Position numbers and translations under genes: made by a program. Source: Myxococcota bacterium (lineage in GTDB: Bacteria > Myxococcota_A > UBA9160 > UBA6930). Taken from it: a stretch of 64,000 nt of DNA. The DNA is taken from positions 4,384,001 to 4,448,000 of the forward strand of contig OZ245002.1 in the NCBI GenBank assembly GCA_965223415.1. The letters run 5' to 3'. This document shows positions 1 through 64,000 of the stretch, in pieces. Numbering within the stretch: the stretch's first letter is position 1; each line of letters opens with the position of its first letter. The notes under the pieces are model-generated. The model saw only the letters and a list, made by a program, of their open reading frames with translations. It searched no databases and was not told the DNA's origin.

Positions 1-1656
1 TTCTTCACCAAGGTCGAGATGGTCGACGACCTCTGGCACGAGATCCTCCACGACGACTTCCTGGTGCGGCCCCGCCTCTCCCGGATCTACTACGACGGCA
101 AGTTCTTCCACTACCCGCTGAAGCCGATGAACGCGCTGCTCGGCCTCGGGCCGATCGAGGCGGTGCGCATCGGTACGAGCTACCTGGCGGCGATGCTCTT
201 CCCCTCCAAGGAGGAGCGCACCTTCGACCAGTGGGTGTCGAACCGCTTCGGCAAGCGCCTGTTCGAGATCTTCTTCAAGACCTACACGGAGAAGGTCTGG
301 GGCATGCCCTGCACCGAGATGAGCGCCGACTTCGCCGCCCAGCGGATCAAGAACCTCGACCTGATCACCGCCGTGCGCAACGCCTTCCTCGGCGAGCGCG
401 GGAGCGGCGGCGAGGTCGTCACGACCCTGATCGAGCGCTTCCACTACCCCCGCTACGGCCCGGGCCAGATGTGGGAGAGCTGCGTGAAGCGGCTCGCGGA
501 CAAGGGGGTCGAGACGATCCTGGAGACGCGGGTCGACCGCCTGCGCCACGAGAACGGCCGGATCGTCTCTGCGACCGTCACCGGTCCCGAAGGAACCCGC
601 GAAGTGGAGGGCGAGCACTTCCTCTCGTCGATGCCCGTGCGCACGCTGCTGAACTGTCTCGATCCCGCGCCGCCGGACCACATCCTCGCGGCGGCCAACT
701 CGCTCCGCTACCGGGACTTCCTCACCGTCGGCCTGATCGTCGACCAGGAGGAGACCTTCCCGGACAACTGGATCTACATCCACTCGCCGGACGTGAAGCT
801 CGGGCGCATCCAGAACTTCAAGAACTGGAGCCCGCACATGGTGCCCGACTCGAGCAAGACCTGCCTCGGCCTCGAGTACTTCGTGAACGAGGGCGACGAG
901 CTCTGGACCTCGAGCGACGAGGACCTGATCGCCCTCGGCGCCCGGGAGTGCGACCAGCTCGGCCTGGCGGCGGCGGACAAGGTGCTGGACGGCACGGTCA
1001 TCCGCATCCCGAAGGCCTACCCGGTCTACGACGACACCTACCAGGACGCCCTGGCCGAGATCCGCGGCTGGCTGGCGAGCCTGCCGAACCTCCAGCTCGT
1101 CGGGCGCAACGGCCAGCATCGCTACAACAACCAGGACCACTCGATGGTCACGGCCATCTACGCCGCGCGGAACATCGCCGCCGGCGCGACGGACTACGAC
1201 GTCTGGGACGTGAACGTCGAGGACGAGTACCACGAAGAGGTGACGGCCGGCGAAAGCGCCGCCGCCAGCGGCGACCGCGCCGTGCCGGGCCGGGTGACCG
1301 AGCACGACGTGATCGAGCTGATTCGCGACGCCTTCGCCCGCTACGACGCGGTGGCCCTGGGCTCCGCCCTGGGCGCCGTGGCCGGCGCCGGCCTCTTCCT
1401 CGCCACGGTGGCCCTGCTGGTGCAGGGCGGCCCGAACGTGGGCGCGAACCTCTCGCTGCTCGGCAACTATCTGCCGGGCTTCGCGGTGAGCTGGCTGGGC
1501 GCCGCCCTCGGCAGCGTCGAGATGGGCGCCGTCGGCTTCGGCTTCGGCTGGCTCCTCGCGAAGCTCATCAACGGCGTGATCGCGCTGGAGGAGCGCAACC
1601 TGATGGCCCAGGTCGAGAGCCGGGCCGTGGATCTCTTCGAGGGGGACGACTCATGA
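1..1656 (+). CDS. FAD-dependent oxidoreductase (amine oxidase/UDP-galactopyranose mutase-like family) with C-terminal membrane domain; 5' end outside window
   Basis: Frame open from base 1 (FFTKVEM...); motifs RLSRIYY, YTEKVWG, FHYPRYGPGQMWE, GRNGQHRYNNQDHSM; hydrophobic C-terminal extension. Confidence 0.8.
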   Translation, partial: FFTKVEMVDDLWHEILHDDFLVRPRLSRIYYDGKFFHYPLKPMNALLGLGPIEAVRIGTSYLAAMLFPSKEERTFDQWVSNRFGKRLFEIFFKTYTEKVWGMPCTEMSADFAAQRIKNLDLITAVRNAFLGERGSGGEVVTTLIERFHYPRYGPGQMWESCVKRLADKGVETILETRVDRLRHENGRIVSATVTGPEGTREVEGEHFLSSMPVRTLLNCLDPAPPDHILAAANSLRYRDFLTVGLIVDQEETFPDNWIYIHSPDVKLGRIQNFKNWSPHMVPDSSKTCLGLEYFVNEGDELWTSSDEDLIALGARECDQLGLAAADKVLDGTVIRIPKAYPVYDDTYQDALAEIRGWLASLPNLQLVGRNGQHRYNNQDHSMVTAIYAARNIAAGATDYDVWDVNVEDEYHEEVTAGESAAASGDRAVPGRVTEHDVIELIRDAFARYDAVALGSALGAVAGAGLFLATVALLVQGGPNVGANLSLLGNYLPGFAVSWLGAALGSVEMGAVGFGFGWLLAKLINGVIALEERNLMAQVESRAVDLFEGDDS

Positions 1657-1973
1657 ACACCCAGGCACCGGCGATCGACGAGCGCTCGCTGATCCAGAAC
1701 GCGGTGGTCCGCATGCGCGCCCGCATCATGGCGGTGGTGTTCGGCATGGTCGGGGGCGTGGGGCTCTTCGCGGCCACCGCGTGGCTCCTGATCAGAGGCG
1801 GCAAGCAGGTCGGCAAGACCCTGAGCCTGCTCGGCAACTACTTCCCGGGCTACGACGTGACCTGGCCCGGCGCCTTCCTGGGTCTCCTCTACGGAGCCCT
1901 GGCCGGCGCCGCCGTGGGCTGGGCCGTCGCCTGGATCTACAACCGCGTGGCCGAGAGCCGGATTCCGGCCTGA
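1653..1973 (+). CDS. small membrane protein, paralogous to the C-terminal domain of the upstream oxidoreductase
   Basis: ATGA overlap with upstream stop; two hydrophobic segments; shares LSLLGNY.PG..V.W.GA.LG. Confidence 0.75.
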   Translation: MNTQAPAIDERSLIQNAVVRMRARIMAVVFGMVGGVGLFAATAWLLIRGGKQVGKTLSLLGNYFPGYDVTWPGAFLGLLYGALAGAAVGWAVAWIYNRVAESRIPA

Positions 1974-1985
1974 CCCGAGGCCCTG

Positions 1986-2708
1986 GTGCGCGCCGCCCTG
2001 ACCTTCCACGGTGTCGACGGCACCGGCTCCGTCCTGTCGGTCTCGCCCCAGGCCCTCGCGGGCCTGGTGGACGCGGTGCGAGACGCCGGCCACGAGATCG
2101 TGGCCCTGGCCGAGCTGATGGAGAAGCCGGAGCGGCCCGACCGGGTGGCCCTGACCTTCGACGACGGCTTCCGCTCGGTCCACGAGGCGGCGCTCCCGGT
2201 GCTGCGGGAGGCCGGTGCACCGGCCACGCTCTTCCTCACCACCGGCGTCCTGGGCGGCGACAACCACTGGCCGGGCCAGCCGGACTGGGCGCCGCGCTTC
2301 CCGATGCTCGACTGGGACCAGGTCGAGGCGCTCCACGCCGCCGGCTGGGCGATCGAGGCCCACACGGCCGGGCACCCGGACCTGCGGGCGTTGTCGGACG
2401 ATGCCCTCGAGAGCGAACTCCGCGCCGCCGACGAAGCCATCGAAGCGAGGCTCGGCCGGCGCCCCGAGGCCTTCGCCTACCCCTACGGATACCACGACGC
2501 CCGGGTCCGGGCGCGGGCCTCCGCCCGCTACCGCTGGTCCTTCACCACCGAGCTGGCGCCGCTGCGAGGCAGCGACGACGCGGCGGCCCTGCCGCGGCTC
2601 GATGCCTTCTACCTGCAGAGCCCCTGGACCCAGGCCCGCTTCGACACCCGGGGCTTCTATCTCTACCTGGCGCTGCGCCGCTTCCTTCGCGGGGTGCGGG
2701 GCTCGTGA
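1986..2708 (+). CDS. polysaccharide deacetylase family protein
   Basis: LTFDDG, HTAGHPDL and FAYPYG motifs. Confidence 0.85.
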   Translation: MRAALTFHGVDGTGSVLSVSPQALAGLVDAVRDAGHEIVALAELMEKPERPDRVALTFDDGFRSVHEAALPVLREAGAPATLFLTTGVLGGDNHWPGQPDWAPRFPMLDWDQVEALHAAGWAIEAHTAGHPDLRALSDDALESELRAADEAIEARLGRRPEAFAYPYGYHDARVRARASARYRWSFTTELAPLRGSDDAAALPRLDAFYLQSPWTQARFDTRGFYLYLALRRFLRGVRGS

Positions 2709-3718
2709 CCGCGGTCTCGGCGATCATGCCCGTGTTCGACGGCATGGGCTACCTGCGGGAGAGCCTGCCGCCGCTCCTCGCCCTGGTGGAGGCGGGGAAG
2801 CTCTGCGAAGTGCTGGTGGTGGACGACGGCTCCTTGGACGGCTCCGGCGCCTGGGCCGCCGAGCGCGGTGCCCACGTGCTCGAGACCGGCGGCCGCATGG
2901 GGCCCGGCGCGGCGCGCAACCAGGCCGCGGAAGAGGCGCGGGGCGACGTGCTGCTCTTCGTCGACGCTGACGTGGTGATCCATCCGGACGCCGTCGACCA
3001 CGCCCTCGTCGCATTCGAGCGTCCGGAGGTCGTGGCCGTGTTCGGCAGCTACGACGACGCGCCGCCGGATCCGGCCTTCGCGAGCCAGTACATGAACCTG
3101 CGCCACCACCACGTCCACCATCGGGCGGCGGGGGAGGCCAGCACCTTCTGGGCCGGCTGCGGTGCCGTGCGCAGGGCCGCCTTCCTGGCTTGCGGCGGGT
3201 ACGACGCCGAGCGTTTCGCGCGGCCGAGCGTCGAGGACATCGAGCTGGGCTACCGGCTGCGCCGGGCGGGCGGGCGCATCGAGCTGCTGCCCGCCATGCA
3301 GGGCACCCACCTGAAGAAGTGGACGCCCTGGAGCGTGATCCACACCGACGTGGTGTGTCGCGCGCTGCCCTGGTCGCGCATGCTGATCGCGGAGCCCGAG
3401 GCGGCGCCCGACCTGAACGCCGGTACCGCCGAGCAGGCCAAGGCCGTCCTCGCGGGGTTGTTCGTGCTCTCGCTCCCCGCGGCGCTGCAGGGCGGGCTCT
3501 GGCCCGCTGTGACGGTCGCCCTGTTCGCGGCGGCCATCGTCGTGAACCGCGGGCTCTTCGCCGTCTTCCGCCGTCGCCGCGGCCTGCTCTTCGCCGTGAG
3601 CGCGATGGCCTTCCATCAGCTCTACTACCTCTACAGCGGCGCCGCCTACGTCCTCTGCTGGCTCGAGCACCGGCTTGGCCGGGGCGCGCGCGTCGGTCAC
3701 ACGGGAGAGCCCGGTTGA
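2705..3718 (+). CDS. glycosyltransferase family 2
   Basis: GTGA overlap; VVDDGSLDGS, GPGAARN, FVDAD, EDIELGYRL; C-terminal TM segments. Confidence 0.9.
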   Translation: MTAVSAIMPVFDGMGYLRESLPPLLALVEAGKLCEVLVVDDGSLDGSGAWAAERGAHVLETGGRMGPGAARNQAAEEARGDVLLFVDADVVIHPDAVDHALVAFERPEVVAVFGSYDDAPPDPAFASQYMNLRHHHVHHRAAGEASTFWAGCGAVRRAAFLACGGYDAERFARPSVEDIELGYRLRRAGGRIELLPAMQGTHLKKWTPWSVIHTDVVCRALPWSRMLIAEPEAAPDLNAGTAEQAKAVLAGLFVLSLPAALQGGLWPAVTVALFAAAIVVNRGLFAVFRRRRGLLFAVSAMAFHQLYYLYSGAAYVLCWLEHRLGRGARVGHTGEPG

Positions 3719-3749
3719 GCCCCCAGCGCCTGGCCATGGAGACGGTGGG

Positions 3750-5207
3750 TTGAGCGACCCGCAGCACATCGACAGCGGGGACGTCGGCCTGCCGCTCGCC
3801 GTGGACCTGGATGGCACGCTGGTGGCGACGGACACCCTATGGGAGAGCACCCTGGCGCTGCTGCGGGAGCGCCCGCTGCGCGCCCTGGCCCTGCCGCTGT
3901 GGGTGCTGGGCGGGCGCGCGCGCTTCAAGAGCGAGCTCGCGGCCCGGGCCCGTCCCGACGCCGCGGCGCTTCCCTATCGCCAGGAGGTCCTCGCCTACCT
4001 GCGCGAGGCGCGGGAGGAAGGGCGGCCGGTGATCCTCGCGACCGCCAGCCACCAGGAGATCGCGCGCTCGGTGGCGGATCACCTGGGCCTCTTCCACGCC
4101 GTGATGGCGAGCGAGGGGGGCGTCAACCTGAAGGGCCCGCGCAAGGCCGACGCCCTCGCCGCGGCCTTCGGCGAGCAGGGCTTCGAATACATCGGCGACG
4201 CGGCTGCGGACCGGCCCGTCTTCGCACGCGCGGCCGCTGCCTCCTGGGTGGGGCGGGACGAGCGGGAGGCGGAGCGGGCGACCGAGGGGGCTCCGCTCGC
4301 CCGCACCTTCCGGGTGCCCCGGGCCGGCCCGCGCACCTGGCTGCGGGCCCTGCGCGTGCACCAGTGGGTGAAGAACGTCCTGATCTTCGTCCCGCTCCTC
4401 GCCTCCCACCGCTTCACCGAGGTGCCGTTCTGGGGGTTGGCACTGCTGGCCTTCCTCTGCCTCTCCCTGTGCGCGTCGACGGTCTACGTCTTCAACGACC
4501 TGATGGACCTGAACGCGGATCGCCTGCATCCCACCAAGTGCCGGAGGCCCTTCGCGGCGGGAAGGCTCTCCATTCCCCAGGGCCTGGCGGCGGTTCCCCT
4601 GCTGCTCGGGGCCGGGCTCGGGCTCTCCCTCGCGTTCCTGCCCCCGGTGTTCACCGGCTGCCTCGTCGCGTACCTGATCCTGAACGGCATCTACACCTTC
4701 GGTCTCAAGAAGGTCGCCATCGCCGACGTGATCTTCCTGGCGTGTCTCTACAGCCTGCGCGTGCTGGCCGGCGGGCTGGCCCTGGACATTCCGGTGTCGC
4801 CCTGGCTGATCGGCTTCTCGCTCTTCTTCTTCCTGAACCTGGCCTTCCTGAAGCGCTACGCGGATCTGCGGCTGGTCGAGAACGAGGCGGGGAGCAGCTC
4901 GCCCGGGCGCGACTACGCCGTGGCCGACGCGCCACTGCTCCTCTCCCTCGGGCCGGCGGCGGGTTACATGGGCGCCGTGGTGCTCGCCCTGTACGTGCAG
5001 AGCGACAAGGTGGCCACCCTCTACTCCCGGCCCGAGGTGCTGTGGGCGCTGATCCCGCTGGTCGCCTACTGGATCAGCCGGGTCTGGCTGCTCGCCCACC
5101 GCGGCCAGATGGACGACGACCCGGTGCTCTTCGCCACCCGGGACCCGCTGTCCTACGCGGTGCTGGCCCTCGGCGTGGGCATCCTCGGGGTGGGCGCGAT
5201 TCTGTAG
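3750..5207 (+). CDS. HAD-like + UbiA family prenyltransferase (polyprenyl-phosphate phosphoribosyltransferase-like)
   Basis: VDLDGTL HAD motif; RVHQWVKN, NDLMDLNADRLHPTK.RPFAAG, HRGQMDDDPV; start codon (TTG) uncertain. Confidence 0.85.
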   Translation: MSDPQHIDSGDVGLPLAVDLDGTLVATDTLWESTLALLRERPLRALALPLWVLGGRARFKSELAARARPDAAALPYRQEVLAYLREAREEGRPVILATASHQEIARSVADHLGLFHAVMASEGGVNLKGPRKADALAAAFGEQGFEYIGDAAADRPVFARAAAASWVGRDEREAERATEGAPLARTFRVPRAGPRTWLRALRVHQWVKNVLIFVPLLASHRFTEVPFWGLALLAFLCLSLCASTVYVFNDLMDLNADRLHPTKCRRPFAAGRLSIPQGLAAVPLLLGAGLGLSLAFLPPVFTGCLVAYLILNGIYTFGLKKVAIADVIFLACLYSLRVLAGGLALDIPVSPWLIGFSLFFFLNLAFLKRYADLRLVENEAGSSSPGRDYAVADAPLLLSLGPAAGYMGAVVLALYVQSDKVATLYSRPEVLWALIPLVAYWISRVWLLAHRGQMDDDPVLFATRDPLSYAVLALGVGILGVGAIL

Positions 5208-5246
5208 TCGTTCCTGTGGGTTGCGGCGTGCCTTGAAGGTGCCGGC

Positions 5247-5615
5247 TCAGCCTTCCTCGGCCCGCACGGCCTCCATCGGGCGGAGCAGCACCGGGAACCA
5301 GTGAGGCACCGTGTGGGGCTCCCGGGGCGGCGCCTTCTCGACGGGAAGGTCGAGAACCCTGCCGTCCCGCTTGTAGGCGGACTTGTGTCCCGGGATCGAG
5401 GCCAGCTCCCCGCGCTCGAGCAGCGCCAGCACCGCGTCGAAGAGCGCGCGGGGCGCGCCGGCCCAGACCACCCGGTTGCCCGGCAGTACGATCTGGGTCT
5501 CCTCCCGGGCGTCGCCGGCGAAGTGCTCGTGGAGGGCGGCGAAGGTCACGTAGTCGTGTGCGCGCACGAAGGCGAGCACCTGCGCCTCGAGATCCGCCGC
5601 GGCCGTCTCGCTCAA
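5247..5615 (-). CDS. hypothetical protein resembling SaPI Ppi (phage packaging interference) family
   Basis: 122 aa; 4-nt overlap with upstream phosphatase; motifs NRVVWAG, YKRDGRVLDLPV, HWFPVLL recalled as typical of SaPI Ppi-type proteins. Confidence 0.6.
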   Translation of the reverse strand: MSETAAADLEAQVLAFVRAHDYVTFAALHEHFAGDAREETQIVLPGNRVVWAGAPRALFDAVLALLERGELASIPGHKSAYKRDGRVLDLPVEKAPPREPHTVPHWFPVLLRPMEAVRAEEG

Positions 5616-6226
5616 GCCCGCTCGTCCAGGTGGACCGTCTCGTTGAAGTGGACCAGCTCCGCCGGATCCGACATTCGCAGATCGGTGACCGCCGCGTTGT
5701 CCATCGTGCGGCGCCAGGAGCGCGGGTCACGGTCCACCAGCCAGCCGAAGGCCAAGGTGAGGGCGCCGGCATGGCTCACCACCACGCAGCGCTCACCCGG
5801 GTGCTGCGACGCAATCGCGCGCAGGGCGCCAGAGAGCCGCTCGGCCACCTGCCGGGCCGACTCCCCTCCGCCGGGACGCCAATCCGGATCGGCGTGCATG
5901 CGCTCGAAGAGTCGGTGCTCCGTCATCAGCTCGTGGTAGGTGAGGCCTTCCCACTCGCCCAGGTGGTACTCCTGGAGGTCCTCCCGCACGCGGAGCTCGA
6001 GGCCGAGGGCCTCGCCGATCGGCCCGGCGGTGTGCAGCGCGCGGGTGAGCGGGCTCGAGTAGAGGGCCACCGCATCGGCGCGGGTCCGCGCCAGGTGGGC
6101 GGCCACCCGCTCGGCCTGGACATGGCCCTCGTCGCTGAGGGGCGTGTCCGTCGAGCCGTGCCACACGCCGCCGGTGTTGGCCGGCGTCTGGCCGTGGCGA
6201 ACGATGGTGAGGAGAGCGTGGGTCAT
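5612..6226 (-). CDS. histidine phosphatase (phosphoglycerate mutase family)
   Basis: RHGQT, SSPLTRA, LQEYHLGEWEG, VVSHAG motifs. Confidence 0.9.
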   Translation of the reverse strand: MTHALLTIVRHGQTPANTGGVWHGSTDTPLSDEGHVQAERVAAHLARTRADAVALYSSPLTRALHTAGPIGEALGLELRVREDLQEYHLGEWEGLTYHELMTEHRLFERMHADPDWRPGGGESARQVAERLSGALRAIASQHPGERCVVVSHAGALTLAFGWLVDRDPRSWRRTMDNAAVTDLRMSDPAELVHFNETVHLDERA

Positions 6227-6269
6227 GGGCGGAGGGGGGAACGCGGCGCGTGGATCATGGCGGGGGACC

Positions 6270-7460
6270 TTAGCCCTCGGCTTCTCTCCGCCAGCGGACC
6301 AGCCAGCCGGCGAGCGCTTCCGGGGTGTTGCGGCTCGGATCCTCGAGCACGCGGTCCGCGAGGAAGGCGAGGGCCTGGCCGATGCGGGGGCCCGCCGGCT
6401 CGCCGAGCGCCTCCATCACGTCGCGGCCGGACCAGGCCAGGGTGGGAGCCTCGGCGGCGGTCATCGCGTCCGCGAGCTCGCGCAGCTCCGCGAGCCGGGC
6501 CAGGGGCGCGGCGATCGGCTCGTCTCCCAGGGTCAGCTCCTCCTCCCGAAGCACGCAGAGCCCCTCGAAGGCCTCGCGGCCGCCGAGCCGGCGGAGCGCC
6601 TTGCCGAGGCTGCCCGGTCGCGGCGCGACCATCCGGTCGACGGGGTGGAAGGCCAGTCGCCGCTCGATGGCCCGGCTGCGGTCGCGCGGCATGCGCAGCC
6701 GCGCCAGCACGCGGCCCGCCTGCCCTCCGCGCAGCCAGCCGGTCCAGCGCAAGACCCGATCCGCGGGCAACCGGCGGAGGAGCTGCGCGGCGTCCGGGCG
6801 CGCGCGGGGGGCGAGGGCCTGCTCGAGGCCGGTCTCCCGGAGCCAGGCGAGGGCCCGGTCCGGAGCCTCGGCCAGGAGCAGCGCTTCCAGCTCGAGTCGC
6901 AGCCGCGCGCCCAGGGCCTCCGGCAGGGCCGCCACCGCCGCGGCTGCGGCCCGGCCGAGGGCCTCGCTCGCGGCCAGGTCCAGCTCGGCCATCAGGCGAG
7001 CCGCGGCGACGGCGATCAGCGGATGGGCGAGGCGCGCAGCGCCTCCTGCCGGGCCGACGCGCCCGGCCACCAGGTCGGCACGCCCGTCCCAGGTATCCAC
7101 CCATTCGCCCGAGAGCGGCTCCAGGCCGAAGGCGGTCACGCTGAGGGTCGCGTCGGCCAGGGCCTTCTCGAGGGGGGCGCCTGCCGCTGCCAGCTCGACG
7201 ACCAGCGGGTGGGTTCCCGGCCCCGGCGCGGGGGCGAGCGCACGGCGCCCCACGCGGATCGGCCCGCCCGGCGGCCCCGCCACCGCGCCGGCGAGGCTGA
7301 GCAGGGCATCCCCGTCGGCTTCGCACAGCAGCCGCAGGTCGCGCGGAGCGCGGCCGGCGAAGAGCTCGCGGGCGGCGCGTCCCACGACGAGGCAGCGGAC
7401 ACCCCGGGCGAGGAGCACGGCCGCGAGGTCTCGAACGGGTTCCGGAACGGGGGTGCTCAC
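6270..7460 (-). CDS. CCA-adding/poly(A) polymerase-like nucleotidyltransferase with degenerate catalytic motifs
   Basis: Layout CLVVGRAARELFAGRAPRDLRL ... VDTWDGRADL ... C-terminal SGRDVMEALG..GPRIGQAL...VLEDPSRNTPEAL; GTG start inferred. Confidence 0.7.
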   Translation of the reverse strand: MSTPVPEPVRDLAAVLLARGVRCLVVGRAARELFAGRAPRDLRLLCEADGDALLSLAGAVAGPPGGPIRVGRRALAPAPGPGTHPLVVELAAAGAPLEKALADATLSVTAFGLEPLSGEWVDTWDGRADLVAGRVGPAGGAARLAHPLIAVAAARLMAELDLAASEALGRAAAAAVAALPEALGARLRLELEALLLAEAPDRALAWLRETGLEQALAPRARPDAAQLLRRLPADRVLRWTGWLRGGQAGRVLARLRMPRDRSRAIERRLAFHPVDRMVAPRPGSLGKALRRLGGREAFEGLCVLREEELTLGDEPIAAPLARLAELRELADAMTAAEAPTLAWSGRDVMEALGEPAGPRIGQALAFLADRVLEDPSRNTPEALAGWLVRWRREAEG

Positions 7461-7561
7461 CCAGGGAGTGTACGCGCGCCTCCGAGCCGGGCTCGCACGG
7501 CCGGGCCCCCGGCCCCCGGCGGCGCGGGCTCCACGGGGCCGGATGGGCGATACCCCGGGGC

Positions 7562-9331
7562 GTGACCCGGCTCTTCTTCCGCATGCCCGGGGTGCCACTC
7601 GATGTGGACGAGGTGTGGCGACGCCTCGGCCGGCCCGGTGCCCGCAAGCAGCCGCTGCGCCGCGCCTCGCCGGGGAAGGACGGCTTCGCGCCCGGCGAGC
7701 CGGTGACCGGCAGGCGCCTCGAGGCGGGCCGCGCCTTCTGCGTGGAGGTCCGGCCGGTGCGGCACTTCCGGCCGCCGGAGGCCCCGCACCTCCGCGTCCT
7801 GTGCGGGCCCCTGGCCTGGCCCGAGGGCGAGGCGCCCGGCCTACGCTTCCGCACCGTTGCGGAACGGGGTCTCCTCCGGGAGCTCGCGATCGAGCTCGAC
7901 ACGCCGGCGCCGGGGTTGGCGCTGGACGGGCTGGCTGTCCTCGGTGCGCCGGCCCTCGGCGACGTCCGTCGCGGTGGCGTGCTGGTGGCGGGGGGGCTGC
8001 GGGTGCGCGAGGCGGGCACCCCGCCGCCGCCCACCTGGTGGCCCGACGAGCCCGCCTTTCCTCCCGACGACCTCGTGCCGGACGTGCCGGTCTCCAGCGC
8101 CACCGCCCGCGCCCTCGAAGGCGGCCATCCGTGGGTGCGCGCCGACGCAGGGCTGGGGGACGTCGGCTGCGTGCCCGTCGGCGGACGCATCCGGCTGCGC
8201 GGGCCCGATGGGCGCGATCTCGGCCTGGCCCGCTCGGACGGGGAGGGCGACCTGGCTGCCCGGCGCTGGGCCGGGCCCGGCGACGAGGGGGCCAGCACGG
8301 CGGAACGGGTCGCGGCGGCGGTGGCGCGGCGCGCGGCCCTCCACGCCGCCGCCGACGACACCGACGCCTATCGCCTGGTCCACGCCGAGGCCGACGGTCT
8401 GCCGGGACTGGTGGTCGATCGGTTGGGTCCGGTGGTGCGGGTGCTCGTCCAGGGCCGCGCGGCCCTGGGCCTGCGCTCGCAGGCGATCGCCGCCCTGCGC
8501 GCAGGCCTGGCCGACCCGCTCGGCGCAGCGCCGGCGATCTTGGAGGTGACGAACCTGCAGCGGCCCCGGGGAAGCCGCCTCCGGGGGGTGCACGCCCACG
8601 ATCCCCTGCCCGTCGACGAGGCCGGTCGCCTCGTGGTGCGGGAGGCGGGCCTTCGCTTCCGGGTCGATCCCGGATTCGCCGAGCCGTACCGCCCACGCCC
8701 GGGCATCGGCCTGTTCCTCGACCAGCGCGAGAACCGCCGGCGCCTCCGCGCCGAAGCCCGGGGTGGGCGCTTCGCCAACCTGTTCGCCCACACCGGCGCC
8801 TTCAGCCTGGCGCTGCTAGCCGGCGGAGCCGCAGAGGTGTGGAGCGTCGATCTCTCGCGCGCTTACCTCGCACGGCTCGAGGAGAATCTCGAGCTCAACG
8901 GGCTCGGCGCGGCCGGCCATCACGGGGTGCGTCGCGATGCGCGCCGCTTCCTGGAAGAGCGGGCGCAGGACGCACCCCGCTTCGATGGCATCGTGGTCGA
9001 TCCGCCGACGGCGGCCGCTTCCGGGCGCCGCTACTGGAGCGTGCGTCGGGATCTCGGGCCGCTCCTGGCGCGGGCCTGGCGGCAGCTCGCGCCCGGCGGG
9101 TGGCTGCTCGTGACCCGCAACCTGCGGGATCGACGGGGCGGGCTGGCCAGCCTCGCGCAGGAGGCCGCCGCAGCCGGCGGCGGCGGCCTCGACCGCCTCG
9201 AGCAGGCGCCGCCGGGGCCGGATTTCCCGCGCCTGCCCGGCTTCCCGGAGGGCGACCCCTTCGAGGGGCAACTCATGCGCAAGTCGCGGGGGGAAACCGC
9301 CATGCAGCACGGTTCTCTCGCAACTCCCTGA
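7562..9331 (+). CDS. class I SAM-dependent rRNA methyltransferase (RlmI/RlmK-like) with N-terminal extension
   Basis: GHPWV PUA-like segment, YRLVHAEADGLPGLVVDR, GLFLDQRENR, NLFAHTGAFS, VDPP. Confidence 0.8.
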   Translation: MTRLFFRMPGVPLDVDEVWRRLGRPGARKQPLRRASPGKDGFAPGEPVTGRRLEAGRAFCVEVRPVRHFRPPEAPHLRVLCGPLAWPEGEAPGLRFRTVAERGLLRELAIELDTPAPGLALDGLAVLGAPALGDVRRGGVLVAGGLRVREAGTPPPPTWWPDEPAFPPDDLVPDVPVSSATARALEGGHPWVRADAGLGDVGCVPVGGRIRLRGPDGRDLGLARSDGEGDLAARRWAGPGDEGASTAERVAAAVARRAALHAAADDTDAYRLVHAEADGLPGLVVDRLGPVVRVLVQGRAALGLRSQAIAALRAGLADPLGAAPAILEVTNLQRPRGSRLRGVHAHDPLPVDEAGRLVVREAGLRFRVDPGFAEPYRPRPGIGLFLDQRENRRRLRAEARGGRFANLFAHTGAFSLALLAGGAAEVWSVDLSRAYLARLEENLELNGLGAAGHHGVRRDARRFLEERAQDAPRFDGIVVDPPTAAASGRRYWSVRRDLGPLLARAWRQLAPGGWLLVTRNLRDRRGGLASLAQEAAAAGGGGLDRLEQAPPGPDFPRLPGFPEGDPFEGQLMRKSRGETAMQHGSLATP

Positions 9332-9440
9332 TTCTCCTCGAAATTTCTCGCGACATTTTTTTTTCCCCGCGGCCACTCACCAGGTGAGCCGATGCAACCG
9401 CTCCTCCGGGCGGTGGCTCGTTGGAGGGTGAGAGGAGTTG

Positions 9441-10187
9441 ATGCCCATGACCGCCAAGCCTTCGTTCCACCGGGTCCGCGCCCTGCTGCTGGCCGCCGCG
9501 CTCGTCGTCACGAGCGCCGCTGCCTCCGCGACCCCGGTCGATCTCTTCTTCAACGGCACCGTGCCGTCCTCGGACGGGAACTTCTACGGGCTCTCGGCCC
9601 AGGCACAGACCGACTTCCTGGCCAACGGCGGCCAGGTGCTCGGCGGCATGCCGATGTTCTCGCTGGTCGGAATGAAGATGACCATCGCGAACCCGTTGGA
9701 CATCACGGCGAACTACGTGCCAGGAGGACCTAACTTCCTGACCAACCCGGCGCAGGATCAGAACACCTGGAGCTTCACGGCGAACCAGCAGCTGAACGAC
9801 GTGTGGATCGTGCTCCGCGGCCACGACCCGACCGACGTCCTGGGCATCAACAACTTCGCTGGGGGCTATCTGCCCCAGAACGTGGGGCTCAACATCGACC
9901 CCATGAGCACGACCGACATCTGGCGAATGGTGAACCTGCCGGCCATGGGTGGAGAGCCGGCGACTTCCTATCTTGCGCTCTACCTCGGGGATCTGGCTCC
10001 GGGGCAGACCGTGACGAAGACGTTCTTCTACCGCGTCACGCAGGACATCATCACCAACCCCTCGTCGGGAGATCTCCAATTTCCGCAGCATCTCGTTGGC
10101 CTGATGTTTGCCCCGGTGCCCGAGGCCGGAACCCTGCTGCTCCTCGCGACCGGCTTGGCCGCGGCGCTGCGCAGCCGCCGCGCGTGA
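9441..10187 (+). CDS. PEP-CTERM sorting-domain surface protein
   Basis: Signal peptide (...SAAASA); C-terminal VPEAGTLLLLATGLAAALRSRRA; RBS AGGAG upstream. Confidence 0.8.
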   Translation: MPMTAKPSFHRVRALLLAAALVVTSAAASATPVDLFFNGTVPSSDGNFYGLSAQAQTDFLANGGQVLGGMPMFSLVGMKMTIANPLDITANYVPGGPNFLTNPAQDQNTWSFTANQQLNDVWIVLRGHDPTDVLGINNFAGGYLPQNVGLNIDPMSTTDIWRMVNLPAMGGEPATSYLALYLGDLAPGQTVTKTFFYRVTQDIITNPSSGDLQFPQHLVGLMFAPVPEAGTLLLLATGLAAALRSRRA

Positions 10188-11815
10188 GCCTCCGCCGGGT
10201 CGCTGCCAGCCTGGCCGCGGCTCTGCTGCTGGCGGCGCCCACGGACACCTTCGCGCAGGACGATGCGGCCACGTCGCGGGCCGCCGTCCTCGAGCGCTCC
10301 GGCCGCTGCAGCGAAGCCCTGGATGTCCTGTCCGGGGTGGGTTCGCCCAGCGCGGATCAGCGCTTCCTCCGCGGGCGCTGTCACATCCAGCTCACCCAAT
10401 ATCCCGCCGCCGTCACGGAGCTTGGCCAGGCCCGCAGTGCCGACCCGACGCTGCCCCACGTCGAGCTCTACTACGGCATGGCCGCGTATCACCTCGGGGA
10501 CATCCCGGCAGCGGAGGAGGCGATCGCCAAGGCGCGGGCCGGCTCGCAGGATCGGGCGGAGCTGCACCTGTACGACGGGCTCCTCGCCCTGCGTCGCAAG
10601 CAGAGCGCCGAGGCGGCGGCCTCGCTGGAGCGCGCGCGGGCCATGTCGGACTCGGTCGAGCCCACGGCTTCCTACTACGCCGGGCTCGCCTACGCCGGGG
10701 CCGACGACGCAGACCGGGCCGTCGTGGCCCTGGACCGGGTGATCGCGATGGAGCCCGCGGGCAGCGAGTGGGCGGAGGAGGCCCGCAAGGCCAAGGAGCG
10801 CCTCGACACGGCCGAGGGCGGGTCCTGGTGGGCTTGGGGCAAGTTCGGCGTCGAGTACGACGACAACGTCGTCTTGCGCCACCAGGGCGGCCTGCTGCCC
10901 CGGGGCATCAGCGGCGTCCACGACATGCGCGCTGTCTGGATCCTCCACGGCGGCTGGGAGTTCATCCGCGAGAAGGAGTGGTCGGCGGGCACGGCCTTGA
11001 CCTACTACGGCTCGTCCCACTTCGATCTCGAGGACTTCAATCAGCACAACCCGGTGGTGAGCCTGTGGGTCGACCGGCGGCTGGCGAAGCCCACGACCCT
11101 GCGCCTCCGCTACGACCTGAGCCACTCCTGGATCGACAGCGATCCCTTCCTCCACAGCCACACGCTCACGCCCACCCTCTTCCACGAGTGGGGAGAGGCG
11201 GCCGGCCGCTCCAAGGTCTTCGCCTCCTTCTACGACTACAACTTCCTCTACGAGGACGACGGCGAGGTGCCGGACGGCCGCGGGCGGGCGTTCTCGCGCT
11301 GCCTCAGCCCCGGCACGCTCTTCTGCTCGCCGCCGGGCATCCGCGAGGGCGAGGATCGCAACCAGGACGGCTGGGGAATCGCGGCCGGCGTGGACCACTC
11401 GATCCCGCTGGGCTTCGCAGACACCGAGCTCACCCTCGGCTACCGCTGGGACCGCTACAGCTCTCGGGGCAGCGAGTACTCCTTCAGCGCCCACCAGTTC
11501 CGGGTCGAAACGGATACGCAGCTCCCGCACGACTTCCAGCTGCGCACCCTGGTGGCCTACACGCTGCGACCCTACCGGAACAACTCCAGCTTCCCGGATC
11601 CCCAGGACGTCTTCTTCAATCTCGAGTACCCGCTGCAGAACGAGAACCGCCGGGACGACGCCTGGTACTTCGCGGTGGAGCTCGAGAAGAAGATCACGGA
11701 CGCGTTTTCGGCTGAAGTGGCGTACCGCTACATCAAGAACCACTCCAACGTGGCGGTTTTCGACTATGACCGGGAGATCCTCGGCTTCTACGTCACCTAT
11801 CGGCTCGAGGAGTGA
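10184..11815 (+). CDS. TPR-repeat protein with C-terminal outer-membrane beta-barrel
   Basis: GTGA overlap; signal peptide; TPR-like helices, then GVEYDDNV barrel start, alternating aromatic strands, YIKNHSNVAVFDYDR. Confidence 0.7.
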   Translation: MSLRRVAASLAAALLLAAPTDTFAQDDAATSRAAVLERSGRCSEALDVLSGVGSPSADQRFLRGRCHIQLTQYPAAVTELGQARSADPTLPHVELYYGMAAYHLGDIPAAEEAIAKARAGSQDRAELHLYDGLLALRRKQSAEAAASLERARAMSDSVEPTASYYAGLAYAGADDADRAVVALDRVIAMEPAGSEWAEEARKAKERLDTAEGGSWWAWGKFGVEYDDNVVLRHQGGLLPRGISGVHDMRAVWILHGGWEFIREKEWSAGTALTYYGSSHFDLEDFNQHNPVVSLWVDRRLAKPTTLRLRYDLSHSWIDSDPFLHSHTLTPTLFHEWGEAAGRSKVFASFYDYNFLYEDDGEVPDGRGRAFSRCLSPGTLFCSPPGIREGEDRNQDGWGIAAGVDHSIPLGFADTELTLGYRWDRYSSRGSEYSFSAHQFRVETDTQLPHDFQLRTLVAYTLRPYRNNSSFPDPQDVFFNLEYPLQNENRRDDAWYFAVELEKKITDAFSAEVAYRYIKNHSNVAVFDYDREILGFYVTYRLEE

Positions 11816-11840
11816 CTCACTGGTCGAGGAGGTCTCACCC

Positions 11841-12812
11841 ATGACCTGCACACGACTTGCAATGGCCCTGCTGCTGGCCTGCCTGGCCATGCCCGCCTTC
11901 GCGGGGGGCGACCCCGAGGGGGCGGATGCCGGATCGAACGGAGCCGGTGATCGCACCGCCGCCGATCTCCCTCCGGTTTCCTCCGCGCCTCCCCTTGCCG
12001 GCGCGCCGGCGGATCTCTCCTGCAACGGGGATCCCGACCAGATCGTCGGTCACGTCGTGGCCCTGGCGGGTTCGGTCCATGCCCAGCGGCCCGGTGAGGA
12101 CCAGCGGGCACTCGCCTGCAACGATGCGATCCACGCCTGCGACACGCTCCTCACCACCGCGGGCTCGCGGGTCGGCGTGCTGACGGGCAACCTCTACGCC
12201 CATGTCGACACGGACAGCCGGCTGCAGATCGGAACGGCCGGTGACCAGCCGAGCCTGATGCTCCACGCCGGCGGGCTGCGGGTGATCGACCCCCGGGGTG
12301 CCGGCGCCGCGGCCGTGCCGATGAGCACGCCCCACGTGGCGACCCAGGCCCTCGGCACGGACACGGAGCTGTTCGTGAGCGACCCGAGTCGCACCCGCCT
12401 GTGCAACCACCTGGCTTCGCTCCGGGTGGCCGGCACCGGTGGCGGTGATCCCCTGGACCTGGCCAGTGGCTGCGCGGTGAGCTCCGGCCTCGGCGTCGCG
12501 GCGGCACCCGCCTCGGATCCGAGCATCGGCGTGCAGGAAACGCCGAGCTGCGAGATCGAGCTGGCGGGGATGTTCACGCCGTATGACGTGTCGGCGGACA
12601 TCGGCTTCGACGCGTTCCCGAACGTGGCCGCGGCCGACAACTGGCGGCGCGGGGCCTGCGAGGCGAGTAACTGCCGCAACCAGGTCACGCCGCAGCCTCC
12701 GCCGCGCCGGATCATCCCGCCGCGGCCGCCCTCGCGCTTCCGCGTGGTCGATCCCACGCCCGGCACCGGCTGCGGCGGCGCGGGCTTCGGCTGCGGAGGC
12801 AACAACGACTAG
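11841..12812 (+). CDS. exported FecR-like domain protein, Cys-rich C-terminus
   Basis: Signal peptide; VGHVVALAGSV...AIHACDTLLTTAGSRVGV...STPHVATQALGT matches FecR-like beta-domain pattern. Confidence 0.6.
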   Translation: MTCTRLAMALLLACLAMPAFAGGDPEGADAGSNGAGDRTAADLPPVSSAPPLAGAPADLSCNGDPDQIVGHVVALAGSVHAQRPGEDQRALACNDAIHACDTLLTTAGSRVGVLTGNLYAHVDTDSRLQIGTAGDQPSLMLHAGGLRVIDPRGAGAAAVPMSTPHVATQALGTDTELFVSDPSRTRLCNHLASLRVAGTGGGDPLDLASGCAVSSGLGVAAAPASDPSIGVQETPSCEIELAGMFTPYDVSADIGFDAFPNVAAADNWRRGACEASNCRNQVTPQPPPRRIIPPRPPSRFRVVDPTPGTGCGGAGFGCGGNND

Positions 12813-12837
12813 GCCCCGGGCCTTCTCGATGCTCCCG

Positions 12838-12868
12838 ACGGGGGAGACGGCTTTGCCGTCTCCCCCGT
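12838..12868 (+). terminator. 14-bp perfect hairpin, probable terminator of the PEP-CTERM operon
   Basis: acgggggagacggc-ttt-gccgtctcccccgt, 26 nt after the stop; weak U-tract. Confidence 0.55.
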
Positions 12869-12927
12869 TCTGCTATGCACCGGGCTCGACGTCCGCTGAC
12901 GAAGCGTGGCGAATAGGAGGGGACGAC

Positions 12928-13611
12928 ATGGCTCGCCTCGGCGGCGATCTCGAGTTCGCCAGCAACGGGGAGACGACGCGTGGCTACCTGGCCACCCCCG
13001 CGTCCGGCAACGGCCCCGGCGTGGTGGTGATCCAGGAGTGGTGGGGGCTGGTGGACCACATCCGGGACGTCTGCGACCGGCTGGCCCGGGAGGGCTTCGT
13101 CGCCCTGGCGCCGGACCTCTACCGCGGTGAGGCCACCACCGATCCGGACGCCGCCGGGCGCTTGATGATGGATCTGGAGCTGCCTCGGGCCGCCCGCGAC
13201 CTGGACGCTGCCGTCCAGGCCGTGCTGGGCCACGAGGCCGTTCGCGGCAGCCGCGTCGGGGTGCTGGGCTTCTGCATGGGGGGCCAGCTCGCCCTGGACG
13301 CTGCGACCCGCAACCCGCGCATCGGCGCGGTCGTCGACTGCTACGGCATCCACCCGAACGTGCAGCTCGATCTCTCCGGCCTCGAGGCGTCGGTAATGGG
13401 CATCTTCGCCGAGCACGACGAGTTCGTGCCCATGGAGAGCGCCCGCAAGCTCGAGTCGGACCTCCGGGCCGCCGGGAAGCGCGCCGACTTCACCATCTTC
13501 TCCGGCGCCCAGCACGCCTTCATGAACGACACCCGCCCGGACGTCCACGACGCCGAGCTCGCCGCCCGCGCCTGGAGCCAGCTCCTCACCTTCCTCCGCG
13601 CCGAGCTCTAG
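12928..13611 (+). CDS. dienelactone hydrolase family protein
   Basis: IQEWWGL, ALAPDLY, GFCMGG, HAFMND; RBS AGGAGG. Confidence 0.9.
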   Translation: MARLGGDLEFASNGETTRGYLATPASGNGPGVVVIQEWWGLVDHIRDVCDRLAREGFVALAPDLYRGEATTDPDAAGRLMMDLELPRAARDLDAAVQAVLGHEAVRGSRVGVLGFCMGGQLALDAATRNPRIGAVVDCYGIHPNVQLDLSGLEASVMGIFAEHDEFVPMESARKLESDLRAAGKRADFTIFSGAQHAFMNDTRPDVHDAELAARAWSQLLTFLRAEL

Positions 13612-13616
13612 CACAA

Positions 13617-13694
13617 CGCAAGAGTGGGGACGTTCCTTGCATCTTGCGCTTTCGTCAGAAAGCGCAAGATGCAAGGAACGTCCCCACTCTTGCG
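13617..13694. repeat. perfect 37-bp inverted repeat (two inverted REP-like units), possible bidirectional terminator
   Basis: cgcaagagtggggacgttccttgcatcttgcgctttc - gtca - exact reverse complement; lies between convergent genes. Confidence 0.9.
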
Positions 13695-13703
13695 GTCTCG
13701 GGG

Positions 13704-14093
13704 TTAGGGCTCGAGGACGTCGACGGTCTCGCCGGCGGGCAGCGGTGGGATGAGCTCGGCGGTGAGAGCGAGGCCGCCGGGGCAGGGCTCGAGGATGGCC
13801 TCGGCGAGGGTGCCGTCGCGGAGCTGCATGAACAGGAAGATCTCCCGCGCGGCGTCGCTCTCGGACTGGCGCGCGCGCTCCGAGACCCGGGCGGCGGCCA
13901 GGAAGTGGCCGGCGGCGGCCTGGGTGTCGTCGCCGCTGAGCTGGCGGAAGCCGATCTCGCGGGGCGCGCCGAAGCCGCTCACCATCGGGCGGTGGCCGGG
14001 CCGCAGGTGGAGGCGCTGGGCGGCGGTGGCGGCGGCGTAGCGGAGCATGCGCTCGAGGGTGTCTTCATCGAGCGGCTGGACGAGATCGAGCAA
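13704..14093 (-). CDS. small protein resembling a stand-alone PilT N-terminal domain
   Basis: LERMLRYAAATAAQRLHLRPGHRPMV...LSGDDTQ resembles PilT ASDLHL..G.PP...LT..DT; start (TTG 14093 or ATG 14048) uncertain. Confidence 0.5.
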   Translation of the reverse strand: MLDLVQPLDEDTLERMLRYAAATAAQRLHLRPGHRPMVSGFGAPREIGFRQLSGDDTQAAAGHFLAAARVSERARQSESDAAREIFLFMQLRDGTLAEAILEPCPGGLALTAELIPPLPAGETVDVLEP

Positions 14094-14146
14094 GGCGGAG
14101 TCCCCCTGGAGTTCAGGGGACTTGTCGGCTCGACTTGCCGGCTCCT

Positions 14147-15967
14147 TTAGCGCTTCCGGAGGTTCGCCTGGAGCACCCGCTTGCGCAGCCGGAGCTGCTT
14201 CGGGGTCACCTCGAGGAGTTCGTCGTCCTCGATCCACTCGAGGGCGCTCTCGATCGTGATGGGGCGGGGCGGAGACACCACGGTCGCCTCGTCCCGGCCG
14301 GCGGCGCGGATGTTGGTGAGCTTCTTCTGCCGGCAGACGTTCACGTTCATGTCCCCGGCCCGCCGGTTCTCGCCCACCACCTGGCCCTCGTAGACCGGCA
14401 CGCCGGGACCGAGGAAGAGGGTGGCCCGCTCCTGGATGTTGAAGAGCGCGTAGGGCGTGGTCTTGCCCGCCTCGCTGGCGACGATCGCGCCGACCTGCCG
14501 CCCCTCGAGCGGGCCGGCGTGAGGCTCGTAGCCCTTCACCGTGCGGTGCAGGATGCCCTCGCCGCGGGTGTCGGTCAGGAACTCGCTGCGGTAGCCGAAG
14601 AGCGAGCGCGAGGGCACCACGAAGTGGAGGTGCATGCGTTGGCCGCGCGGCTCCATCGAGACCATGCGGCCGCGCCGGGCCGAGAGCTTCTCCATCACCG
14701 AGCCCGAGGCGGTCTCCGGCACCTCGATCATCACGTCCTCGACCGGCTCGCAGGTCTTGCCGTCCACCTCCCGCGGGATGATCTCCGGCCGGGACACGCT
14801 GAACTCGTAGCCCTCGCGGCGCATGGTCTCGATCAACACGGCGATCTGCAGCTCGCCGCGCCCGGCCACCTCGAAGATCTCCGGCGACTCGGTCTCCTCG
14901 ATGCGGATCGAGACGTTGGTGAGGGCCTCGCGCGCGAGCCGCTCGCCCACCTGCCGGCTGGTGAGGAAGCGTCCGTCCTGCCCGGCGAAGGCCGAGGTGT
15001 TCACCGAAAAGCGCACGCGGATGGTCGGCGGATCGATGGCGATGCGCGGGCGCGGCTCCGGGGCCTCGCGATCGCAGATGGTGTCGCCGATCTCGATGGT
15101 GTCGACGCCGGCGAGGATGACGATGTCCCCGGCTCGGCCCTCGTCCAGCTCGACGCGCTCGAGCCCCCGCGTTCCGAAGAGCTTGGTGATGCGGAAGGGC
15201 TCGGCAACGCCGTCCTCGGCGAGCCGCACCACGGTGGTGCCGCGCTTCATGCACCCGCGCTCGACCCGGCCGATCACCAGCCTCCCCAGGAACTCGTCGT
15301 AGCCCAGGGTCACGGCCTGGAACTGCAGGGAGCCGTCCGGGTCCACCTCCGGCGCCGGGGCGTGCTCGAGGATGGCGTCCAGGAGCGGACGGAGGTCCTC
15401 CATCGGGCTCTCGGCGCGGGTGCCGGCCACGCCGGCCTTGGCGGAGCAGTACACCACCGGGAAGTCGAGCTGCCGGTCGTCGGCGCCGAGCTCGACCAGC
15501 AGGTCGAAGACCTCGTCCACCACCGCCTCCGCCCGCTGCTCCGGCCGGTCGATCTTGTTCACGACCAGGATCGGCCGCAGCCCGTGCTCGAGGGCCTTGC
15601 CCAGCACGAAGCGGGTCTGGGGCATCACCCCCTCCACCGCGTCGACCAGCAGCAGCACCCCGTCCACCATGCCGAGCACCCGCTCGACCTCGCCGCCGAA
15701 GTCGGCGTGGCCCGGTGTGTCCACGAGCTGGATGCGCACGCCCTCGAAGTCGATCGCCGTGTTCTTGGCGACGATCGTGATGCCGCGCTCGCGCTCCAGG
15801 TCCTGGCTGTCCATGGCCCGATCCTCCACCTGCTGGTGGCTGGCGACCGCACCGGTGAAGCGGAACAGGCCGTCGACCAGCGTCGTCTTGCCGTGATCGA
15901 CGTGGGCGATGATGGCCAGGTTGCGCAGATCCTTGCGCGGGGTGGGGCGGGTCTCCGCAGGGCTCAT
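14147..15967 (-). CDS. typA: translational GTPase TypA/BipA
   Basis: [51 protein letters not shown]. Confidence 0.97.
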
Positions 15968-16005
15968 GGGCGGCGGAACCTAGCAGTCCCGAGGGGCCCG
16001 TCGAA

Positions 16006-16728
16006 TCAGTCCCCGCCGGGCTCACGCACGAGCGGCACGAAGCGCACCGGGTACTCGCCGCGGTCCAGGAGACCGTCCTCGGTGCGCTCGACCACCCGCA
16101 GCATCTGGTCCCAGCGGCCGACCGGGATGACCAGCTTCGCCCCCACGGCGAGCTGTCGGATGAGCGGCGGAGGGATCTCGGCGGGCGCGGCAGTCACCAC
16201 GATGCCGTCGAAGGGCGCCTTCGCCGGGAGTCCCTTCCAGCCGTCCCCGGTGATCACGTCGACGTTCTCGTAGCCGAGCTCGGCCAGGAGCTTGCGGGAG
16301 CGCTCGGCCAGCTCCGGCACGATCTCGATCGTGTGGACCTCGCGGACCAGCTCGCCGAGCACCGCGGCCTGGTAGCCGGAGCCGGTACCCACCTCGAGGA
16401 TCCGATCGTTCGGCTCGGGATCCACCAGCTCGGTCATCGACGCCACGATGTAGGGCTGCGAGATCGTCTGCCCGTTCCCGATCGGGAGCGGGCCGTCGCG
16501 ATAGGCGCGATCGACGAGGTCGGCGGGGACGAAGCGGTGGCGCGGCACCTTGCGCAGCGCGGCCAGCACCCGCGGGTTCGCCACGCCGCGCGCCTCGATC
16601 TGCTCGCGCACCATCCGGTCCCGCAGCTCGGCGAAGTCGTCCGGTTGGCTCTGCAGGCCCATCGCTCCCATCGAACCCGTCAGCACCCCCGCCGCGACGG
16701 CCACGGCGATCCACTCCCTCACCTTCAC
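16006..16728 (-). CDS. pcm: protein-L-isoaspartate O-methyltransferase
   Basis: VPRHRFVP, QTISQPYIVA, LEVGTGSGYQAA, VRFVPL; N-terminal hydrophobic segment. Confidence 0.95.
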   Translation of the reverse strand: MKVREWIAVAVAAGVLTGSMGAMGLQSQPDDFAELRDRMVREQIEARGVANPRVLAALRKVPRHRFVPADLVDRAYRDGPLPIGNGQTISQPYIVASMTELVDPEPNDRILEVGTGSGYQAAVLGELVREVHTIEIVPELAERSRKLLAELGYENVDVITGDGWKGLPAKAPFDGIVVTAAPAEIPPPLIRQLAVGAKLVIPVGRWDQMLRVVERTEDGLLDRGEYPVRFVPLVREPGGD

Positions 16729-16860
16729 GCTCCCAGCCTACCGGACCCGGCCACCGGAAGGGTGGCTCGTCCGCCGGGGCCACCCGCCACGGGGCCGCGC
16801 CGCTCGGGGCAGCGCGACCCAGCGCCGGGGCCGTTCGCCGCGAAGGAAGGTGCGGACACT

Positions 16861-16875
16861 TGGAACGGGAATTGC
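16861..16875 (+). promoter_or_regulatory. sigma-54 (-24/-12) promoter
   Basis: TGGAAC-GGGAA-TTGC with GG-N10-GC spacing, 34 nt upstream of the DUF1302 start. Confidence 0.65.
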
Positions 16876-16908
16876 GATCGCTTCCCGAACGAGGGGACGA
16901 GGAGGCCC

Positions 16909-19900
16909 ATGCGGAGGGGAATCGGCGCCGTCGCGGCGGCGCTCTACGGGTTGGCCCTCTGGGCGACCGGCGCGGAAGCCATCGACCTGTGGGAACGGCG
17001 GGTCCAGGTCCACGGGTACTACGACTTCCAGCTTCGCGCCCTCGCCGACGACCTGAGCTACGCCGACGACTTCGACGTCAGCCAGATGGCCCACGTGCTG
17101 AACCTGGAGGTGGAGGCGGCGCTCGCGCCGAACGGCTTCGGCCCCTTCGACCTGGTGAGCGCCTTCGCCCGCATCGAGGCGCGCTACGACTGCGTGTGGA
17201 CCCGGGGCTGCGGCCTCTTCCCCAGCATCAACGCCTACGGCGACGGCGCCAAGCGCTACCCCAAGCGGCTCCACAACGGGCGGCGCTTCGGCTACGTGGG
17301 CGGTGTCTGGGCCGGTGATACGCGGCGCTGGCGGGCCGACCCGATCGAGACCTTCGGCTTTTCCTACAAGGATCGCCCCGAGGAAGGGCGGGTGCCCAGC
17401 GGCATCCAGCACACCGAGGCCTTCTGGACGATCTTCACCTCGCCCGGCGGCGACCAGGTGCTCGGCACTGCCGACGACCCGTCGCCCTTCTACTTCGATC
17501 GCTACTTCCAGCCCGGCCGCTGCAGGTTCGCCGTGAAGCGCACCCAGAGCTACACGGACGGCGTCGGCGTGTTCAACCTCGGCCCGATGGATCCGGACTG
17601 CGACGTCGAGCCGATCGCGGCGTTCATCGACAAGCCGAATCCCTTCCGCGCGCGGGATCGGAACCCGCTCACGGGAGGCGGGGGAGGCGGCGCGCTGCCC
17701 TTCCGTCCGGCTCCCGAGATCGCCTTCGACTCGGACTCGCCCGAGTGGATTCCCCGCGGCCTGTGGATCCCCAACCCGGAGCTGGCACGGCTGCTCGAGG
17801 ACGGCGACCTCGAGGAGCCGGCACTGAACTTCAGCCAGGACGAGCTGGCCTGGAACCGGGGCGCCAGCCAGGGCGCCGAGAAGGAGCTGAAGGAGCTCTA
17901 CGTCGACGTCGAGATGCTCGACAGCCGCTTGTGGCTGCGGATCGGCAAGCAGACGATCGTGTGGGGCAAGACGGAGCTCTTCCGCAACCAGGACCAGTGG
18001 AATCCCCAGGACCTCGCCCTCTCCTCGCTGCCGGGCCTCGAGGAGTCCCGCACCGCCCTCTGGGCCCTGCGCGCGGTCTACAGCTTCTACAACGTGGGGC
18101 CCCTCGAAGACGTGAGCCTCGAGCTCGCCGTCAACTTCGACGACTTCGAGCCGGCGGATCTCGGCCGCTGCGGCGAGCCCTACACCGTGTTCCTCGTCTG
18201 CGCCGGCAGCTTCGGGTTCCTGGCCCACGGCTTCGAGGCCAAGGGCCTGGCCGGCGTGCGCACGCCGCCGTCGCCGTGGAACAGCTGGCACGGCCTCGAG
18301 ACCGGGCTCCGTCTCGAGTGGCGCTGGCGCCGCTTCAGCTTCTCCCTGAGCGACTTCTACGGCTACGACGACCTTCCCTACCTGGAGAAGATCTACACCT
18401 TCGAGCGCAACGTGGATCCGGCGACCGGACGGCCCCGGCGCGAGAATTCGCGGGGCGTCTGTCGGACGGGACGGGAGGACGCCTGCCTGCGGGCCGGCCG
18501 CGACGCCCTGCTGCACCACGCGGCCAACCAGACCCTCTACGCCAAGAACTGCGCGTCGACCTTCGGCATCGCCGCGCTGGATCCGAGCGCCTGCGGCCTC
18601 ACCATCTTCAACAGCCAGGTGGACACGGATCCCACCCAGGCCGCGGCCCCGCGGCTGATGATCGCGTTCGCCAACATGTGGGCCGGGTCGCTCAGCAACT
18701 TCGGGCTCTCGGGCGGCGGCGCGGAGGTCTTCGCCGGGCTGGCCGCTTTCACGCCCCAGACCACCGCGGCGCTGGCCCGTTTCCCCTGGACGCAGACCGT
18801 GCTCGGAGCCGGCCCTTCGGCCGGGGATCGCACGCCGCTCGTGCCCCTTTCGGTCGACCTGAACGACGGGGGGCCCTCGACCCTGCCGCCGCAGTTCGCC
18901 GGCGACTTCGGCGTGATCATCTGGCAGGGCTCCGGGCTCCAGCCCGTGCTGACCGACGAGCAGGAGGCGCTGCTCGGCTGCGGCCCCTTCTTCCAGACCC
19001 AGTGCGACATCGACGGCATCGACCTGATGAACGCGGAAGCCAGCGCAATCATGCAGTCCTTCGTCGGCTTCGACGGGAGCTCTGGGGAGGACTGGGCGAC
19101 GACCGACCGCAGCCGCGCCCAGCCGGGCACCGTGGGCTTCGACGGCGGGCCGGTGTGCACCCGCTACGAGGGCGGCCGCCTGCACGTGCTTCCCGGCTGC
19201 CGCGGCCGCGGGGACGACGGCTACTCCGTCTTTGTCGACGGCTCGACCGGCGGTGCGCTGCACCCCTTCACCGGGCAGCCCTTCCGCACGGAGATGTCCA
19301 TCTTCTCCTGGAACTTCATGATGGTCCTGGTGGGCAACTCGATCCCGAAGGACCCGAACAAGATCCGCATCGACGAGTTCGATCCGGACCAGGCCTTCCG
19401 GAGCGGCGGCTGCTCCTTCGCCAAGCCCCAGCTCTGCCACGCCTTCAGCAACTTCTGGCTGTCGGTCTCGAGCAAACGGCCCACCGTGCGAGCCGGCGGC
19501 AACGGCCGCTTCGGCCGCCGGGATTTCCAGTGGCACGACGGCACCCCCGTCGTGACCCGCTTCCAGAAGCGCAACGTGCTGGGCTTCTCGATGGACTTCG
19601 CCGAGGACGTCAGCAAGAGCAACTGGGCCCTCGAGTTCACCTGGGTGGACGACGTGCTCCAGACCGACAACGACGAGCAGAACGGGCTCAGCGAGGTCGA
19701 CACCTTCAACCTGTCGATCTCCGCCGACCGCCCCACCTTCATCAACTTCCTGAACGCGAACCGGACCCTGCTCTTCAACGCCCAGGTCTTCGTGCGCTAC
19801 GTGAGCGGCTACCGCAAGGGCTTTCCGAGCAACGGCCCCTGGAGCACCCTGGTCACGCTCACGGCGACGACCGGCTACTTTCAGGATCGCCTCAACCCGA

Positions 19901-20160
19901 GCCTGACCCTCGTCTACGACGTCGGCTCGGACTCCGGCGCCGTGCTCGGCCAGGTCCAGTACCGCTACTCCAGCAACTTCTCGGCGACCATGGGCTTCGC
20001 CCTCTTCGCGGGTCGCACCCAGCGCAAGGACATGGCCATCAACCCGATCGCCAGCCGCAACCGCACGGGCCGGGGCGCAGGGAAGGACTTCGTCGACAAC
20101 GGGCTCTCCGCCATTCGCGACCGGGACGAGCTCTTCGTGCGCGTGCGGTACTCCTTCTGA
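16909..20160 (+). CDS. large DUF1302-family outer-membrane protein with Cys-rich insertions
   Basis: RBS GGAGG; signal peptide; LKELYVD, LRIGKQTIVWGKT...NPQDL; C-terminal RDRDELFVRVRYSF beta-signal. Confidence 0.75.
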   Translation: MRRGIGAVAAALYGLALWATGAEAIDLWERRVQVHGYYDFQLRALADDLSYADDFDVSQMAHVLNLEVEAALAPNGFGPFDLVSAFARIEARYDCVWTRGCGLFPSINAYGDGAKRYPKRLHNGRRFGYVGGVWAGDTRRWRADPIETFGFSYKDRPEEGRVPSGIQHTEAFWTIFTSPGGDQVLGTADDPSPFYFDRYFQPGRCRFAVKRTQSYTDGVGVFNLGPMDPDCDVEPIAAFIDKPNPFRARDRNPLTGGGGGGALPFRPAPEIAFDSDSPEWIPRGLWIPNPELARLLEDGDLEEPALNFSQDELAWNRGASQGAEKELKELYVDVEMLDSRLWLRIGKQTIVWGKTELFRNQDQWNPQDLALSSLPGLEESRTALWALRAVYSFYNVGPLEDVSLELAVNFDDFEPADLGRCGEPYTVFLVCAGSFGFLAHGFEAKGLAGVRTPPSPWNSWHGLETGLRLEWRWRRFSFSLSDFYGYDDLPYLEKIYTFERNVDPATGRPRRENSRGVCRTGREDACLRAGRDALLHHAANQTLYAKNCASTFGIAALDPSACGLTIFNSQVDTDPTQAAAPRLMIAFANMWAGSLSNFGLSGGGAEVFAGLAAFTPQTTAALARFPWTQTVLGAGPSAGDRTPLVPLSVDLNDGGPSTLPPQFAGDFGVIIWQGSGLQPVLTDEQEALLGCGPFFQTQCDIDGIDLMNAEASAIMQSFVGFDGSSGEDWATTDRSRAQPGTVGFDGGPVCTRYEGGRLHVLPGCRGRGDDGYSVFVDGSTGGALHPFTGQPFRTEMSIFSWNFMMVLVGNSIPKDPNKIRIDEFDPDQAFRSGGCSFAKPQLCHAFSNFWLSVSSKRPTVRAGGNGRFGRRDFQWHDGTPVVTRFQKRNVLGFSMDFAEDVSKSNWALEFTWVDDVLQTDNDEQNGLSEVDTFNLSISADRPTFINFLNANRTLLFNAQVFVRYVSGYRKGFPSNGPWSTLVTLTATTGYFQDRLNPSLTLVYDVGSDSGAVLGQVQYRYSSNFSATMGFALFAGRTQRKDMAINPIASRNRTGRGAGKDFVDNGLSAIRDRDELFVRVRYSF

Positions 20161-20185
20161 GCCGCGGATCGCCTAGAATGGCGCT

Positions 20186-20626
20186 ATGGCGAAGATGGTC
20201 ATCGAGAAGGCGTACTTCGAGACCCGGGCCCAGGCGATGGACGACATCCGCGAGACCGGCTACTGGCCGACCACCTACGTCTCGGGGAAATCGCCGGAGC
20301 TGCCCCTCCACTACCACGATCACGACATCATCGGCTACGTGATCGAGGGCGAGGCCTACCTGCTCGACGAAGAAGAGCGGAGGGTGCCGATCGGTCCCGG
20401 CGACCGCCTGGTGATCCCGAAGGGCGCCTGGCACGCGGAGGGCGAGGTGACGGAGCCAGTGATCTATCTCGTCACCACCCGGGAGGCCGTGCCGTTCCTC
20501 GAGGCGATCCTGCCGCGGGAGCCGAAGGGCCCCTTCCCGGCGTTCGACGGATGGTGGTCCTGGTCACCGGCGCGTCCGGCGGGCTCGGTGAGGTGCTGGG
20601 ACGGCTCCTCGTCGAGAAGGGCCTGA
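20186..20626 (+). CDS. cupin domain protein
   Basis: LHYHDHD...YVIEG...GPGDRLVIPKGAWHAE; tail overlaps the next gene by 76 nt. Confidence 0.75.
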   Translation: MAKMVIEKAYFETRAQAMDDIRETGYWPTTYVSGKSPELPLHYHDHDIIGYVIEGEAYLLDEEERRVPIGPGDRLVIPKGAWHAEGEVTEPVIYLVTTREAVPFLEAILPREPKGPFPAFDGWWSWSPARPAGSVRCWDGSSSRRA

Positions 20627-21342
20627 CCGTCTACGGCACGATGCGGGACCCTTCCCGTCGCGAAGGGGAGGGCGCCTTCCCCATGCTGGCCATGGACGTC
20701 CTCGACGACGCCTCGGTCGAGAAGTGTGTGGCCGAGGTGCTGGGGCGCGAGGGCCGCATCGACGTCGTGATCAACTGCGTCAACCAGATGATCATCGGGT
20801 CCGTCGAGGAGCAGACCGTCGACGAGGTGCGCGCCCTCTACGACACGAACGTGTTCGGCGTGCTGCGCGTGTGCCAGCACGTGATCCCTGTGATGCGCCA
20901 GCAGGGGAAGGGCACGATCGTCAACATGAGCTCCCTGGGCGGGCTCCTCGCCGTGCCCTACATGAGCGCCTACACCTCGGCGAAGTTCGCCCTCGAGGCG
21001 ATGACCGAGGCCATGTACCACGAGGTCGCCGCCGACGGTATCGACGTGGTGATCATGCAGCCCGTTGCCATGGCGATGGAGCGGCCCGCCACCGGCGCCC
21101 ACCTCAGCACCGTGGAGGGCGTCGCCGCGGATTCGCCGAGCCACAAGATGGTCGAGCGGATGGCCCGGGACACGGCCGCCAGCAACCTCACACCGGAGGC
21201 CGTGGCGCAGAAGATCCATCAGGTGATCACCGCGGACAAGAAGCCTCTTCGCGTCCCGATGGACCGGGCCCGGGTGCTGGCGCTGCTCAAGGGCGTCGCG
21301 CCGCAGTCGGTGATCGATCGGCTGATCTCGGGATTGACCTAG
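20551..21342 (+). CDS. short-chain dehydrogenase/reductase
   Basis: TGASGGLG, YTSAK catalytic motif. Confidence 0.9.
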   Translation: MVVLVTGASGGLGEVLGRLLVEKGLTVYGTMRDPSRREGEGAFPMLAMDVLDDASVEKCVAEVLGREGRIDVVINCVNQMIIGSVEEQTVDEVRALYDTNVFGVLRVCQHVIPVMRQQGKGTIVNMSSLGGLLAVPYMSAYTSAKFALEAMTEAMYHEVAADGIDVVIMQPVAMAMERPATGAHLSTVEGVAADSPSHKMVERMARDTAASNLTPEAVAQKIHQVITADKKPLRVPMDRARVLALLKGVAPQSVIDRLISGLT

Positions 21343-21350
21343 CCCCGCCC

Positions 21351-21794
21351 CTAGGCCGGATCGAGGACGACGACCGGGATCGTGCGGTCCCCCGCGCGCT
21401 CCTGGTACTCATCGTAGGGCGGGTAGAGCTTCGCCATCTGCTTCCAGAGCGCCTCGCGTTCCCCGCCCTCGGCGACCCGCGCCCGGGTGGAGACCTTCTT
21501 GGCGCCGACCATGAGCTCACAGGCCGGCTCGGCCTCGAGGTTCAGGAACCAGACGGGATGGCTCGGCATGCCGCCCTTCGAGGCGATGATCACGTAGGCG
21601 TCGCCCGCCTCTCCGTAGATCAGGGGGAGGGAGCGGGGCTCGCCGGACTTCCGGCCTGTCGTCGTGAGCAGGAGGGTCGGAAGCACCCCGGGCCCGCCCA
21701 GCGGCGTCGAGTCCCAGAGACGCGCCTTCTCCGGGTCGGTCCGGTAGAGCTCGATGTGCTCGGCGATCCAGGGGATCTCGCTGAAGTTGGCCAC
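21351..21794 (-). CDS. nitroreductase-family deazaflavin (F420)-dependent oxidoreductase
   Basis: LLLTTTGRKSG, ASKGG..HPVWFLNL, YDEYQ...RTIPVVVL; GTG start after GAGGAGG. Confidence 0.9.
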   Translation of the reverse strand: MANFSEIPWIAEHIELYRTDPEKARLWDSTPLGGPGVLPTLLLTTTGRKSGEPRSLPLIYGEAGDAYVIIASKGGMPSHPVWFLNLEAEPACELMVGAKKVSTRARVAEGGEREALWKQMAKLYPPYDEYQERAGDRTIPVVVLDPA

Positions 21795-21829
21795 GGGGTC
21801 CTCCTCGTCCGCTGCAGGGTACACGATCA

Positions 21830-22205
21830 GTCGGCAACAGAATGTCCAGGACCCAGGGCGGAGACACCCGGCCTCGCTCCTCGTGCATCACGCGTGCGCG
21901 CGGAGGGTTCATGAGGAACCACGGACCGGGAAAGCGCTGCGCCAGGCCGTCCGGCCCGCACAGGACGACCAGCGTCGCGTCGGTCTCCGGACGCACGCGG
22001 GGCACGACGAGCTGCTCGTAGACGTCACGGAACCGCCATCCGCCCCAGGGCAGACCCCGCCGCGTCCAGGTCGTCACGCAGTGGAAGTCCGAGACTTGCT
22101 CTACTCGGATCCCGATAGTCTGGAAGACTTCTGTCTTCTCGTACCGCGGCGTCGACTGCATCTTCGCAAGGGCGTGAGGTAGCTTCTGGAGGCCAGGAGG
22201 GCGTC
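21830..22205 (-). pseudogene. remnant of molybdopterin-dependent oxidoreductase (MsrP/sulfite oxidase-like)
   Basis: SDFHCVTTW...W.G.RFRD present; the central HGAPLRL/YGYKS block expected in this family is missing; limits approximate. Confidence 0.6.
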
Positions 22206-22811
22206 TTGAAGGAGTCGAACGCGTCATCGAAGCTCCAGACCGGGGTCGGCTGGGGACTGCTCGCCCTCGGGATCGCCGTGTTTGCCGTTCGCCTGCTGCA
22301 CGAAGGTGCCTACGCGGTCCCCCGCGGCGGGAACCTGCTCGGTGGACTGGGGGCGCTGCTGCTCGGCGGCGTGCTGGTCTCGTCCGCAGCGCCGCGGGGG
22401 CTCCGATGGCTCGCCCTGGTGGTCAGCCCGGTGGTGCTCTTCTTCGGCCTCTACGCGACGATGGCGGAGCTCGAAGAGGTGGTGTCCCTCTACGCCACCG
22501 ACGGCGCCGGCCAGCCGGCAGAGCTGCGGCTCTGGATCGTGGACCGCGACGACGGCGCGTGGGTAGGGATGCCGCGCTCGAAGGCGGTCGAACACTCTCT
22601 GGACGGGGCGCGCCACGAGCTGCTCCGAAGCGGCGAGACCCTGTGCGTGGTGCCGGCCCTCCACGAGGATCGCGCGACCGTCCGGGCGATCCATGCCCTC
22701 AAGGTCGAGAAGTACGGAGTCGCCCGGGCTGCTGCGGCGGTCGGCCTCTACCCGAGCGAGGCTCCGGACGCCTCCGTCTCCCTACGGCTCGATCCCTGCC
22801 CTGGCGGGTGA
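22206..22811 (+). CDS. membrane-anchored hypothetical protein (split-barrel/DUF2255-like domain)
   Basis: Three TM segments, then EVVSLY..DG...LRLWIVD...KYG; similar to the gene at 48.2 kb. Confidence 0.55.
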   Translation: MKESNASSKLQTGVGWGLLALGIAVFAVRLLHEGAYAVPRGGNLLGGLGALLLGGVLVSSAAPRGLRWLALVVSPVVLFFGLYATMAELEEVVSLYATDGAGQPAELRLWIVDRDDGAWVGMPRSKAVEHSLDGARHELLRSGETLCVVPALHEDRATVRAIHALKVEKYGVARAAAAVGLYPSEAPDASVSLRLDPCPGG

Positions 22812-22907
22812 GGGGAGGCGCGGCCTCTGCGTCGCTGCCTCGGCAATGCTTGCTCGCGACCTGGGTTCCGGCCAAGGCGAGGCGCCGGTCCCCTCTTGGA
22901 GAGGCTC

Positions 22908-23474
22908 CTACTGCGCAGGAGCTTCGTCGCCAGCGTCCCAGGGCATGCTGCTCGTGACCCAATGGCTGATCTCCTCCTGCTGGTCGTTGCGATGGAGATG
23001 CCGCGGAGGCGAGGCGAAAGTCGCGTAGGGCCGACAGCGCAGGACGACCCGATCCTCGGCCTTCGCCATCGCCTCGACGGCGGGCCGAGCCTCTTCCGGG
23101 AGCGGGTTCCCCGACATCCGGCCTCCGACGGCCATCATCACGTCGACGACGAGCTCCGGGTCGTCATCGATCTCGGCGTCGCAGTAGACCTGGAGGTAGG
23201 CGAAGGGCCACCGCTCGTCGAGGACGCAGAGGCTGATCTTCGCGCTGCGGCCGACGGCCTTCGCCTTCGCGCGGTCCCGCATCGTCGACACCAGCAGCTC
23301 CTCCGAGTCGGTCGGGATGTAGTAGACGATCGACATGGCTGGGCCGTCGTCGCGGCGCCCGTAGCCGAACACGCAGGTCCGGTGCGTGCGCAGGAACTCG
23401 CGACGCTCGGACGGAAGCAGGTCTCGATCCGTGGGCGCCGTGAAGGGTTCGGGCGCGAGGGGGAGCAGGTTCAT
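22908..23474 (-). CDS. pyridoxamine 5'-phosphate oxidase (PPOX)-class F420-binding protein
   Basis: RRDDGPAMSIV, RAKAKAV...KISLCVLD, YLQV, DRVVLR. Confidence 0.8.
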   Translation of the reverse strand: MNLLPLAPEPFTAPTDRDLLPSERREFLRTHRTCVFGYGRRDDGPAMSIVYYIPTDSEELLVSTMRDRAKAKAVGRSAKISLCVLDERWPFAYLQVYCDAEIDDDPELVVDVMMAVGGRMSGNPLPEEARPAVEAMAKAEDRVVLRCRPYATFASPPRHLHRNDQQEEISHWVTSSMPWDAGDEAPAQ

Positions 23475-23504
23475 GGTTCGTGTTCCTTTCGGGCTGGGGA
23501 TGTT

Positions 23505-24077
23505 CTACGGGGCGGCGACGAGCCGCTTCGCGAGAAAGGTCATCATCCGGCTGGCCTCGCGCTTGCTGGCGCGGTGCATGACGAGGCCTTCCGCGGCCGT
23601 GATGAGGGCCTCCACGACGAGCTCCCGGTCGGCGGCAGGGATCGAGCAGAGCTCGATGGCGCGCCCGAGGTAGTCCGCGTATCGGCGGTGCGCCCGCTCG
23701 TGGAACTCGGCCATGGCGGACGAGTGGTGCGATCGCTCGTGCAGCGTCGCGATGAGCCTGTGCCGCTCGAGGCGGCGCCAGACGAACTCGGTGAGGAGCG
23801 TCTCCAGCTCTTTCACTTCTTGGCCCGGGAGCGACCGGGAGAGGCGCTCCTTCCCCTCCTCCAGGTCTTCCGATTGAAGCGCATGGAGCGCGGCCGCGAA
23901 GAGGTCGTCCTTGGTTGCGAAGTACCAGTGGACCACGTTGGTGGCGATCCCCGCTTCGCGGGCGATGGATGCGATGGTGGTCCCGTCGTACCCCTGCTCC
24001 TGGAAGAGCCGCTGCGCGATCGCGACGATCTCGGCGGTCTTGTCCTCGCGGGTCCGGTCGGGTCGGTTCCTAGCCAT
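23505..24077 (-). CDS. TetR/AcrR family regulator
   Basis: AQRLFQEQGYDGTTIASIAREAGIATNVVHWYFATKDDLF HTH. Confidence 0.9.
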   Translation of the reverse strand: MARNRPDRTREDKTAEIVAIAQRLFQEQGYDGTTIASIAREAGIATNVVHWYFATKDDLFAAALHALQSEDLEEGKERLSRSLPGQEVKELETLLTEFVWRRLERHRLIATLHERSHHSSAMAEFHERAHRRYADYLGRAIELCSIPAADRELVVEALITAAEGLVMHRASKREASRMMTFLAKRLVAAP

Positions 24078-24098
24078 CTCTAGATCAATAGTCTAGAG
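24078..24098. promoter_or_regulatory. palindrome, probable TetR operator
   Basis: CTCTAGA-tcaatag-TCTAGAG abutting the TetR start codon, between divergent TetR genes. Confidence 0.55.
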
Positions 24099-24131
24099 CA
24101 ATTCGGATCGCGAACTCCATCGCCCGCTCGG

Positions 24132-24726
24132 TTGACAGCGGCCGCGTTGATGGCGGAGCGGGGCTTCGCCGGAACGAGCATCTCCGCCGTGAAGGAGAGG
24201 TCGGGCCTGCCGTCGGGCTCGATCTATTGGCACTTCGAGAACAAGGAAGCGTTGCTCGGCGCGGTGATCGAGGAGGCGGCGACTCGCTGGTTCGAAGCCC
24301 TTCCGGGACCGGAGACGCTTCCCCCCGAGCCGCAGAAGCGGGTCGAGGCCCTGCTCGACGCGGCGGCGAGGTCGCTCCAAGATCGCCCCGAGTTCCTACG
24401 ACTGATCCTCCTCATCAGTCTCGAGCGGCGCGAAGTCGACGAGAAATCGCTCGCAACCGTTCGGCGCGCTCGTGCCCTCGCTCGGGAACGACTGACGACG
24501 ATCATGGGAGATCTGCTGGCGCCAGCAGCGGGCCCACACTCTCGCTCGGCGCTCGCTCAGCGATTCGCCGATTTCGCCTTGATGGTGGCGGACGGTGCGT
24601 TCATCGCGCACCACGTCGATTCGGAAGCGACCGATCTGCGCGCCGCCTTCGATCTGATGAGACGATCGCTCGCCGCCTACGCGCGGGAGATGCTCGCGAC
24701 GCCCCCCCCCATCCGCTCGAGGAGGC
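24132..24726 (+). pseudogene. TetR family regulator, N-terminally clipped and lacking its own stop
   Basis: ALMAERGFAGTSISAVKERSGLPSGSIYWHFENKEAL HTH; first helix short, no upstream in-frame start; reads through into dioxygenase sequence. Confidence 0.6.
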
Positions 24727-25105
24727 ATGATCATGGCAAGGTCCAGTCCGCCGTCTACGGGCGTTTCGAAGTGAAGAGCATCGCCAGGTGGCGCCGATTC
24801 ATGGAGCTCCTGTACGGCCTCGAGCTGAAGCCATCGACGAGGCCGGGCGAGTTCGAGGCGGTCGTCGACGACGCGGGCTCTCGGCTGCTCTTCTCCGAGG
24901 GGCCGGCGGAGGATCTCGTCGCATACGGATGGCTCTGTGACTGTCATTTCTCACGGGCATGACTCACCTTTTCTCACGGGCATGACCCAGGCCTGACCGC
25001 GGTTTTCTCACGAGCATGACCCACCCCAGATGGGGGGGGCTCAGGAGGAGGCCGGTCCCGTGGCCGACCCAGGCCATTCTGCGGCGCCAGAGGAGGCGCA
25101 GGCAG

Positions 25106-26818
25106 ATGGCGTATCGCGAGGTCGGCATGTGGGAGATTCTGGAGGTGCTCCGCCGGGCGCACCGAGGCGAGAGCCAGGTGGCGATGGCGCGGGCCACGGG
25201 GCACACGCGCAAGACGATCCGGCGCTACGTGCAAGTCGCCGGGGAGCTGGGCTGGGTCGCCAGGGGGCCGAGGGAGCCGGATGAGGCCCTGGCCCAAGGG
25301 GTGGCGGCTCGGGTGCGGCCTGTGCCCACGCAGCGCGACGCGGGAGAGAGCGAGGCGCAGCTGGCGCCGCATGCCGACCGGATCCGAGCGTGGCTCCAGC
25401 CCGAGGCGGGTGGCCGAGGACTGCGGCTGACGAAGGTCTACGACCTGCTCGGGCGCGAGGGCGTGCGCGTCCCCTACAGCTCGCTCCACCGCTTCGCGGT
25501 CCGCCACTGCGGGTTCCAAGACCGGCGCCGGGTGACGGTGCGCATGGCGGCGGTGGCCCCCGGCGAGCTCGCCGAGGTCGACTTCGGCCGCCTCGGCATG
25601 GTCTGGGATCCGGAGACCGGGCGCCGCCGCACCGTTCATGCCCTGATCGTCACCCTCGTCCATAGCCGCCACCAGTACGTCCACGTGACCTACGGCCAGA
25701 AGCTCCCCGATCTGCTCGAGGGGCTCGAGGACGCCTGGGCGTTCTTCGGCGGGGTCCCGGTGCGCGTGGTGCTGGACAATCTGAAGGCGGCCGTCACGAA
25801 GGCCGACCGCTACGAGCCGATCTTCCAGCGCACCTTCGCCGAGTACGCCCACTACCGCGGCTTCGTCATCGATGCCGCCGTGCCTCGGCATCCCAAGGGC
25901 AAGCCCCACGTCGAGCGCCAGGTGCAGTACGTGCGCGAGCGCTTCTTCCGTGGCGAGCAGTGGCTGGGACGCGACCACGTGCAGCGCGAGGCCGCGCGCT
26001 GGTGCCTGGAGGTCGCCGGCCAGCGCACTCACGGGACGACGCGCAAGAGGCCCCTGGCCGTCTTCGAGAACACGGAGAAGCCGGCTCTGCAGCCCCTCGT
26101 GCGCCCGCGCTTCGATCCGCCCACCTGGGCCGAGGCGAAGGTCCACCCCGACCACCACGTCCAGTTCCAAAAGGCCTTCTACACCGTGCCCACCCGCCAC
26201 GTGGGCAAGCGCGTCTGGGTTCGCGGCGACTCGAAGCTCATCCGCATGTACGTCGACGGCGAGTGCATCAAGACCCACGAGCGCGTGGACCCTGGCTGCC
26301 GCTCCACCGACTACCACGACTATCCGCCCGAGCGTGCCCCCTACGCCATGCGGGACCCGGAAGCGGCGATCCGCCAGGCGCGCGACCAGGGGCCTCACAT
26401 TGGGCGCTTCGCCGAGAAGCTCCTGGCCGGCCCCTTCCCCTGGTCCAAGCTCCGCCAGGCCCAGAAGCTGCTTCGCCTCGGCCACAAGTACGGCCTGCCG
26501 CGCGTCGACGCCGGCTGCCGCAGGGCCCTCGCCTTCGACCTCATCAACACGAAGCGCCTCGAACGCATCGTGGCCGAAGGCATCCAGCCGCTCGGCGACC
26601 CCAGCACCCCCGGACAGCTCCTGCTCCTGCCGCCCCGTTTCCTGCGCCCGCAAGGGCACTTCACCCACCCCAACGACAACCCCGACAAGGAGACCACCCC
26701 CCATGACGACCGAGATCAACCCGTCCCTCAAGACCCTGCTCAAACGCCTGAAGCTCTCGGGCATGCTGGCCACGCTCCCCGATCGCGTGGCCTACACCCG
26801 GAAGACGAAGCTCCCTGA
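25106..26818 (+). CDS. istA: IS21 family transposase IstA
   Basis: N-terminal HTH; EVDFG, VLDNLKAAV, PKGKPHVER DDE motifs; HGTT. Confidence 0.93.
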   Translation: MAYREVGMWEILEVLRRAHRGESQVAMARATGHTRKTIRRYVQVAGELGWVARGPREPDEALAQGVAARVRPVPTQRDAGESEAQLAPHADRIRAWLQPEAGGRGLRLTKVYDLLGREGVRVPYSSLHRFAVRHCGFQDRRRVTVRMAAVAPGELAEVDFGRLGMVWDPETGRRRTVHALIVTLVHSRHQYVHVTYGQKLPDLLEGLEDAWAFFGGVPVRVVLDNLKAAVTKADRYEPIFQRTFAEYAHYRGFVIDAAVPRHPKGKPHVERQVQYVRERFFRGEQWLGRDHVQREAARWCLEVAGQRTHGTTRKRPLAVFENTEKPALQPLVRPRFDPPTWAEAKVHPDHHVQFQKAFYTVPTRHVGKRVWVRGDSKLIRMYVDGECIKTHERVDPGCRSTDYHDYPPERAPYAMRDPEAAIRQARDQGPHIGRFAEKLLAGPFPWSKLRQAQKLLRLGHKYGLPRVDAGCRRALAFDLINTKRLERIVAEGIQPLGDPSTPGQLLLLPPRFLRPQGHFTHPNDNPDKETTPHDDRDQPVPQDPAQTPEALGHAGHAPRSRGLHPEDEAP

Positions 26819-27509
26819 GCTCGACCTCCTGGAGCTCGTCCTTCAGGACGAAGTCGATCGCCGCGACCACAAGAACCTCGAGACGCGCCTTTCCCGCGCC
26901 GGCTTCGAGGAAGAGCAGACCCTCGAGGCCTTCGACTGGGATGCCCCCGTCACCTTCGATCGCGATCGCGTGAAGGACCTCTTCTCCCTCGGCTTCCTCG
27001 AGCGCCACGAGGACGTCATCCTGCTCGGCCCCGTGGGCGTGGGCAAGACCTTCCTGGCCTCCGCCCTGGGACACGCCGCCTGCCGGGCCGGGCACCACGT
27101 CCTCTTCCTCCGCGTCGACCGCATGTTCCACTGGCTCCACCAGTCGCGAGCCGACCTCTCGACCGAGAAGGTCTTCCGACGCCTCCTCGCCCCGGACCTC
27201 CTCGTCCTCGACGACTTCGGCCTCCGGCGCCTCTCCGCCGAGCAGTCGAGCGATCTCTACGAGGTCGTCCTCGAACGCCACCGCCGCGCTTCGACGATCG
27301 TCACCAGCAACCGCGCCATCGAGGAATGGATCCCCCTCTTCGACGACCCCATCCTGGCCCAGAGCGCCCTCGACCGCCTCGCCCACAACGCCTACCAGCT
27401 CGTCATCGAGGGCGAGAGCTACCGCAAGCAACAGCGCCCCGGCGAAATGCCGACCCACACCCCCGCCAATCCCCAGCGCCGAAGCCGCCGCCGAACCCGC
27501 GTCCGCTGA
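26703..27509 (+). CDS. istB: IS21 helper ATPase IstB
   Basis: GPVGVGKT Walker A, LLVLDDFG Walker B, IVTSN, LDRLAH, GESYR. Confidence 0.95.
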   Translation: MTTEINPSLKTLLKRLKLSGMLATLPDRVAYTRKTKLPELDLLELVLQDEVDRRDHKNLETRLSRAGFEEEQTLEAFDWDAPVTFDRDRVKDLFSLGFLERHEDVILLGPVGVGKTFLASALGHAACRAGHHVLFLRVDRMFHWLHQSRADLSTEKVFRRLLAPDLLVLDDFGLRRLSAEQSSDLYEVVLERHRRASTIVTSNRAIEEWIPLFDDPILAQSALDRLAHNAYQLVIEGESYRKQQRPGEMPTHTPANPQRRSRRRTRVR

Positions 27510-28223
27510 CGCCAAACAAGGAGCGTGCTACCTCATCCACCGGCCCGGGACCCATGGGTCAACCCCGTGAGAATACCTGGGTCATGCCCGCGGGAATCGA
27601 CACTGTGACGATCTCGATGGCCTCGAGGAACGCATTCTGGCCTGCGGCGAGAAGGCCGATTGGGCGAGCGACGACGAGGCCAAGGAGCGGGGCGCTGGGC
27701 GCCTGCTTCGAACGGTGGACTCGGAGGGACTCGTCGTCGAGATCGCGGACGCCACGGCATCGCACCATTCGTACGAGGCCCCGCATCACGAACAGACCTA
27801 CAAGACGGGTCGACTCGGCGTCGGCCACTTCTCGTTTCAGTCCGCCGATCTCGACCGCCTCGAGCGGTTCTACGTCGATGCCCTCGGACTCGAGATCACC
27901 GACTACAACGACTTGAACCTGATGACGGGCGTCCGGGTGCGGGTCGGCTTCTACCGGGCGAACCCGAGGCATCACTCCGCGGGGTGCGCGAGCTTCGGAA
28001 TCCCGAGCCGGCAACGCCTGCACCACTTCTTCCTCGAGCTGCCCGATCACGATGCCGTCTGGGGACACCGGATGCCGGCTGCACAGAAGCTGCGCATGCT
28101 TCCGACCGTCGCGCGGGCCGCGGCGGGCCAGCTCCGAGCGCGATTCTCGGGTTAGGCCCGAGGCGGCACGATGACGAACCCCCAGCCACCCAAACAGCCA
28201 TCGAAGACAGGAAGAAGACGGAA

Positions 28224-28670
28224 ATGAGAGCGACGCTCAGTCCCGAAGCCACCTTGACTCTCGAAGAAGCCAACACGATGGCGAGCGCCGCCATCGCCGA
28301 AGCGCGGCGGCTGGAGCTCGCTCCGACTTCGGTCGCGGTACTCGATGCGGCCGGGACGACGAAGGCGATTCAGACCGAGGATCGGGTGGTGCTGATGAGG
28401 CCCCAGATCGCCACGGCGAAGGCCTGGGGCTGCCTCGGCCTCGGCTTCTCGACCCGCTCCTTCACGGGCATGGCAGAGGGCATGGGTCCGCTCTTCCAGA
28501 CCTTCCGCGCCCTCGCCGACGATCGGATCGTCCCGTCGCCCGGAGGCGTGCTGATCTCCCGCGACGGCGTTCTGGTGGGCGGGATCGGCGTCTCCGGCGA
28601 CACCGGCCCCAACGACGAGCTCTGCGCGATTGCGGGCGTCGAGGCGTCTGGCCTCGTCGCGCAGCTCTAG
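28224..28670 (+). CDS. GlcG/HbpS family heme-binding protein
   Basis: VAVLDAAG, IATAKAW, GGVLI...GGIGVSG..DE.CA..G. Confidence 0.85.
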   Translation: MRATLSPEATLTLEEANTMASAAIAEARRLELAPTSVAVLDAAGTTKAIQTEDRVVLMRPQIATAKAWGCLGLGFSTRSFTGMAEGMGPLFQTFRALADDRIVPSPGGVLISRDGVLVGGIGVSGDTGPNDELCAIAGVEASGLVAQL

Positions 28671-28694
28671 CGGGGCCGACCGGGGGACCTGGGC

Positions 28695-29328
28695 ATGCCC
28701 ATTCGCGAAGCGACGGATCCCGAGATCCGCTCCATGACGGGAATCCACCTGTACCACTTCTTCCTGTCGAATCGCGCTCAGCGTGTCTCCCTGACGCTGG
28801 CAGAGAAGGGGCTCGAGTTCACGCCGCACTCCGTCAACCTGCTGACCGGGGCGAACTCCAAGGACGACTACTTCAGGATCAATCCCGCCGGTCTCGTGCC
28901 CGCCCTGGTCCACGACGGTGTGGTGATCACGGAGTCGGGAGATGGCAGAGTTCCACCAACAGGCGACCGCCGGTTTCCCGGAGGCCCGGATTGTCGCTGC
29001 AGAAAGGGATCTGTTCGCGTTCTTCGACCGACTCGAGTCCGAGCTCGGCCAACATCGATGGCTGGTCGGAGACGAATACTCCTACGCTGACATTGCCTGG
29101 TTCGTGCAGTATTTCCTGATGTGGCGCACCGGCATGGTCGACTTCGTGAACTACCCCAACCTTCGTCGCTGGGCCGCGGAGATCATGCGCAGGCCGTCCT
29201 TCGAGCGGGGCATCAGACAGCTGCAATCTTGGTACTCCCCGAACGCCTGCAAGGTACTGAAGATCAGGTCGCGCATTCGGCGGGGCGGACCGATGCCGAA
29301 GCAGGCAAGGGCGCCCGTCGCGGGGTAG
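28695..29328 (+). pseudogene. glutathione S-transferase, split by a deletion/frameshift near 28940
   Basis: N-domain (INPAGLVPALVHDGVVITES) and C-domain (WLVGDEYSYADIAW, YPNLRRW...RPSF) in different frames, intervening helices missing. Confidence 0.75.
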
Positions 29329-29380
29329 GGGGATCTGCCGGGCCGGCATCTGGCTCGGTCGCCTCGAGCGGCCGCGGGTC

Positions 29381-30460
29381 TCAGATGCCGCTCACCCCGG
29401 CGCCAAGGCGCCTCATGTCCTCCAGAAGGCGCCTTGGATCGACCGCACACCCCATGTAGTGCAGGCCGGGCCGTCGGATCGAGCCATCGAGGAGCTGCAA
29501 CAAGCAGGCGACCAGCGGAATCGCCGTGATCTCGTATCCGTCCTCGTGGGAGACGAGCAGATCGAGACGGCGCGGGGCTCCGTCGCCGCTGCCCTCGGCC
29601 TCGAGCTTGATCCGGACGCCGTGGGGCGCTCTCGTGAAGCGACGATTCGCCCGCACCATGAGCCTCGCACAGGCCCGAACCGCGCTGTCGAACCGTCCGA
29701 GTCCCGTCGTCGCGAACGTCATGAGCAGCAGATCGACGACCGGGTTGACGCCAGCCACGTAGGCCGCGAGGCGTTCCATTCCGAGCTGTTCGGGCAGCTC
29801 TCGCAGCTCGATCAGATCCGTCGGGAAACATCGATGCGTGCCGAATGGATCGCCGAAATCGAAGCTTCGGGTCGCCATGAGGCTCGCCCTCCGCCAGCCC
29901 CCGGCCTCGTGAACGGAAGCCGGGGTTGCCACCTGTCGCACCATGTCGAGTGCAGAACCCAGCGCGCTGTCGGACTCCTTGATCAGGGCCGAGACAGCAG
30001 CTGCGCGAACCTCTCCGAGGCGATCCGCTGCGAGCCGTACCAGGGCCGACGGCAACCCGGGCAGCGCTCCGGCCTCCGTCACAAAGCAGCGACCGGACTG
30101 CTCGATCCTGGGCGTGAGGAGCTGGAGCGCCTGGGCCTTGAGCGGACCCAGGCTGATGTCGATCCAGTCGATGCCAGCCTCGATCGCGGTCTGGGCCACG
30201 CCGTGCGCGATTCCTTCGAGGGGAATGCAGACGATGATGAGATCGCACCCTTCCAACCCCGCTCCAAGGGATGCCGTGTCGTTGGCGTCGACCTGCGCCG
30301 CACCCACGCGATCAGACCCGAGCTCGGCCGCCGCCGCGCTCGCCTGCTTCGCATCTCGGCCGGCGAGGGTAACGTCGAGTGAAGTCTCGCGAAGCAGCAG
30401 CCGCGCAATGGCCCGTCCCGCAGCACCGTACCCTCCGAGAATCAGCGCTTTGTCTGCCAA
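29381..30460 (-). CDS. saccharopine dehydrogenase-like NAD(P)-binding oxidoreductase
   Basis: LGGYGAAG, LAGRD, EAGALPGLPSAL. Confidence 0.75.
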   Translation of the reverse strand: MADKALILGGYGAAGRAIARLLLRETSLDVTLAGRDAKQASAAAAELGSDRVGAAQVDANDTASLGAGLEGCDLIIVCIPLEGIAHGVAQTAIEAGIDWIDISLGPLKAQALQLLTPRIEQSGRCFVTEAGALPGLPSALVRLAADRLGEVRAAAVSALIKESDSALGSALDMVRQVATPASVHEAGGWRRASLMATRSFDFGDPFGTHRCFPTDLIELRELPEQLGMERLAAYVAGVNPVVDLLLMTFATTGLGRFDSAVRACARLMVRANRRFTRAPHGVRIKLEAEGSGDGAPRRLDLLVSHEDGYEITAIPLVACLLQLLDGSIRRPGLHYMGCAVDPRRLLEDMRRLGAGVSGI

Positions 30461-30593
30461 GGTCTCGCTCCTGCGTTGGTGACGCCCTCACGCTCCGTCC
30501 CGACTGCAGGCGTCGCGGAGTGAGAGGATGGTATCCGATTCCCCGGAGCCCCTGGAGCAAGTCGCCACGGATGCCTTCGCGCACGCGCAAGGC

Positions 30594-31835
<1,242 letters not shown>

Positions 31836-31869
31836 GGGGGCTCCTGGGTCGCGGGGTGAACACGCCTGG

Positions 31870-31885
31870 AGCAAAGGGCGTGCCG
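31870..31885 (-). promoter_or_regulatory. sigma-54 (-24/-12) promoter upstream of the bEBP gene
   Basis: Minus strand CGGCAC-GCCCT-TTGCT, 35 nt upstream of the ATG. Confidence 0.7.
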
Positions 31886-32177
31886 GGGCTGCGCTCCTCT
31901 CCGCGCGTGCGGGCGCCGAGGTGGCCAGGACCGGCCGGCCGGGGCCGGCCCTGGCCATGCGAACACGCGGTCTCGCGCGCCGGGTAGGGGCCAGCGAGCC
32001 GCAGCGACGCCTGCCCGCCGCTGCACGGCGCCGCCCGACCGGGTCGGCCCGTGCGGCGCCGGCCGCCTACGTCGGGGCTGGGAGCGACACACGAGCCCGC
32101 GGCGATCGCGTTCGCGTCGCGCGGAGGCGGAAGGCGCCTCGCGCTTCACGCCCCCGCGGACGCCGGTCCGCGGGCCG

Positions 32178-32217
32178 AAAACGCAAGATGCAAGGAACGT
32201 CCCCGGTCTTGCGTTTT
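32178..32217. repeat. single REP-like unit with 11-bp terminal stem
   Basis: cgcaagatgcaaggaacgtccccggtcttgcg is 30/32 identical to 13663-13694; flanked by aaaa/tttt. Confidence 0.8.
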
Positions 32218-32219
32218 GG

Positions 32220-32678
32220 CTAGGGGGCGGGGAGGAGGAGGCGCTGGCCGGGGACGAGGCGGTCGGGGTCGTCGATGCGGTCCCGGTTGGCTTCGAGGAT
32301 GCGCTCGGCGTCGGCGGCGGAGCCGTAGTGGTCGCGGGCGATCTGGACGAGCCAGTCGCCCTCGCGGACGGTGTAGTGGCGAGGAGACTCGGACGTCGTG
32401 GTCGTGGCGGTGTGGTAGGTGGGGTCCGGGTCCTCGGGCTCGGCCCGTTCCTCGCGGTCGAGGGTCTCCGGGGGCGCCGCCTCCATGGCGATCGGCTCCT
32501 CGGCCTCGGTCTCCTCGTCGGCGGGCTCGCCGATCTCCACGAGCAGCACGTCCCGGCGCTCTGCGGGAGGAGCCGCGACGTCGGGCGGGGGAAGGGCGGC
32601 CGGTGGCGCGCTGGGCTCGGCACCGCATGCCCAGCTCGAAGCGAAGAGTGCCACCGCCGCCAACCACGCCGATCGCAA
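32220..32678 (-). CDS. LysM domain lipoprotein
   Basis: Lipobox-like SWAC; acidic/Pro linker; HYTVREGDWLVQIARDHYG...ILEANRDRIDDPDRLVPGQRL. Confidence 0.85.
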   Translation of the reverse strand: MRSAWLAAVALFASSWACGAEPSAPPAALPPPDVAAPPAERRDVLLVEIGEPADEETEAEEPIAMEAAPPETLDREERAEPEDPDPTYHTATTTTSESPRHYTVREGDWLVQIARDHYGSAADAERILEANRDRIDDPDRLVPGQRLLLPAP

Positions 32679-32732
32679 GCTCTCCCCTCCACGCCAAGGG
32701 CCAGCGCGTCGGAGCGTCCAGTCAGCGATGCG

Positions 32733-35700
32733 CTAGCGCCGCTTCCGCCAGAACGAATGGAAGCGGCCGCAATCGAGCTTACCCAGGGGAGCACCCAAAT
32801 CGGTGACGCCGCGCACATCCACCAGCTCCTGGCCCTCGAAGCAGCGGTCGACGCTGCCGTCGCGGGTCGAGTCCTCGCACTGCAGGGTTACGGCCCCGCC
32901 GGAGACGTACTGGATGACGTCGGCCTTGCCGTCGGCGTCCGTGTCGATCTCGTTGCGGGCCACCTGACCGCCCTCGAAGATCTGGCGGATCTCACCCTGG
33001 CCGTTGCCGTTCTGGTCGATCAGGCCCTCCACGACGACGCCGCCGGCGAGGCGGTAGCGGATGTCCAGGCTGCGGTTGCCGTCGCTGTCGACGCACTGGC
33101 TGCGCGCCGCGCCGCCCGGCTCGAGGAAGACCTTCACGTCGGGACGCTTCTTCCCCTCACTCACCAGCTCCTGGTGGGTGGCGACGCCGTTGGGGCCGAA
33201 ACGGCTCAGCACGGTCGCGTGGCCGGCCTTCCGCTGGTCCATGGCCTGCCAGGTCATGACGCCGTTCTCCTGGTGGGACCAGAGATCGAACTTGCAGTCG
33301 CCGTCCTGGTCGACGGCCTGGTCGCTCAGATCGCCGTTGCGGTCGTACTGCTCCTCCAGATCGAAGCAGCCCCGCAGCTCGCGATCCTGGCGCACGAGAC
33401 GCGGCTTGCCGTTCGGGCCGAACTCCGTGAGGGCGTCCTTCTTCCCGTCGTGGTTCCGGTCTTCCTCCTGCCGGACGACGACACCCTCCGCGTCCGTCGT
33501 CACCCACAGGTCCGGCCGGCCGTCCCCGTTGCGATCCTGGGTCTGTTGCTGCGTGCCCCCCTCTCCGAGGGCCACCTGGATCTCGAACACGCCGTCGAAG
33601 TCGTCGTCCTGCTCGACGAAGGCGGGCTCGCCGTTCTCGAAGCGGGTGCGCACGTCTGGCTGGCCGTCGCCGTTGCGGTCGCGCTCGCTGCGCACCGGCA
33701 CGCCGCCCTCTAGGAAGGTGCGGGTCTCCCGGCTTCCGTCGCCGTCGCCGTCTTCCAGGATCTCGGCGGGCTCCTCGTCCGGTCCGAAGGTCGTCTCGAC
33801 GTCGATCTGGCCGTCGAAGTTCCGGTCCTCCCGCTGGACGTGCTTTCGCCCCTCCCGGTAGGCAATCAACACGTCGGGCTTGCCGTCGCCGTTGCCGTCG
33901 CGCTCGGAGCGGGTGGGCTTGCCGCCCTCGAGCCAGGTGGTGAGCTCGAAGCTTCCGTCGAAGTCGCCGTCCTGCTCCTCGCGGGAGGCGGTGCCGTTCT
34001 CGTAGTGGCGCCGCAGGTCCGGCTGGCCGTCGGCGTTGCTGTCGACCTCGTCGCGCACGGGCGCCTCGTCGGTGCCGTAGAAGACGATCTGGTCCACCCG
34101 GCCGTCGCCGGTCGTGTCCTTCTCCTGGCGGGTGCGCCGCCCGGCCCCGAACAGGAGGAAAGTGTCCTTCTTCCCGCTGGCATTCGTGTCCAGCTCCTGC
34201 CGGACCATCTCGCCCCCTTCGAAGAGGGAGAGAACGTCTGGCTGGCCGTCGCCGGTGGTGTCCCGGCGCTCGCGGACCTTCTGGCCGTTCTCGTACTCGA
34301 CCTGGACGTCGAAGCCCCCGCCATCGCCGGTGGCGCGCTGCTCGGCCACCACCTGACCCTCTGCGTCGAGGCTGCCCTTCACGTCCGGCTTGCCGTCGAA
34401 GTCCGTGTCCTCCTGGAAGCGGACGGCCCTGCCCGCTTCGTAGAAGACGACCCGGTCCGCGTCTCCGTCTGCGTTCTTGTCCTCCTCGAGCCGCTCCGTC
34501 GCACCGCCGGCGCCCTTCGTCACCCAACGGTCCACCTTGCCGTCGGCGTCCGTGTCCTCGAGGAGCCGGCGCTCCTCCCCGGTGACGACGTCGAGGGTGA
34601 CGAACTTGTCCGGCTGGCCGCTTCCGTCCGTGTCCTGCTCCTGCTTCTCGAGCCGGCCCTCCGGGTCGTAGAAATTGCGCAGCTCGAAGCCGCCGTCACC
34701 GTCCTCGTCGAGGTCGACCCGCAGGAGCCGGCCCTCGCCGTGGAGCTCGATGCGGTCCGGGCGGCCGCGGCCGGCCCGGTCGATCTCCGTGCGCGCGAGC
34801 TGGCCCTGCTCGTAGCGGCTCTGGGCCTCGAAGCGGCCGTCGAAGTCCGCATCCCGTCGCGTGCGCAGCAGCGCCTCGCCGTCCGGCGCGTACTCGAACT
34901 CGGCGTCGATCTTCCCGTCGTCGTTCTGGTCTTCCTTCTGGACGGAACGCTTGCCGGCCTGGAACTCGACGAAGGTGTCGCGGCGGCCGTCCCGGTTCGA
35001 GTCCGCCTCGGTTTTCAGGATCATGTCGCCGGCGAACCAGGTCTCGAGGTCGACCTGGCCGTCGTCGTCCTGGTCTTCCTCTTCCCGGGCTTTCTGGCCG
35101 TTCTCGTAGTGGCGGGCCAGGTCGATGCGGCCGTCGTCGTCCGGATCGAAGCGCTCCTGCTCCCGGTCGCCGTTCGGGCGGTAGAGCACCACGGCTTCCG
35201 GCGTCCCGTCCCGGTCCTCGTCCTTCACCTGGCGCCGCTCGCGGCCGTCCTCGTAGCTCGACTCGGTATCGAAGCGGCCGTCGTCGGTGGTGTCGGCCCG
35301 CCGGGCGACGATCTTGTCGTTCTCGTAGTCGGTGACCACGTCCACCTTGCCCGAGTGGTTCGTGTCCTCCTCGACCCGGGCCTTCCGGCCGTTCCGGAAG
35401 CGGATGGTGACGTCGAAGCGGCCGTTTCCGTTCGTGTCCTGGAGCTCCAGGGTCTTGGTGCCGTCGGGCTCGTACTCGGCGCGGAACTCGGGCTTGCGGT
35501 CCCCGTCCTCGTCTTCCTCGACGATGGCCGGCTCGCCGCCGGCGTAGGTGACGCGCCGCTCGATCGTGCCGTCGAAGTCCGGATCCTCCTCCTTGCGGAC
35601 GGGCACGCCGTTTTCGTAGAAGAGGGTGGCGTCGGTCTTGCCGTCGAAGTTGTGGTCGTCCCGCTGCTGGGCCGGCTTGCCGTTCTGGAAGTCGATCCAC

Positions 35701-36011
35701 TGGTCCTTGCGGCCGTCGGCATTGGTGTCCCGCTCCTGGAGCTTCGGCTGGCCCTCGCCCTCGAAGGCGATCCAGGTATCGACCTTTCCGTCGAAGGTGG
35801 TGTCCTGCTCGGCCTTCACCGGCTGGCCGCCCTGGTACTCGACGAACTCGTCGTAGCGGCCGTCCCGGTTCGTGTCGGCCTTCTTCGACTTCACCTGCTC
35901 GTTCTCGTCGAAGTCGAGCACGGTGGGGGCGCCCTGGGCCCAGGAGGCGAGGGGAAGGGCGGCGAGCGCTGTAAGAAGCAGCGCGAAGGGGGCGAGCCGG
36001 ATGCTAGTCAA
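32733..36011 (-). CDS. exported 1092-aa protein of ~42 tandem Dx[DN]xDG repeats
   Basis: Signal peptide; ~22-23 aa period (EDxDxDGxxDxxxxYxxG); Cys-containing C-terminal cap; start overlaps upstream stop. Confidence 0.85.
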   Translation of the reverse strand: MTSIRLAPFALLLTALAALPLASWAQGAPTVLDFDENEQVKSKKADTNRDGRYDEFVEYQGGQPVKAEQDTTFDGKVDTWIAFEGEGQPKLQERDTNADGRKDQWIDFQNGKPAQQRDDHNFDGKTDATLFYENGVPVRKEEDPDFDGTIERRVTYAGGEPAIVEEDEDGDRKPEFRAEYEPDGTKTLELQDTNGNGRFDVTIRFRNGRKARVEEDTNHSGKVDVVTDYENDKIVARRADTTDDGRFDTESSYEDGRERRQVKDEDRDGTPEAVVLYRPNGDREQERFDPDDDGRIDLARHYENGQKAREEEDQDDDGQVDLETWFAGDMILKTEADSNRDGRRDTFVEFQAGKRSVQKEDQNDDGKIDAEFEYAPDGEALLRTRRDADFDGRFEAQSRYEQGQLARTEIDRAGRGRPDRIELHGEGRLLRVDLDEDGDGGFELRNFYDPEGRLEKQEQDTDGSGQPDKFVTLDVVTGEERRLLEDTDADGKVDRWVTKGAGGATERLEEDKNADGDADRVVFYEAGRAVRFQEDTDFDGKPDVKGSLDAEGQVVAEQRATGDGGGFDVQVEYENGQKVRERRDTTGDGQPDVLSLFEGGEMVRQELDTNASGKKDTFLLFGAGRRTRQEKDTTGDGRVDQIVFYGTDEAPVRDEVDSNADGQPDLRRHYENGTASREEQDGDFDGSFELTTWLEGGKPTRSERDGNGDGKPDVLIAYREGRKHVQREDRNFDGQIDVETTFGPDEEPAEILEDGDGDGSRETRTFLEGGVPVRSERDRNGDGQPDVRTRFENGEPAFVEQDDDFDGVFEIQVALGEGGTQQQTQDRNGDGRPDLWVTTDAEGVVVRQEEDRNHDGKKDALTEFGPNGKPRLVRQDRELRGCFDLEEQYDRNGDLSDQAVDQDGDCKFDLWSHQENGVMTWQAMDQRKAGHATVLSRFGPNGVATHQELVSEGKKRPDVKVFLEPGGAARSQCVDSDGNRSLDIRYRLAGGVVVEGLIDQNGNGQGEIRQIFEGGQVARNEIDTDADGKADVIQYVSGGAVTLQCEDSTRDGSVDRCFEGQELVDVRGVTDLGAPLGKLDCGRFHSFWRKRR

Positions 36012-37131
36012 GGGTGTTGGTGAAGCTGCCGAACAGGTTGTGGTTCGCGAGGCAGCGCACCTGCGGCCCCATGTGGCTGAAGGGCGAGGCCGCCAGGAGC
36101 GCCTCGACCGCCGCCTTGCCCGCCGCCGGATCCGAGCCCGAGTCCACCACCGACACGCCGCTGGCGGAGCCGGCGGGATCGATGCGGAAGCGGAGCTTTG
36201 CGGTGGACGTGCGCACGCCCTCCGGCAGGATCCAGCGGGAGAGCGTCCTGTCCTTCACCCGGGCGAGGTAGGCGTTCACCTCGGGCCGGGCCAGGCAGGC
36301 GTCGAAGCTGACGGCCCCCGGGCCCCGGCCGTCCCCGCCGACGCCGGCGCCGCCCATCCTGCCGAGGTTCATGTTCGGGTTGGCGACGACGCCCTGGTCC
36401 GCCCCGAACACGTCCCGGCTCGACGCGATGCCCTGGCGGACGCTCGAGCCGCTGCCGAGAGAGTTCGGACCGGCGGTGCCGATCGTGTTGCCCGAGGGCA
36501 CCACCTGACGCGGGCCGCTCACCACGCCGACCGGCGCCTGGTGCTGGATCGGCCCGGCCAAGGCCGGGCCCTGGTAGTTGGGGACGACCGGGGCCGTGGT
36601 CGCACTCGCCACCGAGGCGACGCGGCCCGTCGTCTCGACGGTGACGGAGCGGAAGTCGACCTGGGTCGGCGCGACGGTGGGCGCCACGACCGCGGTGTCG
36701 ATCCGGGCCGCTTCGACGGGCTGGGCGAAGTCCTGGATGACCGTCGGGTTCACGATCTGCGGGGCCATCGCCATGGGCGCCGGATCGAAGGCGGCCAGGC
36801 TCTCGGCGATGGCGGTGGGCGCCGGCGCGGGCTCCTCCTCGCTGGCCACCTCCTCCGGGAGGATCAGCTCGATGATCTTCTCCTTCTCCTCCTCCGGGAT
36901 CTGGCTGGCGATAAAGAGAAGCAGGGCGATGGCGCCGCCGTGGACCAGGAGCGAGATGCCGCTCGTGACCCAGGCCCGCCCGCCGCCTTCGGGATCCGGC
37001 ATCTCCGAGCCGGGGAACGGGATCGCCTCGCCGGAGGAGGCGCCGCCGTGGGCGCCCACGGCGCCGATGCGCCGGGTCCGCATCGGGTGGTTGCGCTTCG
37101 GGCGCAGGCTGACGACGAATCCAGCGGTCAT
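36004..37131 (-). CDS. TonB/TolA-like energy transducer
   Basis: TM segment with S-x3-H (SLLVH); Pro/Ala/Gly-rich spacer; C-terminal YLARVKDR...W...LRFRIDPAG...V..SG...AVEALLAASPF. Confidence 0.75.
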   Translation of the reverse strand: MTAGFVVSLRPKRNHPMRTRRIGAVGAHGGASSGEAIPFPGSEMPDPEGGGRAWVTSGISLLVHGGAIALLLFIASQIPEEEKEKIIELILPEEVASEEEPAPAPTAIAESLAAFDPAPMAMAPQIVNPTVIQDFAQPVEAARIDTAVVAPTVAPTQVDFRSVTVETTGRVASVASATTAPVVPNYQGPALAGPIQHQAPVGVVSGPRQVVPSGNTIGTAGPNSLGSGSSVRQGIASSRDVFGADQGVVANPNMNLGRMGGAGVGGDGRGPGAVSFDACLARPEVNAYLARVKDRTLSRWILPEGVRTSTAKLRFRIDPAGSASGVSVVDSGSDPAAGKAAVEALLAASPFSHMGPQVRCLANHNLFGSFTNTLD

Positions 37132-37419
37132 CGGGCGCTCCCCCTGCTTCGAAGGCTCGGAACCCGCCTGGGGGCGCGCGGTTCGGAGCTTCGGGGTGCG
37201 TTCGGCCGGCCGGGCGCAGACGCCCGCAGGGAGCCCTTCATAACGTGGCAAGAAAGACGCAACTTACCGGCACCATTGTGGATTTTCCGACCCCGGAGCG
37301 ATCCTATGGGAGCCACCCGGGGGTGTCAACGAGGCACTCACCTCTGTAAGGTAGGTCGACTTCGAGGCCCGGTTGGTGTCGGTGGGTCCACACCGGGCAG
37401 GGGGAACGAGCCCGTGAAC

Positions 37420-38097
37420 ATGGAACTCAACGAGCTCCTGGAGCTCCTGCACCAGGGCCGGCTCACGGTGTACCCGCTCGGGGTGCTCTCGGTGATCGTC
37501 TTCGGCATCGCCATCGAGCGCTTCTGGAAGTACCGCGGGCTCGACCGCGCGACGCGGGATCTGACCCGGAAGCTGGTCGACACGCTCGTGCGTCACGACC
37601 TCTCCGCGGCCCGCACCCTGTGCGAGGCCTCGAGCACGCCCATGTCGGAGGTGTTCGGCGAGGGCCTGCGCTGGCGCAACATCGCGTTGGAGGATCTCCA
37701 CGAGGTGCTCGCCACCGCCCGCAACGAGGTGGTGACCGAGCTCCGGCGGGGGCTCTGGTTCATCGGCACGATCGGCTCCCTGGCGCCCTACATCGGGCTG
37801 CTCGGGACCGTGGTGGGCATCATGGTCGCCTTCGGCGCCATCGCCGAGAGCGGCGACGCCGGCTTCGAGGTGGTCTCCGCGGGCATCTCCGAGGCGCTGA
37901 TCGCCACGGCGGTGGGCCTGCTCGTGGCGATCGTGTCCCTGGCGCTCTTCAACTTCCTGCAGGTGCGGGTCAACACCATTGCGTCGACCTTCTCCCGGGC
38001 CAGCGAGCGCTTCGTCCAGGCGCTCCTGTTCGTGGAAGCCGGCACCGAAGGTGACAAGGAGGCGTCCCATGGCGAACTCAGTCCCGCACGAGGGTGA
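37420..38097 (+). CDS. MotA/TolQ/ExbB proton channel protein
   Basis: TIGSLAPYIGLLGTVVGIM, GISEALIATAVGLLVAI. Confidence 0.92.
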   Translation: MELNELLELLHQGRLTVYPLGVLSVIVFGIAIERFWKYRGLDRATRDLTRKLVDTLVRHDLSAARTLCEASSTPMSEVFGEGLRWRNIALEDLHEVLATARNEVVTELRRGLWFIGTIGSLAPYIGLLGTVVGIMVAFGAIAESGDAGFEVVSAGISEALIATAVGLLVAIVSLALFNFLQVRVNTIASTFSRASERFVQALLFVEAGTEGDKEASHGELSPARG

Positions 38098-38494
38098 CGA
38101 CGCCGGCGGCATCGTCGCCGAGATCAACATCACGCCCCTCACCGATGTCTTCCTCGTCCTGCTGATCATCTTCATGGTCACGTCGTCGGTCATCGCGAAC
38201 ACCGGCAAGAACGTGAACCTGCCCGAGGCGGTGGAGAGCTCCCAGACGCCCAAGCAGGCCGTGAACGTGACGATCACCGAGGGCGGCGAGGTCCAGATCA
38301 ACGGCGCCGATGTGGCCTACGACAACCTCTTCGCCCACCTGAAGGCCGCCCTCGACGCCGCCGAGCAGAAGACCGTGATCCTCCGTGGCGACCGCAAGAT
38401 CTACCTCGAGAGAGCGGTCCACGTCCTCGACCAGGCCCAGCTCGCCGGCGCCGAGGGCTTCGCCCTCGCCACCAAGAGACCCGGCAAGAACTGA
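38069..38494 (+). CDS. ExbD/TolR family protein
   Basis: EINITPLTDVFLVLLIIFMV with conserved Asp; VNLP; LRGD. Confidence 0.92.
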   Translation: MANSVPHEGDDAGGIVAEINITPLTDVFLVLLIIFMVTSSVIANTGKNVNLPEAVESSQTPKQAVNVTITEGGEVQINGADVAYDNLFAHLKAALDAAEQKTVILRGDRKIYLERAVHVLDQAQLAGAEGFALATKRPGKN

Positions 38495-38512
38495 ACGTCC
38501 CCCCAGTTGCGT

Positions 38513-40051
38513 TCAGCGGCTGCGGGACCAGAGCAGGGCGGCGGCGATGAGCAGGAGCTCGGGGAGGAGCAGCCCCAGGCTCTGGTACATCGTGAGCGTG
38601 TTCGGCAGGGCCAGGGGGAACTGGGACTTGCCGGAGATGCCTTCCTTGGGGCGGATCGTGAGGTGGGGCGTCCGCTCGGCGGCCCAGTGGACGGCGTTGA
38701 GCACGAGATCGAGGTTGTAGAGGGAGCGCAGGTAGTGGTTGGAGGCGAGGTCGGCATCGCCGAAGGCCACGATGCGGGTCTCGCCGGCTTCGCGCGGGTA
38801 GGCGCCGGCGACGACGAGGGGCCAGTAGTCGCGGTCGACGTCCGGGGGCGGAGTGGGCGCGGTGTTCGACCGCACGGCGGCGGCCTCGGGGACGATCCAC
38901 GAGCGCGGGCTCGCGAAGGCGACGCCGCGGATCTTGTCACCGATCTGCGGCTTGCGCAGGCGGAAGCTGCGCACGCCCTTGAAGAAGGTCATGCGGTTCG
39001 GTCCCAGGCCCTGGCCGACGGGATGGGAGGGGCTGTAGCTGTAGGAGAGGGGCGCCAGCCCCTTCGCCAGGCCCTCCAGCTCGCCGGACGCCGGGTCCAC
39101 GACCGCCCCGGGAAGCGGCTCGAGGCCCCACTCGGCGAGCACCGCCTCCAGGCCGGTGTCCGAGCCGGGCTCGACCATCGCGACCAGGCGCCCTCCGCCC
39201 GCCAGGTAGCGGCGCAGGGCGGCGCCGGCTCCCTCGGCCAGGCCGCGCTCTGGCCGCACCCACAGGACGACGTCCGCGTCGGACGGGATCTCCGCCGTTG
39301 CCGCGCTCACGAACTCGCGCACCTCGTATCCCTCGGTCTGGAGGGCGGCAGTGAGCCCCGAGAACCCCGTGTCTCCCGACGCGCTGAAGTCTCCCTCGCC
39401 CGCGCCCCGGGCCACGTAGACCGTGCCGCTCTGGAGCTGGCGCAGGCGGAAGAGGGCCTCGTAGAGGGCGCCCTGGGTGGGTCGCTCGACCGTCTCCCAG
39501 CTCTCCCGGCCCTCGCGCCGGAGCGTCAGGACCACGCTGTTCGAGGAGCCGATGGCGAAGCGGTCTTCGTCCTCCGGGTGGTCGTCGATGCGCCGCTCGT
39601 CGAAGCCCAGGCAGCTCGCATTGCCCAGGGTCCGCAGCAGGGAGCGGGTGGCGCGGATGCGCGGATCGAGATCGTCGTAGTAGAGGCCGGCGTGAAGCTC
39701 GCCCTGGCCGCACAGGTCGTCGAGGGCGGCTTGCAGGGCGTCCGCCACCTCGTACTTGTTCTCGAAGCTCCAATCGAGCTGCACGTCGCTGCGGGCCGCG
39801 GCCCGCTCCAGGGCGACGGCGGCCAGGAGCGCGAGGGCCACGCGCCCGAGAGCACGCAGCACGGGCCTCCGGAAGGCCGGCGCGCCGGCGCCGCGCGCCC
39901 GCAGCAGCGCCTGCACCGTCGCGACGGCGACCACGAGCCCGCCGCCCACCAGGTTCACGCGAGTGAACCAGGTGCGCTCACCGCTGCCCGCCAGGGCCGC
40001 CGCGCCGAAGGCGAGCATCACGAGCCCGCACAGGACGATGCCCCGTCTCAT
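38513..40051 (-). CDS. GldG-like ABC-type uncharacterized transport system protein
   Basis: N-terminal TMs, DWSFENKY, YLAGGGRLVAMVEP, RIVAFGDADLASN, NLDLVLNAVHW, C-terminal TM. Confidence 0.8.
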   Translation of the reverse strand: MRRGIVLCGLVMLAFGAAALAGSGERTWFTRVNLVGGGLVVAVATVQALLRARGAGAPAFRRPVLRALGRVALALLAAVALERAAARSDVQLDWSFENKYEVADALQAALDDLCGQGELHAGLYYDDLDPRIRATRSLLRTLGNASCLGFDERRIDDHPEDEDRFAIGSSNSVVLTLRREGRESWETVERPTQGALYEALFRLRQLQSGTVYVARGAGEGDFSASGDTGFSGLTAALQTEGYEVREFVSAATAEIPSDADVVLWVRPERGLAEGAGAALRRYLAGGGRLVAMVEPGSDTGLEAVLAEWGLEPLPGAVVDPASGELEGLAKGLAPLSYSYSPSHPVGQGLGPNRMTFFKGVRSFRLRKPQIGDKIRGVAFASPRSWIVPEAAAVRSNTAPTPPPDVDRDYWPLVVAGAYPREAGETRIVAFGDADLASNHYLRSLYNLDLVLNAVHWAAERTPHLTIRPKEGISGKSQFPLALPNTLTMYQSLGLLLPELLLIAAALLWSRSR

Positions 40052-40845
40052 CCGGCGATCCGCCGCCAGTCCAGGGCGAAACGCGCCAGGGCGTAGGCCA
40101 CGAGGGCGACGCCGACGAAGTAGACGAGGTTCGCCAGGTTGACGATGCCCTCGGCGAAGATCGAGTAGCGGGGGTGGATCGAGATGGCGTCGAAGAAGCG
40201 GGCCACGCCCTCCGCCTCGCGCAGGAACGGTGTGAGCCAGCTCCAATCCCACAGCACGAAGCCCACCGCCCAGGAGGCCACCACGGCGATGAGCTGGCTT
40301 GAGGTCCAGGCGGAGCACACCAGGCCGATCGATGCCAGGGAGATCGCCAGCAGCGTGAGCCCCATGAACACCGAGAACAGGTGCTGGAGCCCGATTCCGC
40401 CCTGGAGGATCGCGAGCGCCGGGTAGACGAAGCTCGCGAGCATGGCGACGACGACGAAGAGGTAGGTCACGGCGAACTTCCCGAGCACGATCTCGTGGTG
40501 GGAGAGCCGCGTCGTCACCAGCAGCTCGTCGGTGCCGCGCGCCCGCTCCTCGGCGAAGACGCGCATCGTGATCATGGGGATCACGGCGATCAGCGTGATG
40601 CCGAGGTTCTCCATCACCGGGAAGAAGACCGTGTCGCGCAGGTTCACGTGGTCCGGAATCGTGTCGGTCTCGAAGCCGCCCATGGTCGACGACTGGAACA
40701 GGAACAGGATCTGGTTGTAGGCGCGCAGGTGATCGAAGAAGATCAGGCCCGCCACGAGCACGACGAGGGTGAGCACCAGGTAGGCGAGGGGGGAGCCGAA
40801 CAGGACGAGGAGCTCCTTGCGCATCAGGGCGCGGAGCCGGCTCAC
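40048..40845 (-). CDS. ABC-2 type permease (GldF-like)
   Basis: RKEL..LFGSPLAY, PMITMRVFAEERARGTDELL, IVLGKF. Confidence 0.88.
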   Translation of the reverse strand: MSRLRALMRKELLVLFGSPLAYLVLTLVVLVAGLIFFDHLRAYNQILFLFQSSTMGGFETDTIPDHVNLRDTVFFPVMENLGITLIAVIPMITMRVFAEERARGTDELLVTTRLSHHEIVLGKFAVTYLFVVVAMLASFVYPALAILQGGIGLQHLFSVFMGLTLLAISLASIGLVCSAWTSSQLIAVVASWAVGFVLWDWSWLTPFLREAEGVARFFDAISIHPRYSIFAEGIVNLANLVYFVGVALVAYALARFALDWRRIAG

Positions 40846-41615
40846 GCTGCGTGCTCCCCGCGGAAGAGCGCCAGGGGGTCGTTGCCGCCCAGCACCTCCG
40901 CCGTCGCGCCCTCGGTCACCAGGGCTCCCCGGTGCAGCACGGCGGCCCGCTCGCTCAGCGCTCGCGCCTCCGAGAGATCGTGGGTGCAGAGGATCAGCGT
41001 GTGTCGGCCGTGCAGCCCCCGCAGCACGCGGCGCACCTCCTCCTGCTGGAGCGGATCGAGGCCGCTCGTCGGCTCGTCGACGATCAGGAGCGGCGGGTCG
41101 AGCAGGAAAGCCTGGGCCAGGGAGACCCGCTGCTGGAAGCCCTTCGAAAGCTGGCCGATCCAGCGCCCGGCCACGTCCTCCAGCGAGAAGCGCTCGATCA
41201 CCCGCTCGATGGCGGCGTCCAGGTCTCCGCCGCCGAGATCCCGCGCCGCGCCCGCGAAGCGCAGGAAGGCGCGGACGCGCAGGTCCGGATAGATGCGCGA
41301 GGTCTCCGGCACGTAGCCCAGGCGGCGGCGCACCTCGGCCGGCTCGCCGGCCGGCGAGAAGCCGTCGACCCGCACTTCGCCGCCCGAGGGCAGCAGCACG
41401 CCGGTCACGAGGCGGATGAACGTGGTCTTGCCGGCGCCGTTCGCTCCCAGCAGGCCGAAGGCCTGGCCCGGCTCGATCTCCAGGTCGAGGTGGTCCAGGG
41501 CCACGTGGCTGCCGAAACGGCGCGAGACCGCGCGCGCGGCGACGTGGGCCCCCTTCTCGGCAGCGTCCGCTCGCTCCGACGCCGCGCCGGTCTTCCCCTG
41601 TTCCTCGCTGCTCAC
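40842..41615 (-). CDS. ABC transporter ATP-binding protein (GldA-like)
   Basis: GANGAGKTT, LSKGFQQR, IVDEPTSGLDP, TH. Confidence 0.92.
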   Translation of the reverse strand: MSSEEQGKTGAASERADAAEKGAHVAARAVSRRFGSHVALDHLDLEIEPGQAFGLLGANGAGKTTFIRLVTGVLLPSGGEVRVDGFSPAGEPAEVRRRLGYVPETSRIYPDLRVRAFLRFAGAARDLGGGDLDAAIERVIERFSLEDVAGRWIGQLSKGFQQRVSLAQAFLLDPPLLIVDEPTSGLDPLQQEEVRRVLRGLHGRHTLILCTHDLSEARALSERAAVLHRGALVTEGATAEVLGGNDPLALFRGEHAA

Positions 41616-41706
41616 TCTGTCGGGCCCCGCTTGCCCATGGTACGCCGGCCAGTGGGCCCGCGTTTCACCGTACGGGAGGACACCGTGACGCTGCCGGCCG
41701 ATCCAC

Positions 41707-42990
41707 TCACAGCCGCTCCAGCACCTCGAAGAAGTCGGGCCAGGTCTTGGCGACGCAGCCCGGGTCCCGGATGGCCACCTCGGGCACCCGCAGCCCGGCC
41801 AGGGCGAAGGACATGGCCATGCGGTGGTCGTCGTAGGTCTCGATCGCCGCGCCGTGGAGCGGGGCCGGCGCGACGCGCAGCCAGTCCGGCCCCACCTCGG
41901 CCCCGGCGCCCAGCCGGCGCAGCTCGGTGCGCAGGGCGGCGAGGCGGTCCGTCTCCTTCAGCGGCAGGTGGCCGAGCCCGGTGACCGTGGTCGGGCCGTC
42001 GGCGAAGAGCGCCACGACTGCGAGGGCGAGGACGGCGTCGGGGAAGGCGTTGCCGTCCACCTCCGTGCCGCGCAGCGGGCGGTCCGGGGGGCGGCGCACG
42101 ACCACCGCCTCCGGGCGGCGCTCCACGGTGCAGCCCATCGCCTCGAGCACGTCGAGGAGCAGGAGATCGGTCTGGCGGGAGTGGGCCGGGATGCCTTCGA
42201 CCGTCACCTCGCCGCCGGCGATGGCCGCGGCGCAGAAGGGGTAGACCGCGGACTGGGCGTCGGGCTCGACGGCGTAGCGGCACGGCTGGTAGCCCTTCGC
42301 CGCGACGACCAGGCCGGCGCCGCCCCGCCAGGCCACCTCGGCGCCGAAGGCCCGCATCACCTCCAGGGTGAGCTCGACGAAGGGGCGGGAGACGAGCTGG
42401 CCGTCGGCCAGGGCGAGCTCCACGTCGCGGGAGGCGCAGGGCGCCGCCAGGAGCAGGCCCGAGACGAACTGGCTCGAGCGGCTGGCGTCGATGGTCGCGC
42501 GTCCCCCCGGCAGGCCGCCGCCCGCGATGCGCAGCGGGGGACAGCCGTCGCGGCCGAGGACCTCGACCGGCGCGCCCAGGGCGCCCAGCGCCGTCACCAG
42601 CTCCTGGATGGGGCGCGCTCGCATGCGCGGGGTGCCGTCCAGCTCCGAGGGGCCGTCCGCCAGGGTCGCCACCGCCGTCAGGAAGCGCGCCGTCGTTCCG
42701 GAGGCGCCCACGTCGAGCCGTCCCGACGCGATCAGGCGGCCTCCGCGGCCTTGCACGCTCCAGGCCTCGCGGCCGCGGGCCACATCGATGCCGAGGGCTG
42801 CGAGCCCGTGGGCCATGGCGAGGGTGTCGTCGCTCCCGGTCGCCCCCAGGAGCCGGCTCGTTCCCGGGGCCAGGGCCGCCGCCACCAAGGCGCGGTTGGT
42901 GATGCTGCGGGAGCCGGGCGGGCGAAGCCGCGCCTCCAGGGGGCCGCGGGGTCGCACGGGGAGGGGATCGGGAAGACGGGACGCGACCAT
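41707..42990 (-). CDS. aroA: 3-phosphoshikimate 1-carboxyvinyltransferase
   Basis: PGSRSITNRAL, GASGTTARF, SSQFVSGLL, KETDRL, YDDHRMAM, CVAKTWPDF. Confidence 0.95.
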   Translation of the reverse strand: MVASRLPDPLPVRPRGPLEARLRPPGSRSITNRALVAAALAPGTSRLLGATGSDDTLAMAHGLAALGIDVARGREAWSVQGRGGRLIASGRLDVGASGTTARFLTAVATLADGPSELDGTPRMRARPIQELVTALGALGAPVEVLGRDGCPPLRIAGGGLPGGRATIDASRSSQFVSGLLLAAPCASRDVELALADGQLVSRPFVELTLEVMRAFGAEVAWRGGAGLVVAAKGYQPCRYAVEPDAQSAVYPFCAAAIAGGEVTVEGIPAHSRQTDLLLLDVLEAMGCTVERRPEAVVVRRPPDRPLRGTEVDGNAFPDAVLALAVVALFADGPTTVTGLGHLPLKETDRLAALRTELRRLGAGAEVGPDWLRVAPAPLHGAAIETYDDHRMAMSFALAGLRVPEVAIRDPGCVAKTWPDFFEVLERL

Positions 42991-43180
42991 GGCCGCCGAC
43001 CGTAGGCAAGCCCCCTCCGCGTTGACACCCCCGGGGCCGTCGGCCACCCTCCTTCCTCTGGTGGGTCTCGGCGGCCCGCGCGCCGCCCCCGCCCCGGGGC
43101 CGTGCCGGGCGCGCGCGACCCCCGACCGACCCCGGCACCGCTCTGGCCGGAGTCCAAGAAGCCCCACTCGAGGAGAGACC

Positions 43181-46059
<2,879 letters not shown>

Positions 46060-46074
46060 GCTCCGGGGGCCGGG

Positions 46075-47067
46075 ATGAAGAAGCTCCTCGCTTCGCTGGT
46101 CGTGCTCGGGGTCGGCGCGCTCGCCCTGCTGGGCCTGGCGCTGCGCGCGCCAGCGCCCCCGGCCGCTCCGGAGCGGGGCTTCGCGCTGGCCGGCGTGAAC
46201 CTGGTCGAGCCCGGCGGCAGCCGGCGCGAAGCGACGACGCTGCGGGTCGAAGGGGGTCGGATCGAGGCGATCGGCGAACGGGAGGCCGGGGCCGACGAGC
46301 GCTTCGCCGGCGCGACCGTGCTGCCCGGATTGACCGACATGCACGTGCACTTCCCGGCGCTCGGCCTGCCCGGCGACGACGCCTACACCGGCCTGCTGCT
46401 CCTCGCCCACGGCGTCACGACCGTGCGGATCGCGGGCGGCACGGCGCCGGAAGACGCCGGACGCCTGCGTGCCGAGAGCAGGGCAGGCCGCCTGCCGTTT
46501 CCGCGGGTCTTCTCCTGCGGCCGCTGGCTCGACGGCCCGGAGCCGGTGCTGCCGGGCGGCCGTGCCGACCCGGTGCGCTTCATGACCGACGCGGACTTCG
46601 CCATGGTCGAGCGCGCCTTCCGACGCATGCAGTGGACCGCCGGCCGCCTCCACGCCGCCGGCATCCCGCTCCACACAGGCACCGACTGCAATGCGCCCAA
46701 CGTGGTGCCGGGCGCGAGCCTGCACCGCGAGCTCGAGCTGCTGGTCGGCGCCGGCCTGGTGCCCGAGCAGGCGCTGGCCCTCTCGACCCGGGCCTCGCCG
46801 GCGTTCCTGGGCGTCGAGGGAGCGGGCAGCCTGCTTCCCGGTGCGCCCGCGGACCTGGCGATCTTCCGGGAGGATCCGACGCGGGACATCGCGGCCCTCG
46901 CGACGCTCCGCGCCGTGGTTCGCGACGGTCGTCTCTACACGCGGGAAGAGCTCGAGGCCCGCCTCGCGGGGTACCGCCGCCACTACGAAGGCGCGGGCTT
47001 CCAGGGCATCGTCATGCCCACCCTGCGAGCGGGCCTGCGTGGCCTCGTCGCCTGGCTGCGCGACTAG
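46075..47067 (+). pseudogene. amidohydrolase family protein with apparent internal deletion
   Basis: PGLTDMHVH and HGVTTVR N-terminal part is joined near 46555 almost directly to the GTD...PG.SLHRELELL C-terminal part. Confidence 0.55.
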
Positions 47068-47473
47068 CAATCCAGCCGCGACCGCCACCGACGCGGGTGG
47101 CGAGTGTCTCGGCTCGCGGTCTTCCTCCCAGACCTCGAGCACCCGGCGGCACGGCCGGGCCGATCTTCCATGAGTGAGGCCGGTGGTCCCCTCGGCCCTT
47201 CTCTTCACTCACCCCGCCGGCGCATCTCGCTCCCGGCAGGTCGGACGATCGCAACGACGCTCGCCTCCCGCGGCCCCCGCCCCGGTCTCCTCTGGCTCTC
47301 CACTGCGCCAAGGCCAGCGCCTCCAGATTCGACCGCGACGGGGTAGGGGGTGGCATGTCCAGCACCCTACTCGAAGAAAAAGCGAAAATCAACACGAAAA
47401 CTGCAGGGCAGGCGAAAATGGTCGCCGTCGACAGTCCCAGGGCCGGTTGGTACTCCAGACCAGGACGGGATTC

Positions 47474-47546
47474 GGGCCGTTAGCTCAACTGGTAGAGCAG
47501 GGGGCTTTTAACCCTCGGGTTCTGGGTTCGAGTCCCAGGCGGCCTA
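47474..47546 (+). tRNA. tRNA-Lys (anticodon UUU)
   Basis: Cloverleaf: GGGCCGT/GCGGCCT acceptor, GCTC/GAGC D-arm, CT-TTT-AA loop, CTGGG-TTCGAGT-CCCAG T-arm; followed by CCG, not CCA. Confidence 0.95.
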
Positions 47547-47563
47547 CCGTTCGGCCTCGCCGA

Positions 47564-48196
47564 ATGACGAAGACGATTCGCACCGAGCTTCCTCCTGGAT
47601 TCCTCGCCGCCAAGGCGCGGATGACGCGCCGCTACCTGGCCCACTCGGATCCGCGTCAGCAATCCGGGTTCGGAGGGGGCGCAGAGCGCTGGGCCAACGA
47701 GCGGCGGCCCATCCTCGGGCCGGTCGACCGCGACGGGAGCCTCCTCGATCTCGGCTGCGCCAACGGGTACCTGCTCGAGTGCCTCGTGGCGTGGGCCGCG
47801 GAGGATGGCTTCGAGCTCGAGCCCCACGGCGTCGACCAGTGTGAGGAGCTGATCGAGCTCGCGCGGCAGCGGCACACGCGCTTCGCCTCCCATTTCCACA
47901 CGGACGACGTCTGGTCGTGGGAGCCGCCGCGCCGCTTCACCCATGTGTACACGCTGGCCGACGTTGTCCCGGAGACGCATCTGCAGGCCTACCTGCAACG
48001 ACTGCTGGATCGCGCCGTCGAGCCCGACGGCACGCTGATCGTGGGCTCCTACGGCAGCCACTCGCGGGGGCTCCGTCCCCTTGAGCTCGAGGCGCTCCTG
48101 CGCCGGTACGGCCTCGAAGTCGCGGGCTCCGTTCGAGCGGGGCCGGACGAGGTGGTGCGCTTCGCCTGGGTCACCCGACCCCGGGTGGTACGATGA
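47564..48196 (+). CDS. class I SAM-dependent methyltransferase
   Basis: LLDLGCANGYLLE motif I, GVD. Confidence 0.8.
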   Translation: MTKTIRTELPPGFLAAKARMTRRYLAHSDPRQQSGFGGGAERWANERRPILGPVDRDGSLLDLGCANGYLLECLVAWAAEDGFELEPHGVDQCEELIELARQRHTRFASHFHTDDVWSWEPPRRFTHVYTLADVVPETHLQAYLQRLLDRAVEPDGTLIVGSYGSHSRGLRPLELEALLRRYGLEVAGSVRAGPDEVVRFAWVTRPRVVR

Positions 48197-48218
48197 GGCT
48201 CCAGCCGGAGGATTCCCG

Positions 48219-48632
48219 ATCCGCATCGCACGCTGGCTCCTCGGCGGAGCCGCCATCCTGGTCGTCGCCTTCTTCGGCCTGGTGCTCCTCGCATCGGAGT
48301 CGGGGGAGGTGGTCACCCTGCGAACGAGGGCCCCGGACGGCGGAACGGTCACGACGCGGCTCTGGGTCGTCGACCACGCCGGCTCCGAATGGGTCCGGAC
48401 CGGGCACCCCGGGAAGGGCTGGTTCACCCACGTCGTCGAGGATCCCCGCGTCGATTTGGAGCGCGCCGGCTCCCGCAGCGCCCGGCTCGCCGTCCCGGTG
48501 CGCGAGGGCCCGGTCGTCGGCGAGGTCAACGGGGCGTTCACCTCGAAGTACGGTGTGGCCGACGCGATCGTGGCGCTCTCGGGGGACGCGAGCCTGCGCG
48601 TGCCGGTGCGGCTCGACCCGGAGCCCCCGTGA
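48219..48632 (+). CDS. membrane-anchored split-barrel (nitroreductase/DUF2255-like) protein
   Basis: TM segment, then EVVTLRT...TRLWVVD...W...DPRV...KYG; the best-placed start is a non-canonical ATC. Confidence 0.6.
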   Translation: MRIARWLLGGAAILVVAFFGLVLLASESGEVVTLRTRAPDGGTVTTRLWVVDHAGSEWVRTGHPGKGWFTHVVEDPRVDLERAGSRSARLAVPVREGPVVGEVNGAFTSKYGVADAIVALSGDASLRVPVRLDPEPP

Positions 48633-49060
48633 GCGGCGACCTCCGCCCGCTCGTCCACGCCGCGCGCGACGCGCTCCGGAATGCCTATGCCCCGTACTCG
48701 AAGGTCCGCGTCGGGGCGGCTGTCCGGTCGGCGGCGGGAGCCACGTACACGGGCTGCAACGTCGAGAACGTCTCGTTCTCCTCGAGCGCCTGCGCCGAAC
48801 GCAACGCGATCGCAGCTGCGGTGTGCGCGGAGGGCCCGGGCTTCGAGCTCGAGGCGATTGCCGTCGTGGCGCTGACGGGCGACGGCCAGTCCATCCCCCT
48901 GTCGCCGTGCGGTGCGTGCCGCCAGGTGATCGCCGAGTTCGGCGATGCAGCGCAGGTCGTCACCGAGGGCGCTTCCGGCGAGGTGCGGAGCCTCGCGATC
49001 GCCGAGCTGCTGCCACACCCGGTCGCGTACGCGCCATCGCCGGGGCGGGAGATGCCATGA
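48629..49060 (+). CDS. cdd: cytidine deaminase
   Basis: AYAPYS..VGAAV, GCNVEN, CAERNAI, PCGACRQVIAEF. Confidence 0.93.
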   Translation: MSGDLRPLVHAARDALRNAYAPYSKVRVGAAVRSAAGATYTGCNVENVSFSSSACAERNAIAAAVCAEGPGFELEAIAVVALTGDGQSIPLSPCGACRQVIAEFGDAAQVVTEGASGEVRSLAIAELLPHPVAYAPSPGREMP

Positions 49061-49713
49061 CCCACTTCGAAGACCTCGCGTCCCTCCTCACCCCCGAGAA
49101 GCTCCCCTATCCGAGCGGCGTCGAGCGCCTTCCGGACGGGATCCTGCACGTGGCCGTGCTGACGCGGATGCCCGGCGTCACGCCCGCCATGATCGAGTGG
49201 TGGTTCGGTGACTACATGGAGACGACCGAGCACTACCGGCGCTGGCATCCCCGCGACCACGTGTGGATGGACTGGGAGGACAAGGAGCCGGGAACCCATG
49301 TCGGCGCGAAGCACCTCGTGCACGAGTACATCGGCGGGCGCATGAACAAGCTGCGGATCTCCTTCGTGCCGCCGGAGGAGTTCGGCTTCGGGGCGGTGCG
49401 GCAGGTGCCGGGTGCTGCCGCGATCTGTGCGCGGGCGGGCCTCCTGGACCGTCCGATCGACCTCGGGCGGATGGTGCACCTGGCGTTGCCGAGGTCGTGG
49501 GGCTGCGAGCTGCACAGCCGGTTCTGGCTGGGCTACGTGCGCTCGCGGGGGGGATCCGGCCGGCTCGACGCGCTCGCCAACCGCCCCTGGGTGCGCCGGC
49601 TCGCGACGCGCGTCTCCTCGGGACGCGCTCTGCTCGTGCACTGCCACGAGGAGATGACGACCCTTGCGGGGTTCCTCCCGGATCTCTACGCATCGGAGTC
49701 GAAGGCGTCGTAG
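49057..49713 (+). CDS. PhlG/DAPG hydrolase family protein
   Basis: MPGVTPAMIEWWF, YRRWHPRDH, HLVHEYIG, SRFWLG, HCHEEM..LA.FLP.LY. Confidence 0.8.
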   Translation: MTHFEDLASLLTPEKLPYPSGVERLPDGILHVAVLTRMPGVTPAMIEWWFGDYMETTEHYRRWHPRDHVWMDWEDKEPGTHVGAKHLVHEYIGGRMNKLRISFVPPEEFGFGAVRQVPGAAAICARAGLLDRPIDLGRMVHLALPRSWGCELHSRFWLGYVRSRGGSGRLDALANRPWVRRLATRVSSGRALLVHCHEEMTTLAGFLPDLYASESKAS

Positions 49714-49773
49714 TCGCGGCGCGGGTCGCCGGGGAAGGCCGGCCCCCTCCCTGCGGCCATGGGGCCACCTCCC

Positions 49774-50244
49774 ATGACGAACCTGGAAGAGAAGATCGCG
49801 AACGTCTTCGCGCCGGTTCCTCGCCCGGCAGCGGGGAAGCTCCTTCACCCGGACAGTCGGGACCCGGCGGCGATCGTACCCTTCGAGCCGTGGGAATCGT
49901 GGCAGGAGGTCCCGAAAGAGATCCTCTGCCGGCATTGGGACGCGCTCAGCTTCTTCGGCCCCGAGGCGTTCCGCTTCTTCCCGCCGGCCTTCATGGTCGC
50001 GACGCTTCGCCTGTACCGGACGTCGACCGAGTACGTGTCGGACGCGACGGTCTTCGAGCTCCAACCCCACTCGGACTACGCGCGCTCGCGGTATGCCCTC
50101 TTCACACGCAAGGAGTGCGAGGTGGTCGTCGAGTTCCTGGAGCGGATGGCGGCTTCTCCGGAGCACGCGGACGCGGAGGCTGCGAAGTACGCACTCCGGG
50201 AGTTCTGGTCGTCTGCAGCGAGGGGTCGCGGCCGAGGCGCATGA
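49774..50244 (+). CDS. hypothetical protein
   Basis: Coding-like ORF with DALSFFGPEAFRFFPPAFM; start 49759 or 49774. Confidence 0.6.
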   Translation: MTNLEEKIANVFAPVPRPAAGKLLHPDSRDPAAIVPFEPWESWQEVPKEILCRHWDALSFFGPEAFRFFPPAFMVATLRLYRTSTEYVSDATVFELQPHSDYARSRYALFTRKECEVVVEFLERMAASPEHADAEAAKYALREFWSSAARGRGRGA

Positions 50245-50297
50245 GACGGCCCGCCGCCGTGGGCGTGCCGCCCGCCGACCCGCGCTAGCGTCGGGCG

Positions 50298-51473
50298 ATG
50301 AGCGATCGCCTGCGCACCTCCCTCTTCTACCTCCCCTCGATCGGGAGCCGCGCCGAGGTGAGCCGCGGCATGGCCGGGCTGCGGCGAGATCTCTACGGCC
50401 GGATGCTGGACGAGATCGGCGAGCAGGCCCGCCTCGCCGACGATCTCGGCTACGACTCGATCTCCTTCACCGAGCACCACTTCCACGTCGAAGGCTTCGA
50501 GCTCTCGAACAATCCGATCCTGCTCGACCTCTTCGTCGCCATGCAGACGAAGCGCATCCGCGTGGGCCAGCTCGGCATCGTGCTGCCGTCCCAGAACCCG
50601 ATCCGCATCGCCGAGGACATCGCGATGCTCGACCACATGAGCGGAGGGCGTGCCTGTGCCGGCTTCGCGCGGGGCTACCAGCGTCGCTGGGTGGACGTGC
50701 TCGCCCAGCAGACCCACGGCATCCACGGCGCCACGCCCCACGAGCACGACGCTATCGACGAGGCGAACCGGGAGGCCTTCGAGGAGTGCTACCGGCTGAT
50801 CAAGCGCGCCTGGACCGAGGACCTGCTGGACTTCGAGGGGAAGTACTGGCGGGTGCCGGCGGGACCGACGCCCTGGGAGCTGGAGGCGACGCGCACGATG
50901 GGGGGCGGCGTCGCGGACGGTGTGGTTCGCCAGGTCGGGGTGGTGCCGAAGCCGCTGCAGGAGCCCCATCCGCCGATCTTCCAGCCCTTCGCTTCCTCGG
51001 AGCGCAGCATCCGTTGGTGCGCGGAAGAGGGCATCACGGCGGTGCTCCCGCCGCTCCATCCCAGCCTCGAGGCCCGGCTCTTCGAGCTCTACGCGGAGGT
51101 CTCGGGCCGGGCGCTCGGGGAGGGGATCGGCGTGCTGCGCGACGTCGTCGTCGCCGATACCGACGAAGAGGCCCAGGCCCTGTGGCACGACTCGGGCATC
51201 TTCGTCGGCGCCGCCTGGTTCGAGCCCTTCGGCTTCTCGAAGGGGATGGTGGATCCGGCGACCGGCGCGGGCCCCGACATGCTAGGCGAGAGCCTCGCTC
51301 TGGTCGGCTCCGTCGACACGGTCTGCCGCCAGCTCGAGCGGCTCACGGGCCGCCTCCCCGCCCGCTGGCTCTTCGCTTGGACCTACAACGGCTTCATCCC
51401 CCACGACAAGCTGATGCGCTCGATCGAGCGCTTCGCCACCGAGGTCCTCCCGCGCGTGGGCCTCGCCCCCTAG
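50298..51473 (+). CDS. LLM-class flavin-dependent oxidoreductase
   Basis: GYDSISFTEHHF, NPIRIAEDIAMLDHMSGGR, PKPLQEPHPP, IERFATEVLP. Confidence 0.9.
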   Translation: MSDRLRTSLFYLPSIGSRAEVSRGMAGLRRDLYGRMLDEIGEQARLADDLGYDSISFTEHHFHVEGFELSNNPILLDLFVAMQTKRIRVGQLGIVLPSQNPIRIAEDIAMLDHMSGGRACAGFARGYQRRWVDVLAQQTHGIHGATPHEHDAIDEANREAFEECYRLIKRAWTEDLLDFEGKYWRVPAGPTPWELEATRTMGGGVADGVVRQVGVVPKPLQEPHPPIFQPFASSERSIRWCAEEGITAVLPPLHPSLEARLFELYAEVSGRALGEGIGVLRDVVVADTDEEAQALWHDSGIFVGAAWFEPFGFSKGMVDPATGAGPDMLGESLALVGSVDTVCRQLERLTGRLPARWLFAWTYNGFIPHDKLMRSIERFATEVLPRVGLAP

Positions 51474-51574
51474 GGCATTCGCCCGAGTTCCCGTGGCAGC
51501 GGAGCGCGTCCGTTCCCGCTCAAGGCCCCTCGGGCCGCACCCGATAGGGCCGCGAGGGGAGGGGGACGGAGATC

Positions 51575-52447
51575 GTGCGTCATCTGCTCGCGTTCCTGTC
51601 GCTGGGGCGGCCGTGCTTTCCGGACACGCTGAGCGCGGGCGATCCGGTCGAGCGCCACGTCTACATGGAGCTGACCATCGAGCGGCTGGCGGGCGTGGCG
51701 CGTCCGCTCCGGGTGCTCGAGATCGGCAGCTGGCTCGGCTTCTCCGCCCTTACCTGGGCCGAGGCCCTCGCCCGACGCCCCGAGGGCGGCAGGGTCCTGT
51801 GCGTGGATCCCTGGGTTCCCTACCACACCCCGGAAGACGCCCGGACCCTCGAGTTCCCCCAGCGGATGGACGCGGCCCTGCATGCCGACGTGCCCTACCA
51901 CGTCTTCCTCCACAACGTCCGCACGGCGCCGGAGGCGGTGACGATCGATCACCTGCGCGGGCGGTCTCGCGACGTCCTCCCCTACCTGCGCGACGGCTAC
52001 TTCGACGTCGTCTACGTCGACGGCTCCCACTACTACCTGGACGTGCTGGACGATCTGCGCGAAGCCGTCCGGCTCACCGCCTTGGGCGGCATCCTCTGTG
52101 GCGACGACCTGGAGCGCCAGATCGGCGAGAGCGATGCCGCCCGCGGCATCGAGGGCGTGAGCGAAGAAGAGGTGCTCCGCGACGGCGGTACCGACACGAA
52201 ACTGCTCGAGAACGACGGCTTCTATCACCCCGGGGTCACCCGGGCGGTGGCCGAGGTGCTCGGCCGCGTCCCCTGCTGGGACGGCTTCTGGGCGGTGGAG
52301 CGCACGGCGGACGGCGTGTGCGATCTCGCCCTCGCGCCCGGCGAGCCCTTCGTGCCCGGTCACTTCGGCCCCGGTGAGCGCCTCCGCATCCAGGCGCCGG
52401 CGGCGGCCTGGACCTCGCCTTCCCCGCCCCCCGGGAGTCCGACATGA
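51575..52447 (+). CDS. class I SAM-dependent methyltransferase (Methyltransf_24-like)
   Basis: VLEIGSWLGFS, CVDPW, FDVVYVDGSH, GGILCGDD. Confidence 0.85.
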   Translation: MRHLLAFLSLGRPCFPDTLSAGDPVERHVYMELTIERLAGVARPLRVLEIGSWLGFSALTWAEALARRPEGGRVLCVDPWVPYHTPEDARTLEFPQRMDAALHADVPYHVFLHNVRTAPEAVTIDHLRGRSRDVLPYLRDGYFDVVYVDGSHYYLDVLDDLREAVRLTALGGILCGDDLERQIGESDAARGIEGVSEEEVLRDGGTDTKLLENDGFYHPGVTRAVAEVLGRVPCWDGFWAVERTADGVCDLALAPGEPFVPGHFGPGERLRIQAPAAAWTSPSPPPGSPT

Positions 52448-53496
52448 AGGACGTCCTCCTCGTGCTCTGCACCCCCGACCACCGCCGGGAGACGGCCCGA
52501 CGCTGTCTCGAGACGGTGCGCTCCACCGATCTCTCCCGAGCCGAGCTGCTGATCGTCGACAACGCCTGGGACGCGGGCTTCCAGCACCCGGCGACGATGG
52601 AGCGTTTCCGCGTGCTCGGCGGCAATCGGCCGATCATCTACCTGGACGACGACGTCGAGATCGACACGTCGGACTGGATCGAGCGCCTGCTGGCGACCCA
52701 CCGCAGCAGCGGCGCGAACGTGGTGGGCTGCCGCCACCGCTCGCGCGAAGGAACGCCGAACCACGTCGGCGCCCAGGTGTTCCGGGACGGAACCACCGAG
52801 ATCCTCTGCGAGCGCCCGGCCGAGGCGGGCCCCGGGCCCTTCGTCCCGGCGGTGAGCAGCGCGGTGATGCTGATCGCCGACCCGACCCGCGTGCGCTTCG
52901 ACCTGCGCTTCGCGAAGTACCAGCACGATCTCGACGTCGGCCTGCAGACGTGGGAGCAGGGCGGGCGGGTGGCCTGCTGTCCCGAGCTCTCGGTCGTGCA
53001 CGTGATGGGCGACTACGCCACGACGCGCCCCGAGGTAATCGGGCGCTTCTGGCCCGACGCGACGCGCTTCCGCGAGAAGTGGCAGACCTTCGCGAGCGAG
53101 AGCCTCTACGTGATCCCGGAGCTCGCGGGCTTCGCCGCCACGGCGCGCCAGTCGAACTGGCTGATGGTCTACCGCGAGGCCTCGGCCCGCCAGCCGCACG
53201 AGCCGGACCTCGCGGCCGAGGTGTTCCGGCGCATCGCCCGCGAGTGCCCGACGCCGGAGCGTGTCTCGGGCGCCTGGTTCCACCTCTATCAGATCGAAGG
53301 GGAGCGCTCCCACCTCGAGGCCTGCCTCGAAGCGGAGCCGGGTCACCGCAAGGCCCGGGCGCTCCTCGAACAGCACCCCCAGGAGAACCCGCCATGCGCG
53401 ACCTCAGGGCCATCAAGCTCACTGTCGGCATCGCCACGGCCGAAGACCTCGGCGCTACCTGCGCGCTCCGGCTGGGCACGTTCGCCTTCGACCTGA
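52444..53496 (+). CDS. glycosyltransferase (GT-A fold) with helical C-terminus
   Basis: LLIVDN, YLDDDVE, FD..F.KYQHDLD, RFREKW. Confidence 0.65.
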   Translation: MKDVLLVLCTPDHRRETARRCLETVRSTDLSRAELLIVDNAWDAGFQHPATMERFRVLGGNRPIIYLDDDVEIDTSDWIERLLATHRSSGANVVGCRHRSREGTPNHVGAQVFRDGTTEILCERPAEAGPGPFVPAVSSAVMLIADPTRVRFDLRFAKYQHDLDVGLQTWEQGGRVACCPELSVVHVMGDYATTRPEVIGRFWPDATRFREKWQTFASESLYVIPELAGFAATARQSNWLMVYREASARQPHEPDLAAEVFRRIARECPTPERVSGAWFHLYQIEGERSHLEACLEAEPGHRKARALLEQHPQENPPCATSGPSSSLSASPRPKTSALPARSGWARSPST

Positions 53497-55541
53497 GCCA
53501 GGTGTTCCACGGCGCCAGCTCCTGCGGCTGGCGCCATGATGCGAGCCCCGTGCGGGCGCGGCAGGCGCTCCTGCGGGCCGCCGTGTTCGAGAGCTTCCGC
53601 ACCCACTGGGATTGGTGGGTGTTGGCTACCGATGCGAGCGCTCCTTCCGTAACGCGCCTGGCGGCCCTCGTCACCCGCGCCGAGACCGAGGCGATGGACG
53701 TCCTCGCCTCCGGGGGCGGCGAGGAGGAGGGCTCCTTCGATCTCCTGCTCGTTCGCGGTGCTGCGGTGCGGGCGCTCCTCGAAGACGGGCCCGTGGCGAA
53801 GACGTTCGGCCCGCTCGACGGCACCCACCCAGACGTCGCGCTGCTCGCGGGCCTCTCCCGCCTGGGCTTCAAGGTCGAGCGGGAGGCGGAGACGGTCGGT
53901 ACGCCGGCCGCGGAGCGCTCCCCCCATCAACCCGTCCGCCTGCCTCGCGAGGTCCACTTCTTCCCGACCGCCTACACCGCGAGCCGGGACGTCGCCTCCC
54001 TCTCCGAGGTCGCGACGCCCCTGCGCACCGCCATCCGCGTGCTGCGGGAGGTGCGGGAGGGCGGCCGCATCGCGGTGTACGGCGCCGGCCAGGTCGCGGA
54101 GGAGGTGGTGCCGCTGCTCGGCGAGCAGGTGGCCTTCGTCCTCGACCGCAACCCCGAGCGCCACGGCAAGCCCTTCCACGGCGTGGAGGTGCATCCGCCG
54201 GAGACCCTGGTCGAGCGCGTGGAGGAAGTGGACGCCGTGCTGATCACGGCCCTCGGCCGGGAGAGCGAGGTGACGACGGCGCTGCTCGACCTGCTGGGCG
54301 CTCGGGCCGATGCGGTTCGCATCCTGGCCCTGGACGGCAGCCGGGTCGCCCGGTCCGAGGCGCCGGCGGACGAGGCGCGGGTGCGCTTCACCAGCGAAGA
54401 GGAAGCCCAGGCCATCGCCGAGGGCGACGCCTTCGTCCCGGCCAAGATCGACCCGGCGTGGAGCACACCGCCGCGTCCGGAGACGACTACCGAGCGCACG
54501 ATCACGAAGCGGGCGGTCCTCTACACCGGCTTCCCCTGCAACATCCGCTGCATCTTCTGTTACTACACCTACGTGATGGACGGGGCCAAGTGGAACCCGC
54601 TCGAGCAGTGCATCCACGACGCGGACCTCTACCGCGACCACTACGGCAACGACGCGGTGGACATCACCGGCGGCGAGCCCACGGCCTATCCGAAGATCGT
54701 GCCGCTGGTCGAGCACTGCGCCACGATCGGCCTGCGCCCGACGCTCATCACGAACATGCGGAAGCTGGCGAAGCTCGATCACGCGCGGGCACTGAAGGAC
54801 GCCGGGGTCGACGACTTCCTGTGCTCGGTGCACGCTCTGGGCCGCGCCTACGACTTCATCGCCCAGACGCGCAACGGCTGGGAGAAGCTCACCCGCGGGC
54901 TCGGCCACATCAACCAGCTGGGTATGCCCTGGCGGACGAACTGCACGCTGACCCTGCGCAACCTGCGCCAGCTCAAGAAGATCGCCGAGTTCTCCCTGCT
55001 GAACGGGAGCCGGGCGATCAACTTCATCAACTACAACCCGTTCTACGAGTGGCAGACGAAGATGGACATCGACTTCCAGGCCCGCCACACCGAGGTGGCG
55101 CCCTACCTGGCCGAGGCGCTGGCCTACTGCGACGAGGTCGGGCTGGAGGCGAACGTCCGCTACTTCCCCCTCTGCATGATGAAGGGGCACGAGGAGAAGG
55201 CCTACAACTACGGCCAGCTCTCCTACGACCACCACGAGTGGGATTACAACAGCTGGTACTCGATCGATGTCGAGAACCCCTCGGCGAAGTATCCGACCTG
55301 GCTTCCGTCTCTCGAGGAGGACGAGCACGCGCTCCACGAGTTCCAGGCCCGCCGGACCCGGGAGGATGCCTACGCGTCCTGTACGACCTGCTCGACCTGC
55401 AGCGTGCGGAGCATCTGCGACGGCTTCACCAAGCAGTACGCCGAGCGCTTCGGCACCGCGGAGGCGGTGCCCTACGAGGGCGCGCCGGTCACCGAGCTGA
55501 CCCACTTCATCCGCGAGCAGCGCAAGATCGTGGACCGCTAG
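53394..55541 (+). CDS. multidomain radical SAM protein
   Basis: CNIRCIFC, TGGEPT, C-terminal CTTCSTCSVRSIC cluster; middle IAVYGAG...LDRNPERHGK domain; RBS AGGAG. Confidence 0.85.
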   Translation: MRDLRAIKLTVGIATAEDLGATCALRLGTFAFDLSQVFHGASSCGWRHDASPVRARQALLRAAVFESFRTHWDWWVLATDASAPSVTRLAALVTRAETEAMDVLASGGGEEEGSFDLLLVRGAAVRALLEDGPVAKTFGPLDGTHPDVALLAGLSRLGFKVEREAETVGTPAAERSPHQPVRLPREVHFFPTAYTASRDVASLSEVATPLRTAIRVLREVREGGRIAVYGAGQVAEEVVPLLGEQVAFVLDRNPERHGKPFHGVEVHPPETLVERVEEVDAVLITALGRESEVTTALLDLLGARADAVRILALDGSRVARSEAPADEARVRFTSEEEAQAIAEGDAFVPAKIDPAWSTPPRPETTTERTITKRAVLYTGFPCNIRCIFCYYTYVMDGAKWNPLEQCIHDADLYRDHYGNDAVDITGGEPTAYPKIVPLVEHCATIGLRPTLITNMRKLAKLDHARALKDAGVDDFLCSVHALGRAYDFIAQTRNGWEKLTRGLGHINQLGMPWRTNCTLTLRNLRQLKKIAEFSLLNGSRAINFINYNPFYEWQTKMDIDFQARHTEVAPYLAEALAYCDEVGLEANVRYFPLCMMKGHEEKAYNYGQLSYDHHEWDYNSWYSIDVENPSAKYPTWLPSLEEDEHALHEFQARRTREDAYASCTTCSTCSVRSICDGFTKQYAERFGTAEAVPYEGAPVTELTHFIREQRKIVDR

Positions 55542-55587
55542 GCATCGGCGTGCAGCAGGAGATCGCGGACCGCTAGCATCGGGGGCC

Positions 55588-56175
55588 GTGTCCGGCCCCC
55601 CGTCCGCGTTCCGAGAAGGCTCCCTGCTGCTCGCCGAGCCGGGCTTCCGCCGGCTCTTCGCGGCGCGCTTCGTCTCGGCCTTCGGAAGCGCGATGGCGCC
55701 GGTGGCGATGGCCTTCGGGGTGCTCGAGCTGACCGACGCGCCGCGGATGGTGGGCTGGGTGATCGCCTCCCAGACGGCGGCGCAGGTGGCCGTCCAGCTC
55801 TTCGGTGGCGCCCTCGCCGACCGGGGCTCCCGCAAGCGCATGATGATCGGCGGGGACCTCCTGGCCGCGGCCGCGGAGCTCGCGCTGGCCTGGCTGCTGC
55901 TGCGCGGGGACGCGCCGGTGCTGTGGCAGACGGCCCTGCACACCCACGTGGCACCGGAGGCCCTCTCGCGGGTGAGCGCCTACGACATCCTCGGATCGAT
56001 CGCCCTGGCGCCGCTGGGCGAAGCCGTGGCCGGCCCTCTGGTCGAAGCCCTCGGTGCCGGCACGACCCTGGCCTGGGGCGTCGGCTTCATCGTCGTACCG
56101 ACCCTGCTGGTGCTGACGGTTCCCGAGGTGCGGCAGCTCCGATCCGGGCATACCCTGGCGGCTGAGGAGACGTGA
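55588..56175 (+). pseudogene. MFS transporter with large internal deletion
   Basis: N-terminal GGALADR..RKRMM joined at ...APVLW|QTAL... to C-terminal LSRVSAYD; only 195 aa. Confidence 0.7.
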
Positions 56176-57002
56176 TGAAGAACCTGTTCGGCTACGAAGG
56201 CAAGCGCTGCCTGTTCGCGGGCTGCTTCTCGGGCATGGGGGAGGCGGCGGCCCAGATCGTCGAGAGCCTCGGCGGGACCGTGGTCGCCGCGGACATCAAG
56301 CGCCCCACCAGCTTCGGCTACGAGCGCTTCCTGGAGGTGGACCTGCGCGAGGCCGCGGCCATCGAGCAGATGGTGGCGGAGGCGGCGTCGGGCGGGCCCA
56401 TCGATCGCCTCTTCTACTGTGCGGGGCTCCCGGGCACCTTCCCCACCGTCGACGTGATGCTCGTCAACTTCGTCGGGCTCAAGCACACGATCGAGACGGC
56501 GGTGCCCCACATGCCCCGGAGCGGGGCCGCCGTGAGCATCTCCTCCTCCGCGGGAATGGGCTACCTGGCGCAGATGCAGGCGGTGATGCCCCTGGTGGAT
56601 GCGGCCGGTCATGCGGAAGGCAAGAAGTGGGTCGAGGAGCATGCCGGAGAGATCGAGGCCTACTCCTTCTCGAAGATGTGCACCATCGTCTACACGCTGA
56701 AGCGCGCGGCCACGCTCACGGCGGAGACCGGGATTCGACTCAACTGCACGAGCCCCGGCCCCACGGACACGCCGATGATGCCGGCGTTCGTGGAGCAGGC
56801 CGGCAAGAGGTTCATGGATGCCTACCCGAAGCCGGTCGGACGGAACTCGACCTCCGAGGAGCAGGGCTGGCCCCTGGCATTCCTGAACAGCAACGCCGCC
56901 AGCTACGTGTCTGGGGAGAACCTCTACACCGACGGGGGCGGGGCAGCCGGCATGATGACCGGCCAGCTCACGATGGACGTGAGTCTGATGGGACAGGACT
57001 GA
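56172..57002 (+). CDS. SDR oxidoreductase (coniferyl-alcohol/3-alpha-hydroxysteroid dehydrogenase-like)
   Basis: GCFSGMG, YSFSK, SPGPTDTPM, G.NLYTDGG. Confidence 0.85.
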   Translation: MMKNLFGYEGKRCLFAGCFSGMGEAAAQIVESLGGTVVAADIKRPTSFGYERFLEVDLREAAAIEQMVAEAASGGPIDRLFYCAGLPGTFPTVDVMLVNFVGLKHTIETAVPHMPRSGAAVSISSSAGMGYLAQMQAVMPLVDAAGHAEGKKWVEEHAGEIEAYSFSKMCTIVYTLKRAATLTAETGIRLNCTSPGPTDTPMMPAFVEQAGKRFMDAYPKPVGRNSTSEEQGWPLAFLNSNAASYVSGENLYTDGGGAAGMMTGQLTMDVSLMGQD

Positions 57003-57009
57003 CCGCCGG

Positions 57010-57840
57010 GTGACGCCGGACGCGATCCTCCTGACCGACCGCGTGGCGATCGTCACCGGCGGCGGGCGCGGCATCGGCGAAGGAGTCGCACGGACGCTGG
57101 CTGCCTTCGGCGCCGCCGTGGTGATCGCGGACAAGGACGCCGACGCCGGGGAGCGCGTGGCGGCGGGCCTGGGGGAGGCGGGCCAGCGCGCCCTCGCGGT
57201 GGCGACCGACGTCCGCGACCCCGAGGCCTGCGACGAGCTGGTGAAGCGCGCCAGAGCGGAGCTGGGCCGGGTCGACATCCTCGTCAACAACGCCGGAGGG
57301 GTGCGCCCCGCCGACTTCCTCGAGCTCGGCCCCGAGGGGCGCCGCCGCCACGTGGCCCTGAACTTCGAGGGGCTCTTCGCGCCCACGGATCCCACGGCCC
57401 GGGCGATGATCGCGGGGGGAAGCGGCGGAAGCATCGTCAACGTCGCCAGCATCGAGGGGCTGCGTGCGGCGCCGGGCTACTCGGTCTACGCCGCCTGCAA
57501 GGCGGGCATGCTCGGCTTCACGAAGAGCCTCGCCCTCGAGCTGGCTCCCCACGGCATCCGGGTCAATGCGATTGCCCCCGACGTCGTCGACACCCCGGGA
57601 CTGGCGGGCTTCTTCGAGGCCGGCGCCGGCGCGCGCGCCCGCGCCGAGCGCCTGGTTCCCCTGGGCCGTCTCGGGAGCGTCGATGACTGCGCGGCGGCCT
57701 GCGTGTTCCTGGCATCGGACATGGCGGCCTATGTGACGGGTGTGACCCTCTCGGTGGACGGGGGCACCGCGGCCGCCGGCGGCTGGCGGCAGGGGGCTGG
57801 CGGAGGCTGGATCCTCGGCGACGACCCGCGAGGCCGTTGA
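57010..57840 (+). CDS. SDR oxidoreductase
   Basis: TGGGRGIG, NNAG, YAACK, RVNAIAP, VDGG. Confidence 0.9.
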   Translation: MTPDAILLTDRVAIVTGGGRGIGEGVARTLAAFGAAVVIADKDADAGERVAAGLGEAGQRALAVATDVRDPEACDELVKRARAELGRVDILVNNAGGVRPADFLELGPEGRRRHVALNFEGLFAPTDPTARAMIAGGSGGSIVNVASIEGLRAAPGYSVYAACKAGMLGFTKSLALELAPHGIRVNAIAPDVVDTPGLAGFFEAGAGARARAERLVPLGRLGSVDDCAAACVFLASDMAAYVTGVTLSVDGGTAAAGGWRQGAGGGWILGDDPRGR

Positions 57841-57898
57841 GTCCGCGGGGCGGGCCAGTATCCTCCGCGCCCGGGCCGAAAGCAGGGGGAGGGCCGCG

Positions 57899-59776
57899 GT
57901 GTTCGCAGGGCGTGTGGGTCGGGTCCGTCTGGGCCTCCTCGTGGTGCTCGGCCTGCTCGTCTGGGGGCTCGCCTCCGGCGCCACGCCCTTCGACGAGGCC
58001 GGGGTCGGCTGGGCCCTGGAGCGGGGCCACAGCCCGCAGCCCGTCGACTACTGGGCGAGCTTCGGCTTCCCCTTCGCCGTCGCGGACGTCGTGCTCCTGG
58101 CGCTGGCGATCGCCTTCGTGCCGCTCTGGCTCGGGGGAACCCAGGTCTCGGAGGTCGCCGGTCTCGGCCGTCCGCGTCGCCGTCTCGCCGGTGTGCTCCT
58201 GGTGCTCGCCGCCATGGCCACCCTCGCGGTCCTGGCCTGGCCCAGGCTCTCCCACAGCCTGTGGGACGACGAGTCCTACGCGGTCGCGCGGGTGATCGCC
58301 GGCAACTGGGTCGTCGACGAACGCAGCGGGGAGATCGACTACAAGAAGACGGATTGGGCGGCGGCGTTCTGGTTCTACCGCAAGCCCACCAATCACGTCC
58401 CGGCCAGCATCCTCGCGCGGACCACGGCGAAGCTCGCGAAGCGCGACGACAAGCGGGTCGACGAACGCGCCTTGCGTGCACCGGCTTTCGTGTTCGGCCT
58501 GCTGGCGGTTGGAGCGGTGGCCTGGATGCTGTGGCGGCTCGGCTTCGGCACGGCGGGGATCTTCGCCGCCTGGCTGGTGGCGCTGCACCCGTGGACGCTC
58601 CGCTACACCGCGGAGGCGCGTGGCTACTCGATGGCGATGTTCCTGGGCTGCCTCAGTGTCACGGCCGCGGTGGCGGCGCTCCACCGCGGCGCCTGGCGGG
58701 CCTGGTTGGGCTTCGGAGCGGCGCAGTTCTTCCTGCTCTGGACGAACCCCTCCGTCGTCTACTTCCTGGTCCTCCTGAACCTCGCGATCCTGGCGTCGCT
58801 TCTCCGTCTGCACCCCGGGCCTTCGGAGCGTCGCGAGCAGGTGACCCGGTGGAGCGCGGTCAACATCCTGGGCGGCATGCTCTGGCTGCCCCTGATGGCG
58901 CCGAACGTGCCGCAGCTTCTTCGCTACCTGGCCGAAGGGAGCAGCAAGGTCTGGATCACACCCCGATTCCTGCGCGACAGCGCCGCGAACCTGATCTCGG
59001 GCATGGACTGGCGCCACGGGGGCGCGCCGCTCTATCCGGAGCTCTCCGCGATGGTCTCGGAGCATCCGCTTCCCGCCTGCACCCTGATCGCCGCGTTGGT
59101 GCTGCTGGTGCTCGCCGGCGCCGCGCGGCTCGTCCGGTCGGGCGTCGTCCGGCGCAACCTGGCCTTCCCGCTGCTCCTCGCCCTGCCGGTCACGGTCTTC
59201 TACCTGTGGCTGCGGGACGACCGCAGCTACACCTGGTACTTCGTGTTCTTCGTTCCCCAGCTCGCGGCCCTGGCGGCACTGGGGGCCACCTGGCTGCTCG
59301 AAGCGGGGCGGGCGCGCCGCCCGGTGGCGGCGGGGGGGGTCGTGCTGGCCACTCTCGTCCTCGTCGGGTTCGCCTGGCTGACCGAGCCCGGTCGAAGCGC
59401 CCTCCGCGCCCGTGCCTACTTCCCGGAGAGGGACTCGGTGCTCCTCACCCGGCCGAGCCTCGACCCGAGCAGCGCAGAGAACGGCCGGATCCTGACCGCC
59501 ACCTGGACGTCGCCCCCGGTCTACTACGACCCCCAGGCCCGCTACGTGCCGAAGCACGAGGACTTCCTGGCGGTCATCGCCGAGGCCGAGGAGAGAGGCC
59601 TGCCGCTCTTCGTCAACTTCGGACGCCGCAACATGGCGGTCCGGCGGGCGCCGGAGAACCTGGCCCTGGTCGAGGATCCCTCGCGCTTCGAGCACATAGC
59701 GACCCTCCCCGGCTATACGCCGGTGCGCACGCGCTACGTCTACCGGTATCTCGGAGGCGACGACCCTCCGCGCTAG
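57899..59776 (+). CDS. polytopic membrane glycosyltransferase (GT-C/PMT-like)
   Basis: SLWDDE, LRAPAFVFG, YTAEARGYS; many TM segments. Confidence 0.7.
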   Translation: MFAGRVGRVRLGLLVVLGLLVWGLASGATPFDEAGVGWALERGHSPQPVDYWASFGFPFAVADVVLLALAIAFVPLWLGGTQVSEVAGLGRPRRRLAGVLLVLAAMATLAVLAWPRLSHSLWDDESYAVARVIAGNWVVDERSGEIDYKKTDWAAAFWFYRKPTNHVPASILARTTAKLAKRDDKRVDERALRAPAFVFGLLAVGAVAWMLWRLGFGTAGIFAAWLVALHPWTLRYTAEARGYSMAMFLGCLSVTAAVAALHRGAWRAWLGFGAAQFFLLWTNPSVVYFLVLLNLAILASLLRLHPGPSERREQVTRWSAVNILGGMLWLPLMAPNVPQLLRYLAEGSSKVWITPRFLRDSAANLISGMDWRHGGAPLYPELSAMVSEHPLPACTLIAALVLLVLAGAARLVRSGVVRRNLAFPLLLALPVTVFYLWLRDDRSYTWYFVFFVPQLAALAALGATWLLEAGRARRPVAAGGVVLATLVLVGFAWLTEPGRSALRARAYFPERDSVLLTRPSLDPSSAENGRILTATWTSPPVYYDPQARYVPKHEDFLAVIAEAEERGLPLFVNFGRRNMAVRRAPENLALVEDPSRFEHIATLPGYTPVRTRYVYRYLGGDDPPR

Positions 59777-59798
59777 GATGGCGCCCGAGGAGGTCGCC

Positions 59799-60650
59799 AT
59801 GCCGGAGCTCGCCCGTCTGAAGCCCGCCGACGGTCCCGACGCCGTCGTCGCCGCCCTGGAGGCGGACGGTGCCGTCATCGTCGAAGGCCTGCTAGCGGGG
59901 GACACGCTCGCCCGGGTGAACGAGGAGCTCACGCCGCACCTCGAGGCCGCCGATCCGGGGATGGCCCACCTGAACCCGGGCGTGGCCTTCTTCTTCGGGG
60001 ACAAGACCCGCCACGTCTCGGGGGTGGCCGGGAAGTCCCGGAGCTTCGCCACCGAGGTGATGATCGACCCGCTCCTGCTGGCGGTGTGCGACCGGGTGCT
60101 GCTGCCGGCCTGCGCGGCCTACCAGCTGAACCTGGGCCACGTGATCGACCGGGGGCCCGGCTCCGAGGCCCAGCTGCTGCACCGCGACGAGCTGGTCTGG
60201 TCCTTCGTGCCCGATCCCCACCCGGAGCTCCAGGTGGCGACGATGATCGCCCTGGAGGACTTCACCGGCGAGATCGGAGCGACGCGGCTCGTGCCCGGGA
60301 GCCACCGCTGGCCGAGGGATCGGCAGGCGAAGCCCGAGGAGGTCGTAGAGGCGATCATGCCCGCCGGCTCGGCGGCGATCTACCTGGGCTCGACCATCCA
60401 CGGCGGCGGCGCCAACTCGACGTCCGACCGCTTCCGGCGCGGCCTGCACCTGAGCTACACGCTCGGCTGGCTGCGCACCGAGGAGAGCAACCTGCTCGCC
60501 GTGCCGCCGGAGCTGGCCCGCGAACTGCCGCGGCGCGCCCAGGAGCTCCTCGGCTACGCGGTGCACGACGCCATCCGCCACGGCGGGGGCTACCTGGGCA
60601 TGCTCGGCCTCGAGGATCCGGTGGACCTGCTCCGGGACGGACGCCTCTAG
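59799..60650 (+). CDS. phytanoyl-CoA dioxygenase family (Fe/2OG) protein
   Basis: LHRD, GATRLVPGSH, HGGGAN, LGWLRTEE; alternative start 59778. Confidence 0.88.
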   Translation: MPELARLKPADGPDAVVAALEADGAVIVEGLLAGDTLARVNEELTPHLEAADPGMAHLNPGVAFFFGDKTRHVSGVAGKSRSFATEVMIDPLLLAVCDRVLLPACAAYQLNLGHVIDRGPGSEAQLLHRDELVWSFVPDPHPELQVATMIALEDFTGEIGATRLVPGSHRWPRDRQAKPEEVVEAIMPAGSAAIYLGSTIHGGGANSTSDRFRRGLHLSYTLGWLRTEESNLLAVPPELARELPRRAQELLGYAVHDAIRHGGGYLGMLGLEDPVDLLRDGRL

Positions 60651-60657
60651 CTCCGGG

Positions 60658-61026
60658 ATGATCCACCACCTGGGCGAGTTCGCCTCGGATTTCCCGGCGA
60701 GTCGCGCCTTCTACGCGGCCGCCCTGGCGCCGCTCGGTATCGTGGTGGGCTACGAGGCCGAGGAGGTCTGCGAGTTCTGGCGAGAGGAGGCGGACACGCC
60801 GTCACTCTCCCTGGGCGTCGCCCGCGACGAGGTGACGCGCGGGGTGCACCTGGCCTTCCAGGCCGCCGATCGGACGCAGGTCGACGCCTTCTTCCGCGCG
60901 GCTCTCGCCGCCGGAGGCCGCGAGCGCGAGAGGCCGCGCTACTGGCCGCAGTACCGCGCCTACTGCGCCTTCGTCAGCGACCCGGACGGCAACAACATCG
61001 AGGCCGTCCACAAGGAGGTGGCGTGA
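60658..61026 (+). CDS. VOC/glyoxalase family protein
   Basis: FYAAALAPLG, HLAF...VDAF, DPDGNNIEAV. Confidence 0.88.
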   Translation: MIHHLGEFASDFPASRAFYAAALAPLGIVVGYEAEEVCEFWREEADTPSLSLGVARDEVTRGVHLAFQAADRTQVDAFFRAALAAGGRERERPRYWPQYRAYCAFVSDPDGNNIEAVHKEVA

Positions 61027-61057
61027 GCGCTACCCTGGTGCCGGCGAGGAGGCTCCC

Positions 61058-62743
61058 ATGAGCGAAGCGTTCGATCTCCTGGTTCGCGGTGGCACGCTGG
61101 TCGACGGGACGGGGGCGCAGGCCGTGCGTGCCGACGTCGGCGTGCGGGCAGGCCGCATCGAAGCCGTCGGTCCGGATCTCGGGGCCGCGGCCGAGCGCAC
61201 CATCGAGGCCGACGGACGCGTCGTCGCGCCGGGCTTCGTCGACATCCACACCCACTACGACGCCCAGGTGTTCTGGGATCGCATGCTCACGATCTCGCCC
61301 TGGCACGGAGTGACGTCGGTCGTGGTGGGCAACTGCGGCTTCGGGATCGCCCCGACCCGCCCGGAGCATCGCGAGCTGATCCTGCGCACGCTGGAGAACG
61401 TCGAGGGGATGGGGCTCGAGGCGCTCCAGGAGGGGGTCGGCGAGGACTGGCCCTTCGAGACCTTTCCGGAGTTCCTGGACGCGATCGAGCGGCGGGGCAC
61501 CGCGATCAACGTCGGAGCCCTGATCGGGCACACGCCGCTCCGCACGTACGTGATGGGGGAGGCGTCGACCGAGCGGGAGGCGAGCGCGGACGAAGTCGCC
61601 GAGATGCGCCGGCTGGTCGCGGAGGCGATGCGCGCCGGCGCCCTGGGCTTCGCCACGTCCAAGGCGCCGACCCATGTGGGCTACGCGGGGCGGCCTGTGC
61701 CGAGCCGCGCGGCGTCCCTCGACGAGATCGAGACGATCGCGAGCGTGCTGGCCGAGAGCGAGCACGGCGTCGTGCAGGCGACCCTCGGCCCGGGCTTCCT
61801 CCCCGACCAGTTCGCCTCGATCGCGCGCGCCACCGGCAAGCCCTTCAGCTGGACGGCGCTCCTCGGCGGCGCCTTCGGTCCCGAGGGTCATCGCGGCATC
61901 CTCGAGCAAGCCGCGAAGCTCCAGGCCGAGGGCCTCGAGATCGTGCCCCAGGTGACCGGCCGGCCGCTGATGTTCGAGTTCCAGTGGAAGGCGCCGTTCC
62001 CCTTCGAGTCGATGCCGCTTTTCCATCCGGTCTCCGCCGCCGATTTCGAGGGCAAGAAGGCGATCTACGCCGATCCGGAGTTCCGCCGGCAGCTGCGCGA
62101 GTGGGACGCCCCCACCGGCTTCGGGGTGCGCTGGGACCGGACGACGATCGCCGACGTGCCTGGGCAGCCGGAGCTGGCGGAGCGCTCCCTCGACGAGGTG
62201 GCCCGGGAGCGCGGCGTCCACCCGGCGGACCTGGCCCTCGACCTCGGTCTCGAGAGCGAGCTCGAGGCGCGCTTCCGCTCGGCGATCGCCAATGCGGAGG
62301 AGTCGATCGTCGCGGAGCTCCTCACCCATCCGGCGGCGATGCTCGGGCTCTCGGACGCTGGCGCCCACGCCAGCCAGCTCTGCGACGCCTGCTTCAGCAC
62401 GCACCTGCTGGGGCACTGGGTGCGGGAGAAGGGTGCGCTCTCCCTCGAGGAGGGGGTGCGGCTGCTGACCTCGCGCTCCGCGGACGTCTTCGGCCTTCAC
62501 GATCGGGGGCGCGTCGCGCCGGGCCTGGCGGCGGATCTCGTCGTCTTCGCCCCGGAGATCGTCGGATGCGGGCCGCTCCAGCGGGTGCACGACTTGCCCG
62601 GCGGCGCCGATCGGCTGCAGTCCGAGGCCTTCGGCATCGACGCGGTGGTGGTGAACGGCGTCGTCCTGCGGGAGGGCGGCGAGGACCGGGTCGACCCGGA
62701 CGGGGCCCTGCCGGGCCGCGTTCTTCGGGGAGGATCGTCATGA
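61058..62743 (+). CDS. N-acyl-D-amino-acid deacylase family amidohydrolase
   Basis: PGFVDIHTHYD, GNCGFG, SDAGAH, ADLVVF. Confidence 0.9.
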   Translation: MSEAFDLLVRGGTLVDGTGAQAVRADVGVRAGRIEAVGPDLGAAAERTIEADGRVVAPGFVDIHTHYDAQVFWDRMLTISPWHGVTSVVVGNCGFGIAPTRPEHRELILRTLENVEGMGLEALQEGVGEDWPFETFPEFLDAIERRGTAINVGALIGHTPLRTYVMGEASTEREASADEVAEMRRLVAEAMRAGALGFATSKAPTHVGYAGRPVPSRAASLDEIETIASVLAESEHGVVQATLGPGFLPDQFASIARATGKPFSWTALLGGAFGPEGHRGILEQAAKLQAEGLEIVPQVTGRPLMFEFQWKAPFPFESMPLFHPVSAADFEGKKAIYADPEFRRQLREWDAPTGFGVRWDRTTIADVPGQPELAERSLDEVARERGVHPADLALDLGLESELEARFRSAIANAEESIVAELLTHPAAMLGLSDAGAHASQLCDACFSTHLLGHWVREKGALSLEEGVRLLTSRSADVFGLHDRGRVAPGLAADLVVFAPEIVGCGPLQRVHDLPGGADRLQSEAFGIDAVVVNGVVLREGGEDRVDPDGALPGRVLRGGSS

Positions 62744-63861
62744 GCGGGCTCTGCATCTCGGCGGACAGCCACATCACGGAGCCGGCGGGAACCTACGTCG
62801 ACTTCATCGACGCGAAGTACCGGGCTCGGGCGCCGCAGCTCCGCTACCACGAGAAGCTCGGCGACGCGTTCTTCGTCGAGGGGCTCGACAAGCCCGTGCC
62901 GATGGGGCTCGTGGCGGCGGCGGGGAAGCCACCGGAGGAGATTCGGGTCACCGGCGTGCGCTTCGAGGAGATGCACCCCGGCGGCTGGGACGCGGACGCG
63001 CGGATGGCGGAGCAGGACCGCGACGGGGTGGCGGCGGAAGTCATCTATCCCACCGTCGGCATGGTCCTCTGCAACCACCCGGACTTCGACTACAAGAAGG
63101 CGTGCTTCGAGGCCTACAACCGCTGGCTCGCCGCCTACTGCGAGAAGCACCCGGCCCGGCTGATCGGGCTCGGCCAGGTCTCGATGCGATCCCCGGAGGA
63201 CGGCGTGGCGGAGCTCGAGGCCGTGGCGGCGCTGCGCCTGCGGGGCGTGATGATGCCCGGCGACCCGGCGGTCGAGGACTACGACTCCCCGGTCTACGAC
63301 CCGTTCTGGGACAAGTGCGTGGAGCTGGGGCTGCCCCCGTCGTTCCACATCCTGACCGACCGCAACTACGCGTTCCGCGCCAAGCCGCGCGGTCCGGCGA
63401 TGAACGGCTTCCTCTCCATCGTGCGGGGCTGCCAGGACGTGATGGGCACGCTCGTGCTGGGCGGCGTGTTCGAGCGGCACCCGGAGCTCCGGGTGGTGTG
63501 CGCAGAGGCCGACGCCGGATGGATTCCCCACTACATGTACCGGATGGATCACGCCTACAAGCGCCATCGCTACTGGCTGCCCGCGGGTCAGAAGCTCTCC
63601 AAGCTGCCGAGCGAGTACTTCGGCGAGAACATCTACGCGACCTTCCAGGACGACTGGGTCGCCTTCAAGGTCGCGCACCTGATGAACTGGCGGCGGCTCC
63701 TGTGGGCGAACGATTTCCCCCACAGCGATTCCACCTGGCCCTGGAGCCAGGACATGCTGGCCGAGCACACCACCCACCTCACCGACGAGCAGCGCAGAGG
63801 CATTCTCGCCGCCAACGTCGCCGAGCTCTATCGCATCGACACCGATTCCCTAACAACTTGA
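62740..63861 (+). CDS. amidohydrolase family protein (Amidohydro_2)
   Basis: SADSHITEP, AYNRWL, GGVFERHPELR, DFPHSDSTWP. Confidence 0.9.
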   Translation: MSGLCISADSHITEPAGTYVDFIDAKYRARAPQLRYHEKLGDAFFVEGLDKPVPMGLVAAAGKPPEEIRVTGVRFEEMHPGGWDADARMAEQDRDGVAAEVIYPTVGMVLCNHPDFDYKKACFEAYNRWLAAYCEKHPARLIGLGQVSMRSPEDGVAELEAVAALRLRGVMMPGDPAVEDYDSPVYDPFWDKCVELGLPPSFHILTDRNYAFRAKPRGPAMNGFLSIVRGCQDVMGTLVLGGVFERHPELRVVCAEADAGWIPHYMYRMDHAYKRHRYWLPAGQKLSKLPSEYFGENIYATFQDDWVAFKVAHLMNWRRLLWANDFPHSDSTWPWSQDMLAEHTTHLTDEQRRGILAANVAELYRIDTDSLTT

Positions 63862-63877
63862 CAAACGGAACCGGCCC

Positions 63878-64000
63878 CTAACTTGACAGCTCGGATTGGA
63901 TGGCGGCTTCGAGGGCGGCGGGGTCGAAGCCGAACGGGCCGGGGGCGCCCTGGTAGACGATGCGGGCGCCGCGGCCTACGAGGTAGAGGCGGTCGGGGAG
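63878..64000 (-). CDS. C-terminal fragment of a bacterial iodothyronine deiodinase-like thioredoxin-fold protein
   Basis: Own translation of the minus strand: LPDRLYLVGRGARIVYQGAPGPFGFDPAALEAAIQSELSS*. Confidence 0.6.
   Translation of the reverse strand, partial: LPDRLYLVGRGARIVYQGAPGPFGFDPAALEAAIQSELSS

Follow-up and report, generated by a model that had tools for sequence, protein, structure and literature searches.

A candidate Ppi-family protein apparently coupled to a histidine phosphatase in the chromosome of a Myxococcota-like bacterium

In a 64,000-nucleotide stretch of a Myxococcota-like chromosome (hereafter the window), we found a 122-aa protein that is a distant homologue of the protein encoded at the ppi (phage packaging interference) position of staphylococcal pathogenicity islands (SaPIs). 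Its gene is the last of an operon, overlaps the stop codon of a histidine phosphatase gene and, in some relatives, is fused to the phosphatase in one frame. Given the coupling and the fusions, together with a single origin and slow evolution, we consider it about an even call that a Ppi-family binding module was recruited as the partner or a domain of the phosphatase. The Ppi-like gene probably works with the phosphatase rather than as a free-standing anti-phage factor.

The operon is on the minus strand and runs from a CCA-adding-enzyme-like gene (6270..7460) across a 43-nt gap to the phosphatase gene and then the Ppi-like gene, with the following features.

5247..5615, minus strand: Ppi-like gene (PHROG 7134), 122 aa, TTG start, last cistron of the operon
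5612..5615, minus strand: start/stop overlap TTGA, made of the phosphatase TGA stop and the Ppi-like TTG start
5612..6226, minus strand: predicted branch-1 histidine phosphatase, 204 aa (PF00300, E 2.6e-51)
6270..7460, minus strand: CCA-adding-enzyme/poly(A)-polymerase-like protein (NTase), 396 aa, first cistron, with tRNA_NucTran2_2 and PolyA_pol_RNAbd matches
7461..7561, no strand: divergent intergenic region, presumed from the gene coordinates to be the promoter region

The codon-position GC of the Ppi-like ORF (0.79/0.46/0.93, in a window of 71% GC) shows that 5247..5615 is a real gene, beyond a chance frame. The translation of the called ORF contains VLAFVRAH..TF, NRVVWAG, FDAVLAL, YKRDGRVLDLPV and HWFPVLL, the strings that a first-pass annotation of this DNA had quoted for it, and the 4-nt overlap with the histidine phosphatase that the annotation had described is the TTGA shared at 5612-5615. 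At E<=1e-3, 132 proteins match the Ppi-like protein, and identity to it is 61-100% in the best 120 of the 132 matches; these matches, like a median dN/dS of 0.255 over 105 pairs, also speak for a real gene.

The first-pass annotation had also proposed a likeness to SaPI Ppi in size and in collinear motifs. Pfam, NCBIfam and PADLOC gave nothing usable for the 122-aa protein, and the sole PHROGs family that it matched is phrog_7134 (‘unknown function’; E 1.6e-6, residues 8-112 of 122). The same family is matched by the SaPI protein P0272 (114 aa, E 1.2e-62), with which the window protein shares 24% identity in BLASTP (E 3e-9, residues 9-111). For profile comparison we used A1, a profile of 37 close relatives of the window protein; A2, which holds 54 distant A1 matches and 2 close-clade members (56 sequences); and A3, an alignment of 28 staphylococcal sequences. 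In hhalign, A1 matched P0272 with a probability of 96.2% (E 2.1e-9), A3 with 97.7% (E 1.6e-12, 105 columns), the pac-SaPI copy with 96.2% and a Lactiplantibacillus PICI-like copy with 95.5%, while three other small proteins from the same SaPI, used as controls, stayed at 0.05-0.21% (E 0.29-0.84). The motifs ..H..(T/S)F, NxxxWxG, YxxDGxxLxLP and HWxP are collinear in the window protein, the SaPI protein and the staphylococcal alignment. Three residues, W51, P91 and W106, do not vary across the 56 diverse members, and Y81, D84 and G85 hardly vary; the window protein keeps the invariant residues.

It is very improbable that this likeness arose by chance or convergence and that the families are unrelated. 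The pairwise identity is only 24%, and NCBI and UniRef call the staphylococcal protein ‘pathogenicity island protein’, not ‘Ppi’; however, four independent full-length profile tests are significant while the three controls are not, all 56 of the A2 sequences, which include the intermediates, match phrog_7134 (best E 7e-27), and the A2 profile itself matches P0272 with a probability of 99.8% and an E of 5e-28. The proposed likeness is supported by both the PHROGs match and the profile comparison, and all of the motifs named by the annotation are present in the SaPI protein, which is of similar size. The annotation had proposed the profile comparison itself and had named a missing match as the outcome that would speak against its idea; the match to the SaPI protein was significant over the full length. 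As judged from these alignments, the window protein is a true but distant homologue (~24% identity) of the SaPI ppi-position protein. By the same measure it belongs to the Ppi sequence family while standing outside the contextual definition of that family, as there is no island.

The wider family was sampled by searching 1.84 billion cluster representatives with the A1 profile, which gave 1,266 proteins at E<=1e-3, counted as clusters at 50% identity, and 220 at E<=1e-10. Nearly all of these matches are 100-180 aa long and aligned end to end, and family scans found no Pfam or NCBIfam model for them. The longer members carry low-complexity tails or unexplained extensions, among which no second enzyme fusion was seen. 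The N-terminus of one member, P0143, looks by eye like an AlpA/excisionase-type HTH. Hypothetical proteins without names make up the nearest clusters of the ESM Atlas, in which about half of the annotated members are viral, and a search limited to named clusters gave no usable match. One ESM Atlas cluster was named automatically as ‘Immunity protein 35 family’, a name that the Pfam scans do not support.

Three distant members were used as tblastn queries against 50,697 phage records and gave just two matches, both to S. aureus ‘phage’ records with SaPI genes; the window protein itself gave only chance-level matches (E 0.09-5) in the same records. One of the distant members, P0161, was also searched against 72,556 plasmid records and gave five matches, namely four circular S. 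aureus records of 14-16 kb and one Lactiplantibacillus plantarum record of 16.2 kb. The record NZ_CP095113.1 is a classical pac SaPI, in which int, two HTH regulators, DUF1474, a primase and a VapE-type rep are followed by a 285-bp gap and the matched gene (120 aa), and then by five genes, cpmB, a ‘spore coat protein’, one gene and terS. In OL690335.1, int, the SaPI regulators, pri, rep and a 285-bp gap precede P0272 (114 aa), which heads a block whose last gene encodes 352 aa. In the L. plantarum record, an element of ~8.1 kb occurs as a tandem dimer; int, three HTH genes, two hypothetical genes and VapE are followed in each copy by a 274-bp gap and then the matched gene.

SaPI papers place ppi between ori and the packaging module, with ori upstream of ppi, and identify it with ORF8 of SaPIbov5. 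In the maps of NZ_CP095113.1 and OL690335.1, the matched gene lies directly after rep/ori, which is the published ppi position, and from this position the staphylococcal reference protein is very likely Ppi. According to the available text of four papers, all of which cite Ram et al. 2012, Ppi binds TerS, the small terminase of the phage, and blocks packaging (PMC5052747, PMC10530653, PMC6739421, PMC6532042). As far as the accessible parts of three of them go, TerS binding is the sole function demonstrated for any family member (PMC5052747, PMC6739421, PMC6532042), and the exact mechanism of Ppi is described in the accessible part of one as still undeciphered (PMC6739421). A Ppi homologue has been reported as absent from an enterococcal island (PMC3675006) and from a Marinitoga plasmid (PMC11921389). 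Our literature search, which covered journals outside subscription and in which ‘Ppi’ is an ambiguous term, found nothing on Ppi relatives outside Staphylococcus and no mention of phrog_7134. Rpp of the E. coli cos PICIs is likewise a small satellite protein that binds phage TerS, as stated in the available text of PMC6739421, and is in this sense a functional analogue of Ppi; the likeness is one of function only, as Rpp was absent from all of our searches and we saw no sequence relationship.

The AF2 model of the window protein (pLDDT 76, pTM 0.72) has helices at residues 3-20, 25-32, 56-67, 78-82 and 114-121, along with strands that span 71-75 and 109-113, and its poorly defined stretches hold the conserved NRVVWAG and DGRVLDLP motifs. 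On this model, the Ppi-like protein is predicted to be a small α/β protein of ~120 aa with a loosely winged-helix-like fold. Foldseek found no match at E<=1e-3 in either PDB or BFVD. Among solved structures, the PadR/LmrR, MarR and RTP winged-helix proteins come closest in fold (best E 0.16, query-normalised TM 0.34-0.46), the best viral fold match in BFVD is a 115-aa uncharacterised protein of Gordonia phage Phendrix (E 2.4e-3, TM 0.57/0.60), and a profile search of PDB sequences returned one chance match (E 0.82). No catalytic family matches either the window protein or the SaPI protein.

These nearest folds raise the question of whether the protein is a small winged-helix transcription regulator of its operon, which we consider improbable. 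The resemblance to PadR/LmrR, MarR and RTP consists of a similar size and order of helices and strands, but the fold matches are insignificant and no sequence family is shared, and none of the HTH families in Pfam matches the window protein. Most clade members are acidic, with a pI below 7 in 35 of 37, a figure that is in itself indecisive because the core regions are near neutral. Furthermore, a position as the last, coupled cistron and a fusion to an enzyme would both be unusual for a repressor.

Around the gene lie housekeeping genes and genes for the envelope. A SAM-dependent methyltransferase gene (7562-9331, plus strand) diverges from the operon, and a promoter scan of the intergenic region between them (7461..7561) gave no sigma-70-type match. 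On the other side, a HAD-UbiA fusion gene converges on the operon and ends at 5207. Other genes of the window encode BipA, SerA, PurA, a sigma-54 activator, ExbD and components of ABC transporters, as well as a GT2 glycosyltransferase, a polysaccharide deacetylase and a PEP-CTERM protein. A Pfam scan of 46 window proteins, which excluded the ORF at 9803-11815 and six ORFs of 60-89 aa, found no integrase, primase, terminase, capsid or portal domain, and these 46 proteins provide no island context (int, pri, rep, terS). A Mu-transposase C-terminal domain was found in the ORF at 25016-26818, ~19 kb away. The earlier statement that no satellite surrounds the gene, with no integrase, primase or terminase nearby, therefore stands among the 46 scanned proteins. 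In PADLOC-DB 2.0, no family matched the Ppi-like protein at E<=10, and all that the phosphatase matched was weak noise of the SAVED/CARF type (E 3e-3 to 7e-3). The operon that carries the Ppi-like gene is an ordinary chromosomal one, in a Myxococcota-like bacterium.

We scanned 185,579 species genomes with A1 and obtained 91 pattern matches, 23 of which were confirmed, at 22 distinct loci. Twenty of the 22 are titled as Myxococcota, Myxococcales, Deltaproteobacteria or delta proteobacterium MAGs, and the remaining two are labelled just ‘bacterium’ or binned as Spirochaetales. Synteny was determined by tblastn with eleven window neighbour proteins. In this survey of neighbourhoods, which the annotation had suggested, the phosphatase gene lies directly upstream of the Ppi-like gene in 15 of the 22 loci (L003-L014, L019, L021, L023). 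In 13 of these 15, the NTase gene is in turn upstream of the phosphatase gene; the two loci without it are L008, which is cut inside the phosphatase gene, and L011, which has only 504 nt upstream. HAD-UbiA follows downstream in 12 of the 15. Many loci share a wider syntenic block that comprises a TPR/outer-membrane gene, the PEP-CTERM gene, the methyltransferase gene, the operon, HAD-UbiA, GT2, the deacetylase, a small ORF and an FAD oxidoreductase. One locus, L024, is a contig-end fragment and uninformative.

The junction between the last two genes is itself conserved. Of the 15 phosphatase-linked loci, 12 share an NTGA start/stop overlap with the window, and the junction of L023 has a 95-nt gap or an alternative start. 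Since the start codon of one gene overlaps the stop codon of the other, the two proteins would be made together, and the overlap indicates translational coupling. At L009 and L012, the phosphatase and the Ppi-like part are in one frame without a stop. The products are 318 and 325 aa long, and in them His_Phos_1 spans residues 13-195 and precedes the Ppi-like part. A third fusion, P0061, is a metagenome protein of 207 aa that is cut at its N-terminus. The three fusion junctions are alike, with FNEC.H.L, a five-residue linker and RVL..V, and L009 and L012 are sisters in the tree, indicating that the fusion was inherited rather than produced by an accident of assembly. For the L012 fusion, AF2 gave a model (pLDDT 87.6, pTM 0.77) whose pTM is above what we would expect for two freely hinged domains, which in our judgement is suggestive only. 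A complex prediction of the separate phosphatase and Ppi-like protein gave a score of 0.00, which is no verdict and was counted neither way.

The phosphatase carries an RHG motif and a second catalytic histidine, and R10, H11, G12 and H152 are invariant in 15 orthologues; it is predicted on these grounds to be a branch-1 His_Phos_1 enzyme. Its NCBIfam matches are all below the cut-offs, the best being the Rv2228c-type acid phosphatase domain (E 4.1e-36) and CobC, and among solved structures it comes closest to phosphoserine phosphatase 1, glucosyl-3-phosphoglycerate phosphatase, a PhoE-type phosphatase and CobC. In the Rv2228c-type RNase H/acid phosphatase, a branch-1 histidine phosphatase is likewise joined to a second, non-phosphatase module, but the module attached in the relatives of the window is a C-terminal Ppi-family domain. 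To our knowledge, a phosphatase carrying this kind of domain has not been described.

The first cistron has a less uniform history. The window NTase matches only tRNA_NucTran2_2 (E 3.9e-6) and PolyA_pol_RNAbd (E 1.2e-3), with no PF01743, which is kept by the orthologues in L007, L009 and L019 (E 1.6e-19 to 4.8e-14). The motifs GGxxRD, DWD, RDFTxNA and EDPLRALRA are kept in the NTases of L007, L009, L010, L013, L019 and L021 and lost in the window and L003-L006. The catalytic head domain thus appears degenerate in the sub-lineage of the window. These data bear on the idea that the small protein is an accessory of RNA or tRNA-end processing, which helps the cca-type enzyme and the phosphatase to act on tRNA 3′ ends or nucleotides, the ancestral operon being one of cca, phosphatase and Ppi-like genes. 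An intact CCA-adding-type first cistron in the three loci that keep PF01743 and the synteny of the NTase/phosphatase/Ppi-like trio would fit such a role, but in the window and L003-L006 the NTase head has decayed while the Ppi-like gene stays highly conserved. With no RNA-binding family matched and most clade members acidic, we regard this role as rather improbable.

Phosphatase linkage is not universal in the clade. In 6 of the 22 loci (L015-L018, L020, L022), the phosphatase gene is absent nearby. The Ppi-like gene follows an enoyl-CoA hydratase gene with a GTGA overlap in L018 and L022, an alpha/beta hydrolase gene with a TTGA overlap in L020, and a NUDIX gene after a 2-nt gap in L017, where a Sir2-family gene is next; in L015 and L016 it stands alone between a short-chain dehydrogenase or dienelactone hydrolase gene and a methyltransferase gene. 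The partner therefore varies across the clade. No mobile-element genes were found among the 24 flanking proteins scanned at these six non-syntenic loci; the other loci were checked only for the window’s own neighbours.

We built a tree of 104 rows, consisting of the window, 21 loci, 54 distant members and 28 staphylococcal sequences, from which the fragment L024 and two redundant close-clade A2 rows were omitted. The 22 Myxococcota rows (the window and the 21 loci) form one clade with an SH-aLRT of 100 and a stem of 1.34 changes per column, and the tips within it measure 0.02-0.36, set against a whole-tree median of 0.71. The six loci with other neighbours are a subclade (support 92) and the staphylococcal sequences form a clade of their own (support 93); most deep forks of this 125-column tree are poorly supported. 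The segment before the HW motif reads VEK..P.EPH.EPHW in the Myxococcota clade and AKR....GYK.PHW in the wider-family consensus.

Across the phosphatase-linked loci, identity to the window is 58-82% for the Ppi-like gene, 56-80% for the phosphatase and 36-62% for the NTase, and the value of the Ppi-like gene exceeds that of the phosphatase in 14 of 15 loci and equals it in 1. By the Nei-Gojobori method (15 sequences, 105 pairs; L008 was omitted because its phosphatase gene is cut), the Ppi-like gene has a median ω (dN/dS) of 0.255 and the phosphatase one of 0.334, values that are meaningful only as a two-gene comparison because dS is compressed by the extreme GC3. The dN of the Ppi-like gene is the lower one in 87 of the 105 pairs. 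Purifying selection on the Ppi-like gene is at least as strong as on the phosphatase, and the gene was inherited vertically in one clade from a single origin. This slow, vertical pattern is that of a conserved cellular gene, not of an arms-race weapon.

The pattern also bears on the suggestion that the gene is a domesticated, stand-alone anti-phage factor, which would bind the small terminase of pac phages, block packaging and ride at the 3′ end of constitutively expressed operons. A relationship to the SaPI ppi-position protein in which the family-wide motifs are retained is what such a factor would show, and TerS binding is the only known function of the family in the accessible text of PMC5052747 and PMC6739421. 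The six outlier loci, where the gene stands behind four different kinds of gene, would fit a rider without a fixed partner, and the fusions could be tolerated accidents, as overlapping genes fuse easily through small indels. Nevertheless, there is no PADLOC match, neither defence genes nor mobile genes occur among the 46 scanned window proteins, and three sequences keep the Ppi-like part fused to the phosphatase. Vertical inheritance within one clade speaks against it as well, as does purifying selection no weaker than that on the adjoining enzyme, and the long stem and the altered segment before the HW motif suggest a change of partner. We therefore consider a stand-alone factor unlikely.

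The first-pass annotation had taken the gene for a satellite-derived anti-phage gene domesticated in the chromosome, either as a stand-alone defence factor or as part of a nucleotidyltransferase-like/phosphatase/Ppi unit. The chromosomal operon in this proposal holds. The stand-alone defence factor does not agree with the missing PADLOC match, the housekeeping and envelope surroundings, the vertical inheritance and the purifying selection, and the three-gene unit is the best fit, given that the trio is syntenic in 13 of 15 loci and its last two genes are coupled or fused. Descent from satellite to chromosome, as implied by ‘satellite-derived’, is plausible.

In summary, we favour the reading in which the Ppi-like module would be a protein-binding partner or domain of the histidine phosphatase. 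The two proteins would be co-produced and, in some relatives, form one polypeptide. The module, like Ppi, would act through protein binding, without catalysis or DNA binding, and may gate the phosphatase or steer it to a target; we infer the physical association with the phosphatase, the mode of binding and the target. This arrangement differs from that of SaPI Ppi in several respects. The proteins are alike in size, most staphylococcal members having 113-125 aa and the window protein 122 aa in a single domain, but only ~24% of residues are identical between the window protein and P0272. The island gene comes after rep and a gap of ~280 bp, whereas the window gene comes after a histidine phosphatase gene in a housekeeping-type operon, and the window-type gene is vertically inherited, slowly evolving and, in some relatives, fused to the phosphatase. 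A more specific version, which we regard as a long shot, is that a TerS-binding module of satellite origin was built into the cellular enzyme as a sensor, so that a phage protein, TerS for instance, on binding the module would switch the attached or co-translated phosphatase and with it the cca-linked unit. If true, this would be a new kind of phage-sensing effector and would expose the mechanism of Ppi as a general bind-and-gate module.

In the available text of published papers, Ppi is described solely in staphylococcal islands. Our searches indicate that its family is large, and that one branch of it has become fixed in a bacterial chromosome, where it appears to be coupled and is sometimes fused to a phosphatase. 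The natural fusions and the slowly evolving, soluble-looking orthologues could be used for solving the fold and locating the binding surface, and the set of orthologues allows one to ask whether a satellite weapon became a cellular part or the reverse.

The gene that heads the operon of the Ppi-like gene, a homologue of the CCA-adding enzyme, was examined by Pfam and by motif comparison, and in-frame fusions of the histidine phosphatase to the Ppi-like domain were found at two loci of relatives, L009 and L012.

Window 6270-7460, minus strand: CCA-adding-enzyme homologue, operon gene 1
L009:7377-8333, plus strand: histidine phosphatase and Ppi-like domain fused in frame, 318 aa
L012:7365-8342, plus strand: histidine phosphatase and Ppi-like domain fused in frame, 325 aa

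The catalytic motifs of the head domain (GGxxRD, DWD, RDFTxNA and EDPLRALRA) are all complete in the homologues of the relatives' loci L007, L009, L010, L013, L019 and L021, and they are gone from those of the window and of L003-L006. Within this motif-less set, the homologues of the window, L003 and L005 were scanned with Pfam, and PF01743 was undetected in all three. Because the reading frame remains open although the head motifs have been lost, the motif-less homologue looks, from its sequence, like a pseudoenzyme. A further natural phosphatase/Ppi-like fusion, cut at the N-terminus, is the metagenome protein P0061.

One relative, L017, places the Ppi-like gene in a different company, only 2 nt from a NUDIX hydrolase gene, and the trio has an NAD/ADP-ribose flavour.

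L017:7423-9211: NUDIX hydrolase gene, Ppi-like gene, Sir2-family gene, in this order

In the window, the operon is surrounded by an envelope or exopolysaccharide-type block (19-5207 and 9438-12812), which is syntenic among related MAGs and contains the following genes.

FAD oxidoreductase with a weak UDP-galactopyranose-mutase-like match
Polysaccharide deacetylase
GT2 glycosyltransferase
HAD-UbiA prenyltransferase fusion
PEP-CTERM protein
Large outer-membrane-type protein

Among the 46 proteins of the window scanned with Pfam, the sole mobile-element signal is an ORF ~19 kb from the Ppi-like gene, with TetR-family genes on either side.

Window 25016-26818, plus strand: ORF of 600 aa, matching the C-terminal domain of Mu transposase at E 2.4e-16

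The top structural match to the model of the window's Ppi-like protein was BFVD A0A514U199 (E 2.4e-3, TM 0.57/0.60, 20% identity). This uncharacterised protein, 115 aa long, comes from Gordonia phage Phendrix and is possibly a Ppi-family member from a true phage.

Ppi-family genes were found in satellite-type records. The Lactiplantibacillus plantarum record L025 (NZ_CP032651.1, 1-16201), which the database files under plasmids, is a head-to-tail dimer of an ~8.1 kb int/HTH/VapE island. A Ppi-family gene directly follows VapE in both island copies, and L025 therefore looks like a circularised PICI-like satellite. The S. aureus records of 14-16 kb, L026 (NZ_CP095113.1) and NZ_CP045469-71, show SaPI gene maps from int to terS; they were deposited as ‘plasmids’. 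SaPI genes are also present in L001 (ON856257.1) and L002 (OL690335.1), both deposited as ‘Staphylococcus phage’ genomes; one of the two is mosaic and contains phage segments in repeated copies.

In P0143, a distant Ppi-family member of 244 aa, the N-terminal stretch preceding the Ppi-like domain resembles, by eye, an AlpA/excisionase-type HTH which, if true, would suit an island context.

Follow-up and report, generated by a model that had tools for sequence, protein, structure and literature searches.

The Agl-Glt gliding machinery of Myxococcus xanthus, a member of the same phylum as the lineage studied here, combines a TolQR-type motor with proteins that carry a TonB C-terminal domain. In the Tol-Pal system, the motor genes are located upstream of the anchor gene in one operon and the soluble partner is the TolB propeller. 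A further type of force transducer is encoded next to tolQ/tolR-like genes and is reported to have a C-terminal domain with a vWA fold (PMC12204202, Mol Biol Evol 2025).

The window analysed in this study is a stretch of 64,000 bp (contig OZ245002.1, positions 4,384,001 to 4,448,000) from the genome of an uncultured myxobacterial lineage. It contains a locus that looks like a so far undescribed envelope machine, consisting of an additional Tol/Ton-type motor, a force-transmitting anchor protein and a long exported repeat protein, here designated REP. A literature search yielded no published description of such a module.

Gene content and surroundings of the locus

The Pfam scan of the window covered 22 ORFs. 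The locus lies amid the housekeeping genes serA and purA, and the gene order of this neighbourhood is kept across the order. All five genes named in the original prediction were recovered in place, with exbB and exbD divergent from a run of genes coding for the anchor, REP and a LysM-domain protein. The reading frames of exbB and exbD overlap by 29 nt, while the start of REP overlaps the stop of the anchor gene by 8 nt.

A putative sigma-70-like promoter facing the anchor-REP-LysM genes was found by consensus match at 37301..37329 on the minus strand (TTGACA, 17-nt spacer, TAGGAT). It agrees with the consensus at 10 of 12 positions, and one such site was observed compared to 0.1 expected in shuffles. 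At the other end of the run, an inverted repeat with an 11-bp stem, read from the sequence (AAAACGCAAGA / TCTTGCGTTTT; 32178..32217, minus strand), directly follows the stop codon of the LysM gene and possibly marks the operon end; the terminator scan called no site, this repeat included.

Next to exbD, GldA/GldF/GldG-like ABC-2 transporter genes are encoded on the minus strand (38513..41615; NCBIfam GldA 7.5e-55 and GldF 4.7e-31, both below the cut-offs; Pfam ABC_transp_aux 1.3e-18). Among 20 loci of 20 kb fetched from the order, these genes adjoin exbD in 14 and are absent from 6, making them a frequent, not a universal neighbour. A gene for a sigma-54 enhancer-binding protein is present at 30594..31958 on the minus strand (Pfam Sigma54_activat 6.1e-70), and 12 of the 20 fetched loci have an ortholog with at least 48% identity downstream of REP.

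The motor and its relatives

The motor is composed of an exbB/tolQ-like subunit of 225 aa (37420..38097, plus strand; Pfam MotA_ExbB 4.8e-31) and an exbD/tolR-like subunit of 141 aa (38069..38494, plus strand; Pfam ExbD 2.7e-28). Residues T130, T163 and E158 of ExbB are invariant in 18 of 18 sequences and the transmembrane aspartate D26 of ExbD in 21 of 21, so the proton-path residues are intact among the orthologs aligned, as had been predicted. The assignment of these residues to the proton path partly follows PMC12204202.

The best NCBIfam match of ExbB is tolQ with 111.8 bits, which is below the cut-off of 221, and the tolR match of ExbD reaches 86.1 bits (cut-off 127.3). Scores for the equivalogs exbB and ExbD_1 are 79.3 and 58.6, compared to cut-offs of 206.2 and 152.95, respectively. 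Within the order, ExbB orthologs share 54–86% identity. We take the motor to be a proton-driven ExbB/ExbD of a clade near TolQ. In the phylogenetic comparison with ExbB and TolQ, which had been suggested along with the original prediction, the motor ExbB formed its own clade (SH-aLRT 99) outside TolQ, ExbB and MotA of the same genome, but the two REP-linked ExbB clades did not appear as sisters. An AU test neither rejected nor established a single clade of both (p 0.068). In 8 of the 11 further loci that were examined, the same ExbB/ExbD subfamily stands beside AAA ATPases, or beside vWA and TPR proteins, without REP, so that this type of motor is not confined to a pairing with REP.

Five MotA_ExbB matches were obtained in the genome. 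They belong to TolQ-TolR-TolA-TolB-CpoB, to MotAB in the company of flagellar genes, to a TonB2-type locus that adjoins a TonB-dependent receptor, and to the locus in the window. Since the genome thus also has Tol, a TonB2-type Ton system and MotAB, the motor in the window is a fourth, separate one. The locus had been described as free of receptor, Pal and TolB. For receptor and Pal, this agrees with the genome-wide counts, as all 4 Plug-domain and all 8 OmpA-domain matches lie outside the window. A TolB gene belongs, together with CpoB, to the canonical tol cluster some 222 kb upstream. Both TonB_C matches of the genome are likewise located outside the window.

The TolA/TonB-like anchor

The anchor is a TolA/TonB-like force transducer encoded at 36004..37131 on the minus strand (Pfam TonB_2 22.3 bits, cut-off 22; NCBIfam tolA_full 1e-7, score 31.5, cut-off 59.45). 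Read from the ATG at 37131, the protein has 375 aa; the longest ORF begins with a TTG at 37251. The transmembrane segment contains the motif S60-x-x-x-H64, the histidine of which is shared by all 25 orthologs aligned. The alignment also features a basic motif in the cytoplasmic part, the motif FPG, the conserved sequence GSSVREGIxSxRDVxG and an invariant pair of cysteines (C279 and C360). In the AF2 model, a transmembrane helix (50–76) is followed by a disordered stretch (77–270) and a C-terminal domain (276–375; pLDDT of about 90), which probably carries a disulfide.

Structural comparison of the modelled C-terminal domain with TolA domain III gave a Z score of 12.1 (rmsd 2.3 over 89 residues, 2x9a_B), followed by 10.8 (6s3w) and 10.7 (1tol); the match at rank 2 is a complex of TolA domain III with the N-terminal peptide of TolB. 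For TonB C-terminal domains, Z scores of 9.7–7.7 were obtained (rmsd 1.9–3.1 over 72–85 residues). As modelled, the domain is nearer to TolA (Z 12.1) than to TonB (Z 9.7).

The anchor could alternatively be an extra TonB that energises ordinary TonB-dependent receptors encoded elsewhere. REP would then be an accessory, for example a periplasmic scaffold, regulator or store of calcium, and would resemble the additional components of Vibrio TonB2. Its TonB/TolA topology, its His motif and the fit of its C-terminal domain to TonB are in line with such an accessory Ton system, as is the presence of four receptors in the genome compared to only two ExbB-type motor loci. Because a second canonical TonB has no motor genes listed beside its gene, the motor in the window could also serve ordinary TonB proteins. 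However, the C-terminal domain is closer to TolA, the tree places the motor apart from the ExbB sequences that the genome otherwise has, and the canonical Ton locus adjoins a receptor elsewhere in the genome. In addition, no receptor lies in the window, and the 20 fetched loci yielded none with tblastn queries and a Pfam scan of the genes downstream of REP. We regard an accessory Ton system as unlikely.

The repeat protein REP

REP (32733..36011, minus strand) is an exported protein of 1092 aa, for which the repeat map gave about 42 beta-hairpin units of 24 residues with DxDxDG loops. It has a signal peptide, and the mature protein has a mass of 119.6 kDa and a pI of 4.44. Strict loops of the form D-x-[DN]-x-[DNS]-G occur 29 times and a looser pattern 36 times, mostly 24–25 aa apart. 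Judged from the loop motif, REP probably binds calcium. A conserved sequence, P-V-V-L-x-[YF]-D-[DE]-x-E, stands at the N-terminus of the mature protein.

In the AF2 model based on 29 orthologs (pLDDT 87.3, pTM 0.37), each unit consists of a hairpin and a 9-residue loop. REP models locally as a single-layer beta-ribbon, the overall shape not being reliable at this pTM. The local structural matches are single-layer beta-sheets as well, namely TarM/SdgB (Z 10.8), OspA (Z 10.0) and junctophilin MORN (Z 6.7). Foldseek comparison with Rhs cores returned local E-values down to 7.6e-23 at a TM of about 0.1 and an rmsd of about 59, values that have to be read with the unreliable global shape of REP in mind. 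Pfam gave no match to REP even at E ≤ 1, RHS_repeat and MORN_2 included. With the NCBIfam family Lsa25.6 (NF050087), REP scored 96.9 bits (1.1e-27), which is below the equivalog cut-off of 150, and the best stretch spans residues 165–225 only. REP and the Lsa25.6 family have the repeat unit in common, but not family membership.

Lsa25.6, which we take to be a family of Leptospira surface adhesins, is nonetheless the nearest named family. REP might accordingly be a surface or released adhesin, or a calcium-stiffened fibre, with motor and anchor powering its passage through or retention at the outer membrane. The signal peptide fits this explanation, as do the six cysteines, all of which are located in the last 211 residues, and the conserved C-terminal motif C-G-x-F-x-x-F-W with the basic tail after it could be a sorting tag. 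On the other hand, the conserved core showed no gene for an outer-membrane channel or for secretion, and the adjacent ABC-2 transporter is missing from 6 of the 20 loci. The length of REP is tightly kept (1082–1112 aa in 27 of 29 orthologs), which would set it apart from typical, variable adhesins. Overall, we consider a surface role of this kind quite improbable.

The LysM gene and a repeat lipoprotein

The LysM-domain protein has 152 aa (32220..32678, minus strand; Pfam LysM 3.9e-8). Its gene comes directly after REP in three of the 20 loci fetched from the order (L025–L027), in 2 of 11 short loci of the same family (L002 and L003) and in L038, L041 and L042, while elsewhere unrelated genes stand downstream of REP. 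The LysM gene is a lineage-specific rider outside the conserved core. It had been proposed as a part of the machine that provides an anchor to peptidoglycan; with LysM behind REP in just 3 of 20 loci, comparative backing for this part is absent and peptidoglycan anchoring via LysM is unsupported. The lipoprotein label given earlier is at best tentative: the residues in front of the cysteine are S-W-A, which depart from the usual pattern L-[AS]-[GA] of a classical lipobox. A better anchor candidate is a lipoprotein bearing the repeats, which is encoded elsewhere in the genome. Its gene is unlinked in the window genome and lies within the cluster in other lineages.

Linkage and distribution

REP, anchor, ExbB and ExbD were found to be adjacent in all 20 fetched loci, the anchor being detected by tblastn in 19 and by ORF reading in the 20th. 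The synteny survey proposed earlier thus holds for these four genes and fails for LysM. When ExbD was used as the seed, 26 of 30 Myxococcota-type loci contained REP, and the remaining 4 are cut by contig ends. Of 41 relatives, 36 gave strong REP matches, and the remaining five are MAGs of 75–90% completeness. In a sample of the phylum, REP occurs in 49 of 57 genomes of the class and in none of 243 others; since the genomes counted are kin and not independent, the counts of loci and genomes overstate the independent observations.

Two variants were observed outside the order. The sister order has anchor, REP and repeat lipoprotein convergent with vWA, ExbB and ExbD. In MAGs labelled as Binatia, a short REP, the repeat lipoprotein, anchor, ExbB and ExbD form an operon, which was seen in 11 of 14 loci, with contig ends cutting the remaining three. 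A vWA gene stands beside the motor in both variants. Genus g30 (five genomes, 92–99% complete) yielded no REP (0/5; 0/6 in the phylum sample), no match to the anchor profile (0/5), no motor ortholog (0/5; only paralog-level ExbB with 37–45% identity) and no repeat lipoprotein (0/5). REP-positive control genomes of the same family contained anchor and repeat lipoprotein in 5 of 5 cases each.

The surroundings with serA and purA keep their order, so the shared gene order inside a single class could reflect common descent and not selection, and REP could be a neighbour by descent without a functional tie to the motor. However, the linkage outlasts rearrangement in the sister order and in Binatia-type genomes, where the neighbours differ, and all parts, the unlinked lipoprotein included, were jointly not found in genus g30. 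We therefore judge inheritance as the sole explanation to be highly improbable. Taken together, linkage and joint absence support the view that motor, TolA/TonB-like anchor and REP are one dedicated unit, distinct from the ordinary systems of the genome. The dedicated machine of the original prediction is retained for these parts and given up for LysM.

Proposed function

With slightly better than even confidence, we propose that the locus encodes a dedicated force-transduction module of the Tol/Ton type, in which the motor acts on the anchor and the anchor on REP, with a structural output in the envelope. The proton-driven ExbB/ExbD would drive the anchor, whose parts would be a transmembrane helix with the His as motor contact, a flexible linker of about 200 residues and the TolA-III-like C-terminal domain. 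As target of the anchor we infer REP, not a TonB-dependent receptor. REP would serve as a very acidic exported ribbon of 120 kDa with about 42 hairpins, the DxDxDG loops of which probably hold calcium. By analogy with TolA domain III and the N-terminus of TolB, the C-terminal domain of the anchor would most likely capture the mature N-terminus of REP by strand addition. The lipoprotein with the same repeats would give an attachment on the membrane side. The original prediction had named envelope remodelling, transport or motility as possible outputs. We consider a structural task in the envelope, for instance remodelling, spacing or tethering, to be more likely than the import of nutrients.

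A bolder reading, conceivable but doubtful at present, is that of a trans-envelope system of a third Tol/Ton-like kind. The motor would then pull via the TolA-like anchor on REP as a calcium-stiffened 'tendon' docked to the lipoprotein of the same hairpins, forming a force-bearing link between the membranes alongside Tol-Pal. Such a system would have a single origin and would have been rearranged in Myxococcota and Binatia-type lineages.

Comparison with known systems

REP shares the antiparallel sheet of hairpin after hairpin with the central sheet of OspA (Z 10.0) and with MORN repeats (junctophilin, Z 6.7). Its likeness to Rhs/YD repeats is local (Foldseek E to 7.6e-23), with a TM to Rhs shells of about 0.1. 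To our knowledge, a regular DxDxDG loop in each unit is not a feature of the OspA, MORN, Rhs/YD or Lsa25.6 families. Compared to Agl-Glt, the window locus showed none of the TPR, barrel or cytoplasmic components of a Glt-like kind, and the lineage differs in having flagellar genes.

With the vWA transducers described in PMC12204202, the locus shares an orphan TolQR-like motor with a partner that is not a receptor. Motors beside vWA and TPR genes also belong to the same wider ExbB clade as the motor in the window. In contrast to these transducers, the anchor has a TolA-like C-terminal domain and the novelty lies in a repeat protein encoded by its own gene; the window locus showed no vWA gene. 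In a term search of the main text of PMC12204202, the words calcium, EF-hand, hairpin and Binatia did not occur.

The Ton system has the motor domains, the S-x-x-x-H transmembrane motif and the fold of the C-terminal domain (Z 9.7–7.7) in common with the locus. It differs in that a receptor is absent from the window locus, that the motor stays far short of the cut-offs for the exbB and ExbD equivalogs, and that the genome has a Ton locus of its own with a different set of genes, which is TonB2-like.

Unlike Tol-Pal, the window locus lacks TolB, Pal and CpoB, the canonical tol cluster being separate in the genome, and its motor genes are transcribed away from the anchor gene. The tolQ, tolR and tolA_full scores are all below the family cut-offs, and the partner is a beta-hairpin ribbon instead of a propeller. 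Shared with Tol-Pal are a motor pair of the 5:2 type with tolQ and tolR as best NCBIfam matches, and an anchor in which a long linker connects a His-bearing transmembrane helix to a TolA-III-like C-terminal domain. In both, the gene of a soluble exported partner directly follows the anchor gene, so that REP is found where TolB would stand.

Organisation of the locus

The source genome (G000) is 5.83 Mb in length, consists of a single contig and has a G + C content of 71%. Genes of the window were delimited by a GC3 filter and translations. On the minus strand lie genes for a sigma-54 activator (30594-31958), a LysM protein (32220-32678), the exported repeat protein of 1092 aa, hereafter REP (32733-36011), and a TolA/TonB-like force transducer, hereafter the anchor (36004-37131; longest open reading frame to 37251). 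The motor genes exbB (37420-38097) and exbD (38069-38494) are encoded on the plus strand and, like the LysM gene, were assigned with Pfam and NCBIfam. GldG/F/A-like ABC-2 transporter genes (38513-41615, minus strand) come next, and serA and purA are also present in the window. The start of the REP gene and the stop of the anchor gene overlap by 8 nt, exbB and exbD by 29 nt.

A promoter scan found a sigma-70-like site oriented toward the minus-strand genes. An inverted repeat with an 11-bp stem is located directly 3' of the LysM stop codon, and the terminator scan called no terminators (0). The divergent intergenic region yielded no sigma-54 promoter; across the window, matches to the sigma-54 consensus with up to two mismatches numbered 40, compared to 44 expected.

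Further features were observed around the cluster. The sequence CGGCACGCCCTTTGC at 31871-31885 (-) has one mismatch to the sigma-54 promoter consensus used and is positioned approximately 36-50 nt before the probable start codon (ATG, ~31835) of the gene for the sigma-54 activator, a hint that this gene may itself be controlled by sigma-54. The 15-mer GGGGACGTTCCTTGC occurs in three copies, at 13626-13640 (+), 13671-13685 (-) and 32190-32204 (-), two of them forming an inverted pair and the third lying in the hairpin loop 3' of the LysM gene; the 15-mer may represent a short extragenic repeat. The gene at 25016-26818 (+) encodes a Mu-transposase C-terminal domain (2.4e-16), and the adjoining stretch (~26500-30000) has a G + C content of 0.66-0.68 compared to 0.71 for the genome. 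A mobile element may have inserted here, upstream of the cluster's neighbours. The sole match of a 1275-aa protein encoded at 16333-20160 (+) was DUF1302 (2.6e-18).

Motor and anchor

The anchor features a basic cytoplasmic motif, a transmembrane helix with S-x-x-x-H, a linker of approximately 200 residues rich in Ala, Val, Pro and Gly, the conserved motif GSSVREGIxSxRDVxG and a C-domain in which two Cys are invariant. Its H64 is invariant in 25/25 orthologs. The C-domain was modelled confidently at residues 276-375; in structural comparison TolA domain III ranks first (Z 12.1, 10.8 and 10.7), followed by TonB C-domains (Z 9.7-7.7). Against NCBIfam the anchor scored best with tolA_full and the motor proteins with tolQ and tolR, in each case below the curated cut-offs. 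The motor residues D26 of ExbD and T130, E158 and T163 of ExbB are kept. The anchor family is small: a profile search of 1.84 billion proteins recovered no more than 107 cluster representatives at E<=1e-30.

Five MotA_ExbB matches were obtained for the genome. The neighbourhoods are TolQ-TolR-TolA-TolB-CpoB, MotA-MotB amid flagellar genes and a TonB2-like set near a TonB-dependent receptor, the remaining one being the window locus. The motor locus of the window is a system separate from the Tol, Ton and Mot systems of the genome. With TonB C-domains among the structural matches of the anchor, an accessory-Ton role remains the likeliest of three rivals to the main reading of the module; all 4 Plug, 2 TonB_C and 8 OmpA matches of the genome are located outside the window.

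The ordinary Ton locus (L035, G000:C1:3674401-3692400), beside a TonB-dependent receptor, comprises genes for a long ExbB, extended at its N-terminus by about 230 periplasmic residues, a short ExbB, ExbD, TonB and a TPR protein, a set which we take to resemble that of Vibrio TonB2. The flagellar locus (L034, G000:C1:2106901-2124900) harbours genes for MotA/MotB, FliL, FliN, FliP, FliQ, FliR and FlhB; Myxococcota are usually described as non-flagellated.

The repeat protein

REP consists of a signal peptide followed by some 42 units of 24 residues, in each of which a DxDxDG-type loop precedes a hairpin. The mature protein has a mass of 119.6 kDa, a pI of 4.44 and a net charge of about -110. No Pfam match was obtained even at E<=1, a sequence search among solved structures yielded no relatives, only EF-hand/lanmodulin chains at E 0.002, and a protein homolog search returned only 4 matches of similar length. 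The only named match, below the NCBIfam cut-off, was the profile of the Leptospira adhesin Lsa25.6. A surface-protein role for REP, to which such a match would fit, remains the second of the three rival explanations in likelihood.

An AlphaFold model, built with 29 orthologs (pLDDT 87.3), shows two strands and a 9-residue loop in every unit. The best Foldseek matches were Rhs, teneurin and Tc shells, with a TM of only ~0.1. VIA-align gave local matches to single-layer sheets, namely those of TarM/SdgB (Z 10.8-9.1), of OspA in native and engineered form (Z 10.0-8.5) and of junctophilin MORN (Z 6.7). We read the model as a long single-layer beta-ribbon, the pTM of 0.37 leaving its overall shape unsure.

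The length of REP is tightly held (1082-1112 aa in 27/29 orthologs), and both ends of the mature protein are conserved. The N-terminus reads P-V-V-L-x-[YF]-D-[DE]-x-E and the C-terminal tail C-G-x-F-x-x-F-W-basic, in which C1080, G1081 and W1087 are invariant; all six Cys fall within the last 211 residues. The tail corresponds to the last 12 codons (32733-32770, minus strand) and, with its Cys and basic C-terminus, resembles a much shortened sorting tag of the MYXO-CTERM type; no profile matched it.

Distribution and gene neighbourhood

REP was strongly matched in 36/41 relatives, and the five relatives lacking a match are MAGs of 75-90% completeness. In a phylum-wide sample it was found in 49 of 300 other genomes, all belonging to the window's order or to one family of a sister order, and in 0/243 sampled genomes from elsewhere in the phylum; these counts overstate independence because the genomes are kin.

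When 20-kb loci from 20 genomes were compared, REP, ExbB and ExbD were adjacent in 20/20. The anchor was present in all of them, in 19 by tblastn and in the 20th by reading the open reading frames. An ABC-2 transporter adjoins exbD in 14/20 loci and a sigma-54 activator is located downstream of REP in 12/20. A wider scan of uncultured MAGs labelled Myxococcota or 'Deltaproteobacteria', seeded with an ExbD alignment, detected REP in 26/30 Myxococcota-type loci, the other 4 being cut by contig ends. The original prediction had joined both REP and the LysM gene to the motor, with the LysM lipoprotein as the peptidoglycan anchor of the machine. Co-occurrence with the motor was confirmed for REP only: a LysM gene follows REP in 3/20 loci and unrelated genes do so elsewhere. 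The LysM protein as a component is not supported by comparison.

The association is also found in rearranged form. In three sister-order genomes, the anchor and REP genes are followed by the gene of a 420-aa lipoprotein with the repeats of REP, in a run convergent with vWA-ExbB-ExbD; the ExbB of these loci shares only 30-33% identity with that of the window. Another rearranged operon occurs in 14 loci with 52-60% G + C, mostly labelled Binatia. It codes for a REP-like protein of 395 aa, a repeat lipoprotein of 373 aa, an anchor resembling TonB, ExbB and ExbD, is adjoined by a vWA gene and is whole in 11/14 loci, the other 3 being cut by contig ends. A full-length homolog of the cluster lipoprotein is encoded in G000, unlinked to the window cluster (L117:6396-7763; 35% identity over 428 residues, E 5e-70). 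A paralog in the same genome (L116:7204-8709) was rejected as a component, as it matches the cluster lipoprotein through the repeats only.

In genus g30 of the window's order, the parts were jointly not found. REP was found in 0/6 of its genomes in the phylum-wide sample. In five genomes of 92-99% completeness (G119, G128, G287, G297 and G307), the anchor profile gave no match (0/5), the repeat lipoprotein was likewise not found (0/5, with no repeat matches whatsoever), and for the motor only paralog-level ExbB of 37-45% identity was detected. The control set, five genomes from the family of g30 that carry REP, yielded the anchor in 5/5, each time beside REP, and the lipoprotein in 5/5 at a separate locus. 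That these genes are mere neighbours is the least likely of the three rival explanations; the adjacency among kin would suit it, and the comparative evidence amounts to more than neighbourhood, as the linkage survives rearrangement and the parts were jointly not found in one genus.

Phylogeny of the motor

A tree of 77 ExbB sequences, built quickly with IQ-TREE, groups the REP-linked motors of Myxococcota in a single clade (SH-aLRT 99) and those of the Binatia type in another (SH-aLRT 100). Both fall within a clade of 58 rows (SH-aLRT 92) that also includes motors with other neighbouring partners. The TolQ of the genome itself is placed just outside this wider clade, and the genome's ExbB sequences and MotA branch further out, these deep placements being unsure because of long branches. 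The two REP-linked clades are not sisters; joining them is not rejected by the AU test (p 0.068).

Among the 11 scanned loci of this motor subfamily without REP, an AAA ATPase gene follows exbD in 5, and vWA plus TPR or Kelch genes are present in 3. In L068, L074, L090, L096 and L109 (~8300-11000 each), Binatia-type ExbB-ExbD genes are followed by the gene of an AAA ATPase of ~500-570 aa, and no TonB-like gene was found in these arrangements. ExbB-ExbD with an AAA ATPase is thereby another orphan-motor arrangement.

Functional interpretation and comparison with known systems

Tol and Ton are the two textbook routes by which energy of the inner membrane reaches the outer envelope of Gram-negative cells. 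The best-supported reading of the module is a dedicated unit of the Tol/Ton type in which REP, probably along with the repeat lipoprotein, is the target of the anchor. The C-domain of the anchor would grip the N-terminus of REP as TolA grips the N-terminus of TolB, an analogy we infer from the gene position, the TolA-like C-domain and the conserved mature N-terminus of REP. If the anchor truly grips the ribbon, the way in which such motors apply force could be studied on a new, simple substrate, and the module would point to an envelope function in widespread uncultured lineages of soil and sediment.

No published description of the module was found in the literature searched, judged partly by title and abstract. 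A 2025 survey (PMC12204202) argues that more Tol/Ton-like systems await discovery; a term search of its main text gave no mention of calcium, EF-hand, hairpin or Binatia, and the vWA force transducers it treats are of the same type as the vWA-linked motors of this subfamily. In the present module, the motor is a standard one and the anchor resembles TolA; they are paired with a protein whose fold family is uncatalogued, a large ribbon of putative calcium-loop hairpins with conserved length. Motors and anchors of this sort are known, and it is the partner and the assembly that are undescribed.
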